Assembly (NCBI GenBank): GCA_964187785.1
Contig: OZ076414.1
Location: 44,764,001 to 44,828,000 of the forward strand
Origin: Amphiscolops sp. MND2022
Taxonomy: Eukaryota
Reading direction: 5' to 3'
Length of the DNA stretch: 64,000 nucleotides
Part shown: positions 1-64,000 of the stretch, in pieces
Layout of the letters: the number at the start of each line of letters is the position of its first letter
How positions within the stretch are numbered: position 1 is the stretch's first letter
Made by a program: the position numbers and the translations under genes
Notes under the pieces: model-generated
What the model was told of the DNA's origin: nothing
Database searches by the model: none
What the model saw: the letters and a program-made list of their open reading frames with translations, nothing else

Positions 1-1859
1 CTGAAACTGTTCTACAGTTTCACTGACTGTCGTAAAGTGATAAAAGGAAAAACTGCTAGGCTAGGCCTGTGCAAATCTTGCAATAGTTAAAGGCAACAAC
101 ATTATGACTATATGATCTCCTATATCATGTTATTGAATATATATTTTTTTAATTTTCAAAATTTTTTCATCCTAAATTTTGATAAAGTTAAGAAAAAATC
201 CTGTGGGGGACTGATGATTCCTAAAGTTAACTGTATTTAAATGATCATCCACAGCTCACCTTCTCCCGAGCCATCCAAAATTGAACGCCGAGAATATCCT
301 TTCGCGCCTGGAAAAAAGTCGATAGTAAAAACCGAACTTAGCAACCAGATAAAAGTTAAAAGACACGATAAGTTCGGATTCATGTTCAGATATATTGTCT
401 CGAAGTCTTCGATGGTTTTTCCATCATCTTCCAGGAAGAGTATTTTTTGTTTTCCTATCAATTATGATGAAGTCGATTTTTATTGCTTTCAAATAATACT
501 GAAAAAAATTAGAACACCATAAAGTTTCTGACGTTTTGAGGTTTATTCTGCCGAGGTATGAAAAAATAATTAGTTCGGTATCATAAAAGTGTCTCATTTG
601 TTTGTTTTCCTTGTGTCAGTGGTAATCGATGGATGCGCTCAGTTTACAAAGACATCCCTGGTTGAAACTGTTTGAACTTTTTACAAATTTGTGCAGGTTG
701 CTGAGCTAATTTTTTGTTTTTTAAAAAAATTCTCAAGGAAATCTTCAAGAATCAAAGTTTCACTGACTTAACTAAATTTTATCAAGCAGCCCAAAAGATG
801 CATCTTATATTGTGCGACAATTCGGACCCATGACTTTTCAGAAGTTTTCATACGCAATTCTATTTTTAAACGCAGCTGAGAAGCGTCCTATTCATAGTAC
901 AATATGAATAACGGTGATTACATAAGACGAATATTTAGGAAAATAAAACGTGGAAATAAAGTGATCAATGCGGTGGAGAAGTGAGAATCTTTTCATTTTT
1001 AAATGAAATGGTAAAAGCTGCCAGGTAGTCCTAATGGTTTTTCAAGCAGGCGGCCGGAGCTTTCCATGGTTTGTAAAACTAATAACTAGCCTTGCATGCG
1101 TAGAAGCAGCATGAAAAACTTCCCAGCATGTTCAAAGGATGAAGTGATGTTTATTCAAATCTTATTCAACTCCGAACTTACAAAAAACAGGGCGTGGCGG
1201 CATTTCGCGCTTGGCCTCGAACAGAAACGTTCGATGGTCTGTAGAATGTGCTACAAAGGTTATATATTCCAAGGCCCAAAAGCTAGTAAACTTATATAGT
1301 CTCAGATCAAGAAAATTTTGATGAAAGAACTAAAAACGATCAGTGAAAAAGTTTTTTTGAGAAAAATGAGAAAACGCAGGCGTTTTTTTGGCACAAAAAC
1401 GCAGGCGTCGTACTTGATGAGAGAAATTTTGATAGTAGAAAAACTAGCCTACATGCCTGCCTGACGACGTGAGGGAGAATGGTTTTCGTATCTATTTTCA
1501 GTTCTGAGAAAAATCAGTTACAAATTGGGAAAACTGGAAAACTTTAAGTTTTTGCATCTCTTTATTTGCCCAAAAAACCAGGGCGAAGAAAATTAGACGT
1601 CGCTTTCACCTTGAAACGTAGCCTACAGAACCCTCGTACAAATTACGAAACCGTGGACTCCGTATTTGTTCTCGTTCCTGAGATATAGAAGCTCAGGTTT
1701 GAAGAAAAAAATCAAGTATTTTCTAGCCGAACAAGACTTGAACGTCTAAAATCGGCCCCATATCTAAGGCTCAAACAGCGAAAGATTTTTTTAAAAACTG
1801 GAGAAAAAAAACAAATTTTAGGACGAAAAATAATCATTTAGAAAATTCTCACAAAGCCG

Positions 1860-2230
1860 AAAATTGTAAAAGGGGGACTGTTTGAGCTGCTTGAAAATCC
1901 AGTTAGTTGCAAAATATTTTAAAAATTGAAGGGGGACCCTTTGGAGACATTTGAAAATTTTCGAAAAGTTTCCGAAAAAAACTTTTGAAAAACGAAAAAC
2001 GAGAACTTTGAAACAGTCTCATAGTGCCGAAAAACTTAGAAGGGGGCCGTTTGGGATCTTTAAACTTCAATTTGCTGCAAAATACACCAAAACTTGAAGA
2101 GGACCCTTTGGAGACAAAAAGTTTTCGAAATAAATTACGCACAGTGCCGAAAAAAATTGAAAGGGGGACCCTTTAGTTTCGTCCGGTTTTGTATGTAACG
2201 TCAGAGAAAGAAAAATTAACGGGGGGAGGC
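1860..2230. repeat. Host interspersed repeat family (GGGGGACCCTTTG / CATAGTGCCGAAAA motifs)
   Basis: The same motifs recur near 52160-52230, 52790-52900, 57340-57790 and 62510-62560. Confidence 0.65.
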
Positions 2231-2790
2231 TTTGCACTAACTTAGATGTGTTCCGAGGTATGAAATGAGGTTTCGGAGGTTTCTGTTTAGTTGAACAAAA
2301 CGAACAAAAATTTCGTCGCTTCGAGTCTGTCTTAACGAGTGACTGGAATAGTCGGGATCTTTTATCGATAGAAGCGCCGACTAAAAAGGAAGGCGTCATA
2401 CCTGATGACGGACACTTTGTTGGTGCAAAAACTAGCCTATATCCTTTCTGTTTGTCTTGAGGAAGAATGGTTTCCGTATTTTTCATCAGTTTTCAAAAAA
2501 TGTGGTACAAATGAGGAGAAATTTTCGACTGTTTTTCATCCCTTTTTTGCCCAAAAAAACGGAGTATGAAAACAAATTGACGTCATTTTTATGATAAAAT
2601 GTAGCTATGGAATGCTTGTACTGTTTACGAAACCATGGACTCTCTATTTGGTCTTGGTTCTGAGATATTGGGGATGAAAGATGAAAAACTCAAAAATTGC
2701 GCTTTTCCAAAAGTTTTTTTAAAAAAAACCATGAAGTGATTTTTCTTTTTAAAAATTCGACAAAAAACGTAGCCTAGGATCTTTCGCAAC

Positions 2791-4282
2791 TGTGATATTC
2801 CTCACCTAGGCTTTCTGCGTCAGACTCTTCGTCTGAGTGTATAGTTACATCTACATCGGATTCACTTCGAAACAAAGGTTTTGCAGGATGTTTCAAGTCT
2901 CTCATTTTAGAAACCTTGGGAGGAAAATTTTCATTTTCAGAATCTGGATTCTCGATATTAGATGCGCGAACTCCTATAGACCCATCTACCCTGGATCCCG
3001 ATTGCTGATTTTCTTGTATTTCATTTATGTCTGATCTTGGGTTTGTTGCTGTTGATGAGCTTTTGTTAGTTTTTATTTCCCTTAGAATTGCTTCTAATTT
3101 GTTATCCATTTCTTCTCGCATCTTTTCAATTCTGTCGTTGCTTTTTTGTTCCATTATTTGAGTCCAAACTTGTATCTCATTGCTAATTTGGCTGGGTTCG
3201 ACCAAGTTGTTCTCAGAGTTATTTTCGCCTAAATTACTTTGAATAACTGTATCATTATTAGTTAAAGTCACATTACCTGATATTGGTGTCTCAGCCTGAG
3301 TTCTCTCTATTTCCCTCTCTGGGGATGGAGTTTCTAGCCTTCTAGATCGTCTACTTCTTTTGTTTCCCATCCTTTCTCAATTGAAAATGAATTGCAGTTA
3401 TTGGGGAAGAATTTGAATTGATCCTTTTATTTGGCAAAACCAAATTGGAAAGAGAAAATGATAGGAAAGATGAAAATTTACAGAAAAGGATTGTAGATTT
3501 TAAAGCGACTGCACTTGAGTAGAATTGGAGAAGTTGTGTATCACCAAGTTATCTTAGCTGTCTATAACAATCATGACATCTCTTTTTACAGGCATCACCC
3601 TTTGGGAAACGTATAAATAGAATTACATCACAATAACATCAGTCTATTTATAGTACAAAGGCCCTGGAAGAATGACAATCAGATACGAAATGATAAGGTC
3701 TAGGAAACCCTAGAAGAAAGTATGGAATTACTTAAGAATGGTATTTGCATGACTAATCAACATTAAGATTCACTACATCATCAATTTGGAGTGCAACACT
3801 GCTAAAAACGCATGTTGACTAGTATACATTATGCATCGAAAAGTATATTACCGCATATAAGCACTTATGCGGAAATGACATATTTTGACGTATAAACACT
3901 TTCACTCGAAACGTATGTTGACGCATGAACGTACTATCTTGAAATGTATGTTACCGCACAATGATCGAGACATATTATTTCCAAAAGAGATTGTGAATCA
4001 CATATTACATAAATCTCAACTTCATGACTCATCAACTTGATTAACGAACATGAAAAACTAAATCTCAATACAATCTAAGATGTATTAAGCCATCTAAAAG
4101 AACAAAATCAACAAAACTAACAACTTTACCCAAAATAACATATTTACATGACATCAATAAAACGGGTGAAAAACAAACATAACATGTCATAAAATCAGTT
4201 GTAAAACTTCAAGTTACTTCCAGTCCTCATTCACTTTTTCAGCGCTGCACTCCGGCTCCCATGCAGGTACTTGGCTGCAACA
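2791..4282 (-). repeat. Element 1 3' LTR (1492 bp)
   Basis: Colinear with 17166-18657; roughly 25-30 substitutions and no indels seen by eye (~98% identity). Starts TGTGAT and ends GCAACA on the plus strand. Confidence 0.97.
3807..3975. repeat. Degenerate ~33-bp array in the LTR (second copy at 18182-18350)
   Basis: Unit TCGAAACGTATGTTGACGCATGAACGTACTATC. The core TCGAAACGTATGTTGACG matches TCGATCCGTATGTTGACG of the 6.1-kb array at 16/18 positions. Confidence 0.7.
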
Positions 4283-5306
4283 GTCCCGCATTTTTAAAGG
4301 TGAATAGGGCTGCTTCAAATCCATCTATGAATGCACGGGAACGTACATTCCGATCACGTACTGTCTCGGCTTCATAGGCTGTTGCAAGAAGATATTCGCC
4401 TAATATTTCAAGGGCTATCTGATCATAAGTTTTACCGCACCAATCGCAGAAACCTGCAATATTAGGCATGACTGTTGGTGATAATCGGTAAACATTTCTT
4501 TCTTCAGCTGGTAGAAATAATATATTTGTACTGTGTGTCGCCTGTACGATGAAGGCTTGTTGTATAAATGGAGGCACTGGTGGGTCGTTGTGAACTGCCA
4601 CAAAGTTAGGTATGATTGATGGAATTTGTATCATCAGTGGTACTGGGTTTGTTAGTTGATTTGGGTTTGTGAGGTGTGAGTTAGCAGCTGCACCAGGAGG
4701 TCTGTTATGAAGATAATCGTTCACATTATTGTGATCAGCTGTTTGGACTTCTGAGATATTGTCTCCCAGGTCGGTAAAGTTACTGATGTCAGCACTAAAG
4801 CCCGGTGGGTAGTTAGGTCGAGGTCTTCGTGGTAATCCTCTGCCCCTGCCCCTTTCTCTCGGGGTAGGAAGAATCGCCGCTGATGGCCTGCCGTAGCTAT
4901 TTAGTGGGGGTTGTTGAGCCATTTCCTGGTCATCCGGAGATTCAGGTGATTCTTCAAATTCCGAACTCACGAATGAAGATGGTGTCATTGAATGATTGCT
5001 CTGGTGTTCATCAATCAGGTCAAGCAATTGTCTTTCTATTTGCGATCCGGCAGTATCTATTATTTCTGTGTCTAACGGCGACGCTGTTGACTGGGGGAAA
5101 AGAGTCATAGCGGCTGCCCCGGCAAATGCAGTCATTGCGTTTGATCCTGGAGCACCCACTCGGAATCTTTCCTCAATTGCATTCACATTCCCGGGTTCAA
5201 CAGTGAACTCTTCTCCACTCTCACTAGAGATATCTATTACAGAAGGCGATGATCCAAAGGTGTCCATCAGATCGTCCAGTCTGAATTGTAGTCTGTCCAT
5301 TCTCAC
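4239..5306 (-). CDS. Element 1 accessory ORF (355 aa, unknown function), terminating inside the 3' LTR
   Basis: Long open frame with an acidic, Pro/Asn-rich N-terminal half and an ordered-looking C-terminal segment (CDWCGKTYDQIALEILGEYLL...RAFIDGFEAALF). The last residues LQPSTCMGAGVQR* are encoded by LTR sequence (4282-4239). ORF 5415-5642 lies in the same frame upstream, separated by two stops. Confidence 0.7.
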   Translation of the reverse strand: MRMDRLQFRLDDLMDTFGSSPSVIDISSESGEEFTVEPGNVNAIEERFRVGAPGSNAMTAFAGAAAMTLFPQSTASPLDTEIIDTAGSQIERQLLDLIDEHQSNHSMTPSSFVSSEFEESPESPDDQEMAQQPPLNSYGRPSAAILPTPRERGRGRGLPRRPRPNYPPGFSADISNFTDLGDNISEVQTADHNNVNDYLHNRPPGAAANSHLTNPNQLTNPVPLMIQIPSIIPNFVAVHNDPPVPPFIQQAFIVQATHSTNILFLPAEERNVYRLSPTVMPNIAGFCDWCGKTYDQIALEILGEYLLATAYEAETVRDRNVRSRAFIDGFEAALFTFKNAGLLQPSTCMGAGVQR

Positions 5307-6061
5307 TTTAGTGTCGGGTTTGTGATGAAAGTAACTTATGTCTTGGATGATAGTTCTTTTGAGAATTATTCAGTGAAGTTTTATGTGAGCAACTGGTTTT
5401 GACTCGGCTATAGACTATATTGTGATTAGTTTATGATTTCCTGGTGAAAAATAAGGAAAACCCGCGGAAAAAATGAGTGTCATGTCAACAATATTCCGCG
5501 ATCCCCTTATAAGGGTTTCCTTTGCTATGAAGCAATGGGTTCCATCATCATCAAGGTGTAAACAAGTCCTTTTAAGGTGATTCTTCAGGGTTTTCCCGCT
5601 AACAGCACCTTCTTTATTCTCTTCACAGCATTTCGTTGTCATTTTAAATGATAAGTAAACAAATCTAATATAACTTCAAGAGAAATTCAACGAATGACTC
5701 AGAAACTTGTCAATGAATATTCTCAATCAATTTTACATTTAACTAAATTTCATGAGTAAAACCAATGGAAATACAAAATGGTATAAAAGGAACATTTATT
5801 AAAGTTTTCATCATTTTTAATGTGTTGTCCTCTTCGTAGTTTTGTTCAAACACAGTCCCGCATTTAAAAGGGTATTAGGGTCTGATCATGAAACGTATAT
5901 TTAAAACAGATGTGTTCCCTTTAAATGAAATGTGACGTCAAAAAGGTTTCATCAAAATCAGTTCAGTTCAATCATCCCATAGTGACGAAACTTTCGTGTA
6001 TTAACGCATGATAGTATGCCATAATACGTTGCTCGTGCTTTCAATATCATCTGTCAATACT

Positions 6062-6245
6062 GCATCTATCTCCTGCTGCATATGTAACTAGAAACGTAGG
6101 TTGCCGCATACTCGTACTCACTCGATCCGTATGTTGACGAGTATGCGTCTTCACTTGATCCGTATGTTGACGAGTATACGTTTTCACTTGATCCGCATGT
6201 TGCCGCATATCCGTCTTTGCTTGATACGCATATTACCGTATATTT
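6062..6245. repeat. Degenerate 33-bp tandem array upstream of the antisense gene
   Basis: Unit CTCGATCCGTATGTTGACGAGTATGCGTCTTCA, about 5 copies. Confidence 0.85.
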
Positions 6246-6711
6246 GTCATAACGCTGCATGTAATTCGTCGTGTATTTGCTTTCCGAAATCTCTCTCGCT
6301 TTCACTGCGTAATTACCATTGTTTGCGCATTTGTCACTCAGATTGTCTCACGTTAATTAATCATACCAAGCACTCTGGCAGTAGTGAATGGCATTTAATT
6401 GACCAATCAGCGATCAGTATAAACTATACCGATTTCCAAAACCAGATTTCATTTTGCTCTTTTGCCTTTAATTGTTACGCTACGCCTTTTGTTTTAATTG
6501 AAATCGTTGAAATTCTGTCCACTGTTAATTTTAAAGGTTGCTGTCTATTAGTTTCAGTCTTCATTGTTTAGTAATCTCTGTTTTTCCTTAATTCATTTCC
6601 TCTCAGCAAATTGAAGTGTACTTCTTGTGTTGTTACCATCATTAAAAATTGTTTTCCTCTCCTGTCGATCGACAATCAAATTATCCCTTCTTGCAATTGG
6701 ATTCATTTATT

Positions 6712-9700
6712 ATGGACTCTCCCAGTCGCCGGAAGACAAGGAAGGATCAGCCCTCTCGTCGGGAAAGTGCTTCTTGGTGCTACAAGAGCCCGTCGGGTAC
6801 TACTCCTGGTTAGTTCAACTCAATTTGTTTCAGATTTTCAATTTTGAAATAAGGTTCGGTGAATTTTGAATGATAATTAGTTGGCCAGACTAATATCAGA
6901 GTTGATCAGATTTTAATCTTGATCAGATTTGAGGAGTTTTTTGAACGCTTCCGTTCTTGGTTTCGAACGACTTCCGTTTTCATTTCCTGTTTTCGTATCC
7001 AAAAACTAGTGATTATCAAACGGGTTCCGTCCATTTGACCCATTTATTTTCTAAAACGGATCATTTGTTTTAGTTGAACTTGGATCGACCCAAACGTCTC
7101 CTGGTCGCTCACCGACGAAGATTTATCATCCTCTTCAAGTTGTTTCCCCTGACGATCAGCAACAGACTGACTGTCCAGATACACCAGATCTTGCTCAGTT
7201 ACAGATTGATGAGGCTAAAAGATCCCCTGTTATTGAAGTACGTGAAATTACTGCACAAGGGACAGAAGTCACCTTGCCTACATTGAATCAACCTCCTTTC
7301 TCTGCTAGTTGTTCGGTACGTCAGATCACCAATCTTGAAGCGGCTGATATGGATCTCACTCCTACTCTTTTTAACCAAGACGCTGTTACTGAGGAGATTG
7401 TCCCATCTTCTTCCCAGGTCCCCTCTCCTCAATTCACCCAGTTCCTAACTTATTCTCAGAACCGGACGCTAGATCCACCCTCGCCTCGAGTCGTAGGCTT
7501 AGATGCTCCCGACCAAGGGCGAATGTGTACCCCACTTAGTGAGAATCTAGAGAACCCCACCATTGATACTCATGCCAATACTGAGCCTTGTGGACTCAGT
7601 GTCACACGACAAGAAGTCATGTTATTATCCAACATGCTCGGTAGGATTCCCCGGAGTTTCCTAGCTGGTGGGGATGAACAAGCAACGTCTCTTCCTTTCA
7701 GCATCGTTGAGAGTCCCTCTAATTATGGCACAGCATTACCTTTAACCTCAAGCCAGGATGAAAGAAACTCACAATCATCACCTGGAAATGCCACGCAGGA
7801 TCCTCAGAACCCTGATCAGTCATCTTTGCGGAAAAGGCAACGACCGAGGTACTCTCTAAAAACTCACATGTTCCACAAACATCCGGTTTTAAAATTCTCT
7901 GCTACTGGACCAATTGATCCAGAGAAAACACCATACAAGTGGTGGTGCCGGGTTTGCCGGTCCGAGCTGTCTCTAATGAGCAGAGGAACGCTTGAATTGA
8001 TGGCACACTACCGCTGTGATAGTCATTACATCAAGAAACATCGAATGAGGATGGAAATCCCCGGAATGGCCCTATTTGACAAGAATGAACAAGAGTTACA
8101 GGGTATGGCTTTGATTGAAGCTAAGAAGGTTGCAAAAAACACTTATCCCATTGCTCCTCAATTGGATAGCTTACGACCTTTGGTGGGACAGCATTCTGTC
8201 CCTGATTTCGGATCATTAACCAGTCCAACTGAAGGAGTTTTGTCCCTAGTCAGCATTCTCGAGTATGGTCTGAAAAATGGTGGACATGTGGACAGTTTGA
8301 CAGGAATTTACGACGGAATCTCTCGTCTATCCAGGAACAATCAGCTGCCTGTTCAAAACTGGGATCAACACCGCATTTATGTAAGCCTCATGTTTAAGTT
8401 TTCAGTTCTGCATATTTCGTTTATAAGGGGTAATTGTTGTTCTGGTTGAAGTGGGGTGGAGATAATTTGCTGAGTTTTAACAAGTTTGGTTTTGAAATTT
8501 TTTCACACTAATCATTGTTTCTATCTGTTCACAGGGAGGCCTGATACACATGTTTCGAGAGCTTATTAACTATTGTGTGACAGCTTGTGCTTCCTCCGGG
8601 ATTTATTCACTATCTCTTGAAAAGACTCCTACCAAAGATCTCCTTATCGTTTCCTTTTGGAGCGGTAACGTCCTACACAGAGTTTGTCTTGGAACAGGAC
8701 CCCGCGGTCTATTAATCCCGAAGAAGATCCTTGGTTTAGTGGCATCGTTCATTACTCTTTTTGAGAGCTCCCCGAACTGTGTGTGTCTTGTCGGAATGGG
8801 GGACAAACTTAACCAATGCCTCACTTCAACCCAACCAGGAATCAAGCGTCCTAATCTGGCTCACTCGTTTGGTCCGAACGATTTCGAGAAATGTCTTGCC
8901 GGCCCCACAGTAAACATTATCGAGCGCCACGACTTCCGGTCTATACTGGATTTCCTCTTAATGAAGCTGCGGACAGCACTTGACCGAGACTGGCTACAGT
9001 CCCTCCCTCTTCTTCATAAGGTTTTCATCCTCTTCTATTTCATTGTAATTATACATTCATAGATAATAATTGTTTTGCTTTGTCTTTTAGTGCGTCTTGA
9101 GTCTCCAGTATTCTCTTAGCGAAGCATCAGGACTTATTGAGTGCCTCTCTTCCAACTGGGACAAGATACGTGATCATTTAGCCCAAGTCTCTAGGCTGCC
9201 GAAGTACCGCTTCCACATGCGAGAGGTTAATTTGAATACCATTTTTAGTAATATACAACTCATCTGCATCGTTTTCATTGTTTTGATTGTTGTTTTAGCC
9301 AAGCACCCTCGACGAATGCTTCAGGCTCGACACAGCATATCTGGCCAGATTGTTTATCATCCGGTGCGCCATTGACCACTGTTAGTATGTTGTTTTGCTG
9401 ATTGATTTCTTATTTCGTACTTTTACATCACTTGCGCGATTTTCTCAGTGCGCCCGAAAATTCCACCATATTTTGACTAATTTGGGTCAGAAATGATCGT
9501 TTTTCAATAATACCAATTTCAATCTACCGTGCACCCCAGCTCTGATCATTGGAGAATACTATTTGACTGTTTCCATTAGCCGTGTTCTTTATTTAAGCTA
9601 CGTGTAGCCTCCATGTCTTTTTATGCACGTAATCTCTCCTTTTCCGCATAGTGACGCATATGCAAGTTGTCTCGATCCGCATGACAACGTATATGCGTAT

Positions 9701-10989
9701 CACCTCGATCCGCACAATAACGCATATGCGGATTACCTCGATTCGCATAACAACGTATATGCGTTTTATCTCGAACTGCATTATAACGTATTATTTCTCT
9801 TTGTCTAATACTAATCTGTGTTTGACCATTACGTCATCGTTATTCAGAGTTGCAATAACGTTGTGTTTCAGATGATTCAGCCTTTTCTGCCATTGAGACA
9901 CAAGCTGGATATGGATTCAGACTGTTCAATCAATACACTGTGTTTCTATATAGTCAACTGCAGAATATCCTTCCCGATAGCTCTATTGGGGCTATAACCG
10001 ACTGGGATAGATACATATCACTTGATTTCACAGATTCTGCTTTGCCATTCAAGTCGCCTGATGAATTTATCCTGAACGAGGATTTCCACAAACTAGTGTT
10101 AGCTAGTAAGTTACCACGTCCCAGCAAGTTTGTGGAACAATCTATTTCCTTTTGCAAAGCCTTTTGCAAAGATTTACTGGACCATGAGCTGGTTCAATCT
10201 AACTTGGCACGAGGCATGGCTGCATTTGATTTAGCAGTGATGGTGGAGGGTCCGGAGACCAATTACGTCAGTGCTATTGAAAAATTGAGCACTCATTTCG
10301 TGTCAACTGGATGGTTATCCCCTAGCGAGAAAGTCAAGGTGGTGAGCCAGTACAGGGCTTTTGTCACTCTGTTGCGTGCCAGTCCTTTGCCCGAGGTCAA
10401 TGATTTAGTCCAATTTCTTGCTACACACTACGAAATGCAAAACAGGCCTGAGTTGTATCAGTTATTCCGTTACTCTTGTCTCTCTTTGCCGAGCAATGTC
10501 AGTTTGCCCACTTCGTTTGAAGTACCCATTGCCCAGTTGGAGTCTGGCAATGAAGTGTTGCGTTCTTGTGTTACAAGTTTACAATTGTCCTACCAGACAG
10601 TACCGAATGTTTCTAATTTGTACCGGGACCCACGTACCATCAATCGTCTGTTTCGACTCTTAGGGAGAGGACCTGAACTGCTTACGGACAAAAAGTTCTC
10701 AGTGTGGAATATCCTCAAAAGCAGTGGGCCCAAACGGAATACCCTTCAGGGGAAATTTGAGGCTGCATATCGCAAAGCAGTGCTCAAAGTGGACAAGCCA
10801 GTAGTGCCTTCTAACACTTCAACCCCTACTGTTAGTCGTTCCAATAGTGGTAGCAGATCTCCAGTTTCTGGTCCTTCTTTGGGACGGGCTATAGTTCCTG
10901 TGTCTCGATGTGCTAACGACAATGAAGAAGAAGGAGGAAGTGTTCCCAAAGGGGCGAAAGTTAAAACTTCTCAAGGGAAGCGAAGTTAA
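6712..10989 (+). CDS. Antisense six-exon gene (~1074 aa): BED-like C2H2 zinc finger plus hAT-transposase-like body
   Basis: Exons 6712-6808, 7074-8380, 8535-9020, 9091-9225, 9299-9380, 9872-10989 total 3225 nt = 1075 codons including the stop. All five introns are GT..AG and phase-compatible (1,0,0,0,1), with no internal stops. An alternative intron 5 (9385-9953) is also in frame. Zinc finger WWCRVC-x16-H-x5-H at 7940-8026. The product family call is motif-based inference. Confidence 0.85.
9640..9790. repeat. Degenerate 33-bp tandem array in intron 5
   Basis: Unit CTCGATCCGCATGACAACGTATATGCGTATCAC, about 4-5 copies, same orientation as the 6062-6245 array. Confidence 0.85.
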
Positions 10990-11168
10990 TTTAGACATCT
11001 TTGTTTTGCTACAAACTATTTATATATTATAGTTGTTTGTTGTTTTGTTGATTGATCAGTCCAGTGGCATTTTTATTATTTATCTGATGTCAGATTGGCA
11101 ATTTCGCATATTATAAAAGTACACTCAACGTGCGAGAGGAAAAGAAAAAAGATTGTTTGTTCTTGTTT

Positions 11169-14100
11169 TCAGTATCTGTATGAGTCAGAGTAGTTTGGGT
11201 TGGGATTAGGTCGTAAGTTGTATTTTTCACCACGGGTATTTATGGGATCTTCTTCCAATGGGGTGTTTTGGGAATTTTCTGGGGTTTTCTGAATATCATC
11301 ATCAGTTGAAATATTTGCATCTCTTTGAATTTTTTGCCATCTTTTTGTCATCTTTCTTATTTAGTTGTTGGGGATTTTCATCAGCATGATTTTCCTGGTT
11401 TTGGTCTGGTACAGTGATCTGTTCCACTGGGCTCCCCCCCACTATTTTTTGAAGATTCAGGGGAGGGAGGGCGGCTATTTTCATGTAGTTGAATTGGAAT
11501 ATAATCAGTTTCTTCAGTATTTTGCAGGGAATCTGAAGGACTATCATCAAACGGATTTGAACCAAAGTTCGTGTTCCATGATTGGGCATATAGATCATCA
11601 TTTGCTATAGGCATCTGGTCATCTTTTTGCCAATCGGCTTCACGAACAAAAACATCGGCTAATGGGGCTTGCGGGGTGAATTTCCGCAAACGGATCCTGT
11701 GTAGCAGTTGCGTTTTATTCGTGCCAAGTCTCCGTACAATGTAATTATTGTTAGGGAGCACTTTTTCGACTTTATATGGTCCACCCCATCTGAATTCTCG
11801 AAATGGTATTTTCGTTGCTTGTGTATCAGCTTTTGGATTGAAAATGTAGCAGTAATCTGTTGTTTCAAGCGGAGCTGCTTTTGCTTTTCGGTCATAGTAG
11901 GCCTTGTATTTAAGGTAAGATTGCTTGATGTTCTTTTTGGTTTGGTCTAGAAGAGTCTTCATGCGTTTTTGAATTTCTTCTGCTACATCAGCTTGCGGGT
12001 GGTATTTTGGGTTGGGGTTATATCCAAGTTTATAATCGAGTATATTGTGTGGTATTCTACCATGGAAGACTCGTGAAGGTTCACAGCCGAGTGATGCATA
12101 TTATGTTGTGTTGTGATTAAGGACTGCCAAAGGGAGATATTTATGCCAGTTATTCCTGAATTCGCCTGTTGCGGCTTTGAGGTGTGTTTTGACTGAAGCA
12201 TGAGTTCTCTCAAGGAGTCCTATTGTTTGAGCATGTTTCATCGTTGCGTGTTTGAGTTCAATTCCGAGCACTGCTGCAACTTCAGGCGTTATTTGTGCAT
12301 TGAATTGAGTTCCTAGGTCAGTGATTATTGTTGTTGTGAGGTATGTGTGCTTGCATAGAATGTCCATGATAACCCTGGATACTGCCGTTGCATTACTTTT
12401 TGTGACTTGATAAGCAAATAGATATCTAGAGAAGACATCTATTGCTGTGATAATGTGATCATAGCCTCCACTGGGTGGAAGGTTAGGTAAAATGTCCATC
12501 TGTAGAATGTCTTCTGGGCCAAGATCCCATTCTGGACAATTCAGGAATTCTGTCCTGAGGAGATCATTGTTGATACGTTTTGTTTGGATACAAATTTGGC
12601 AGTTACTGACCCATTTCTTGATGTATTTTGCCATACATGGGTAGTAATATTTCTGTCTGGCTTCTTGTATCATTTTCGTGATACCTGGGTGGTTTGAATT
12701 ATGGCCATGGAGAGCTTGAAGGAATTCATCTAGAAGTTGAATCGGAAGAAGTATTTGGTAATGAGATATTGTTCCAGTATCTGTGTAATATTTTCTGGTG
12801 AGTACCTCTTGTTTGATTTCTATTCTTGTTATATTTTGTAGGTAGTGATGGTATCTGTAGTCTGATGCTAATTGATTTTCGTCGAAGGGGTCACCTTCAA
12901 TTTTGGCTCGTAAATTCCTGAGGACTATGTCGTTATTCTGCTCCAGACGTATTCTTGCATTGTCTCTGAAGTATCCGGATGATACTGCAATTGACCCTGA
13001 TGTGGGTTTGTGAAATTGTTGTAGCTCAGAGACGGTATTTTCTGGTTCATTGTGGGTTTCCGTTTGGGCTTGATTTCGGACGTTTTGCTTTTCTTCCCAG
13101 AGTTGATTTTCGTCTATTTCATCATCTGGGAGGATGTAGATTTGTTCTTCTTCAACAATGCCTGTTGATTGGATATTGACTTCGATTGCTTTCGTGTGGA
13201 TGTCATTACGAATGGTCATCTCTAGTTTTTCAGTTGGGTCGGCTTCTGTTCTAGAAAGGAAGTCGGCAGCTGTATTCATCGATCCAGCGACATGGGCGAT
13301 TACAAAATTATACTGCAAGACGTAATCGCAGGCATTCCAAAGTGCTGGAGGGATCATTTCTGTTTGAAAAAAGCGGGTCACTGAACGGTTGTCTGTAAAC
13401 ACGATTACTGGGAAGGTGCTTCCCCACATGAGGTGTCCAAATTCAACCAATGCAAAGTATTTGGAAAGGAATTCTTTTGCATAAATTGACATTTTTGTTT
13501 GAGTTGGGTTGAAGGTTTTTGAACCAAATGCTATGGGTGCATATGTTTTACGTCTCGATTGGAGTTTTTGGTTCGGGTCGTCTTCAGTCATGATTGCAAA
13601 TCCAGCTGCGGTGAAACTTGCGTCGGACATGACTATGAGTTGTTTGTTCTTCAGTGGTTGTTTGAGCGCTAATTGACAGGAATTTTCCAGGAGTTTGTTA
13701 AGGTTCGCGAAGTCTTCTATTAAGTTTGTTGGTACGTAGAATTTGGATGTTTCTTTGAGAAGTTTGAAGAACGGGGAAAACCGTTCGGAAAGGCGTGGTA
13801 TATATATTTTCGGTAATAGTTCAGGAATCCGATATACCTTTGTAGCGCCTTTTTTGATTTGGGAAATCGGAGTTTTTAGAGGAAATCTTTCACTTTATCG
13901 GCTTGAGGAGCTACTCCTGCGGGTGTGATGGTGCGACCTAGAAAGTCGACTTGTTTAACTCCGAAATGGCATTTGGACATTGAGAGTTTCAGTCCTGCAT
14001 TTCGGATACATTCGAAGACGGTTTTGATGTTTGCACACAATTGTTTTGTATCGTTTGCTGCTATGCCGATGTCATCGACATATTGGGCACATTGGTCAGC

Positions 14101-16065
14101 TTTAATTGCTCTGTCCAGGTATTCTCTCATGAAGCTAGAAAATGCAGAGAGTGATCTGCTGAGTCCCTGGGCGAGGCGACGATAAGCAAATGTTCTGCTT
14201 GCAAAGTTGAAGGCAAGCATCTGGATGGATTGGTAATCTGCCATTTGTAGGCAGTGGTAAGCCTGGGAGCAGTTTAGTTTGCAGAAGAGTCTTTTCCCTG
14301 CCATGTGTTGGGCTGCATCAGATAAAGTGCTTACCGGGTGGTTATTGTTGGTGTAATCTTCCGTGATGAGATTATTGATTTTTCTGAGGTCTACTAATAG
14401 TCTAAGGCGCCCATTCGGTTTGCGTTGTGCAAAAATTGGGCTTGCGTACTTAGAAAATGGTAGGGTTGTAATGATACCATATTTGTGCAGAAGTGCGAGT
14501 TCTACAGTGATATCATCTTTGAGGTTGATAGGAGTTGGCAGACTTTGGCTATAAGCTGGTCTGTCATCGTTTGGTGTAATCTTGACTTTGAACTCACGAT
14601 TAATGCCTATATCGAAACGATGTCTGGCAAAAATATCGTGAAACTCAACGAGGATCTCTTCAATTTCTTGTCGTTCGTCAGGGCTGAGTGTTGTGTCGGA
14701 CCAGTCAAAATTTGAGAGGAATGTTTTCCTGGCTGACTCATTATCATGTGGGTTCAGTTTTTCGAGTTCCTTTAATTCGAGAAGTTCGTCGTATATTCTC
14801 TGTTGAATTGGGGTATAACTAGCTGGGTCACCTGGTTCTTCAGGGGTTGGGAACCAGTATGATTCTTGGTCAGTGTTTGGTTGTGGGACTTTTAGTAGTT
14901 CGTTTATGTTTACTTCTGTTGGTTCTTCATATTTTATCATGAAGTCTAGCAACGCTGGGTCCACTGGTTGGATGTGTTTGATTTGTTCTGGTGTAAGTAT
15001 CTTGAAATCCGCTAAATGGGTGTCAAGGGAAATTGTATATGGTAGGTCAGAAAAATTGATGATTTGATATCCGATAGAATTGTTATTTACAGTGCTAAGT
15101 GATGCTGTGATAAAAATGCTATCATGGTTTTCAAATTGTTGCGATGGTGTTACAATTCCTGTCGCATTATGGTCCATCAGATGGGGCATTTTGCTTGCTA
15201 TGGCAAGTGTTTCTCCTGGTTGTAGGGTGTAGGTATTTTCGGCAAATAATGGTGTTGCTTGACGTATTGCTGTTTGGGTGTCAGGTTTAAGTTGCATTGA
15301 CAGGTAGGGAAAAGTTAAGATGCCTTGGTTGACATCAAAGATTGCATTATTTCTGCGGAGGAAACACAATCCTATTAGCGGGTTTGGTAGATTTTTCATG
15401 ATGATGAAGTTTTCTTTTAAAATGAAATCTGCCACTTCGAATTCTAATAATACTGTACCAATGGGGACTTCTAATTGTCCATTTGCTACCATAATTTGGA
15501 AGTTAGGTGGGGGACCAGTTTCTTTGATTGCTTCATTTGCTAGCAACTTGATTTTATTGAGGTCCTGTTCGGAGATTGCACTTGTAAGGGCTCCGGTATC
15601 GATAAGACCATCAAGTGTAAGATTTTCGAAGTCCATTGGAATGTAGTACATGTGGCGTTTTCGTTTCAATGTCAAAGAAGTTGAGATTGGGAGGTATGAC
15701 AAGTTTCGTTCCTTGTCAAATTGTATATGTTCAGTGAGATCTTCATTTAAAAGAGGTTGTTTTTTATCATTGCAAGAAGTTTTTATCGTTACGTGGTGTT
15801 TTGTTGTGTGTTGGATTTCTGAGTTTGATTCTGTTTCAGGGTTGTTCGTTTGTTGGAGAAAATAGTTGTCTGGAGCATTGTGTAGGAGTTCATATAAGTC
15901 GTCGGGTTGAGTTTCTAGTGTTGATTGTGGCGAATTTTGTGTCGTTAATTGAGTTTCGCAAACTGCTGTTTTTGCAGGTTTTGGGCTTAGCTGATGCTGC
16001 CAGTCATCTGCTAAGTTTTGTTTTTGTGGTGAGTTTGTATAAAGGCGTGGCGATTCTAGTTTAAA
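11169..16065 (-). pseudogene. pol: Element 1 pol: protease, RT, RNase H, integrase (several stops and frameshifts)
   Basis: Protease LIDTGA; RT LRLLVDLRKIN and YVDD; RNase H DASFTAAG; integrase HGHNSNHPG...CQIC and DILPNLP...D core. Stops at 13876 and 12101; frameshifts near 13800, 11430 and 11345. The tail ends KYNLRPNPNPNYSDSYRY* at 11169. Confidence 0.95.
16059..16065 (-). promoter_or_regulatory. -1 ribosomal frameshift heptamer TTTAAAC (gag to pol)
   Basis: The minus strand reads GGA-T TTA AAC TAG: an X XXY YYZ heptamer immediately before the gag stop. The -1 frame (GFKLESPR...) is the open pol frame of ORF 13876-16272. Confidence 0.8.
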
Positions 16066-17147
16066 TCCTTCGACGAGGATTGTTGGTGTCGTTCCAGTTT
16101 TGGTCTGATGGGTTTTTTGGCTTGTTTGTATTCTTCTATGACTTTCTTTTGTGCCTCGGTTAGGGTCCATTTGGTGGACGGTTTTCCATATTGGCACCGA
16201 AGTAACAGTTTTCTTCATCATGTCCGGGGGTTTTGCAATTGTGACATTTTTCAGCATCCGGGTCTTAATCAAGTTTACGCCGTTTTGCTATTTTGGGGCA
16301 GTCCGTCATCATGTGGCCTGTCTCTTTACAGTAACGGCATTGATCATTCTTGAGGGTTTTATCTGGTACTGTTTTTGGGGTTTGTTTTTTATCTTTGTCA
16401 TTTTGTTTTTTGTTGGGTTTTTCAGTGTTTTCTGCTTTTTTGGTAACGGTCATTTGGGTTTTGACAAGGGGTTCGTCTGCCTCAAGACCGTTAAGTTCCA
16501 TCTCTCGTTCAAGATGTTTAACTATTTGATCATACGTTCCATTCTCAAGGTAGGCCTGATTAATGGATTTTTTAAGGTGGGGAGGCATTTTTGCGTAGAG
16601 TAGGTTCTCAATCATTTGGTGGGCGTTCTCCCCAAACGCTTTCTCCCCACAGCACTTTCTTGAAGTTCTTCTAAAAAATCCAAAAGTTTCTGGTTCTCTG
16701 GGTCAAATGAGAGTCTGTGAAATCTGTGTTTTGCAGAAGCGCTAGACTCCGGTTTTACATATTTCCTTCGGAAGACTTTTAGTATGTCTTCTAAGGTTGT
16801 TGTTGGTGTTCTTTGTATGTTTTTAAATGTTTTGAGTGCCAAACCCCCAAGATGGGCGTGAAAATGGTTAATTTTCATGTCCTCTGTTAGGTTTGGTTGC
16901 ATTCGAAGTGTTGTATGAAACAAATCTTCGAAGTATTCAAATTTTTTGTTCTCATTTTTTCCATTGAAGGTGAGTGTATTCTTGGGATGAAATAGCGATT
17001 GTGGGGAGTTTTTGTTTGCCAATTTTTCTATGGCAAGTGCGATCTGGTTAACTGGGTCAAGTGGTTTTGCTGTCAAGATTGACATGTGGTCTGCGTGGGA
17101 TCCAGTTGTGTCATTTAATTTCTGGGAACTTTGTCTATGGAGTTGTC

Positions 17148-17165
17148 GGTTGGCTCCTGTCACCA
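17148..17165 (-). promoter_or_regulatory. Element 1 primer-binding site
   Basis: TGGTGACAGGAGCCAACC abuts the LTR end ...TATCACA. TGG is the complement of tRNA CCA. The primer tRNA is not identified. Confidence 0.8.
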
Positions 17166-18657
17166 TGTGATAATCCTCACCTAGGCTTTCTGCGTCAGAC
17201 TCTTCGTCTGAGTGTATAGTTACATCTACATCGGATTCACTTCGAAACAAAGGTTTTGCAGGATGTTTCAGGTCTCTCATTTTAGAAACCTTGGGAGGAA
17301 AATCTTCATTTTCAGAATCTGGATTCTCGATATTAGATGCGCGAACTCCTATAGACCCATCTACCCTGGATCCCGATTGCTGATTTTCGTGTATTTCATT
17401 TATGTCTGATCTTGGGTTTGTTGCTGTTGATGAGCTTTTGTTAGTTTTTATTTCCCTTAGAATTGCTTCTAATTTGTTATCCATTTCTTCTCGCATCTTT
17501 TCAATTCTGTCGTTGCTTTTTTGTTCCATTATTTGAGTCCAAACTTGTATCTCATTGCTAATTTGGCTGGGTTCGACCAAGTTGTTCTCAGAGTTATTTT
17601 CGCCTAAATTACTTTGAATAACTGTATCATTATTAGTTAAAGTCATATTACCTGATATTGGTGTCTCAGCCTGAGTTCTCTCTATTTCTCTCTCTGGGGA
17701 TGGAGTTTCTAGCCTTCTAGATCGTCTACTTCTTTTGTTTCCCATCCTTTCTCAATTGAAAATGAATTGCAGTTATTGGGGAAGAATTTGAATTGATCCT
17801 TTTATTTGGCAAAACCAAATTGGAAAGAGAAAATGATAGGAAAGATGAAAATTTACAGAAAAGGATTGTAGAATTTAAAGCGACTGCACTTGAGTAGAAT
17901 TGGAGAAGTTGTGTATCACCAAGTTATCCTAACTGTCTATAACAATCATGACATCCCTTTTTACAGGCATCACCCTTTGGGAAACGTATAAATAGAATTA
18001 CATCACAATAACATCAGTCTTTTTTTAGTACAAAGGCCCTGGAGGAATGACAATCAGATACAAATTGATAAGGTCTAGGAAACCCTAGAAGAAAGTATGG
18101 AATTACTTAAGAATGGTATTTGCATGACTAATCAACATTAAGATTCACTACATCATCAATTTGGAGTGCAACACTGCTAAAAACGCATGATGACTAGTAT
18201 ACATTATGCATCGAAACGTATATTACCGCATATAAGCACTTATGCGGAAATGACATAATTTGACGTATAAACACTTTCACTCGAAACGTATGTTGACGCA
18301 TGAACGTACTATCTTGAAATGTATGTTACCGCACAATGATCGAGACATAATATTTCCAAAAGAGATTGTGAATCACATATTACATAAATCTCAACTTCAT
18401 GACTCATCAACTTGATTAACGAACATGAAAAACTGAATCTCAATACAATCTAAGATGTATTAGGCCATCTAAAAGAACAAAATCAACAAAACTAACACAT
18501 TTACCCAAAATAACAAGTTTACATGACATCAATAAAACGGGTGAAAAACAAACATAACATGTCATAAAATCAGTTGTAAAACTTCAAGTTACTTCCAGTC
18601 CTCATTCACCTTTTGAGCGCTGCACTCCGGCTCCCATGCAGGTACTTGGCTGCAACA
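17166..18657 (-). repeat. Element 1 5' LTR (1492 bp)
   Basis: Matches 2791-4282. Followed on the minus strand directly by TGGTGACAGGAGCC and preceded by the TSD GCAAC. Confidence 0.97.
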
Positions 18658-20637
18658 GCAACTTTTACCGAAAACATGGTAGAGAGATCTGTTCTGGGTT
18701 TTGAGAAATTTGCCTCACAAGTTTGAAAAGTTGGCAGATGTCACGAAATCTGTGAAAGAAAAACAACACGCTCGCCCCGAACTGTTCTACAACTAAATAA
18801 AATTGAGGCTCAAGAATAGCCAATGTTTACAAAAACGCTAAGGAGTTCGAAAAAAAAGAAAACTTTGATACATCTTCGCCCATTTTTAGAAGAAACACCT
18901 ATTATAATAATTCTGCGATAGCTGGCCAGTTTTCGTTTTTTCGGCATTATGCGTCTAACCGAGTAAGAGAAATTTTTACCTTTTTTTCGAAACTTTTTGA
19001 TAAAAGTTTGTCGCAATTTTTAGTTTTTGAGGTTTTCTGTAAAGGAAAAAGGCTTCCCGAGTTTTGAGGGTGACCTCTTTGTTACTTTTGATCATATGGA
19101 ATTGATGATGTTTCCCATTGATTGTGGAAAATACCTCATGTCAGTTTTTTCGGGTCAATGCGTCTTTCCGAAATTTTTATTTGGTCGAAGTGTACCCCCT
19201 TGGTTTCATGGCTGATTTCGGCATGAGAAAGGTAGTTTGTGAGCTGAAACTTATTTCGTCATCATAGGACTCTACCTAAAAAAATAAAAAAACGGCTTTT
19301 TGTAATTCCTGTTGGGAAAAAGTGTTTTCCGTATCTCAGGCGTATTTCTTGGGGTATTTGTTGGCACTGAAAAAACGTCGTATGCTTGAAACTAGGTCGT
19401 TTGCAAGTTTAAGAATTTTGAGTGGTCCCAGTGTGTTATATTATTGCACATAGTTCCACCAGAAGTGTTAAAATCTGGAAACAATTTCGACATCTTGGGG
19501 ATCAATTCGCGGAACTTTTCTTACATGAATCTACTGAGGTCTTTTCACAAATTAGCCTACTGGACACCGAGTTTAGTCGTTGTTGAATGCGTAGACTATT
19601 CTAACACGCTCTACTGGCGCGAAACATTCTACTAGGAAGGCGTACTCCATATCTAGTGACTTTGCTTGGAGCTTATTGAATTTTAAATATTTGACGAATA
19701 ATGTCGAAGTTTACATTTTCAAAGAGCGTTCCGGAAAGTTGAGCGATTAAACTTGTCTGGTATCTTTTCGAAACACAATCGGTAGCTACCCTTTTCAACC
19801 CTGAGCCTATGGGTTTCCTTATTGAAGTATATTTTCAGGAAGGGTCCAAAATTGGCGCTATGTTGTCAAAAAATGAGAAAAGTCGGAAATTTCGACACCT
19901 TTAAGGTTAACTCGACGAACTTCTTCCTACCTTTTTTATAACTTGCACTTAGAATACTATATTGTTTCAACGCTCGGGTCAATGAAAGTTTTATTCTACA
20001 AAAAGTTTCCTGGTTTGAACAAAAATTGTAAATAATTTGTCTGAGGCCAATTCCAACAAAAAATAGAAAATAGCAATGATATTTTCAAAAATGCCTAAAG
20101 GATGCCAGGATTAGCCAATGTTGAGCCTTTAAAACCTTTTTTTGCAAGCAAGTAGCCTAAAAATGTACAAAAAGCGGCCTAAAAAGTGAAAAAATCAAAA
20201 TTCTCAGTTTTGCATTATTTGGGTCTTTTGGAGGAAACTCTCCGCCATTAAATCTTTATAATTTTCTTTTAAAAACATGCTGTGGATCTTTTTTAATCAT
20301 CTGGAGTTCTTTCAAGCATTTATCCAACCGATACATATCTCGAATAAAAATTCATTAAAAATATCCGATATTGGCAAAACTTTGACATTTTTGACTTTTT
20401 GCGGTCAATTTTGAGCCATTTTGCAACCAAAGTCTGCAAATATTTCTTTGAAAGCCGAGAGAGCTATAAGTTCAATTTTTGATGAACGTTTGCCATCATT
20501 CAGACTCCAAAACAATTCAAAAAGTAGGGATAGCTTGTGAAAAAACGAAGATGTTGAAGTTCTTTTGATTCAACGCTGTAACGTTATATTCAAAAAATGT
20601 ATTGCAAAGCTCGTTCTTTCGTTGTTGATTGTCATTA

Positions 20638-22174
20638 GAGTGCACAGGCAAGCCTTATTTGCTCAAAGCGCAACATAGTGCGTTCAATATCTCGGATTCC
20701 ACGACCATACCTTTAACCGTGCAAAATTGGCAAATTACGTCATTTGTCCCGGATTCCACGGATTTAGTCGTGGATTCCAGTAACAAATGCTTAGCTGTAC
20801 GAACTGTCGGAATGCAGCGGTGTCCCGGATTCCACAAAAACGTAAGTTTTGCGAAATGAACCAATCAGATTGCAGAAATCATAAACTTCCTGGATTCCAC
20901 GACTTTATGCTTGACGCGATACGCGGCATCTCTTCTTGAATTAAATTCAAGTGGAAGACTGAACAAACATAAAATTATGCACTACTTTTCGTATATTAAA
21001 TCAAAATGATTCAGACAATCACACCAATATCACACAAAATTTTGTATCTTTAAGTTTAGGACCAGTTTTGAACAAACTGCAAGATCATCACAGTCTGCCA
21101 TTATTTGATGACAGGCTTTCACTTTGGTACCAGTCATGAGTATCTCTATTCGTACTTTGGGATTTCTCGTGTCAATCAAAACAATTTCCTTCGATATAAA
21201 ATTGAATTAATTTAAGTTCTTCTGCCTTTCTAATAATGATCATGCAAAATGAATATTATATTACACAAATATTCGTATTTTTCAGTTTAGTACCAGTTTT
21301 GAAAAAAAATTACTCTCGATTGGAACCAAAATTAATCATGATTAATTTCACCTTTGAAATACTTTTTAGCCGAATTTCTTTGCTATGAGAAGTCAGAGGG
21401 ACGAAATATGTCCATAATATCTTTCGTGAGGACAAAAAAGAGGCCTTTTAGTATGATAAAATGAAAAAAGATATTGTGATATTTTGGTCCCAATCGTGAA
21501 TAAAAAAATTACTCACGATTGGGACCAAATTATTCTTGATTAGTTTCTTCTTTGAATTGCTTTTTTAGCCAAAATTCTTTGCTATTAGAAATCAGAGAGA
21601 CAAAATAAGTCCATAATGTCTTTCGAGCGAACCAAAGCCGGCCTCGAAAAATGCTAACCAATCGAAAATGTACCATTTCATCAAAATCTGCCAGTTTTCA
21701 ATTTTAGGCCAGATATATATAAATGTCAGAATATTCTAAAACGTCATTGAAAGTTGAGCAATTTTCCCATGACAAAATTAGGATTTATTAGATTTTAAAT
21801 TTTGACGTACTACCCTCTTTGGTAGTTGTTTTCTTACAGTTTAAGATATGTATGCGGCTTCCACGACACATGTATATTAATATGGTCCTACTTTCCACAG
21901 TCGCTTTCGTGGCCATTGAGCAATGTAATAGCGGTCTACGAATCGATGAAGAAATGATTTAAAATGGGTACTCAAAATCAGCGGACCAATCAGAGAGCAG
22001 CGGCAAAAGTGTCATAATAGCAGCAGTATTGGCGTGGAATCCAGGACAAGCACTGTCGTGGAATACAAGACACGCTTAACATCAAAGAGAAATTTTGTCC
22101 TGGATTCCACGACTTTTCTCAATTTTCGTGTCCCGGATTCCACGAAAAGCAGCGAAAAGCTTGCCCGTGCACTG
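20638..22174. mobile_element. Non-autonomous TIR DNA transposon (Tc1/mariner-like, TA TSD)
   Basis: TA|GAGTGCACAGGCAAGC at the left end and GCTTGCCCGTGCACTG|TA at the right end. Multiple subterminal GGATTCCACG motifs at both ends. No transposase ORF. Confidence 0.75.
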
Positions 22175-22559
22175 TAATGGTGTTGAGACCTATGACAAAA
22201 TAGCATCGAAAACAACAAAATCTTTTAATTTTTTGACAATTTCAAGATCAATTTGAATTAATTCTTTTAGAAATTGAATTTATCTCTTTACGAAAGCTCA
22301 CGGAAACAACAAATTTCCCATAGTCTAGGGGCTTCAACAGTTTAGTCCACGAAGTCTATCGATAGTTTGACACAAATTGAACGAAAATTGTGAAAACCGT
22401 AAATTTTTCGAATTTTTGTCTTTTTCGATGTCAATTCCATACAATTTTCATTTAAAAAATTGCGTTCAGCTCTTCACTAAGCATGCTGGACAACTAATTC
22501 ATTGGTTGTTGACCGTGTCCAATCTTTTAAATTCCAGAGTTTGTCATACATTTGTGAAA

Positions 22560-23520
22560 AAAATTGCAAAAAACTTTTAAGATTGAAAAAATATGGGTTT
22601 TTTGTCATTTTCGGTGCCTATTTGAGATAATTTTTGTTGAGAAAACTGCAATAAACTCTTCAGAAAGGCCGACTGACTAATATTGTTTCCTTGCTGACGT
22701 TTCTCAACATTCCAATCCACGAAGTCTGCCAAAAATCTGGCAAAAATTGCATAAAATCTTGGAAAACAGAACATTTTGAGTTTTTGTCAGTTTCGGTTTC
22801 AATTTGAGACATTTTTCATTTGAAACACAGCAATTATCTTTTCGGAAAAGTTTACTGGACAACCATTTCTTGCCATTTTGAAAGTTTTCAACATTCAAAT
22901 TCACAAAATCTGTCGAAAATTTGAAAAAAAAAAATGCATAAAAATTTAAAAATCGTTAGTTTTTTGTTTGTCCTTTTCGGTATCATTTTGAGATGTTTTT
23001 GGTTTAGAAACTGCAATAGTCTCTTCGGAAAAGTCTACTGGACTAATTCTCTTTCCCGGTTGTCTATTTTCAACATTCCACTCCACGAAGTCATTCGAAA
23101 ATTTGACAAAAATTGCATGAAAACTTTGAAATATGGAAAATTTTGGATTTTTGGTCATTTTCGGTGACAATTTCAGACCTTTTTCACTTAATAAACAGCA
23201 ATTATCTCTTCGGAAAAGGCCAATGAACCGAATTTGTGTCAATGTGAGCGTTTTCAATAATATTTTTACCACGAAGTCTATCGAAATATTTGACAAAAGT
23301 TGCATAAAAACTTTTTGTGTTTTTGTATTTTTGGTGTCAATTTGAAGAATTTTTCATTAGAAAAACAGCCATTATCTTTCAATAGAAGACTATTGAACAA
23401 CGGGTTGGTGCCTTGTTGAACGTTTTCAACATTGTAATTCACGAAATCTGTCGAAAAATTGCATTGAAACGAAAAAATAGGAAAATTTTGCAAATTTTCA
23501 CATTTTTGTGGTCATTTTTG
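22560..23520. repeat. Degenerate tandem array, ~183-bp unit, about 5 copies
   Basis: The motif TTTTGTCATTTTCGGTG...GAAAAACAGCAATTATCT...TTCAACATTC..ACGAAGTCT recurs near 22600, 22782, 22965, 23150 and 23325. Confidence 0.75.
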
Positions 23521-25079
23521 GGTCATTCTGGGGTCCTTGGAGTCAACTAAAAAAGTCCAGAATTCTCCACAGATAGATATCGCACGAAGCTAAATTTATG
23601 TGAGTTGAATTCTATGGGTAACACCCTTAAAGTTAAATATGAATTTGGTGCTTGGCAAATTTTGTAAAAAAAACTTGTTTGATTTAAATATTTTCATTTC
23701 CCAAATATGAAATATGGGCGGAAAATAACAAAACTCGACCATATGGGCACCTTGCATTGATCGAGCCCCAATCCGATGAGATTAGAGATATGCTCGATGC
23801 ACAGATATATAAAGCAATTAACTCTGCAAAAAAAGGAGAGGGTGATTCGAAAAGTACTACCACAATTGGCACGATAAAGAATATCACTTTTGAAAGTGGG
23901 GATAATAGATCCATGGGACTGGGACAAAAACTCTAAATGGTTAGTACGAAAAGAAGTACAGGTCTTGGTCTGATTAGAACGCAAGCTTCCTCCGTACTCA
24001 GAGACTTGGAGTTTTTGAGCCAAGGCAAAACCACGGCATTAGTTCAAGGAATGTCTTCTCACTGACTTCATGCTCCAACCACTACGAACAAAAGTACTAC
24101 GTGTGTCTTTGAATGACAAATTCCAACGTGTCAATGACTACCTTGCTCGATAACATCATGATATTGAAGGAAAAGTTCAAGCTTTAAATCGCAGTATGAC
24201 ATAATAACTCAGTAAAACCTAATACAGTTCATGTTTGTCTGCACATTTCACGTTAACAGTAAATGGAAAACAAGAGGAGCAGTAATTTTGCGAAATTTTA
24301 AAATCAGCAAACTTTTTTTTGGAATCAGACACCTCTGAGCCCCATTTGTTTGACAAAAAAGCAACGGAAAAGTTTAATCTTGATGAGATTTTACCGTATG
24401 CTTTCGCCAACAATTAGGCTCAGCCAGTACAGTGGCAGGAGATCGAAGGAGAACGTAATAGATATATAGAATCCGTCAGTTCGCATTTCCTTCAAAACAA
24501 CTTCTATAGTCTGCGATTTCTAACTAAAGTGTCAACTAAAATTGAATCGAAATAAGTGCTATTGAGGCTGTTACCGGGTACATTTGCAGGTTGTTTTCTT
24601 TTCGGAAAACTGGTCCAATGTGAAGACTTCGAATATTAGTTACTACTCACATGGAGTTCCATCATAACCTAACTTTAGAACTTCTCAAATTCGAGTATCT
24701 TCACTACGCTGACATCTTCTTTGAGAAAAAAATGATCATAATGAAATATCGCATGCGAAGAACTTAATCTTGTACAAACTAGTCACTTTCTGATTTGTAT
24801 ATTTTCGACAAGGGAGCCAAAGCTGTGCAAGGACAATGATTCTCGGAAAATAGCAAAAAAATTACACGTGTATTTCAACTGCTGATGAAGATGAAGATAA
24901 GGAATATGGTTTCCCCCTTCTTTTTCGTTTAGTGTTTTTCATCCACTCGCTAATCTCTGACTTGTTATTTTCCGCTCACATAAATGGGGAATGAAAATTA
25001 TGATCTGTGTTGCGTTTGTTTCCAAATTCTGCCAAAACTCCACTTTTATTTACTCCATTTAGTAGAACGATATATTAGT

Positions 25080-25512
25080 TGAGCTGTTTAAGATTAGTTG
25101 GATGTTAAACTTTAGATCTTTCAAGGAACACCTAAGAAGTCTATCTTAACAGCAAATCGTCTAAGTCAAGAAGGTAGCTTTTACTATTTCACTTTCTCTG
25201 AGATCTCAGTTAGGTCCTGTCTAAGGGAAGACTGTTCAGTAGATCAGATTTTAATTTTCTCCGAGTATATACCTTCTACAAATTCATCAACGATTATATT
25301 GATTAAAAGCAGTGCTAATCATTCTAGAGTGACAGTAGTAAGATTAGAAATACTAATAAAGTTTTTCACCAAAAGTTAGTACGATATTAATGATGTTATC
25401 AGCAAATGTAAGAAATCTAATTGTCTTCAAAATGGATTGACATCTGTCGCTATAAAAGTTAGTACTTTTCAAGAAAAGATGAATACTTGAGGACATGAAT
25501 CATGGCATCACA
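25080..25512 (-). repeat. Element 2 3' LTR (~433 bp)
   Basis: Colinear with 50402-50833; visibly more diverged than the element 1 LTR pair (several percent by eye). Confidence 0.9.
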
Positions 25513-26105
25513 ATCAACCAGGAATTTTTGAAAATTAAAATTATATATTTGCATTTCAGAAGTTAGGATGTCTAGAGTTTTTAGTTTCAGATGTTGTATG
25601 CATGAGTTTTGTTCTAGAAGTGTACCATACTTAGGTAGTGAGAACTAACTATGACGATGTAGCTTCTTATGTGAGTGACAGTTGAAATTGGTGCAAAAGT
25701 CAATACGATACATATGCCGCAAAAGTAGAATTTATCATCAAGAATAAAGTGTATTTTCTGTAAAACGAGAACGAACCGTGTTCTAGTCAAAAAGTGCATC
25801 GTGTTCATCGCGAATTGTAATGCACAGTGTAAGCAGAAATTGCGGATTGTGATCATTGAGCGTAAAAAGAGAGAAAAGTGGAAACCAGTAAAGAATTGTG
25901 GTATACACCGCGAGTAAGAATGACTCTAAACGATGCTTCCATTCGTGTGTGAAGTGGAAACCAGTCAACGTACGTAATTGTAGAGCGTGTAAAGTACTCA
26001 TTTACTGCATTTTGATCAATACGCGTAACGCCAAATCATACAGTGTAACGAGCAAAACACGTAACGCGTACTTGAAATGTTAACGCGTTTTTATTGGCTG
26101 TTAAC

Positions 26106-26131
26106 CGAACTAGCAAGATCTTGCTAGTTCG
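26106..26131. repeat. Perfect 26-bp palindrome in the element 2 3' non-coding region
   Basis: CGAACTAGCAAGA|TCTTGCTAGTTCG. Confidence 0.95.
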
Positions 26132-28559
26132 TTGCGGAATATGTATCGTAATGGTTCCAGTTTGAATTCACTGACAGGTTAGTTCAAGGTAAATTTGACA
26201 ACTTGTTTACTACTATTTGTTATTTTCGTATCTGCCATCGGCCTTTTTGAAAAATATATGTTGTTCAACATGAGTTGTTCAAAATTGAAAACTATTTGGA
26301 ATTGAAGCAAGATTCTATGAAGTTGTCAATGAGTTGTGAACAAACGTTTCCGGGTTTTTGAACTGATAGTGAAGAAGTGTTGAAAAGTCAAGGTTCAAGT
26401 TCGAGTTTATTTTCAACAAAAGTGACCAGTGGAGCGGAAGGAAAATGTTGTTCTGTCTTGAAATGTTTCAAACTTTGGAAATTGACTTTGTAGCAAAGTT
26501 TTTAAGAACAAATTTTTGGAATTGTGCATGTTCTAAAGAGAGGAGAATTTTGTATCATACCAAGAGGTTTTGTACTATAAAGCGAAAGTAAGATAAGATT
26601 GTATTATGCTCAGGTTAGACGGAATTTTTTATTTGGGCGTGCATAAAAAAATGTGGTTACAAAAGAGTACAATAGCACCGTTAAATGTGTTATTAAGCAC
26701 CATAAAAGGAGTTATTGAAAGATTAAACTACAGAATAGTGCGATTAAATCAGATTGCATTATTGAGATTACAAATGTTCAAATTTGTGGTTATTATGTGG
26801 GTTGCATTTAAGAGTTACAATTGATGTTTTGAAAGTTGAAAGATTAAATGAAGAGTTCAAGTTTGAAATATTTCGATGCCAGTTGACTTCTGGGTTGACG
26901 AAATGTTGAAAACCAGTCGGAGACCATCAGAAGACCAATGAATTGCAGTGACGAAAAGACCTGTGAAGACCAGTGAAGACCAATGAGTTGTAGTGACGAG
27001 AAGACCAGTGAAAACCAATGGGTTGCTGTGACGAGATGTCTCTAACCATGTCAAAAACGGTATCGCAGATGGCGATTTTTGGTTCCATCAAAATGGATGC
27101 GAGAGTATTGTTGGAAGTTGATGTTCTTTTTCTTTATTTTACAAACAATGTGAAGGACCTTGAGGAAAGATTGTTTTGTAGGTTAAGTGATCTTGTCATT
27201 GTTTATTTCGAGAGACATTTCGAACGCGCAAGTGTATGGAGAATTGCGACTCGTAGTCTATGAGCGTTTGTAGACGATACAAATTGGGTTTTTCCTTTAG
27301 GGTCCTGAAGAGGAGCCATGTGAAACGAATTGACAAGATGAGAATGTGACAGAAATGGCGAAAAGTTCCGGTAATATGGCTAAGAAGGCAAAGGAGATGG
27401 AAGAATTGACGTCCCTAAAACAAGGAAGTTTTGAGAACAAGAAGAATTGTCATTTTTTTAATGTGTACCATAAACGTGGTGCAATACAGTTATATTTTCA
27501 GGTGCTAACATGTATTAAGTGATCGAGTGCTAAAGTGTACTGTATTTCATTTTTGTCTATGATATATTAAGAGAAAAATATGACGTCTTTTATGAAAAAA
27601 AGACGAAATGCGCAATAATTTTAGAGAGTCAACTAATGTAGAACAGTTCCATAAAAGGGTATAAAAGTGTTACATGTATTGAAGATTAAATTCATGTATG
27701 TCACTAGTGTCCAATACTGTTCCATAGGAGATTAAATTGAAGAAATTTATTTTACCTGTGTGTAGAGTTAATGAAGATTAGTTGAGTTGAAAAGAGAAGT
27801 CTATCATTAGTCTATCAATTGATCATCACGGTTTGTTGAACGTGAAAGATTTGTTGGTATTTTTGGCGAATGTATAGGGAAGAGAGAAAGACAGGGTCTT
27901 TCATGATTTTGTATCGTTTTTTCGATGGAGATGGTGTTTCATGTGAATTATCAGGAGGAGTATGAACTTTTGAAGAGGCGTTATGTTCAGGTTTTTCAGC
28001 TTGTTCAGCTGGTTCTGAGTTATACATCGGTTCAAGAAAGAGAACCAGAGAATTATTGATGAGAGGTTGATTAGTGAGATCAGAAGATAGTTGTTCTAAT
28101 TGTGTTTGAATATTATGAAGATCAAGTTGAGCTTATGTCATTCTGAGTTAGATCTTGTAGAATAGACAAATTTACACTTACGAGTAGCTTTATCAGTTTC
28201 GGTAGGTGGTGGTGCTAGCACACGGACTATTAATGGGGAATTTTGAGGACGTTGAATAACAATTTCGAGGATAGGAAAGATTTCAAGTGGATGTAGGAGC
28301 TCAATTTTGAAGAGTTTTATTACGAGAAAATTTTCAGAGTTAGAATTTTAGAGGTAGAATTTTATTTCCAGTAGAAGTGGCAGTCAAGTGTATTTTACGA
28401 AAGTTGGAAGCAGATTGTTATGAGGTTAAAACGACGGCGGATGAAAAGGATAATTTGTTTTGGAGTAAACTTTGACAGGACTGTCAGAGTCGTTTTTGAC
28501 AGAAGTGTTTTCAATAGGATAGTCATTCGGAGTTGGATTGACATTTGAGTAATTAAGTA

Positions 28560-31100
28560 AAGTTGGGTTTTATACTGGTGATCAATGAAGTGTTGAAGTT
28601 CTATGATGAGTTTTGCAACGATTATATTGTTTTCTCTCTGGAAATAATTTCAATCGCGCTATTTTGTTAAACCTAAGTGGGTGTTTAGTAAAAAAAGGTG
28701 GAGGTGAAGTAATACCAGTTGGGGTAGTAATATGATTAATTTGTTCATCTGAATGCGAAAAGTCATCTAGTGGGTTGTCAGTTAGATGTGTCAAAACTGA
28801 AGATTTGGAACTTTTAATTGCTAATTTGGGTTTGTCATGTAGGTCATTTACTATTTCAGCTATAAGAATGTTGAAAAAACTATGTGCTATAGAACTAAAT
28901 ATAGTTGTATATTGTTTAAGATTATATTTGTTTGGAATTGTTTTATATTATTTCATGATAAAAGTAAGAGTTGCTTGTTTAAAGAGAAATGTAGATAAAT
29001 AAGTTCCACAATGAGTTAAAATATAACATGGGTATCCGAAAAATGCGATATAAGCATCTGAAAACCATGTAGGTGTAAAAAGAGGAGTTGAATTAATAAA
29101 TTTGTCATGTAGTCCAATACGTATTGTATCATAAGGTTTTCCATGAGCTGAGTTTGTATCATAGTCACGTGTAATAGATGAAATGAAGGAATATTTAAAA
29201 GCTTTTCCTAAAAGTTGAAATGTTGTATCAGAGTGTTTTGAAAATACAATTCTGCTCCAGAGTTGATCTAGTTCAGCATTAGAAAATATGCCAGCATCTT
29301 GGGCTGTTAAAGTATTAGGTCGTAATGTAGTTTTAAATTGAGAAGGTGTAAACATGAGTGGTGGTTTTCGTTTTATAGGTTCTGGTCCAAGTTTGTAAAA
29401 GTCTTTTCATCTGTATCGGGATCTCGTTCAATAATGTTTTTTGGATTATGCAATAGGGGTAGCATAATCATATGTTTGTCTGGTAATAGGATCCACGTCC
29501 ATAAGAGTATATTTAAAGCGTATTGGTATACGATCGAAGCACCGATCGGGTGTGTATAGAGGAGAGAGAAAATGTGGACAATCGTAGAGCCAAGCGGATG
29601 AGCCTTCGACCTATAAAAAGTTACTACGATTTCCTGTTGAAAGGAATCCGGCAAGTTTAGGGTTTTGTACTGACATTGCACGTATTTTGAGAAGTTGATT
29701 ATTTCGTTCTAGCTGGCAAACTGTATGATGGGTATTTATTTCTGGAACAGTCATAGATTGGAAAACATGATTGGTAGTGTAATCTATTTTTGTAATTATA
29801 TGTGCATCGTAATCAAATGTAGCAAAATTGTTGGAAACATTGAGTGCTGGAAAGGTATAATTATTATGAATTTGGTGTATCAGGACTTTACCAGAAATAT
29901 ATTCATTTATTATAGATTGAGGATTGGGTTGTCCTGTATGCATGTTGAAACCATCGGTGTATGTTACAAAAAGATCAGAGTATTGTGTAGAATACATTAC
30001 CACAAAATGTTTGAGCATTTGGAAATACTTCAAAACGTGAGAGACTAGGATTGTGTAGACTTTGTGTATGTGGAGCATGTACATAAGGATATGATGTTCC
30101 TTTAATACCAAATGTTTTATCAGTTTTTCTAGGATGTGAAGATTGTACGAAAGAGTCTGTTTCAATCAATGATCGGTCGTCAATTTTTGTCATTCGATCA
30201 ATAAATTCTTGTAATGTGAAGATTAAGCAAAAGTCATCTGTGAACCAAACAAGTGTGAAAAGAGTTTCAGTGGTTGGTTTACAGAAACCATCTGCAAAAA
30301 AGCCGGGAAGGTTACGTCCGTCAATGACCATGACATTTTCTGTATCATCATAAGTTAGTTCTATTTCAGATTTTCTAAACGCCAACTAACAAGGTTGATT
30401 TCAAATTGATGATGAGCACGACAGTTAGGATAAGGGTTTCGTGATGGATCATAAATCCAATCTTCATCAGCAGGCATGAAAGTAAAGGTACCTGTGTATA
30501 TTTTATTGAAGTGATGTACTGTAAAAGGAGTTTGATAATGTTCTAATCTTTCTTGGAAGTAATGATCTTCTAAGAGAGTAAAAGTTTTATTGTAATGTAA
30601 GTTGTTTGATATTTTGGTAAGTTATTTGTATCAATGAGGTCCCGAATAACGTTCTTACATTCGAGAGGATCAAGTGTAACAGAAAGTGGCATAGTGTTAT
30701 GATTCCATACAGTTCTATCAACACGTCGATATTCAACGGAGCCTTGAAAACCAATATGTCTTTCCTTTTTGACAAAAGCGACACATTTGAAAGCTTTAAT
30801 GCGTTTAACTTTTGCTCTAACATAGACTCGAGCTTTAACATTAGCATGTTGTATATTAGAAGGAGCTTCTGTGCTATGTTTTACATTTAGTAAGATAAAT
30901 TGTCTAAGATTATGTTGTTTTTCACAGTCATAATGAGAAACCCTAAGATTTGTGATATTTGGATTATCTGATGGAATATAATCTTCTGTATCAGTTGATG
31001 TAGTAGGTATAGTGGATGTGAATGTTAAAATGAAGGAATGTAGTACAAAATTAGTTATATACAGAAAGGTATGTAACTTAAATGGAAGTTGTGTATTTGA
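28560..31100 (-). pseudogene. env: Element 2 env-like glycoprotein (class III fusion / gB-like, decayed)
   Basis: Hydrophobic signal-like start. YDCEKQHNLRQFILLNVK...AFKC...LECK near the N-terminus; HTVCQLERNNQLL.IRAMSVQNPKLAGFL.TGNR at 29614-29727; hydrophobic membrane-proximal segment at about 28950-29050. Located 3' of integrase. The class call is motif recall. Confidence 0.7.
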
Positions 31101-32954
31101 GACCGGAATATGGGTTGTAAAAGACGACTTTGCCATATGTTAAATCTGGGAGTTGAGGATCTCTGTCAAATTCTATATGTGTAACTTCGGAAGGAGCAGG
31201 AGTAGTTTTGTGTTCTATTTTTGCAACGTGAAATGCTGGATGTGAATTTAAACTTTGAAATTTCACTCTAAATTCAAATTTAAGTTCTAGATTATAAGTT
31301 TGGAGTCTTTTCAGTTCTGTTTCTTTTCGTTTAATTGAAAGAGAATCGTTATTTGTAATGAAAACAGGGAAACGTGAAACGTTTTTGGGATCGTATATTG
31401 TAGTTCCGTCAACTCGTTTTGGATATTCAGCAAAGTTAGGAGTTGGGGGTCTAGAATGTTAAGTAGTGTAATATTCAGCTATTCTAATATGTGGAGGAAC
31501 AGGAATAGGTACAAAACTTCAGAGAATAGGTTTCTGGAAAGGAATGCAGTTTGAACATCAGAAGAAAGTAGTGAATCAGTATCAAAACCAGATGTAAAAT
31601 AGGATTGTGGAACAAGTTCGGAAGAGTGTGTATCAGAAGATATAGTTTGGGTGTGTTGTCTTGCAAGTCGTAATGCAGAATTGCTTGAAAGAGCAGAAAG
31701 ATTTAGTGTTGAGGTATCTGTAGTACTAAGTCTGCGTGAAGGAAGATTTCTGAGATTATATCTATGGTTTGGAACAAAAAGTGAACTAGCAGATTCTTGT
31801 GATGGTAAATATTCAGAAACGTGGTCCAAAAGCTTCGTTAAGAGGTAGATAGTTTTCTAAGAATTTTATTGGAAGATATTTTTTGATGTTGTGTTTTTGT
31901 CAGATTCAGATGGTAGTTGTAATCAAGGTTTTGACGAATATTCATGATCAGGAATATTTACAAGATTTAGTTGAGGATGTAGTCTATTTTTTTAAATAGA
32001 TGTAGGATGTTTGTAAATTACGTAGCGTTCAACAGATTCTGGGTGTGGTATATGTACGAAAATGGTATACGAAAGGAAAACGAATTAGTGTTGGTTGCGA
32101 TTGAGAACGAGGAGTAATAGAAATTTCAGTTATGGGTGGTCTACTTGTATAAGGTGAAGACGTTATAGAAGATGTATCAATTATTTGTGACCTTGGTGTT
32201 TTAGAAGGTGTTAAAGGAGTCACATTCCGAGTTTCAGTTGAGTTAATGGGTTGAGGTTCAACATTAGAGGATAGGTTTGGAGCAGAAGGAGATGTATCTG
32301 AAGAAGAATACAGGATTTTACTTTGTAGTTTATTCTGTTTGGGGCTGAAGTCAGGTACTAAAATCTGTTACGACTACTTCTCTTGATTGTTACTTTTGTT
32401 TACTAATTTTCTTTGAGTCAGTATGGTGAATGATTGGTTTCAAAGTTTTGAAGGTGGTATAAAGAGTCTATGATCCATTATTGGTTGATGTCTGAGATTG
32501 TAATGAAATTTTGTGATTCTGTCAATTGGGGGATGAGGTAAAATAGATTAATTCTGAGATAGATGGCGTGAAGGTGGGTTGATTTGGTGGATTTTAGATA
32601 TCTTTTTGAAAGAGGGGTTATCATGTACTTTGATTGGTAATCAGTCATTTGAGGGAAGATTTGTAGAATCGTAATTAGAGGTAGTTGATGGTATTATAGC
32701 ATTTGGTAATGATGTGAATTAGAGTCATTGGGTGATGAATTGTCATCAGATAAGGATTCATCGGAATTAAAAGCGGAAGAGTCACTGTTTGCATATTTAA
32801 TTGGTTTTGGAATGTCAAGAGGTGGGTCTGAAAAGCGCATGAAATTACGTAAATGAGGGTACAAAGGTGGTTCTTTCGGATAATGAGGAATTAAGTGATT
32901 TCTAAGAACATGAATTGTAGAGTCGTCTTGTGAAATAAGTTCATATGTAACATC

Positions 32955-35900
32955 TTATAGTCTGTCCAGAATTTTGTGTGGGCCAATCCGAAGCGGTTTG
33001 AATTTGTCAGAGATTTGAACGTGAGAGAAATTGCGTTTTACAACAAAAGTGCCAAGAGGAAGTGGTTTACCTTCATGAAAGGTCTTTGTAATGTAAGCAT
33101 GAAAGTTTACTTTTTTAAGAGTGTTTTCATATACTGTAGAGTAATTTTGTAACATAGCAGTTTCTACTGCAAGAAACCAGTGTGGAATGGACTTTAAAAG
33201 AGTTTTGTAAAAGAAGTGATTTAAATCAGTTTGTCGTAGTGAGAGTGTTCTGGAAGTTGAGAGCAAAATTTAGAAATATAAATTTCAGATGTATTACGAT
33301 TAAGGTTCAAAGGTAATTGGTATTCTAGGTTGTGTGTGGAAAACAATTTCATGAGGAGAAACGTTGAGTTCTGAAAGAGGTTGTGAATTATGTGCGTAGG
33401 CATACATGTGTACTTGATATGCCCACTCTCTAGGAGTGTCCTGAAGAAACATGCGGAGGTGAGTACCAAGGTTCTGTACTCCTACAAGGCCATTAGTCCA
33501 AGAAGAATAAGCAGTTCAAGGGAGTGTCTATTTCCCATGAGTGTACAGAGTTGTGCCATTTCGTTGTTTACGTCTTCTGAACCACGATCAGTAACAAGGA
33601 TTATGGGTGGACCAAATTTGACAATCCAAATATGTAAAAGAGTTTTTATTGCTGTTTTGGCATTATGTGATTTGATTGGCACTGTTACAACAAAGTGATC
33701 GAAAGCGTCAATAATACCATGAATGTAAACTTTGTGTTGTGAAGGAGGGTTAATGGGTGTCCTTTAGTATCCATAGAAGTTCTGTAATTGAAGAAGGAGC
33801 GTGTTGTGAAATGGATAGTGTAGGAGCAGTTTGAATTTTTATATTGAAGTGTTTATTACGTTGACATTCAATGCAATCATGTATTAAAAGGAGTGAAATT
33901 TCTCAAGATAAAGAATGTAATAATATTGACATAAAGTATTGTAAGTTTTTTTGATGCCTAATCAAGAGTGTTCATGGAGTTTGTTATAGACGGTTTTAAC
34001 ATTCTGAAACGAAGACATATTATGATAGTACTGCGTATTATGTTTGGGATAGAAACAAGTTGTGTTCCAGGTGGAAGTGGATTTGTTGTGTATAAACTAA
34101 TGAGATTTGTAGAGTCGTCTACAAAATTTTGTGAAAATCGTTTGTAATTTGCATGTAAGGAAGTGCGAGTAATCAGAGGTGTGAGAAAATCAGGTTTTCA
34201 CTTTCGAGTTAGCCAAGAGTATACAGTTCGAAGAACTGGGTCTTGAGCGTGTTGTTGTTGAAGAGTTTTAAGATCTAAACAGTAGACATCGGGAAGGAAG
34301 AACCCTTGAAAATAGTGTTTGTACTTGACGAAAGAAGTATCATAAAAAGGTATGCTTTGTGAACAGTGTGTAGCAGGATGAGATTTTGTTTGTACATCTA
34401 TTGCAAAAGTTACTTCTTGAGATGTAATGGACTCTAGTTTCTTTATGTTGGAGAAAGTTTCTTCTTGCAATGTTTTGGAATTCTGGAGAAATTATGTTCT
34501 TCATCACTTCTAACGTCAGTGTCATTAGGTAAAAGAGATTATTTGTGTATGGATTTGCTGTTATTTTTGATAGGTGTTTTAAATTTTGTTTGAAACGGTG
34601 TTACCGATTTGGAATGAGAATTAATTTAAAATTTTTTGACAATAAAATCCTTGCCTTTGTCATTGATACGTATTGAAAATTGATCTGTACCATATTCAGC
34701 AAGAATTGGATGAAGGTCATGTTTTTGATGTGGTAAAACTTCTTCGTGTTTAATTAAATAATGTACTGGTTGAAGGGTGTTGTTTTGTAGTACTGCAAAT
34801 TCAATTTGTGATGAAAGTTGTTTGTGTTTCAATTGATTTATTTGTAATTCAGCTTTTGTAAACGAACGACTTAACATATCAGCATTCGAAAAGTTTTTGC
34901 CAGGTGTGTGATAGATTTTAAGTTTGGAAAACTCTGTCAATTGCATTTGAGCTCTTTAAAAACATGGGCTAAGGTTTCCATTCTTCGAAAACTATGTAAA
35001 AAAGGTTTATGATCAGTAAAAACATGTATTGGATGTGGAGATCCAATGACAATGGATTCATAGATTTGAAGAGCATGTACTATACCAAGGAGTTCACGGT
35101 AAATTGTGGCAAGTTTTTGTTCTTGTGGGTTTATTATACGAGAATTGTAAGATGTGACTTCCATTTCGTTTTTTTTTCATTTAATTGCAAGAAGACAGCG
35201 CCTAAGCCAATAATTGAGGCGTTTACTGTAATGAAAAATGGATGTTTTTTTGGAATTGTAAGTTCTGTGTCAGAAGTAAGAGAAGTTTTTATTAATTGGA
35301 AAAGTTGCTCGTGTTCTTCGGTCCAATTCCATGGAATGTTTTCATGTAAAAGATCGTTAAATGGGTTGAGGTTAGAATGGAGCTCTTCAAGGAATTTGGT
35401 GTAATAGTTAAGTGCACCTATGAAACTCATCAAGGCAACTTTTCCAGTTGGAGGAGGGATCTTGTGAAATTATGCAATCTTTTTGTGAATAGATTTGATT
35501 GTATTGTAAAAGATTTCATGTCCAAGGAATTTAACATTAAGAAGCACGGAAAAGGATTTTTCAGGAGCTAATTCGAGGTCATTTTTTGTACAATTAACAT
35601 GTAGTTGTTCAATAAGTTGAAACATCTGTTCTTTAGAGTTTGATAAAAGGAAAATATCATATCATCAATGTAAACAAGAGCAAAACCGTGATCTATAAGA
35701 GTTTTAAAGAAGTTTGGCAACTGTTTTGTAAAGTCCTTTGAGACCATAAAAGCCTCTGATAAAAGCAAAGAGCTTATCACCTGAAGAGAAACTTGTAAGT
35801 TTGATTGCTTCTTCATCAAGAGGTGTATGAGCATATGCAAACATGAGGTTTATTGCACACTTGTACTTTTCGTTTGCGCGTGCTAGTTGTGGAGCAAAAG

Positions 35901-35978
35901 GTTCATTGGGCCAAGATTCGTCAGATTGTTCTGTATTTGAGTTAGGATGTCGAGCGTCTAATTCGCATTTGAAAGAGT
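32955..35978 (-). pseudogene. pol: Element 2 RT, RNase H and integrase (left of the BEL insertion)
   Basis: FALVYIDD; FIGALNYY; RELLGIVHAL...VFTDHKP; KFGPP..LVTDRGSE; KFKPLRIGP. Heavily frameshifted. Confidence 0.9.
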
Positions 35979-36913
35979 TGTAACAGCTGCTTGCCCTTAT
36001 CCTGCGCTGAGGCTTGACAAACTTGGTCGCCCTGGTCCGTTGCTTATTACTGTGGACCGTTACTGAACAATTCCTGGTTTTCTTGTGTTAAAGGACTGTA
36101 TTTTGTGGCTGGTGGTGCCGATGTGACCCGTGGAAACTCCTAGGATCCACCTTTGCACTTGTTTGGATCCGATGTGATCCGTAACACACTTCCCTCACTG
36201 TATCTCCACGCGCTCCGGCTCCCCAACATTGAGAGTAGCTACTTAGTCGCTCTAACACTAGCGAAAAGTTGTGAAGATTGAGAAGTTGATTAATTAGTCT
36301 CTTGGTTCTAAGACCCAACTTGCCTATAGCTATTTAGTCGTAAAAATCTCCATCTAATAACGATATAAATACCGTTTACAATTCTTTGGTAAATATAAGC
36401 AAATAGAAGTAAGTATAAATAAATGACATTTAAAGCATAATATGAGGTTATTGACTAAGAAAACAAACTATGTGGTGGTTTTGGCATGTTGGTAGGTGGG
36501 CTAGAAAGTATGTTTACAAAATGAAAATATCATTAATTTCAACAGAGTTACCTTTCCTTCAAGGTCATATGAGAAAATCACATAATAATTAATACATCAA
36601 AAGTGGGTAAGTCTTGAGGTCCGACCTAAGTCACTTTGGGTGTTAATTGCTCGGAACCCAGGAGAGATACGGGGCAGGGTGGTTCGAGTGAAAGTTGAGT
36701 TAGCACCTCTAGTATATGCATGCTAAGTTTCAGGGTGACTGAAGGAGTGCTTCTCAAAAAGGAGGCTGGCGTTTTTTACAGGATGCCATTTTTGCTGAAA
36801 GTTGTAATTTTCCAACTAGAATCTTGAGAAACTTTCTAGGAGTTTCGAGTTCTAAGTTTCATCAGTCACGTTCAAATTTGAGTTTCTGATCTTGCAATGC
36901 ACTGGCGACAACA
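35979..36913 (-). repeat. BEL 3' LTR (935 bp)
   Basis: Homologous to 43833-44766. Purine-rich GGGAGAAAAACAGAGCCGGCGA immediately precedes it on the minus strand (PPT). Confidence 0.9.
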
Positions 36914-39900
36914 TCGCCGGCTCTGTTTTTCTCCCGAAAAACACTTTCATAGAACATGGGTGCCAGTTTCACTACTGGTATTTTCCATTTCCAGTTTTCA
37001 CCAGCGCTGATCTGACTAGCCCATCGCTTCCATGAAAGACTTCTAACAACCTTCCCATTTTGTAGTGTGCTCTTTCCACATTTTCAACAACTCTCCAAAT
37101 CAAATCATTGACTTCTAGATGTCTAACTTTTTCTTTATTCCATTTAGATCTCTCAATCCATTGGGGTAAATTTTCTCTATCCCATCCGCTCCAAATCAAG
37201 TCTGCATATGCTTGTGATACTCTGAATACTCTTCTCAGATCTGTATATCGCTGAGCGTCAGAAATGAATGGGGTTGCTGGACTCGCACGTCCTAGCAGGA
37301 AGTGGTGAAGTGGTTTGGAGTCAAAGCTTCCAAATCTTCAGGATCATCACTACTATTAGTTAGAGATCTCGAATTCAACATCTGCTCTACCAGACACATT
37401 GGTGTGGATAATATATCATCTGTCAATGTTCTGTTTCCCATAGTCGACAACATGGCTTTCTTGCAGCTTCTGACCATTCGCTCCCAAACACCTCCAAAAT
37501 GCGTTATAGCAGCAAGACATGCGTCGGCTTCCAGGCTGGGCACAACTTCAACATGTGAAAAGACAACACCATCGTTTCATTGATTTCCTTATGAATCTCA
37601 CTTTGAATGGTCCAAAATATTCTACTCCAGTGTTGGCAAATGGAAAAACTCTTTCTTCCAATCTTTCTTTAGGTAGGTCTTCCATGAAAGGTTGAACTCC
37701 GCCAACATGTTGCTTTCTGCACTTAACACACTTCTGATTGTCCATAAATGGTGACAGTTTGTTCAAGTAATCAGATGCAGCCATTGGTCTACCTGCGGAA
37801 AATGCTTGATAAGTTTGACTTTTACCGAAGCTTTTCATCTGGCTTTTCCGCAGTATCATTTGTGTCAATTGCTGCATTTCTTCTGTTATTACCACTTTTC
37901 CTTTTAATTTAGATTTGAACTGAGGGCAATAGGCGAAGATCTGCGTTATTCTTCTGAACGAACCGAACTTCTCTCAATCAATGTCCTTTTCTTCTGACAA
38001 GACTTCCAAGACTTGTTCTATGTCTTCTGTTTTTTGCTGAAACATTTGTGGTGAAGTTTGTGGCCAAGCATCTTCTTTAAATCGAAGCCAAGTCGGCCGT
38101 GTGAACCATTCGCTCATTTCCAGTTCTTGAACAGATTTTCTTCTTGTCCCAATGTCGGCATGGTTTAAGGTTCCTTCGACATTTCTCCACTGATCAATGG
38201 TTGAACTGTCAAGGATTTCAGCGACTGTGTTCGCTACAAACACCAGTTGTTACTTGTCAGCTCCATGCAATCATTGCAAAACAGTTGTCGAATCCGTCCG
38301 AAAGAAAAATCGTTCAATTTCAACGTCGTGTTCGTCTACGATCGGGTTCCGTACATAGCTGCTTGTAGCATCAGTGGGGGAATTGATTGTTGCTTCATTG
38401 GCGCTACTCGGCATTTCCCTACCACATAGGCAAGCTCTCCAGTTTGTTGATCTCGAACGTAGGCAAATATACACATGGCGTTCAGGGATGCATCGGCGAA
38501 AATATGCAAGTCCACTACTTCAGCATTTTTCGATAAATCCTTTCTTTTGATAGCCATTTCCTTCATGTGATTCAACTCCGATACCCAATCCTTGAATGCT
38601 ATCTCGTCTCCTGGAGATAACTCTTCGTCCCACGATTGCCCATGTTTCTTCCAAAATCCTTCGATCAACAATCTCATCCTCACTGTGAAAGGGGAAAACA
38701 GTCCCAACGTCAAACACAGGATACTTGAGATAGAACAATTCTCTGAGTGACTTTGGCAGGCACCTTTTTTCCCGTACCGCGGCGAATTTCAAGACTGTCT
38801 GACTCCACATTCCACTGGAGTCCCAAGAGGGTGCCAAAGGTTCAGCTTCGAATGATTTGCTTAGCGAAACTGATCTGTCTTGCGAAGGAATTTCTTCCAT
38901 TACGTTTTCTATTACATTTCCTTAGTTGAAATCCACGATCAGCTAAGGATTTTAGCAAGTTTTTATACACTTCCACAGCTTCTTCCTCTGAAGCTACTGA
39001 GTTCACAAAGTCATCCATATAGAAAATTTCTGTTAATTAAACTTGAGACCTTTCCATTGTCGCTTCCGCAGTTTCTTCCGACATGTTGCAAAGCATAGTT
39101 GACACATGTTGGCGATTTCTTGGCTCCAAAAATATGTCTTCCATGTTCATAGACAGAGATAGGTTCAGTATTGCTTTCTCTCCACGGGAATCTGAGTACG
39201 TCTCAATCTGCAGGGGGTACTTTTTCTTGGAGAAACATCACTTCGACATCTGCTGTCAAGACACTTTGTTTCTTCCTGAATCTGAAGATTATTCCTATCA
39301 GCGATTGTAGGAGGTCTGGACCTTCCATCAAAGTGTATCATTTAGTGAAACACCTCCGAAAATTGAAGCAGCGTTGCATACTCGTCTCACTTTGTCTGGC
39401 TTGTTCGGGTTCAGCACAGGGAGATGCGGAACGTACCACGGAAGGCCTTTTTTAGTGTTTTCAAGCTCTGCTTCAACCAGAATTCTCTCGAATCCTTTTT
39501 GTACGTCCACATCGATCATCTCTTTGTAGCGTTGTTTCAAGTTCTCATTCTTTTCCAGTCGGCGCTCGAGAGACTTCAACTGACTTACTGCTGAACTGTA
39601 GTTGTTCGGCAATGGCGGCTTTGCATTTTTCCAAAGCAGTCCGACCTCAAACTTCTCTCCATCGAACTTTGTGGTTGCCTTGAGCATTTTGAGGGCCTTG
39701 TTGTCTCCGTTGGACCTTCCGGATACGCTACGGTTAGAAGCATACAAATTCCATGCTCCACCAAGCATTCACTTGATCCGCTAATGGGTCCACTTCTGCA
39801 GCAAGCAGACATTCAGTTGCAAGTTTTGCAGTTTCTTGTTAAGGCGAGGGTCCACTGAGCATCCATCCCAGCTTCGTTCGCACTGCCCAGGGCTTTGCGT

Positions 39901-39950
39901 TTCCACACTTTCTGTAGTCAATTGCTCTGTGCAAGTGATAACAATCTTGT
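36914..39950 (-). pseudogene. pol: BEL pol remnants (RT, RNase H, integrase), deleted and frameshifted
   Basis: ORF fragments 39328-39768, 38336-38713, 37974-38243, 37548-37895, 37292-37543 and 36972-37199 carry BEL/Pao motifs. Protease and the gag knuckles are not seen. Confidence 0.9.
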
Positions 39951-40222
39951 CCCAAGATGACTTTTACATCTCCCAAGTTGATGGTAGAAACTTTCAAAAC
40001 TGACAGGCGGGTCAGCTTGTCTTGTCAGTCAGCTATTTCACTTTGTTCTGCACAGCGTCTGATTTTCTCCAGGCGGGTTTGCAATTTTTATCGCTGCTTC
40101 AAAGCGTTTAGCTCCAAATCAAGAACTCGTCTTACACTTGACGTTTTCGAGAACACAGAGCTTTTGTTGCTTTTGGTTTTGTCACCTTGCGAGTGTATGC
40201 TCAATTCTCCTATTGGCTGTGA

Positions 40223-43200
40223 TCAAACCCCATTTCTTGACTCTTCACTGTCATTCGTGTTGTGACCGTCGAGTTCCGTTTGCTCGTAGTCAACTTCCTT
40301 ATCTTTTCGAGGTGAAGTGTCGCAGGACTTTATTTGTTGCTCTTGCCAAATCACATGGGCACGGGCTAGGATTTCTTCCATGCGGTGCAGTTCACGGTAG
40401 ATCGAAGTCTTTCCAACAGGCTTCAAAATCTCATTCATTTCAACCACAATTTCAGCTCTTCTTTTGAGAGTTCCTTCTTTGTTTCCTACATAGGTCTTGT
40501 AATCCTCTGCATTGCAAAGTGCATCTGGTTTCTTTTCGATTTCACCTTCGTTTTTCTCAATCATTTCATCACAGTTCTCGTTGGAGTTTTGAAGCTGTAG
40601 GAACTGCTTCAACTGTCTTTCAATATTTAGGCATCGCATAATTGTGATCATCTGACCAATGTTTTTACTTCGTCCTTCCAAGGACGGTAATTCATCACGA
40701 TACCTGGATAGCCTGTCGCTTTTATTATCTGTCCATTCTGGCTGATACTTGGATTTCAAGAGCGCTTTGTTCGCTGCGAAGAATTTCTCCAATCTGGTCA
40801 GTAGGTCTTGCCGGTTGGTTTTTGTTGCTCTTGCCAAATCACATGGGCACGGGCTAGGATTTCTTCCATGCGGTGCAGTTCACGGTAGATCGAAGTCTTT
40901 CCACCAGGCTTCAAAATCTCATTCATTTCAACCACAATTTCAGCTCTTCTTTTGAGAGTTCCTTTTTTGTTTTCTACAAAGGTCTTGTAATCCTCTGCAT
41001 TTCAAAGTGCATCTGGTTTCTTTTCGATTTCACCTTCGTTTTTCTCAATCATTTCTTCACAGTTCTCGTTGGAGTTTTGAAGCTGTAGGAACTGCTTCAA
41101 CTGTCTTTCAATATTTAGGCATCGCATAATTGTGATCATCTGACCAATGTTTTTACTTCGTCCTTCCAAGGACGGTAATTCATCACGATACCTGGATAGC
41201 CTGTCGCTTTTATTATCTGTCCATTCTGGCTGATACTTGGCTTTCAAGAGCGCTTTGTTCGCCGCGAAGAATTTCTCCAATCTGGTCAGTAGGTCTTGCC
41301 GGTTTGCCAGAAGATATGCAAGGTCCTCCTTTGTCCTGTTGTCTTTACGCAGCTCCGCATGTATTGTATCCACATTTGCCTCAAACATTTGAATTGCTTT
41401 CATGTTGCTCTCCCATTGTGGCTTGTCCATGGAGTTCTTCAAATGGTAGTCGATTCTTTTGTAATCAATTCTCTTTGGTTCAGCCATCTCTTCACTTTTC
41501 GACTGAATTTATTTCCCTAAGTCACAATAGCCCAATGCCCCAGAGACACAATAGCCCAATCTCCCAGAGACACAGTCGCCCATTCTCCTAGAGACACAGA
41601 TCAGAGACTCCAAGATCGAGACACTAGTTCTTCTTGGGCAATCTTCTCAGTTGTCCACCAACGAGACGTCTTCGTCCTCGTCTACTTCTTCTTGTCAGGG
41701 TCGGCGGACCAAATGTAACGGCTGCTTGCCTTTATCCTGCGCTGAGGCTTGACAAACTTTACGCCGCCCTGATCCGTTGCTTAGTACTGTGGACCGTTAC
41801 TATACAAATCGTGTTTTTCTTGTGATAAAGGACTGTATCTTGTGGCTGGTGTGTCCGGTGTGACCAGTGGAATCTCCTGCGATCCCTCTTTGCACTTGTT
41901 TGGATCCGATGTGATCCGTAACACACTTCCGTCACTGTATCTTCACTTGCTCCGGCTCTCCAACTTTGAGAGTAGCTACTTAGTCGTTTTAACTCTAACG
42001 AAACCTTGTTACTTTTCGACTTCATCTTCGTTTTTCTCAATCATTTCATCACAGTTCTCTTTGGAATTTTAAGCTGTAGGAACTCCTTCAACTGTCTTTC
42101 ACTATTTAGGCATCGCATAATTGTGATCATCTGACCAATGTTTTTACTTCGTCCTTCCAAGGACGGTAATTCATCACGATACCTGGATAGCCTGTCGCTT
42201 TTATTATCTGTCCATTCTGGCTGATACTTGGCTTTCAAGAGCGCTTTGTTCGCCGCGAAGAATTTCTCCAATCTGGTCAGTAGGTCTTGCCGGTTTGGCA
42301 GAAGATATGCAAGGTCCTCCTTTGTCCTGTTGTCTTTACGCAGCTCCGCATGTATTGTATCCACATTTGCCTCAAACATTTGAATTGCTTTCATGTTGCT
42401 CTCCCATTGTGGCTTGTCCATGGAGTTCTTCAAATGGTAGTCGATTCTTTTGTAATCAATTCTCTTTGGTTCAGCCATCTCTTCACTTTTTGACTGAATT
42501 TATTTCCCTAAGTCACAATAGCCCAATGCCCCAGAGACACAATAGCCCAATCTCCCAGAGACACAGTCGCCCATTCTCCCAGAGACACAGATCAGAGACT
42601 CCAAGATCGAGACACTAGTTCTTCTTGGGCAATCTTCTCAGTTGTCCACCAACGAGACGTCTTCGTCCTCGTCTACTTCTTCTTGTCAGGGTCGGTGGAC
42701 CAAATGTAACGGCTGCTTGCCTTTATCCTGCGCTGAGGCTTGACAAACTTTACGCCGCCCTGATCCGTTGCTTAGTACTGTGGACCGTTACTATACATAT
42801 CGTGTTTTTCTTGTGTTAAAGGACTGTATCTTGTGGCTGGTGTGTCCGATGTGACCAGTGGAATCTCCTGCGATCCCTCTTTGCACTTGTTTGGATCCGA
42901 TGTGATCCGTAACACACTTCCGTCACTGTATCTTCACTTGCTCCGGCTCTCCAACTTTGAGAGTAGCTACTTAGTCGTTTTAACTCTAGCGAAACCTGGT
43001 TACTTTTCGACTTCATCTTCGTTTTTCTCAATCATTTCATCACAGTTCTCTTTGGAATTTTGAATCTGTAGGAACTCCTTCAACTGTCTTTCACTATTTA
43101 GGCATCGCATAATTGTGATCATCTGACCAATGTTTTTACTTCGTCCTTCCAAGGACGATAATTCATCACGATACCTGGATAACCTGTCGCTTTTATTATC

Positions 43201-43470
43201 TGTCCATTCTGGCTGGTACTTGGCTTCCAAGAGCGCTTTGTTCGTCGCGAATCGTTTGTCCAATCTGGTCAGTAGTCTTTGTCGGTTTGGCAGAAGATAT
43301 GCAAGGTGCTCCTTTGTGCTGTTGTCTTTACGCAGCTCGGCATGTATTGTATCCACTTTTGCCTCAAACATTTGAATTGCTTTCATGTTGCTCTCCCATT
43401 GTGGCTTGCCCATAGAGCTCTTCAAATGGTAGTCATTTCTTTTGTAATCAGTTCTCTTTGGTTCAGCCAT
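40223..43470 (-). CDS. Four tandem copies of a helical, coiled-coil-like ORF (MAEPKRIDYKR...), probably the BEL gag N-terminus
   Basis: ORFs 43000-43470, 42041-42478, 41002-41487 and 40223-40837 share near-identical peptide (NRQDLLTRLEKFFAANKALL...SLEGRSKNIGQMITIMRCLN). Confidence 0.7.
41714..42003 (-). repeat. Internal partial BEL LTR (last 290 bp) followed by a PBS at 41694-41711
   Basis: Matches the left 290 bp of 43833-44766, followed by TGGTCCGCCGACCCTGAC. Confidence 0.9.
42705..42994 (-). repeat. Internal partial BEL LTR (last 290 bp) followed by a PBS at 42685-42702
   Basis: Same as 41714-42003, followed by TGGTCCACCGACCCTGAC. Confidence 0.9.
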
Positions 43471-43504
43471 CTCTTCACTTTGGTCTGAATTTAGTTCCCA
43501 AAGT

Positions 43505-43722
43505 CACAATAGCCCAATGTCCCAGAGACACAATAGCCCAATCTCCCAGAGCCAGAGTAGCCCAATCTCCCAGACACACAGTGGCCCAATTTCCCAAAGC
43601 CCCAATCTCCCAGAGGCACAGTAGCCCAATCTCCCAGAGACACAGTAGCCCAATCTCCCAGAGGCACAGTAGCCCCAATGTCCCAGAGATACATTAGCCC
43701 AATCTCCCAGAGACACAAATCA
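43505..43722. repeat. ~24-bp minisatellite in the BEL 5' leader
   Basis: TAGCCCAATCTCCCAGAGACACAG, about 8-9 units here versus 3-4 units in the duplicated leaders (41527-41610, 42518-42600). Confidence 0.85.
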
Positions 43723-43832
43723 GAGACTCCAAGTTCGAGACAATAGTTCTTCTTGGGCAATCTGTTCAGTTGTCCACCAACGAGACATCTTCGTCCTCGT
43801 CTACTTTTTCTTGTCCGGGTCGGCAGACCAAA

Positions 43833-44766
43833 TGTAACGGCTGCTTGCCCTTATCCTGCGCTGAGGCTTGACAAACTTTACGCCGCCCTGATCCGTTGTT
43901 CAGTACTGTGGACCGTTACTATACATATCCTGTTTTTCTTGTGTTAAAGGACTGTATGATGTGGCTGGTGGGTCCTATGTGACCCGTGGAATCTCCTGCG
44001 ATCCCTCTTTGCACTTGTTTGGATCCGATGTGATCCGTAACACACTTCCGTCACTGTATCTTCACTTGCTCCGGCTCTCCAACTTTGAGAGTAGCTACTT
44101 AGTCGTTCTAACTCTAGCGAAAAGTTGTGAATATTGAGGAGTTGATTAATTAGTCTCTTGGTCGTAAGAACCTACTTGACAATAGCTGTTGAGTCGTGAA
44201 CATCTCCATCTAACTGGTTTAAATATCGTTTACAATTCTTCAGTAAATATAAGCAAAGTTAAGTAAGTACAAATAAATGGCATTTACAGCATAAAATGAA
44301 GTTATTGGCTAAGTAAACAAACCATGTGGCGGTTTTGGCATAATGGTTAGGTGGGCTAGAAAGTATGTTTACAAAATATAAAATCATTAATTTCAACAGA
44401 GTTACCTTTCCTTCAAGGTCATACGAGAAAATCACAAAATAATTAATACATCAAAATTGGACAATTCATGGGGCCGACCTAGGTCACTTTGGGTGTTAAG
44501 TGCTCGGAACCCAGGAGAGATACGGGGTAGGGTGGTTCGAGTGAAAGTTGAGTTACCACCTCTAGTATATGCATGCTAAATTTCAGGGTGACTGAATGAG
44601 TGCTTCTCAAAATGGGGGATGGTGTTTTTTACACGAAGCCATTTTTGCTAAAAGTTGTAGGTTTGCAACTAGAATCTTGATAAACTTTCTAAAAGTTTTG
44701 AGTTCTAAGTTTCATCAGTCACATTTAAATTTGAACTTCTGATCTTGCAATTGGATGGCGCCAACA
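43833..44766 (-). repeat. BEL 5' LTR (934 bp)
   Basis: Followed on the minus strand by TT then TGGTCTGCCGACCCGGAC (PBS, 43813-43830). Confidence 0.9.
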
Positions 44767-46030
44767 GGAGTCACCTTTAGGTAGGATGATAAGAGGATTT
44801 AAATAAGTTGTGTCATAAACTGGTTTGTCTTGTGGAGAAGACCCGATTGGTTTTACGATGTTATGTTTTTCCAGTTCTGCAAAAGGAGCCTTGAGTTTAT
44901 CGCGATAATGGATTGGTACTTTAGAGGGACGTTGTGTAAAAAGTTGAGCATTGGGTTTGAGTCTAATACGGAATGGAGTAGCACTTTTACCAACATCATT
45001 TTTATGTGTTCCATAGCAAGTTTTGTATTTGAGCAATAAGTTACAAAGAGTAACATTTTCAGCGTCAGTAAGGTCAGAGAATTGGAAGTTGAATTTGTTT
45101 ATGAACCTGAGATTTTCTACAGTGTATGGTAATGCAGGAAAAACTCGAGGTGTTGAAGTCTGAGATGCTGGTTGTACATTATAGAATTGTAATTTTATAG
45201 ATGGTGTCTCAGAGTCTGTCATATAAACTTGATAAAGTTCTGCATTATCTTCTTGTATATTGTAGTTTGTTTGTGGAATACGTTCTGCAATATAAGGATG
45301 ATAAATATGTGCAACATTGTGTGTAAGAGTATTAATATATATTACATGGTAATATTTGGGTTTTTCATTAGTAATTGGACAATCTATATAGCCAATATGT
45401 CCTGTAGGTAACGTTGCAATACGGCTAATAGAGTTTTGTATAATAGTAGCACAGTTTCTGGTTTATAATCTGTGAACTCTTCAATAAAACTGAATGTTGT
45501 ACAAAATTTAGTAGAGAAAATAAGTGTGTGGAATTGTAGGAAATAATTGACTTTGTGGAGTAGTCGAAAGTGAAGGTTATATTAGTTTTTGATTATGATG
45601 TATGCAATTTTGGAAGAATTAGTTTTCAGACAGATTTGTGTTTCAGAATTGATTCTGCAAATATATGAGAAATACGGGTAGTCTAATTTGGGTGTACTAT
45701 TGATTGATGTTTGAATTGTAAGGTAAAGTCTTGTATTTTTATATTTTGAATATATTCTTCAAAGAAGGGTGTACCAAGGATATTGTATTTTTTACCTGCT
45801 ACTGCAAAATATATTGTAAATTGACGAGAGTCGTCTTCTTTTGTTGTGTTTATAGTTGTGGAGTTTTGCGATAGTAAGATAAGTAGGATGATTAAAGACA
45901 GAGATTGAAGCACCACTATCCAAAAGGAATGAAATAAAATTTGCAATCATGATGAAAAGTCACGTTGACTTTGGTTTGATGTTGTGTGTATATATAACGA
46001 GTAGAACCAACTTGTTGGTAATACAGCGTT
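44767..46030 (-). pseudogene. pol: Element 2 protease and start of RT (right of the BEL insertion)
   Basis: FLLDSGASISV near 45900-45925; PFRIRLKP...PSKVP...YLNPLIILPKGDS runs up to the BEL junction. Confidence 0.85.
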
Positions 46031-46032
46031 TG

Positions 46033-48563
46033 CTATTTCGGTTGGGTGATACATATGTACTTCAAAGTTAATTGGATTTTGTTGACTTTCTGTTTGTATT
46101 GTATTAAATTTGTTTCTTGTATTTGAGTTTGAGCGAGATCTAGAAAATCTAGAATCTCTTGGTCGTGAAGGTGGTCTAAAGGAAGATGTGTATCTTGTAA
46201 AATTGTTGTTATCTCATGAATATGAGCGTGATCTCTAACGGTCGCGGGAGTCACGTCTATTAGGTGAACTATAAAAGGATCTATACGGGGAGCAATAAGA
46301 TCGCGAGTCTCGTTTATAATTGTCATATCGTGATCGAGCGTATTGTTGAGGAGTAGTAATTTTGTCATAACCAAATCGATCTCTAGATGAAGAGCGATAT
46401 CTATTTTGTGAATTGTTGTTTTTGGTATAATAAGTATTCCGTGATGTACGTCTACTTTGATATCGTGTATCATATCGTTTTGTTCTGTCGTTTGAGGGGG
46501 AACGAAAGTATTGTACAAAAGATTTTTGAGGAGATTTTGATCTAGCATAAGCATCTCTTTTGTCTTCATCATCCCATTGCTTTTTGAAACAAGCGGAGAT
46601 GAAATGATTTGTTCTATGACAATAGAAGCACAATTTTTGTAAGGTTCATGTGCGTTATTTGGGTCTCGTGGTCGTGTAAACATAACTTGTTCTTGTTGTG
46701 ATGAGTCAAGCGTTCGTGTTTGAAGTTGTTTTGTAATGTTATGTACTTCAAGAGTAAGATCATGTGTTCGAATTTTATCATTTGCTATATCTTCGCAGTC
46801 AACGAGCTTTATCAGTGTATGAAAAGGAATAGAAGGTTCTAAAACAGTAGAGGAGTGTTTCACTTGTCTGTTATTAGCAAAGTCTTTAAGATTTTTGGGA
46901 AGTCCTGTTGTAAAATTTTTGTTGCAGTTTAGTAGATTCTTTTTCGTTGCACCAGCCTTTTCCAACTAGTTGTTGAACTTTAAGTGCAAAGTGACGACAG
47001 TGTTTCATTGACCTTTTTTAACTAGATTAAGGGTTTCTACTTGAGCATAATAAGCGTTTTTCTGTGAAAAAAATTGTTTTTAAATGCTTGGACAAAATCG
47101 GGCCATTCTTGTTTGTAAGTGTCATATAATCATATAAACAAATGTACCACCTGAAAGCTGTCCAATTAGGGAGCATTGTATGAAAGCTTTACTTCGAGCG
47201 TGCCAAAATTACTTTTTATGGTCAGATGTTGGTTGTAGACCGAGTGAAAATGTAACACGTGCCTCAATATGTTGTAAATATTCTTCTGGTGTATAATTGT
47301 GACCTAAACCATCAAAAGGTTTGATAGGTTCGGAAATTTGATGTTGAAGAGTTGATATACGTTAGATTTGAAACTGTAGAGTTAAACAGTGTGGATGGAG
47401 CAACTGTATTCTAAGTAGGTGTATTTGAAGCGTTTGGATGTATATTTTGTCGGTTTGTAAAATGTTGAGTGTATGAAGCATTAATATGAGGATTTGTTCT
47501 AATAGTTGTAGAGGAAATATTTGGTATCTGAAATTGTGTATTTTGTAAAATCTTTCTTGACGGATTTGATGGTTGAGATGTTGAAAAAAAATTTAGAGAA
47601 TTTGATTGATTATTACTCGTTGTAGAGTGTTGTGTAAATTTGGTATTTGTATTTGTAAGGCTATGAGACAATGGAGGTCTAGAAAGCTTTTGAGAGGTAG
47701 TATATTTATGTAGTGTAATAATGGTTGAACCAGGTTGTATATTGTGTGTTTGTGTATTTTGAGCTCAAGTGTACGTTCGAATTTGTAACATTGGTTGTCT
47801 TGTTGGAGTGGTTCGAAGTTGTTTGAAAGTTGTTTGAAAGTGTACAGAAGGTTGAACTTGGGATGTGTTTGTATTATTTGTTTTGGATGAACCTTGGAGT
47901 TATGTGCAGGAGTTTGAGTAATATATTGTGATGGAAGAGATGCTGGGTCATAATTGCGCGGCGATAGTTGTCGTATCTGAGATGGTTGAGTAATATTAGT
48001 AATTGTTGTGGATAATGTGGATGAATTATCTTGGTTTCAATTGTCATTTGTGTTACTTGGTTTGGATCATTATTTGTATTTGGAGTTATCCTATGTATTG
48101 GAATTTGTAAAACAATTGATTCAGTATTTATTGTTACCCTTTGTGTATTGTTTATGGTTGAATCAGAGAGTTCTGATATAATCTGTAACGTAACAGTATC
48201 CGAAGGACTTGTTAGGTTTTGTTGTGTAGTAAGATCTTGTCGTTGATGAGGTATTGTATTTAAATGTTGAGGTTCTGCATTTTGAGGCGTTTCTGTATTT
48301 TGAAACCTTTCTGTGTTGTCATCTTGATTGGGTTGTAATGTATCTTGATCATATTCTTCAAAGAAAGGATCTGAAATAATGTTTGATGTAAGATATGGTC
48401 TGCTGTCTGATTTCTCTGAGTGTTCCACTAAGGAAGTGTTATCAAACGTAATTATTTCTAAATAGTTAGTATTGAGTGATGTGAGATTTTGGTAATGTAA
48501 GCGTTTACTTCTATTATCTATAATATATGGTAGAAGTACAGTATCTGTCAATACTTGAAGCAA
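46033..48563 (-). pseudogene. gag: Element 2 gag (fragmented), CCHC knuckle and RS-rich tail
   Basis: CFYCHRTNHFISAC at the start of ORF 46235-46633, followed by RSKSP/RYRSSSRDR repeats. Upstream Asn/Thr/Gln-rich fragments. Many frameshifts. Confidence 0.75.
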
Positions 48564-50384
48564 ATAAATATACGCATTTTGACCTTGTTGTTCCCATAGT
48601 AATTGGTAAATGTATCCAAGAATTTAACTAAAAAGTGCGGTAAGATTTTGAGTTGTGGTTTTGTATTTTCATTGAGTATGATGTTTTGAAAGAATCTGTT
48701 TTGTATTTGTTTAATCTGTAGAATATCTTGTTGTAACCAATAGTGAGGGTTGTTATGTCGTTATATCTTTGTTTCAAGGTATGGTACTTCAAAATAGTCA
48801 TGTTTTTCTTTTAGACTTTTTAAATGAGACGGAACGAGATATAGTGGTGGGTCTAAATTTTCATTATGTTATATAAGTTTGTTCATATACTTAACAAAAA
48901 CATCTTGTACAGATAATGCTATATTTTGCGGATGAATTGTTCTATGCTAAATTCCAGTATTCATACCTTGGACTGGGTTAAAAATGATTTAAAAAGGAGT
49001 TCGAGATTGTGTTATTTTTCTAATGTTTTGTATCGGGAGTAATATAGATAAGAATCACCTAGTTCTCTAGCTAAAGAAATAGTGTCTTTTGTATGGGCTT
49101 CTGTTTCAAATGAAAGTGGATTTGTGTACTGAAAGATTATGTTCTTCAAAAATGGTATTACGTATTACGTGGTTAGTAAGAGAACGTATTTGTCGTTTAT
49201 CGGATGATAATACAAACGGTGTTGGAAGCATTGTTCTAGTTGATGATAGTTTGATATATGATTAATCAGAATAGGAGGTTTGCCATAGGGGATATATGTA
49301 CTGTAGAATAGAATCTTTTGTGTTAAATTTGGAATTAAATGGGAGTATTTGATCTGTAAACGTGATTTGAAGAATGATTACAAGTGCTGTACAAAGGATG
49401 AGTAAAAATTTGTTAGATATATGATATAAATGTAAGAAGTGTACAAAATGTATGATAGATACTAAGTAGTCAAAAAAGATGTAGTTTTATATTAGTTAGC
49501 ATAGAGGAGGGAGGAGTTATATACCAGAATTTAGGTATAAAAGATATTAGAAATCTGTCAAAAATAAGAGCGAGACCAGCAAGAAGTCCAAAGGAGATCC
49601 AAAGGCATATTATGAATTTTACTATATCATCAGCCGAAAGCATCTATGTATTAGATTGAAAGAGTTATGTTTTAGAAGTTGTACTGAAAAGTAGGATCAG
49701 AGTTGTTTTGTAAACTGTTTGAGTCAAATATAATGTACCCTATTTGTGTTTTTGTTATATGTTAAAATTCGATCTTTTGTACAATATGTGGATATCCGAT
49801 AGACTGTTAACAAGTATTGAAATTTGGAGAAGTTATAGAGGGTTAAATGAGGTATGTATAGCAAAATTTTGTTTGTCAATTTAAGAAAGTGTATTTGTGT
49901 TTCATAGGTGTGCCAACTTTAAGTTGATCCAAGTGGCTAGAACCAAAGCGTTTTCACTAGCAGGAATCGCTCGATAGCACTGTAGAAGGAAGGCCAACAC
50001 CTATCGCACAACTGCGGTTGGAACAGAAAAAAGACCAACAGGGATCACTGTTGAGGTGATTGGAAGGGAGAATAATTCACCAACACGAATCATTTTTATG
50101 TGGTTGGAACGGAAAACTGTTATTACCAACACGAATCACTCAAGGGTGGTTGGAACGGAGAAAGAGTTAACTGACAGGAATTACGTTTGTGAACGCAGTC
50201 AGAACCATAGGCCAACACGACTCAATTTTGGAGAAAATTGGTTGGAACGTTAAGTTAAGAACGGTAGACGATGAACAGACGAGGAGAAACGGTGTGTCGA
50301 ACAAAGAGGTATCGGATGAGAAAGTTGAGGAAGGTTGTAATGTACGTGTAAAGTTGTTCCACCAGAGGGAGAGAAAAGAGAATT

Positions 50385-50399
50385 TTCGTGATCGCACCA
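50385..50399 (-). promoter_or_regulatory. Element 2 primer-binding site
   Basis: TGGTGCGATCACGAA begins 2 nt after the LTR end. Confidence 0.65.
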
Positions 50400-50401
50400 A
50401 T

Positions 50402-50833
50402 TGAGCTGTTTAAGATTAGTTGGATGTTTAGCTTTAGATCTTTCAAGGAACCCATAAGAAGTTTATCTTAACAGCAAATCGTCTAAGTCAAGAAGGTAGC
50501 TTTTACTATTTCACTTTCTCTGAGATCTCAGTTAGGTCCTGTCTAAGGGAAGACTGTTCAGTAGATCATTTTCTAATTTTCTCCGAGTATATATCTTCTA
50601 CAAATTCATCAACGATTATACAGATTAAATGCAGTGCTAATTTTTCTAGAGTGACAGTAATAAGATTAGAAATACTGATAAAGTTATCACCAAATGTTAG
50701 TACGATACTAATGATGCTATCAGCAAATGTCAGCAATCTAATTATCTTCAAAATGGATTGACATCTGTCTTTATAAAAGTTAGTACTTTTCAAGAAAAGA
50801 TAAATACTTGGAGACTAGAATCACGGCATCACA
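50402..50833 (-). repeat. Element 2 5' LTR (~432 bp)
   Basis: Matches 25080-25512. Followed on the minus strand by AT then TGGTGCGATCACG. Confidence 0.9.
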
Positions 50834-50835
50834 TA

Positions 50836-50908
50836 GTCGCTGTGGCACAGTTGGTTGTGCGTCTGCCTGCCAGGCACGAGGTCATGGGTTCGAACCCGGG
50901 CTGAAGTG
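50836..50908 (+). ncRNA. tRNA-derived Pol III unit (SINE head or pseudo-tRNA)
   Basis: A-box TGGCACAGTTGG, B-box GGTTCGAACCC, and a TGC-CTGCCAG-GCA anticodon-like arm (GCC). The acceptor stem does not pair. Confidence 0.7.
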
Positions 50909-53900
50909 TTACATTTATACCGGAAAATAACCCGGCTTTTAGCGAGCGTCTTGTTAAACAAAAGCTTCGTGATTGGCGAAGAGTGTTTTTTAGAGAAGCT
51001 AAATTTTTTTGTGAGAAATTTTCCAGTTGGCACTTCAAACTGCTAACTTATGAAGTATACTCATTAATAGAATGCAAACAGCTCAATATGCTTTTCAGAA
51101 CACACCATAATTGATAAAATCTTATGCTTGAGAGAATCCTCGACCTGCATCGGAACTTGCATTCCACACAATTTAAACTGAACAGGAGGCGCAGTGGAAC
51201 TGCGATATTTTACATATACTGTTATAACTGAAAAATGTAGAAGCGGTCTTTTCAGGGTAAACCAAAAACCCGGTAAAGTATCACAAAAACCCGGTAATGT
51301 ATTTGTTCCAAACAGTTTCTGCAAAATAAATTGCAAAATGACAAAATTGCTCAATGGTGTGACCCTTTAGGTTCAACAAACGCGTTCTAAGACTGAAAAC
51401 ATCGAAAAACTTAATCAGCGAACTTCTAGTGAAAAACAACAGAATTTTGTCATAAGTTTTCTACATTTCTTGAGAAACTTATCATCAGTGCCACAGGGCG
51501 AAAAAATGACCAAAGGCCAAAGAAGTCACTCTCAAGACTCGGAAAATGGAAGCTTTAAGAAGAATCCTTGAAAACCAATATAGGTTCGAAAAATTTTCTT
51601 GACAAACATTTTTTCGAGAAACAATTCTGTCAGTAGGTCGCACGAATTCCGTGACGAACATTTTTATCTCTCTAGGCTCGCGACACGCTTTGCTTTACAA
51701 AAAAAAAACGTTTTTAAAAACCTTCTTGAAAGACTTTCACTATGAAGAATTGGAAACAAGATAATCTTTTGTTCATTCGAGCATGTCTTTTTCAAATGTA
51801 TTAAATATTATTTTCATCTGCATAATTGTTTTAATGGCATAAATTAATCGTTTTTTCGACGAATGGCTTCCTCTGGAAAATTCTTTTTTATGTTTTTAAC
51901 CCTCGTTGAAAACTGACACCCGAATAATCAAACAAGCCGGCAATGTCCCAAGTCGGAGCCCCGCCAAGGTTCAAAGATATGGAAAAGGACATTGTTGATC
52001 AAGTTTTATCATCAATTTTACAGAGCCAAAAAGGATACGCATAAGACTCGAAAAGCGCCTTTTCCCCTGCTGGAAACAGCAGAAAAAACATTTTGCTCAA
52101 CCGAAAACATTTCAAAAAACGAAAAAATTGAGTTTTTTTTCAAAAAAGGCTTCCTGTAAGTCGCATAGTGCCGAAAATTTAAAGGAAGTGGCCCTTTGGG
52201 GTTTTCAACATTCATTCTGTTGCAAAGTATCAAAAACCTTCTGTTTTTAACTTACCAAAACGGTATTCATTTTATGACAGCTGAGTAACACTTGTAAAGG
52301 TTTCTTCTTCAATCTCAGAAAAGATTTTAGTTCCAATACGTTGCAGGGATTTCCAAATGATACACCAGGCTCGTCTTGTCAGAAGTTTTGATAAATCAAC
52401 CATTAGTCGTTTAAAAAAGCAAATGAATAAATTTTGAAACTATTTTTTTCATAATGTTCGATTGTTTGAACGTTTTACTTTCGATGAGGTTGTGATGGTA
52501 AGTTCGATTAGGTTTAGGAAGAGTTGGAAAAACCTGTTTTCTTATTGCCTGATTACTGGGTTGCAAAAGACAACAAATTGATTGTTTTTAGTCAGCGCTT
52601 TCGTAGAAAGGCAGACTATAGCACTGGCTGTTTTTAAGACCGACGAAGTGACAGATTTTATAAGTTGTACAAGCTGTTGCTTCTACTGCCAGGAGTACTT
52701 AGTACTTCTTTTTGAACGCATCCAAAGCCTCAAACATTAAATACAAATTATTTCCAAAGCAGAAGGGTTTTTCATTTTTTTAAATGTCTCCAAAGGGTCC
52801 ACTTTCAATTTTGTGATATTTTGCGACAGAATGGATGTTGAAAAAGCCCAAAGTGTCATCCTTTGGGTTTTTTCGGCATTGTGAAATTTTTTTTCGAATT
52901 TTTTTCAGCTTACAATCTCACTCAAAGTTCAGATATAACGTTTTTTGATAGTTTGCAACAGAATGGATGTAAAAAAAATCCAAAAGGACGCGCCAATTCG
53001 GTCCAACTTTTGGGTTCTTTGGGTACTGTAGAAGAGAATAATTGACACTTTGAAGTCCTTTTGCTATTTTTGAGCCTTGGATATGGCGCCGACTTGGGCC
53101 GTTTTTGGCTTGTTTTAATCTTGTTGGAAACCAGAAGAGACCTTTCTCAAAACTCAACAGGTAATGTTTTAGCTTGAACCTGTTTTGAAAAGAAAGTAAC
53201 GGAATAAATGTGATGTCTCCTCTAGTATACATTGCGATCCATATACAAGCATAGAGGTCATAAACGATAAACAAGCATGGAACAAACAAAACAAATTTGT
53301 TGAAACATTTCAGTCAAAGTCATGACGTGGCATTTGGCTTGTGATTGCTTTTTTGCTTTTTCTGACATTTTGAATTAAAAACAAAGACGAGAGCAGACCG
53401 ATGGCAGACAGACGAGAGTAGTAAAAGGCAATAACCGCACCTTTGCTACAGGTTTGAGATGTGTTCTAGCAAAATGCTACCTAAAGCACCATGTCTAATT
53501 TTCCGTTCTGATGTATTGTAGTTTTAATCATCACAGCTTGTACAGACATTTTCGAGCTTGTGAACTACTCTTGTCAGTTTTAGACGTCGGCTACTGGTCA
53601 CCTTGACGAATTGGAAATTTGCATCATTAAGCTCTGACTAACTCTAATAGTCTATTAGAACGGTAATTCGGTGATCCTGAGAAGTTAGGCAAGATGCCCG
53701 TCACTTTCAGCAGTCCAAGACTAGGACCGGCGGGAGTGTATTTGACGGAAGCGGGAACTCCTCTCCCACAAGAAGTGTGGTACCCTAGGTACGGAAAATA
53801 GACCTGTTGCCAATGGAAGCCTGTCCCGTGTAAAAGTCCCATCCCTACATGTTCCTCCCACTCGATGTAGCAAGTTGGGCTATTCCACAGCTTGCCTTAG

Positions 53901-55620
53901 GGAAGTTTCCATAGCCTTTTATTCAACTCTTGATTGCTGGTTTTAATGTACAACAGTTTGTGATTTAAGAAAAGTTTCGTGTTTAGGTAAACCTTTTGTT
54001 CCTGATTTTTGGAGATTGTTTTTTGAAGATTACTTCCAAGAATATGGCAAGCAACAATCACCAGCAAAACCGTCCACATTATTTCTGGTGTGGCCCTTCT
54101 AATTTCTTGCCATCCAACATCGAAAACGCAAGTAAATCCTTCTAATTCCTATTGACTCAGGTTTTCTCCACCTCCTGAAAATCATATGAGCCGTGGACAA
54201 AACCAATGCATTGAACGCCTGTCGAAACAGAGAATGATTGTTTGAGTGACAATGAGTTTAGAGCTTGTTACTTAAATGCTTGTTGTTTTCTGTACTTTAT
54301 CAACTTTGGAATTACTTTTTTCCATTCTCTGTCTCGAACAGAAGTCTCAAAAAAGCTTTTTAAAACGTTTACGTGTGGAACTTGACACCAAATTTTTTCA
54401 GCTAGTTCTATATGTGCTAAGCTGATAGCGGCTTTTTTCTTACTAGTTACTGTTAAGCATTCAAAGTTCATCTCTTCCCTCGTTGAAACTGCCTCAAGTT
54501 TTTAAAGTTTTTGGAGGTTACAAAGCTAAGGTTTCATTATTTTTTGAAACTCCCAAGGAAACTTCCACACATTGAAACTTCACTGATTGAATTTAATTTT
54601 ATCAAGCTGTCTATAAGTTGCATTCTAAAGTTAGCGGCAATTCCGAGCCGCTAACTTTCGTGGGTTTCATTGAGAAGAAGTCCTAATTTTGAAAGCGGCT
54701 GATGTCGCATGCTGCCGCGTGCGATAGTGACCTCAATACAATAGACCAAGGAAGAGAAACTGCCTAGTTTGGAAACAATCCCCTCCCGGGAACAATTCCC
54801 TTAATATAAACTAAAGTTTTCAAAAAGATTTATTAATTTCCTTTAAAACATGTAAAATTGTTTTGTATATTCATACCACTTAATATTTGACATGCAGAGA
54901 GGAAACGCGTTCCAATGTCTGTCTGTTCAGTATAGCTAGCATATCGGCTACGGTATTCTAGCCAATCACGGCTAAAGATTTCCTTACAGCTTTATTTTGA
55001 GTTTCGATGCTATACAGATAATTAACCGGAATGGACGAGCAAGGCTATACAGCCTAGTTGGTCCAAACACGCAATTAGTCGGTGTTATTATTTCGAATAC
55101 TAAAATTGTTGCTGAAAAGGAACATGTATGGGAGTGTATACAATTAAGTAAATTCCCATTTGGGGATATTTGACCGAAACATGCTCTAATTGACATTACC
55201 GTTTTATATCAACAGTGCAAGTTCTCAAAAGGGCCTAACGTAGCTGTTGGCCGGAGAGGCCATTTTGAAAAAAAACAGTACCATGTAAAGCTATGATTGC
55301 ATATAAATCCACATATTATTTGACGAGTTAGTCTGCGCGTCAAGCCCCCCCTTTCTTTTGTTAGGTGCTTTGATCTCACCACCAACGTAAATAATGACGC
55401 ATTGTTCTATTTTTAGAATCTACACTTAGGATTGTTGCTATTTTGAGAATTGGTCATAATACCCTTTTCTTAATGTTATCCCACCAAGGGTATTTGTACC
55501 CAAGTCTAGGAGACCTCGGGACAACATTTTCTGATACTTGTTAAGCTACTGTTCAATCTAATATCAAAGATGATACCCTGTTACAAGGAAATATAATATT
55601 TTCCCAAAAATACTTTTCTT

Positions 55621-56016
55621 ATGCCTTCGACTAGGAGACAGAAAGCGAAAGCGAGAAGGTCTAGAGAAATGGATATCCTGTCCGATTATGGCAATATGGA
55701 TACATTACTAGGGGAAGCAAATTGAAACCCTATAGAGAGGGTGCTAGAAAATGACATAAATGGCGCAGAATGGTGACCAGCTTCCTTGACGAATAAGGGA
55801 AATTCATCGCAAGAAAATGAGATCGGAAATATCAATTGTGAGAATGGCCCATCTAGGCCAGACGGACTTGTAGAGTCTTTCGAGATATTATCAAGTGAAA
55901 CGAATGCCAGATTGTCTCAAGTCATGTATTCAACAATGAGCATGATGCAATATCAATATAATAAGGCCATCAGCTCTGCTATTTCTGAAACGGTTATCCT
56001 GTCATCCACAGTATAA
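55621..56016 (+). pseudogene. Gag N-terminus-like remnant of another LTR family
   Basis: MPSTRRQKAKARRSREMDILSDYGNMDTLLG... is in frame with ORF 55786-56016 apart from two TGA codons. The basic start resembles element 1 gag MGNKRSRRSRR. No pol follows. Confidence 0.45.
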
Positions 56017-57046
56017 TGCGGAATATGCCTTTGAATCAAACTGGCATTGCGACGAGTATGAACAATGTCTTGGTAATACTTGGAAAGCGCCAAACATAAA
56101 TCTTACAAAGAAGGACTCCATGTCTGCCTTTGATCTTAGCGAAAATGCGGACATGTTATGACTTCTTACAGCTGAGACTTCATTAATATAACCCCAATTT
56201 CGGTGCGAATAAATCATCAATGCAAGTTTTTAGCTTGATATTTCACTAACGATTACAAAAGTTACTTACTTGAGAAACTTAAGCGTGAAATTTAAGTACT
56301 AGAAATTTTTTTCAGTTTGAATTTGAAACTGCATTTTAATCCAACAATATATGTCCTCGCTCTCTGAATTTTCCACGTTTTGTAAAAAAAAGCCGGCATG
56401 TTTTCATGCAGCATGTAAAACGTTCGAGCACTCTCGACTATTGTTACAATTCCTAATAATATTTCAATTCTAATCAGTAGTAAACTTCAATAATTTTAGC
56501 GTTGCGATAAATTCTGATTCAGACACATAGTTTTCATTTACATGAAGCGATCATATGAATAATTACTGAGCAATTTTGGACGAAACGTTTCCCATGCATA
56601 CGAGTGCAAACATGCTTCGTGGGAAAAGGAAAAGCAATATTGTAGAACTTATTGTGCAGTAACAGAAGGTATCGTGGAACTATGTTTGACTTCATGTCAA
56701 CATTCTACATGCATTTCTCTCAGATACCAAGAAAACCAATTGAAATTTTTTACTGCAGCCTGCTAATCCTTCTGTAACGTTTTATCCAGCACAAAACTGC
56801 TGCGTTCTCCAGATCAACAGCATCGACGCACTTTTGTCTTCATTATTTCGCTTATTCAAATTTGACGAGAAGCATCAAGTATCAACACCAAACATGAGAC
56901 GTGAACAAAATTGACGCCACAAATTGACAAGTATGAATGTTTTTTAATTCATGTACTTTTTCCAATCAGCATCCATTTTCATACCTTTTAACGCATACTT
57001 ATGCTAATTACTTCCATGAAAACTTTAAATCTTAACGTCTCTTTCC

Positions 57047-57313
57047 CAGAAAAAAAAACGTTTTTCAAAAAACTTTCTCCGGCAGTCGCGGAACCACAGC
57101 TGTTTTGGTTTTCTATCATTTTAACTCTCTTTTTCTTTTTTCTTTGCGTGTTTGTATGTTTATAATTATAGTTTACTTTTCCGGAAACTGATCAACTATA
57201 AACATACAAACACGCAAAGAAAAAGAGAAAAAGAGTTAAAATGATAGAAAACCAAAACAGTTATGGTTCCGCGACTGCCGGAGAAACTTTTTGAAAAACG
57301 CTTTTTCTTCTGG
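57047..57313. repeat. Long inverted repeat (foldback) with ~115-bp arms
   Basis: 57047-57164 is the reverse complement of 57197-57313 with few mismatches; ~32-bp spacer. Confidence 0.92.
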
Positions 57314-59499
57314 AACGGCCCAAGTCGGCTTCACATCTAAGGCTCAAAAATATTCAAGGAACAGCAATTGGAAACATTTAGGAAAAAATTTTTTTTCAAA
57401 AAAACGTATTTGATAAAAAAATTCGCATGTTGCCGAAAAACCCAAAAAGAGACCCTTTAGGCTCATTAAACGTTTTTCACAAACCAAAAACTTGAAAAAT
57501 TTCAAGGTGGTACCCTTTGATAGAATTCGAAATTTTTTGGCAAAATGTCGCATAGTGTCGAAAAAACCACAAAAGGGGGACCCTTTGGTTTCCACTATAT
57601 TTTCGGAAGCATAAAAAAACTTGTGGTTTAGTATGAGAATCGAACCCACGCTTTCCTGCTTCTCAGACACCAGAAAATTAGAAATTGAACAAATGAACAA
57701 AAAAAGTGGACCAATCGCGTTGAACGGACGAAAAAAAAACAAAAAAAACTAGTCACTGTAAGAGTCGTGCGTTTTCTTCAAAAACGCCGACTAAAAAGAG
57801 AGTTAAAATGATATAAAAAATGTATACAAAGGTTGCTCATAGATGAACTTCCACGATACGCTAATTTAAGCAAAGTGAAATTAACCAACGAATGATAGGC
57901 ACGGTTGAAAAAGTGATGATTCACGATTATCTAATTATGTCTTGAAGGAAAGAAAATCAACCAATGAAAACCAAAAACAATGATTTTTCAGCAGGAGCTG
58001 CGGATATTTTGAAACTCTTTCAAAAGTTATTCAAAAAAGCATACGACAACATCAAAGAAACAGCGAGATAAAGAGAAGGAAGGTGTCACAGCCCCAGCTG
58101 AGCTGTAATTGTTGCAAAACAAAAAACTCAGTATACAGAGAATGAAATGGGGAATGAAAGAGGGGAAGAGAAACAAAAAGCAAAAACAACATTTAAGACG
58201 GTTCTTACTTAATTGTGACCTTATAACAATTTGTAATAACGGCGCTCAAATTATATCATAATTAAAGCTCTCACACCAATATTTGTATGCTAATTTATAT
58301 TTATCGTACATTAACCAATACAGGAATATCGCGCAGTTAATAGTATTAATACAGTGCTACATAATTAATAACAATTGAATTACCGGGCCTAGCAAGCGGC
58401 CTGAAAAGTGAATGGCAGTACCACGGTCTGGCAGTTGGCCCCAAATACGCGGATTGAAGCGCCGGCTCGGCAAGCGGCCTCAATTTGAAAAGTTAATACA
58501 CGCTATTTCTGTCACGATTGTGCTACTACTGTTTAATAGATGTATACTCACTTATTGCATTTAAATGTTTGTTGAAACGATGCGGGATATTATGTAATTG
58601 TTGTTAATGAACTAAGTATACTGTAAAAATACAGTAAAAATGTAATATGGCCCAGGACGCGAACCAGGCCAAAGAAATAAAGGATTCATTGTAGAAATGA
58701 ATTGTGTTAATGATTTTAGTGATTATACCTTACCTAATGGAAATAATGTTTAGTATCAATGTTCATGAAAGATAATTGGTGATTATATGCAGTTTGTGTT
58801 TGAAGTTCCTGTACTAATACATTTCAATTTGTCGAACGTCCTGGACCACGCTCGAATCAAGATTACTTTCATATGATTTGACGCTTTTAACACCCTGAAA
58901 AAAACATGGTTACGAGTTATGTTATCTTTTTCAAACCTAACTTTTTAATCTTAGAAACGTTTTAAACTTAATTTTGTTGAAGTTATAATCTTTAAATATT
59001 TTAAAGAATTGAGTTGGATTAAAATATATTTTGTTAGCTGTAAAATTTGACTGTCTTCATTTTGTTTCAAATTTTCCACTCATCCTTTACGCTTAATGAT
59101 GTGTCCCGCGTCTTAAAAGGCGGGAATTGGGAGCGAAGGGAAGCTTAGTCGCATCTCAGACCGGAAGTGGACGCTTGCTTTCCTACAAAAGCATGATCAA
59201 ACTGAAAGTCTGAGTTCGATGAGGCAGGCCTGAACTTCCGGTTTCTTTTCCCTGAGAGACACTGGACTGAACCAGGCGTGAAAACCATGAGCAGTACTTT
59301 CCCCGCTCTCGAGGAGAAAGGTATATAATATTGTGCATGCAATTTGAATGAGATTCATAAATGTTATTTCTCTTGAACTGTCAAGTGTTCTTGAACTTCG
59401 TCAATTAAAAAAGTATTCAATGGCCTCAATCTCCTTAGTCAAGAAATTAGATAGCCAAGAGTCTCAAACACTGGTCTTATCTTGAACTAAACTGCCTGA

Positions 59500-59822
59500 A
59501 CGGTCATCCAAGAGGAAAGTGAGGAGGGATTTTAAGAGCTGAGAACGTGTCAAGTATTCCGGACAGAGACTTTTCTGAGATCTCTCAAACAGTTGAGAAG
59601 TGTGTAAGCAGAAGAATTAAAGAAACGGAAACGAATCAGAGAAAGATCCTGAAGATGATAGAAAACCTCTCATCAAAAATAGATTCTTTGTCTGAGAAAA
59701 ACTCTGAAAATGTAAACCCTGGAATGAACGAAAACTACTCAAAAAATATAGCTACAGCATCTATAAACTTCGAAACAAGCGAAATGGCTCAAAGCGAGAG
59801 TCATTACAGAAAGAGAATTTAA
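59500..59822 (+). pseudogene. Coiled-coil fragment, possible gag N-terminal remnant
   Basis: RRIKETETNQRKILKMIENLSSKIDSLS heptad pattern, similar in character to the LTR-encoded gag start of element 1. No flanking domains. Confidence 0.3.
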
Positions 59823-60379
59823 AGTGGCAGAAAAATTCCTAAACAACGCAAATAACAGTAGTAACAGTAGTTACTTTTGAAAGTGTTTGCATTTTTTGGC
59901 CAGAACACAGATGTCAAGTTTCCAGCAGCTTTTAAATTGTGTAGTGCCCTTTTCCCAAATTGGATAGCTTTGTTCCAAACTTACAAACGTTGCCAGTTGA
60001 AACGCTCGCGGTCTCTTTATAGTCTCGATAAAATTCGAAAACAAAGGCGAATTTTTTCATCGAGTTGTTTTTGAAGATGCAGCTGACAATTTTTAAATTT
60101 TACCGACATATTATTGCAAAGTATCCTGGTTCATGTTAATAACCTGTTTTCATCGGATCCTAATATCGCTTCCCACGACTTTGTAAAACACAAACTTCAA
60201 TTAGTTTTTATTTTTTGGCCATATTCGACATTTTCCAAGCTGCTCGGAACACGCATCCTATACTTGGCCGCAATTTGAAGCCTTAAAGGTTTGCAGCTTT
60301 CCAAAAAAAGTTTTTAAATAAAACTAAGTTGGTACATTTTACCGCCATTTCAGCGCAAGTTGTCTTCAGTCACTTTATA

Positions 60380-61720
60380 AACTACAAACTAGTGTCATCT
60401 TCAGCGTGCTATTCGAGAAGCGGTGATTACAATAGACGAGTAGTTAAGAAATTAAGGTGACAATTCAAATCATTTAAAATTTACCTTCGGAAGCTCATGG
60501 AAGTTCCGGGATTTTGTGAAAAAATCACTCTGCATGCCGGCTTGTAACATTGGCCAACTTCCAACAGTCTCAACTAGGGTATACATTCACAGAGATGGGA
60601 ATCTTTTTCTTCCGCAAAACTCTTATACTTTTCCAGGGAACTTTTAACCTTGTTGAAATTGTTTGCACTTTAATGATACAAGCAACTTGTATGGATTTTT
60701 GAAACTCTTATGGAAACACTTATGTGAAAATATTACCCTGTTTTGTTCGGCTTCTATCAAGTTGCTTGAAAGAGTCAACAAAGTTTTGGCAGCAATTTTG
60801 GGCCTTGAAGTTTTGATGGTTTCGCTGAGAATCTGTTCTATTTTCAAATTGAAAATAAGTTGCTGTCAGTTCTACCGCCATTTTAATGCAAAATAACTTC
60901 AGTCGCGTAATAAACTGCAAATTACCGTTCTTATTAGTGTCCTATTTGAGAAGCGGTGATCAGATCAGATGCGTAGTTGAGAAAACAAAGTGTGACTAGA
61001 AATTGATAACGTCGGTTAATTTAATTGCAATAGCGGAAAATGCCGTGTACCCTAGTTGGGACTGCTGGAACTTTTTACATGCTGCAGGCCTGCATGCAGG
61101 GTAATTTGTTATAAAACCTAGAAAATTCCGAAAGGTTCCAGTGGTAAATCTTGTAGAATTACACTGCATTTTCCACTACTGCAATCAAATTTGAAAACAT
61201 TTCCGCCTTCTTTTACGGACACGATCACGTTGTATTCACACATTGCTTTCTCAAATACTCATCTGATTTAGTCACCGCTTCTCAAAGAGGACGCTGAAGA
61301 TGACGCTAGTTCGCTGTTTACATTGTGAATGAAATTAGTTTGCATTAAAATGGCGGCAAAATTGTTAACGTCTCAGCTGCATTTAAAATTAGAACTGATG
61401 CATATTAAAACTTGCAGAACTTCACGGCTTGAAATAGCCGCCAAAACTTTGATGATTCTTTAAAGCAGCTTGATAAAAGTTGGTGACAACATGGAAATAT
61501 TGACGCATTAAAGTTTCCGTAAGATATTTAGATTATCATAATAAAAGTTGCTGGTAACATTAAAGTACATGTAAAAAGTTCAAGCATGCTCAACAAGGGT
61601 AATTCTACAAGATGCACCACCTGAAGCTAACTGAATTTTCTTGATTTTATAGCCAAAATTTCCTGCATGAAGGCATGCAGCATGTTGAAAGTTCCAGCAG
61701 TCTCAACTATGGCACTCGAT
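60380..61720. repeat. Cluster of direct and inverted copies of a host repeat family
   Basis: GAGAAGCGGTGAT at about 60415 and 60950 and inverted at about 61273. AGTCTCAACTA(G/T)GG at about 60566 and 61699 and inverted at about 61030. Related sequence near 660-830 and 54480-54650. Confidence 0.55.
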
Positions 61721-64000
61721 GCTAGTTTTTCTATCACTCAGCTCGCTGTTTGTTTCCAGAGCTTCCAAAACAGAGCAGTGAAAAATGGCCAGACTTTACC
61801 TTGCGAATGTTCTTGTGGTTTCGATTGTCTGTGCTAGATGTCTTATCCAGGCAACATATGCAGAGGTCAAGGAGGACGACGATCATACCATTGTGTCCAA
61901 CTTTATTATGGAAGAATTACAAAAAACCAGTACAAACAAAAATCAACTTATTAACTTGATGACGAAAATTCATGAAGAATCTCAAAAAGGTTTGTCAATT
62001 ACATAATTGTTAGCAATTGTTAGCGATTCTCTCAAGTTTGAACGCCTTATGCGTGCGGAAAATTTGTGGTGTTTGTAATACAATGGGAAGCAAATGTATT
62101 GTCTAACGTATTTGGAGTATGTATACAATCCAAGCTAAGCCATATGGTTTTACTCATGTACGTTTGTACAGTCTGATTTCCAGCTTTCTTAGGCGTTTCC
62201 GTGCAACTTCCACCAATGATATGAAAAGAAGAAAATCGCTTGTTTGAATTCAGGTGCCACAATTGGAGTCACTTATTCACTTTTAGACGACTAAACTATT
62301 TCAATCTTCTTCACCTAAACCTTTCTAAAAAATCTAAGTACTGGAGGTATTTTGGTGTGAAGTCGTCACGTCAATGTCATCGTCACGTCAATGAATATGG
62401 TCAATTATGTAATTAAACTCAACTGGCCATGTTTGGTTCACTAGATATTTTTTTCCAAAGCTAAAATTCAATGAGGGCCTTCCCATTTAACAAAACTGAG
62501 AAGAAAAGTCTTAACGTGCCGAAAAAGCTAAAGGGGTACCATTTGGTCTTTCCTGAACTTTTGCACAAATCGAACATTTCGCCTAGCGCGGGAATCGAAA
62601 CCACTTACAACTCCAGGCCAAGACTGATTTGAACAAAAGTGAAGCTGTTAAGTTTCTATGGCCGACACTAGAACTGGTGGCTGTATTTCAAGCCATTTTG
62701 AGCAAATTCTTTTTTACAGTAAGGCTGCGATTGGGATAAAAGTTTCTGAATTAGAACGCAGGTAGGGCCAACTCCTGTCACCACAAGAGGCTCGAACACT
62801 AGACTGATCCACAAAAGAATCGGGGTTCAAAAAATTATTTTTTTGTGTCAATATTATTGTCTTCAAAGACTTGAACGTGCTCAAGAAATAGAGTGTCAAT
62901 TAATTGTTCAATGTTCATGAGGTTTTCAACGCTAAGGATTGAACCTTGCGCTTGGCGTAGGTCTCTGAGTTCGCCACATCAGCCAGGTGGTGCTCTTGGA
63001 GTTCAGTCCCAAACAAACATCAGGTAGTTCCTGACATAGTTTAGGTAACCTTTGCAATGTCATGTTGCGTGCAGCGGTCTTAAGACGGACCAGTGGCACT
63101 TTGGACGTTTTGCTAAGAATTCCGTTTTGTCTAAAGTTTTCAGCTGTTGTTGGGGTTGTTTCTCATTGGATTTCCGGATACCATGATATGATACAATATT
63201 TTCCTCAGGTTTTATTTCGGTTTTGGACTTTTTGTGATATGCAACAACGGGCATCCGGCAGGAGTTCTAGTCTTCTGGTATGACTCTTCCATGTTTTCAA
63301 TGTAAGTATCATTGGGAAGGTTTCCGTAGTCTCGTTGAGACATGAATCGAAATCCTTTGCTCACATCAGGTAGCGCTTCAGTTACTTTTTCATCAAGCAC
63401 AGAGTCATTCGTCCATTTGCGTAGACCGTCCGTCCGCATTCCGCTGTTATGGGCAAGGTCTATGGATCAATGTGAAGTGTATTGGTCGAGGAGCGCTATC
63501 CAGCGTCCAATCAAGGTTTGTCAATGTCTTCAGCCATGAAAGGGCTCGATTGTCCACGCAAAGCGTAACTTCCTGACCTGCAAGCTACGAGTGAATCTTT
63601 TTGTATGTAAGAGTTGTGTAAGCATCAGTGACTTGCTGATGTAAACGATGTCGCAATATTGTCTTTTCATTGTGTTCTTGCTCTTGAGGCAGAATTCCCG
63701 CTTATGCAACTGTACTAGTTCCTTATCGTCCACGAAACGTCCCTTCTCGTTGGGAGCTGCCTAATCTGTGGCGGTTCCGTCTTGATACCTTCAGCGGAAC
63801 TTACTAGACCCAAGTTTTTTAGTTTCCGGGCGCATGAAATCACATTTCTCAGCACGCATTTTGCGCAAATGTCTCACTGAGACACTCGAAAACTTCTCAA
63901 ATACCCACCAGGTGGTGTTCAAATTGGTTGCTATGAATATGTTGCCGAAATAGACCATCACAACGTTAGCTGTTGAAACGCGGCCGATGCATTGCGTAGA

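Follow-up and report, generated by a model that had tools for sequence, protein, structure and literature searches.

Tandem motif arrays in a Ty3/Gypsy element as predicted targets of an antisense zinc-finger protein that the element itself encodes

Why does one retrotransposon carry the same short tandem motif in its LTRs, in front of an antisense gene and within an intron of that gene? The question arises in a 64,000-nucleotide stretch of Amphiscolops sp. MND2022, here called the window, which contains a 15.9-kb Ty3/Gypsy element with gag-pol on the minus strand and, as cargo, a predicted antisense six-exon zinc-finger gene. The Ty3/Gypsy assignment is based on paired LTRs with TG...CA termini and the TSD GCAAC (3' LTR, 2791..4282; 5' LTR, 17166..18657; both minus strand, 98.2% identical) and on gag followed by protease, RT, RNase H and integrase. 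This coding region (11381..17751, minus strand) is broken into five reading-frame pieces in the window copy, where gag starts inside the 5' LTR, and its Pfam order is Ty3_capsid (weak), zf-CCHC, gag-asp_proteas, RVT_1, RT_RNaseH, Integrase_H2C2 and rve. An extra sense ORF (4239..5369, minus strand; 376 codons stop to stop) extends into the 3' LTR and has no Pfam match; it is kept in two of the clades introduced below, A and C.

The preliminary description of this locus reported arrays with a 33-nt period, a common motif and one orientation at four sites, and the period, motif and orientation are all borne out. A scoring matrix trained on the array upstream of the antisense gene alone gives 14.7-28.3 bits to the LTR units and 16.4-27.8 bits to 4 of the 5 intron units, against a top score of 16.8 and a mean of maxima of 10.4 in 20 Markov-shuffled windows. 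For each of the four arrays, autocorrelation is highest at 33 (0.47, 0.77, 0.69 and 0.47), and every unit is on the plus strand. The independent sites number three, however, as the LTRs are 98.2% identical and share a TSD, making their two arrays one site copied. In the 3' LTR the array (3802..3970, presumed U3) has four good units, starting at 3802, 3835, 3905 and 3938, and a degenerate one near 3872, which leaves one 70-bp gap; its 5' copy (18177..18345; units from 18177, 18210, 18280 and 18313) lies upstream of the presumed gag-pol promoter. The array upstream of the antisense gene (6088..6252) and that in intron 5 (9638..9802) each have five units in 33-bp steps, with unit starts spanning 6088-6220 and 9638-9770, respectively. 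Two details required correction: the upstream array starts at 6088, not 6062, and the proposed TCGA core holds little information (positions 1-4, 0.25-0.75 bits across relatives). The arrays are CpG-rich, as had been stated, with an observed/expected ratio of 1.7-2.35 compared to 0.81 for the window.

The cargo gene (6712..10989, plus strand) is predicted from GT-AG sites and phases and has an open frame of 1074 codons in exons 6712-6808, 7074-8380, 8535-9020, 9091-9225, 9299-9380 and 9872-10989; under this six-exon model the placement of the third array in intron 5 is correct. It encodes a C2H2 zinc finger, C-x2-C-x16-H-x5-H (7940..8030, plus strand), that is BED- or matrin-like. The earlier BED label is weak: the window finger scores 10 bits against Pfam zf-BED (PF02892; E 0.95, cut-off 20.6), while 1 of 30 distant homologues exceeds the cut-off (P0354, 22 bits) and two others match weakly. 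By fold, the best match is the matrin-type finger of TUT4 (Z 5.0, rmsd 2.9, 64 aligned), and the RNA-binding matrin-type fingers of TUT4, TUT1 and U2 snRNP rank above BED fingers (Foldseek, ZBED1 E 2.8, Hermes E 1.7). The cargo body has no credible match among Pfam and PDB sequences, and fold searches with the last exon gave none (best Z 4.8). Profile searches against the 33 hAT ORFs of this genome did not establish homology of the cargo to hAT (best, a hAT BED finger, E 0.026), and hhalign against a shallow hAT profile gave a probability under 1%. At first look the genome has about 6,500 finger-exon candidates, and 82 parsed homologues comprise 40 loop variants, some probably from decayed copies. 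At one further probed locus with a distant RT (63%), the cargo was not detected.

Relatives grouped with the window copy as clade A retain the arrangement. Arrays are present in the LTR, upstream and intron 5 zones of all 18 diverged clade-A elements, whose finger exons are 62-68% identical, and are absent from 38 control stretches, in which no matrix found more than 4 matches on either strand. The conserved motif is a 10-bp direct-repeat doublet, MCGYATAnTG-MCGHATA (conserved positions CGYAT-A-n-TG-M-CG-H-ATA), repeated at 32/33 bp: of the 301 spacings between the 356 sites, 236 measure 32 or 33, and 355 sites are plus against 1 minus. Units per zone vary from 4 to 11. Across the three zones of the 18 elements the core reaches 2.3 bits per position, with adjoining spacers drifting freely. 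Low-information positions are equally alike between zones of one element and between elements (0.32 in both), and recent copying between zones is therefore not indicated; gene conversion as the source of the common motif was rejected on this ground. Core likeness is 0.83-0.84 throughout, values that are inflated because sites were selected by matrix. The LTR array is set 310-480 bp into the LTR, and a TATA-like word follows 135-152 nt from it in 16 of the 18; in the window, reading in the gag-pol direction, this box (3644..3653, minus strand) comes about 150 nt after the array and may serve as the promoter. The idea of a conserved TATA box for the antisense gene was discarded, because only 3 of the 18 elements have the word TATAA after their upstream array.

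Genome-wide, a 22-nt motif pattern has 731 matches, compared to 0 for its reversed control. Eleven of 18 motif-picked loci have cargo exons and seven do not; six of these seven were compared, and all six belong to one small LTR family whose gene-less members retain large arrays. No picked locus lay outside the element family (0/18; one chromosome, one pattern sampled), so the motif appears restricted to the family.

The pairing of finger and motif was followed into three sister clades by scanning 18 A, 8 B, 10 C and 10 D elements with matrices A-D on the plus strand. Matrix A had 355 matches in A, 12 in C and none in B or D; the 58 matches of matrix B were all in B and the 214 of matrix C all in C; matrix D had 111 in D and 2 in B. 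The 4x4 cross-scan is thus near-diagonal, and clades B, C and D lack the A array and each carry their own motif in matching places. Held-out halves were recovered at 5-27 matches per element, the sites having been located originally using the full matrix. In each of the four motifs, half-sites are paired and kept a fixed distance apart; B, C and D contain dyads, and A has a 10-bp period. Sites of B and D are dispersed rather than tandem, some in coding sequence (the gag part of the LTR, the pol 3' end and exon 2), and those of D face either way, the 111 plus and 32 minus sites falling at different positions. The finger loop is likewise clade-specific: LMSRG in A (20/20 copies), IKSKG in B (8/8), LKTKG in C (9/11) and IYGRG in D (8-9/11). 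In the Hermes BED finger, the loop and the start of the helix make all base contacts (PMC10368747), and aligning on the first His would place the variable loop in that contact region. Copies of these clades with LTR pairs 97-100% identical coexist in one genome, so the clades likely share host factors yet differ in motif.

Two further clades extend the comparison. A clade with the B-like loop IKTKG has the B motif upstream in 20/20 loci, as predicted beforehand, although this clade is probably close to B and its match is then not independent. In a fifth clade (IYSKG/IFSKG), the 3-kb flanks of 20 loci, a view that leaves out the LTRs, contained neither A nor C sites, just a scatter of weak matches to B or D, and no motif of its own on de novo search. 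Because the cargo is physically linked to U3 and the upstream region, motif and finger have a common descent, and the four clades amount to about three independent changes.

From these sequence comparisons, we propose that the arrays are conserved, clade-specific motifs that probably serve as binding sites of the element's own antisense finger protein, switching the LTR promoter and the protein's own gene. A finger dimer or oligomer would read the paired half-sites on one helix face, with the arrays supplying avidity; once bound, it would switch on the gag-pol promoter, some 150 bp distant, and exert feedback on the cargo gene. Large arrays would be retained by gene-less, non-autonomous derivatives because they allow the protein to be used in trans. 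Since such derivatives keep or even enlarge their arrays, activation seems somewhat likelier than repression within this model. The original suggestion that the arrays are cis-sites for the element's own finger protein thus gains partial, indirect support from the confinement of the motif to the family and the pairing of four loops with four motifs. It had been said that absence of the motif from gene-carrying relatives, or its presence in elements without the gene, would count against this suggestion. Both situations occur, yet both fit a clade-specific cis/trans code: the relatives carry motifs of their own, and the carriers without the gene are non-autonomous elements derived from this very family. 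The VANC-like, anti-methylation part of the suggestion did not gain support: in 37 pairs of LTRs, CpG transitions show no significant excess (29/2558 vs 144/16504, odds ratio 1.3, p 0.22), nor do they differ significantly within and outside the motif (5/720 vs 29/2558, p 0.41), and a literature search for host methylation data found none. DNA demethylation is an unlikely route.

Repeats in LTRs are known to act as enhancers for host factors, and the arrays could do the same, each clade depending on a different factor or tissue and the finger differences reflecting linked descent. Linkage of U3 and cargo would explain their co-inheritance, gene-less derivatives do have arrays, and the words TGACGT and CCGCAT in motif A presumably resemble ATF/CREB and GCM sites. 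We nonetheless consider this unlikely, given that the motif changes jointly at three zones without recent copying between them, that four motifs all consist of paired half-sites at fixed spacing with a loop fixed per clade, and that none of the 18 loci picked by one pattern on one chromosome fell outside the family. The cargo might instead bind the cDNA or the integrated copy without affecting transcription, for assembly of the pre-integration complex, tethering or blocking re-insertion, much as hAT transposases act on subterminal repeats. Cooperative binding of such repeated motifs by Hermes BED fingers (PMC10368747) and the spread of B and D sites along the element, coding regions included, would suit this; the fixed distance of the LTR array from a TATA-like word (16/18) and the position of a second array before the cargo gene point to transcription, and we regard a purely non-transcriptional role as quite improbable.

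Another reading moves recognition to the genomic RNA, where the motifs would act in export, packaging or dimerisation and be read by a matrin-type RNA-binding finger, in a manner resembling Rev/RRE. The three clade-A arrays would all sit in that transcript in one sense (355 vs 1), the finger's best folds are those of TUT4, TUT1 and U2 snRNP, and the intron array folds more stably than shuffled sequence (z -3.5 and -2.1). However, folding of the LTR and upstream arrays is weak against a crude shuffle (z -0.2 to -1.7), an Rfam search gave no match, clade D sites face both ways, and the dyads of B, C and D are typical of double-stranded DNA sites, which makes an RNA target very doubtful. It is harder still to believe that the arrays have no specific reader and either arose as neutral slippage repeats or serve to position nucleosomes. 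Unit number does vary from 4 to 11, motif A has its 10-bp period, and Retand arrays, described as family-specific, are of unknown function (PMC11963269), but a core of up to 2.3 bits per position beside drifting spacers, in 18 elements and three zones, and the dispersal of B and D sites are not what such DNA would leave.

Beyond the predicted binding, it is tempting to speculate, if only tentatively, that a disarmed DNA-transposase finger became the retrotransposon's own transcription factor and radiated into private, clade-specific lock-and-key circuits. If so, these circuits would insulate co-resident clades from one another, tiny gene-less elements would parasitise the switch, and dozens of natural loop variants would provide a readable recognition code for BED-type fingers. 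The family may be large, judging by the finger-exon candidates and loop variants counted above. Four fingers and four predicted motifs give a predicted diagonal binding matrix, a sharp and cheap test.

Element-encoded, sequence-specific regulators with co-evolving arrays are established for plant DNA transposons, namely VANC and TnpA. Features of that type are found here: element-specific, dense, same-orientation, non-coding arrays and a motif that differs with the protein in four clades. For VANDAL elements of Arabidopsis, VANC is an anti-silencing protein with demonstrated motif binding and demethylation, and, as in our element, it is element-encoded and accompanied by a short motif in same-orientation tandem non-coding arrays, an intron of its own gene included, with different motifs in related families (PMC5735166). 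Unlike VANDAL, a plant DNA transposon, ours is an animal LTR retrotransposon with a C2H2 finger, predicted binding and no CpG-methylation signature, and Pfam scans named no VANC family. Spm TnpA and other transposase-derived regulators (bioRxiv 10.64898/2026.08.24.746577) are sequence-specific activators that have lost catalytic residues and act on dense cognate clusters with family-specific motifs, all as proposed here; theirs belong to plant DNA transposons, while our cargo is in an LTR element and has a putative transposase origin. The words LTR, Gypsy and BED are absent from the main text of that report. Hermes hAT transposase also resembles the cargo in that it has just one zinc finger, its short half-sites come in pairs, to which it binds cooperatively, and variable residues are on what would be the equivalent loop; it differs in that our sites lie near promoters inside an LTR element rather than at inverted-repeat ends and our finger falls below the Pfam BED cut-off (PMC10368747). 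Gypsy elements can carry antisense genes in the interval from pol to the 3' LTR, and the function of such genes is stated to be unknown (PMC7264820).

A search that covered few subscription journals and excluded Repbase found no published account of the arrays, of the finger-motif pairing or of any zinc-finger cargo that comes with cognate arrays in a Gypsy element of an animal. One comparison system has an ORF in the cargo's position and orientation, with predicted DNA binding, tandem arrays there and a proposed regulatory role. Its arrays are internal, and the part of its description available gives no link between ORF and arrays, whereas our cargo is spliced and its motif is common to the LTR and co-varies with the finger. 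Transactivators of complex retroviruses also act on LTR repeats, as HTLV Tax does on 21-bp repeats and as foamy virus Tas does. Like the genes for Tax and Tas, the cargo is an accessory gene located after pol and before the 3' LTR, with repeated U3 elements and a presumed internal second promoter region; its protein, however, is unrelated to theirs and zinc-finger based, and the gene is antisense and contains introns. If our model holds, retrotransposons would, like complex retroviruses, be capable of operating private circuits of transcription.

Four arrays with a 33-nt period in one orientation had been described in the window, and all four were found, on one strand and with period 33 (3802-3970, 6088-6252, 9638-9802 and 18177-18345). 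The two LTR arrays are a single site copied, so the "four sites" of the preliminary description become three independent ones: LTR, upstream of the antisense cargo gene, and cargo intron 5. With a matrix trained on the 6088 array only, LTR units score 14.7-28.3 bits, against a maximum of 16.8 in shuffled windows. The host is a Ty3/Gypsy element on the minus strand (2791-18657), identified by paired LTRs and pol domains. Its LTRs (2791-4282 and 17166-18657, minus) share 98.2% identity and have TG...CA ends, and the TSD is GCAAC. Protease, RT, RNase H and integrase are present in pol, split across several frames in this copy. The gag frame (16612-17751, minus) starts about 585 nt within the 5' LTR and crosses the LTR end and primer-binding site. 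The stretch between pol and the 3' LTR holds the predicted cargo gene (plus strand; six GT-AG exons, open frame of 1074 codons) and a conserved extra sense ORF (4239-5369, minus) that ends within the LTR, has no Pfam match and carries C-x2-C in its C-terminal part. The LTR array region has 40 scored matching places in the 1.07-Gb genome (89-100% identity), many paired with about 14.3 kb between partners.

The window contains other repeats. At 5852-5870 the polypurine tract and LTR edge recur as an internal near-copy (compare 4279-4296); besides the LTR-edge copy, 3/20 relatives from clade A, the clade of this element, have a word like it upstream of the cargo, so it is not a general feature there. 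A degenerate tandem repeat of 184/366-bp period occupies 22300-23530. Nested repeats at 40333-44766 (a 488-bp tandem pair, 98%, and ~990-bp repeats with 24-bp micro-arrays) probably represent repetitive coding sequence of the minus strand.

The finger exon gave 6463 first-look candidates in the genome. We hand-picked 20 clade-A elements among the 150 matches listed and set aside the two closest (87-90%), leaving 18 whose finger exon is 62-68% identical to that of the window's element. Scanned with a matrix built on the window's 14 units, they gave 290 sites, and 356 after iteration, with arrays in all three zones in 18/18 and unit spacing of 32 or 33 in 236/301. The conserved core of motif A reads MCGYATAnTG-MCGHATA, a direct repeat with a 10-bp step. 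Within clade A (L011-L049, L126), RT hardly varies (branches no longer than ~0.02), the finger exon diverges to ~0.25 and the finger loop is fixed.

Controls comprised ten loci chosen by RNase H score (20 stretches; RT matches of 21-28% in eight loci, no locus with a finger gene inside the element itself) and 20 stretches at fixed positions. After removal of L060 and L089, which contain elements of clades D and B, no arrays were found in the 38 left. A 22-nt pattern for one common motif subtype had 731 genome matches versus 0 for the reversed control. Among 18 motif-picked loci drawn from the first 100 matches listed, mostly outside the finger-exon list, 11 have cargo exons and seven lack them; the six of these seven that were compared all belong to one small non-autonomous LTR family. 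Its complete 3.9-kb member (L172:2271-6181) has 1.3-kb LTRs (99.3% identical, TSD CTATT), ten clade-A units per LTR and the primer-binding site of the window's element, with neither pol nor cargo; the family recurs at L169, L170, L171, L177, L181 and L184 and as an insert in L136. Separately, L065/L066 represent an unrelated Gypsy family whose LTRs (>2.6 kb) hold a 29-bp tandem repeat, with no finger gene seen.

Sister clades carry motifs of their own. In clade B (eight among the 150 copies listed; RT 78-80%, finger 30-37%), motif A is absent and the motif is GGCC-N6-GGCC, with N6 spacing in 29/47 close GGCC pairs; sites occur in the LTR in 7/8 (one LTR out of view), and upstream and near the pol 3' end in 8/8 each. 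Clade C (10 of 107; finger 40-51%, RT 88-92% for copies scored in frame) shows an inverted pair, YATGCTGTTT...CYGCATA, with period 39/40 in intron 3, and more sites occur in its LTR and upstream zones. Sites in all three zones were seen in 9/10 elements; in the tenth, a duplication has moved the LTR out of view. In clade D (10 of 40), whose finger is 29-39% identical to that of A and ~50% to that of B, the motif is TGCCGTC-n4-TGAC-n4-GGTC. It occurs in both orientations, in the LTR in 8/10 and upstream, in an intron and at the pol end in 10/10 each. The 4x4 cross-scan is almost diagonal: plus-strand matches in A/B/C/D elements number 355/0/12/0 for matrix A, 0/58/0/0 for B, 0/0/214/0 for C and 0/2/0/111 for D. 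Tandem duplications of 2.6-3.1 kb over part of the cargo gene were seen in three clades (L017/L018, L098/L099, L129), 99% identical where aligned in the first two.

The finger (7940-8030, plus; C-x2-C-x16-H-x5-H) has a loop fixed within each clade: LMSRG in A, IKSKG in B, LKTKG in C and IYGRG in D. Aligned on the first histidine, these positions would correspond to those at which the Hermes BED finger is described as contacting bases (PMC10368747). The window finger scores 10 bits against Pfam zf-BED (cut-off 20.6), and one of 30 scanned representatives, from 618 found with an A+B profile, passes. The AlphaFold finger model (pLDDT 62.6) best matches matrin-type fingers (TUT4, Z 5.0); Foldseek gave E 2.8 for ZBED1 and 1.7 for Hermes. 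The last cargo exon is all-helical, and its fold search gave no match. For a candidate hAT transposase origin of the cargo, profile searches against 33 hAT ORFs of this genome gave a best match of E 0.026, to a hAT BED finger. The finger tree separates clades A, B and C into groups of their own; in the RT tree, B and C are well supported and A is poorly resolved at its base. Motif and finger therefore share descent. As predicted beforehand, a clade whose loop (IKTKG) resembles that of B carried motif B in 20/20 loci, ~2.09 kb upstream of the finger, a match that is not independent of descent. In twenty loci of the IYSKG/IFSKG clade, sites of motifs A and C were absent, B and D gave only weak, scattered matches, and the 3-kb flanks held no motif of the clade's own (LTRs out of view), which counts mildly against generality of the pairing.

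We favor over all rivals a putative self-encoded transcription switch formed by the arrays and the cargo finger, which these sequence patterns make probable. In 16/18 clade-A elements the LTR array is followed, after 135-152 nt in the gag-pol direction, by a TATA-like word; no such word is conserved behind the upstream array (3/18). That young clades within one genome have different motifs points to an element-encoded reader, and enhancers for host factors, ranked second, seem unlikely. The paired half-sites at fixed spacing, the period of about three helical turns, the dyads in B, C and D and the two-way D sites point to a reader acting on double-stranded DNA; RNA signals, ranked fourth, are quite improbable. 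Binding of the arrays by the cargo for a non-transcriptional purpose is ranked third, and we consider it improbable. Neutral repeats come last and are very improbable. Spacer positions are no more alike between zones of one element than between elements of clade A (0.32 vs 0.32), and core likeness is 0.83-0.84 throughout, values inflated by site selection.

The preliminary description had also proposed VANC-like anti-silencing. Demethylation of this kind is not supported, because CpG transitions across 37 LTR pairs show no significant excess (29/2558 vs 144/16504, p 0.22; in-motif 5/720, p 0.41) and the center of motif B is GC, not CG. The proposed interpretation gains partial support, and the reading of the arrays as the finger's putative cis-sites is now sharply testable.

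Our literature search, in the parts of the sources consulted, gave no published account of a finger with cognate arrays in an animal LTR element. The layout is paralleled by the antisense ORFs of Retand and Grande, described as having no known function (PMC11963269, PMC7264820), and by the VANC (PMC5735166) and TnpA (10.64898/2026.08.24.746577) systems, both of which belong to plant DNA transposons.

Follow-up and report, generated by a model that had tools for sequence, protein, structure and literature searches.

A five-intron gene for a predicted zinc-finger protein lies antisense to gag-pol in a lineage of Ty3/gypsy retrotransposons

The 64,000-nt stretch of DNA analyzed here (the window; Amphiscolops sp. 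MND2022, contig OZ076414.1, positions 44,764,001 to 44,828,000) contains a Ty3/gypsy LTR retrotransposon that reads on the minus strand. Its two 1492-bp LTRs, the 3' LTR at 2791-4282 and the 5' LTR at 17166-18657, have TG...CA ends and are 98.2% identical over 1493 aligned bases, and the element is bounded by a 5-bp target-site duplication, GCAAC, at 2786-2790 and 18658-18662. A TGG-initiated primer-binding site (TGGTGACAGGAGCCAACC on the element strand) lies at 17148-17165, and a polypurine-tract-like sequence at 4283-4300, whose reverse complement ends in AAAAATGCGGGA, lies next to the 3' LTR; a similar 19-mer recurs at 5855-5873. The minus strand encodes gag at 16059-17745, starting inside the 5' LTR, and pol at about 11172-15897, with protease followed by Pfam matches to RVT_1, RT_RNaseH, Integrase_H2C2 and rve in that order. 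The Ty3 capsid-like gag has Ty3_capsid, Retrotrans_gag and zf-CCHC hits, of which only the zf-CCHC hit passes the Pfam cut-off. Both genes are broken in this copy, with pol showing frame changes near 13850 and 11430 relative to the intact pol of a closely related element, L002 (related loci are designated here by L numbers). A further sense-strand accessory ORF, ORF3, occupies 4239-5306 on the minus strand. Searches of the window for tRNAs and Rfam families and Pfam scans of its other ORFs returned no hits.

Between ORF3 and pol lies a gene on the plus strand, tail-to-tail with pol and with only about 180 bp between the two stop codons. Its six exons, at 6712-6808, 7074-8380, 8535-9020, 9091-9225, 9299-9380 and 9872-10989, are separated by five introns with GT...AG borders and pyrimidine-rich acceptors, and when joined they give 3225 nt, or 1074 codons plus a single terminal stop. 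A spliced-alignment program written for this work recovered the same model. The introns carry stops or shift the frame: the ORF of exon 2 ends at 8449, and four of the five intron lengths (265, 154, 70, 73 and 491 nt) are not multiples of 3, so the frame is open only after splicing. Exon 1 carries the start codon and residues 1-33 and ends in a phase-1 donor. An open 3.2-kb frame across five precisely placed GT-AG pairs is far beyond chance, and the original prediction of an intact, intron-containing gene antisense to gag-pol, between pol and the 3' LTR, holds exactly.

The N-terminal third of the deduced protein, largely within exon 2, is rich in S, P, T and Q and poorly conserved; the first 285 residues are almost unconserved. 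It is followed by a basic patch, LRKRQRPR (7826-7849), and by a zinc-finger motif at 7940-8041 of the form WW-C-x2-C-x16-H-x5-H(-x4-H), with Cys codons at 7946 and 7955 and His codons at 8006 and 8024, and then by a helical linker. Both the S/P-rich N-terminus and the C-x2-C-x16-H-x5-H motif had been part of the original prediction. Among 57 homologues, W36, C37, C40 and H57 of the finger are invariant and H63 and H68 are at least 90% conserved; the spacing is kept in the remote homologues L009 and L008, and this is the most conserved 50-residue stretch of the protein. AlphaFold2 models were made for exon 3 and exon 6 separately. Exon 3, folded as an isolated exon and with only moderate confidence (pLDDT 68), is predicted to have the order alpha-b1-b2-b3-alpha-b4-alpha (b1-b2-b3-a1-b4 at 8604-8792), which fits an RNase-H-like core. 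Exon 6 is predicted to form an all-helical domain of roughly 300 residues (about 9901-10785; pLDDT 86-98 for residues 10-200 of the model), followed by an S/P-rich basic tail that is disordered over residues 305-371.

Two arrays of 33-bp tandem repeats accompany the gene. One, with a CCG[CT]ATA-type core, lies at 6093-6257, about 0.5 kb upstream of the start codon, in what is a candidate promoter/enhancer region, and the other, of the same unit type, lies at 9643-9807 inside intron 5. The motif is also enriched on the plus strand upstream of the gene in L001, L006 and L007, and arrays or motif clusters lie in the long intron of L001, L002, L003, L005, L006 and L007. They occur on the plus strand only and never in exons.

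The gene is not peculiar to this copy. Plus-strand ORFs resembling exons 2, 3 and 6, followed by minus-strand pol, are found in L001, L002, L003, L005, L006, L007 and L009, while L008 ends in a pol fragment on the same side; all told, the layout is the same in the eight related loci long enough to judge. All five introns are at the same codon and phase, with GT-AG borders, in L001, L002 and L007, as are introns 2-5 in L003 and L006, and the position and phase of the first intron are also conserved in L005. Protein identity in these comparisons is 33-54%, and intron lengths vary from 67 to 668 nt. The association persists in elements whose pol is only 51-64% identical. Database homologues are numerous, with 129 clusters for exon 3 and 83 for exon 6 (more than 100 clusters at 90% identity exist), but every one of them is an exon-sized ORF from unannotated assemblies. 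An exhaustive profile search of 1.84 billion representatives with exon 6 gave 348 hits, of which the 150 best were all exon-sized ORFs of at most 419 residues, with no annotated full-length protein among them. Scans of the JGI metagenome contigs found no relatives. Five ORFs that seemed to span exon junctions (P0219, P0094, P0109, P0141 and P0143) proved to be intron read-throughs rather than intron losses; read-through ORFs lose all similarity exactly inside the predicted introns. A sixth, P0361 from L010, belongs to a degenerate copy, and its apparent junction-spanning match is unreliable.

Whether sibling copies carry the gene at the same position, and under what selection, had been named in advance as a test of the prediction, and the answer to both parts is favorable. 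Against L002, a sibling about 95% identical, dN is 0.024 and dS 0.186, for a dN/dS of 0.13; exon and intron nucleotide identity are equal (94.4% against 93.8%), and there are no frame-breaking indels in exons. In deeper pairs pN of 0.31-0.49 is below pS of about 0.8, and the full coding sequence has no stop in 6 of the 7 copies in the codon alignment.

The further proposal, that the protein derives from a hAT-type DNA transposase and was repurposed by the retrotransposon, is only partly supported. The segment of exon 3 that had been described as an RNase-H-like first strand does fall within the predicted core, and the best weak Foldseek matches of that model are RNase-H-like folds, including 12 Hermes chains that give the longest alignments (100-107 columns, TM 0.35, probability up to 0.94, E 0.03). 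That said, the best E-values were 0.016-0.03 and none reached 0.001. The expected catalytic Asp had been thought replaced, and at the end of b1 the residue is indeed Gln in 54, Glu in 10 and Asp in only 2 of 80 family members; after b4 the position is acidic in 68 of 80, and the third residue could not be placed. The finger scores only 10 bits against the zf-BED model (PF02892), where the cut-off is 20.6, only 5 of 57 members match it at E <= 10, and ZNF451-type, zf-met and KIN17 C2H2 models score similarly. The claimed C-terminal resemblance to hAT dimerization domains fails: none of 63 exon-6 homologues hits PF05699 at E <= 10, and the confident exon-6 model finds neither Hermes nor anything else in the PDB (best E 0.9, TM about 0.1), nor any match among viral predicted structures. 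No Pfam family was found at E <= 1 for any exon of the window gene, and scans of 200 family members at E <= 10 gave only sub-threshold C2H2/BED hits. Profile searches of all PDB sequences with the exon-2C, exon-3 and exon-6 alignments, and with the contiguous L009 ORF, found nothing meaningful, while a combined exon-2C plus exon-3 alignment anchored on P0219 was misaligned by MAFFT and discarded. Descent from a DNA transposase therefore remains a hypothesis. An origin from the element's own HHCC-DDE integrase was rejected, as hhalign gave a probability of 0.2% for both exon 3 and the finger region against the integrase alignment.

The best explanation of these data is that the gene is an integral accessory gene of a Ty3/gypsy lineage, encoded on the strand opposite to gag-pol. 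The analysis itself establishes the gene model, its placement inside the element, its presence at the same place in diverged relatives, the conserved intron positions and the purifying selection on the protein, and we are highly confident that this is a selectively maintained, element-borne, spliced protein-coding gene. It is an established principle that such an element replicates through an RNA that is the complement of this gene's pre-mRNA; the five introns are therefore not recognized in the genomic RNA and are copied faithfully at each retrotransposition. What follows is inferred from sequence and predicted structure. The gene would be transcribed from an internal promoter in the 1.4 kb between ORF3 and exon 1, which holds the upstream repeat array, and its transcript then spliced, though no promoter or poly(A) signal was identified in the sequence. 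The product would be a nuclear, non-catalytic nucleic-acid-binding factor with a disordered, fast-evolving N-terminal third, an NLS-like basic patch, the conserved finger, an RNase-H-like core without the first catalytic Asp, and a large helical domain. With no sequence-level homology to any characterized protein in the searches made, this function rests on fold-level hints, and we regard a non-enzymatic nucleic-acid-binding regulator as about as likely as not. The protein would act in trans on copies of its own family, most likely in transcriptional control or protection from silencing, or alternatively in targeting, and possibly through the CCG[CT]ATA arrays that every subfamily keeps upstream of the gene and in its long intron, a link that rests on co-occurrence only and is tentative. 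Because gag and pol are broken in this copy, an intact gene here need not mean current activity. Taken as a whole, this explanation is somewhat more likely than not.

Among the alternatives, the one that remains most plausible, although we consider it less likely, is that the product is a counter-defense or host-interaction factor, such as a suppressor of small-RNA or chromatin silencing, rather than a sequence-specific regulator of the element's own arrays. Its fast evolution would then reflect an arms race with the host: non-synonymous divergence is about 5-8 times that of pol over the same history (pN 0.31 against 0.04-0.07, with pS near saturation in both), the N-terminal region is almost unconserved, and the convergent arrangement with pol would make double-stranded RNA that an element might need to manage. 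However, the finger and core are well conserved, which suits a fixed nucleic-acid target, and no similarity to any known silencing suppressor was found. A role in integration targeting or tethering, already suggested in the original prediction, is unlikely on present evidence; a catalytically dead transposase-like protein with a DNA-binding-type finger could bring the pre-integration complex to particular chromatin or sequences, but the structural link to transposases is not significant, there is no similarity to the element's integrase that would suggest a partnership, and the insertion-site evidence is limited to one 5-bp duplication. A bolder and doubtful reading, which the data do not rule out, joins several of these elements: a whole clade of Ty3/gypsy retrotransposons would have permanently recruited a catalytically dead, hAT-like DNA-transposase relative, with a CCHH/BED-like finger and an RNase-H-like core, as an intron-bearing antisense accessory gene, whose product recognizes the short-motif repeat arrays carried by the same element and so gives it its own sequence-specific regulator or tether, with the introns persisting only because the element replicates through the complementary strand. 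If the transposase ancestry were confirmed, a class I element would be shown to have domesticated a class II protein for its own use.

The remaining possibilities are much weaker. Capture of cellular sequences by LTR elements is documented (PMC7264820), and the gene has ordinary spliceosomal introns like a host gene, so that a host gene transduced once in antisense orientation and carried without benefit might be considered. A useless 4.3-kb passenger would decay, however, whereas this gene is retained at the same place across the divergence of pol, with the open frames and low dN/dS described above, and transduced genes are typically confined to one or a few copies (PMC7264820), against more than 100 clusters at 90% identity here; this idea is largely refuted. 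Non-coding antisense transcripts are known for micropia and other elements (PMC7264820), and the gene converges closely on pol, but a 1074-codon frame kept open across saturated synonymous divergence, the dN/dS and the conserved intron phases cannot be explained without translation, which refutes antisense RNA as the sole explanation while leaving an added RNA-level role possible. A nested hAT-type transposon, for which a BED-like finger and an RNase-H-like core might speak, is refuted by the sibling copies; only short, scattered inverted matches were found, no terminal inverted repeats or 8-bp duplication bracket 6712-10989, catalytic positions are not conserved, and no hAT dimerization domain was detected.

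The closest known counterparts are the antisense additional ORFs between pol and the 3' LTR (aORF-3R) of plant Tat/Retand-lineage Ty3/gypsy elements, including the Retand TRP28 proteins, maize Grande gene23 and rice RIRE2, and of fungal Boty (PMC11963269, PMC7264820). These share with the present gene a position in a long pol-to-3'-LTR region, the antisense orientation, presence in essentially all copies of the family, tandem-repeat arrays in the same region, and a product predicted to bind DNA or to be nuclear, with a regulatory role that is suspected but unproven; the Grande product is nuclear and the gene has its own promoter. There is no sequence relationship, as neither the Transposase_28 domain of TRP28 (PF04195) nor any other Pfam family was hit, with no PF04195 hit among 200 family members scanned at E <= 10. 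The present gene has five spliceosomal introns at conserved positions, whereas neither paper mentions introns in such ORFs, and its protein is much larger, with a CCHH finger and a predicted RNase-H-like core; in addition, the sense-strand ORF3 follows it. Searches of an incomplete literature collection found no description of an intron-containing antisense gene in an LTR retrotransposon.

Antisense genes are also found in deltaretroviruses (HTLV-1 HBZ) and in HIV-1 (ASP), where a protein is likewise encoded opposite to gag-pol-env of a reverse-transcribing element. HBZ has a spliced form, is nuclear and acts as a regulator, but it is a small bZIP protein whose promoter and first exon lie in the 3' LTR (the HTLV antisense promoter is cited in PMC7264820), while the present gene starts about 2.4 kb inside the element, has five introns and shows no bZIP or other known domain. 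With hAT transposases such as Hermes, and with hAT-derived BED-finger proteins of the ZBED type, the gene shares an order of parts, namely an N-terminal CCHH finger, a helical region, a predicted RNase-H-like b1-b2-b3-a1-b4 core and a large all-helical region, but no significant structural or sequence match.

Antisense accessory ORFs of LTR retrotransposons are known mainly from plants, and their functions have yet to be established. Several features make the question easier to approach here: a large, multi-exon gene whose intron positions have been kept through many rounds of reverse transcription, a natural demonstration that antisense introns are immune to splicing of the genomic RNA; a protein that is clearly under selection yet evolves several times faster than pol; a highly conserved zinc-finger motif; and candidate cis-arrays within the same element. 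The case also shows that annotation pipelines that mask such elements, or call only ORFs, miss spliced genes inside them.

The element's other accessory frame, ORF3, encodes 355 residues with no Pfam hit. It is 97% identical to the L002 copy and is a conserved ORF in L001, L002 and L006, with pN of 0.14-0.38 below pS of 0.66-0.77.

The plus strand between 6712 and 10989 holds six exons, at 6712-6808, 7074-8380, 8535-9020, 9091-9225, 9299-9380 and 9872-10989. Each of the five intervening introns starts with GT and ends with a pyrimidine-rich stretch followed by AG. Joined, the exons give 3225 nt, which is 1074 codons with one terminal stop, and a spliced protein-to-DNA alignment written independently for this analysis returned the same borders. 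The unspliced sequence, by contrast, is closed, with the ORFs ending inside the introns. The observation that formed the core of the original prediction, an intact, intron-containing gene lying antisense within an LTR retrotransposon, was borne out.

The carrier of this gene is an LTR retrotransposon that reads on the minus strand. Its LTRs, at 2791-4282 and 17166-18657, are 1492 bp long, 98.2% identical and bounded by TG...CA ends. The 5-bp duplication GCAAC lies on both sides, and a TGG-initiated primer-binding site and a purine tract lie next to the LTRs. The minus strand encodes a Ty3-capsid-like gag along with protease, RT, RNase H and integrase, so this is a Ty3/gypsy element. On the element strand the order is 5' LTR, gag, pol, the antisense gene, a repeat array, a sense ORF3, the polypurine tract (PPT) and the 3' LTR. 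The gag reading frame begins about 580 nt inside the LTR, and each LTR (17166-17745 and 2792-3370, minus strand) thus carries the first roughly 190 codons of gag. The PPT-adjacent 19-mer next to the 3' LTR (4283-4301) recurs at 84% identity 1.6 kb further in, at 5855-5873, just beyond the start of ORF3, and may represent either a second polypurine tract or a relic of an internal duplication.

ORF3 itself (4239-5306, minus strand) is a second accessory ORF of 355 aa, sense to gag-pol, that lies between the antisense gene and the 3' LTR and ends about 40 nt inside the LTR. It has no Pfam hit and no obvious membrane segment, but it is conserved in sibling elements with pN below pS. Both ORF3 and the 3.2-kb antisense coding sequence are unbroken in this copy, while gag and pol change frame at least four times relative to the intact sibling locus L002, near 16651, 16190, 13850 and 11430. 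This contrast could reflect chance, assembly error or selection.

Homologues of exon 6, of exon 3 and of the finger-containing part of exon 2 form 83, 129 and 100 clusters, respectively, at 90% identity. Nearly all of them come from one unannotated assembly, ENA ERZ25074608, and single clusters hold up to 58 members. Eight related loci were long enough to judge the surroundings of the gene, spanning 22-96% protein identity to the window. In seven of these (L001, L002, L003, L005, L006, L007 and L009) the plus-strand exon-like ORFs are followed by minus-strand pol, and the eighth, L008, is a contig that ends in a pol fragment on that same side. Two of the eight, L008 and L009, come from another sample, and their pol is only 51-64% identical to the pol of this family. 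These remote homologues (L009 822-2144 and 2773-3963; L008 7593-11260) are just 22-24% identical in protein, yet they keep both the finger spacing and the antisense position. They have fewer introns, and the finger-to-core region is one ORF in L009. No inverted repeats bracket the gene in the window. Two alternative readings, a nested hAT insertion and a one-off capture, are excluded by these findings.

The evidence for splicing and selection comes from sequence comparison alone. In L001, L002 and L007 all five introns, and in L003 and L006 introns 2-5, sit at the same codon and phase (aa 33 phase 1, 468 phase 0, 630 phase 0, 675 phase 0 and 703 phase 1), in every case with GT-AG borders. This positional conservation holds even though protein identity to the window is 33-54% for all of these loci except L002, and though intron lengths range from 67 to 668 nt. 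The joined coding sequence has no stop in the window or in L001, L002, L005, L006 and L007. In some copies an intron is a stop-free multiple of three, as at 11444-11584 of L006, and ORF callers then report longer "proteins" that contain translated intron, starting with Val (GTN) and often ending with Gln (CAG). Five such database ORFs (P0219, P0094, P0109, P0141 and P0143) were recognized, and where these ORFs read through an in-frame intron, their similarity to the window protein stops and resumes exactly at the predicted borders.

Against L002, exons and introns are equally diverged in nucleotides (94.4% and 93.8% identity, respectively), but the exon changes are mostly synonymous, with dN 0.024, dS 0.186 and dN/dS 0.13 over 1069 codons. 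Between subfamilies, synonymous sites are near saturation in all genes, while pN is 0.04-0.07 for pol, 0.09-0.13 for gag, 0.31 for the antisense gene and 0.14-0.38 for ORF3. The antisense gene is constrained, but it evolves several times faster than pol.

The encoded protein was analysed exon by exon rather than as a spliced whole. Residues 1-285 are S/P/T/Q-rich and almost unconserved. A basic patch (LRKRQRPR) precedes the finger, W-W-C-x2-C-x16-H-x5-H, whose Cys and first His are invariant in 57 homologues and whose spacing is kept even in L008 and L009. This finger is the best-conserved stretch of the protein. Exon 3 was folded with 80 homologues, giving a model of only moderate confidence (pLDDT 68), and the predicted order of helix, three long antiparallel-type strands, helix, strand and helix is the RNase-H-like order. 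A Foldseek search of the PDB with this model gave no hit at E <= 0.001. The top 50 matches are nevertheless dominated by RNase-H-like folds, including Cas12 RuvC, sugar kinases, MMLV RT, Argonaute PIWI and an intasome. Twelve chains of Hermes, a hAT transposase, give the longest alignments (100-107 columns, TM 0.35, E from 0.03, probability up to 0.94). The residue at the end of strand 1, where such enzymes have the first catalytic Asp, is Gln in 54 of 80 members, whereas the position after strand 4 is acidic in 68 of 80.

Exon 6 was folded with 63 homologues (pLDDT 86-98 over residues 10-200) and is predicted to form an all-helical domain followed by a disordered tail. This model matches nothing in the PDB or in viral predicted structures. 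Indeed, no Pfam family and no PDB sequence is matched by any exon, by the family profiles or by the remote homologues, the only exception being sub-threshold C2H2/BED hits to the finger. An origin from the element's own integrase was also considered, but the protein is unrelated to that integrase.

A 33-bp tandem repeat with a CCG[CT]ATA-type core occurs twice in the window, 0.5 kb upstream of the start codon (6093-6257) and inside the long intron 5 (9643-9807). Related arrays sharing this core are present in L001 (6054-6267 and 9687-9874), in L007 (5949-6271) and, with a 38-bp unit, in L003 (9396-9486). In the sibling loci the motif is several-fold enriched, almost only on the gene's strand, in these same two places and never in exons, even across subfamilies that are only about 50% identical in protein. 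In L003 it lies in whichever intron is the long one. The single long intron of L009 carries a different array, a 56-bp x 6.7 tandem repeat with an AATGTGCCGG core. These arrays may be regulatory sites, perhaps for the encoded protein, but that link is inference only.

The best-supported reading is that of an element-encoded, spliced, antisense accessory gene whose product would be a nuclear, non-catalytic, nucleic-acid-binding factor serving the retrotransposon. The open spliced frame, its place within the element, the conserved intron positions and the purifying selection are all shown by the sequences themselves, while splicing of an actual transcript and the location and activity of the product are inferred. 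The interpretation offered in the original prediction, that the protein derives from a DNA transposase, is only partly supported. It remains a live but unproven hypothesis, since the core may be hAT-like but the hAT-specific hallmarks that were tested were not found.

The closest known counterparts are the antisense ORFs between pol and the 3' LTR of plant Retand/Tat-lineage elements and of fungal Boty, which are likewise universal within their families, accompanied by tandem repeats, predicted to bind DNA, and of unknown function (PMC11963269, PMC7264820). The gene described here differs in having five conserved introns, in combining the finger with a predicted RNase-H-like architecture, in showing no sequence relationship to TRP28, and in being accompanied by a companion sense ORF3. 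The host also appears to be something other than a plant, as indicated by short introns of 67-83 nt with TTTYAG acceptors.

Elsewhere in the window, direct repeats at 25079-25512 and 50401-50833 lie 25.3 kb apart and are possibly the LTRs of a very large element. The ORFs in this region have no Pfam hits. The repeats enclose a block of about 991-bp tandem repeats (40333-44183), and there are long stretches, at 26000-36000 and 44000-50000, of strong positive GC skew.
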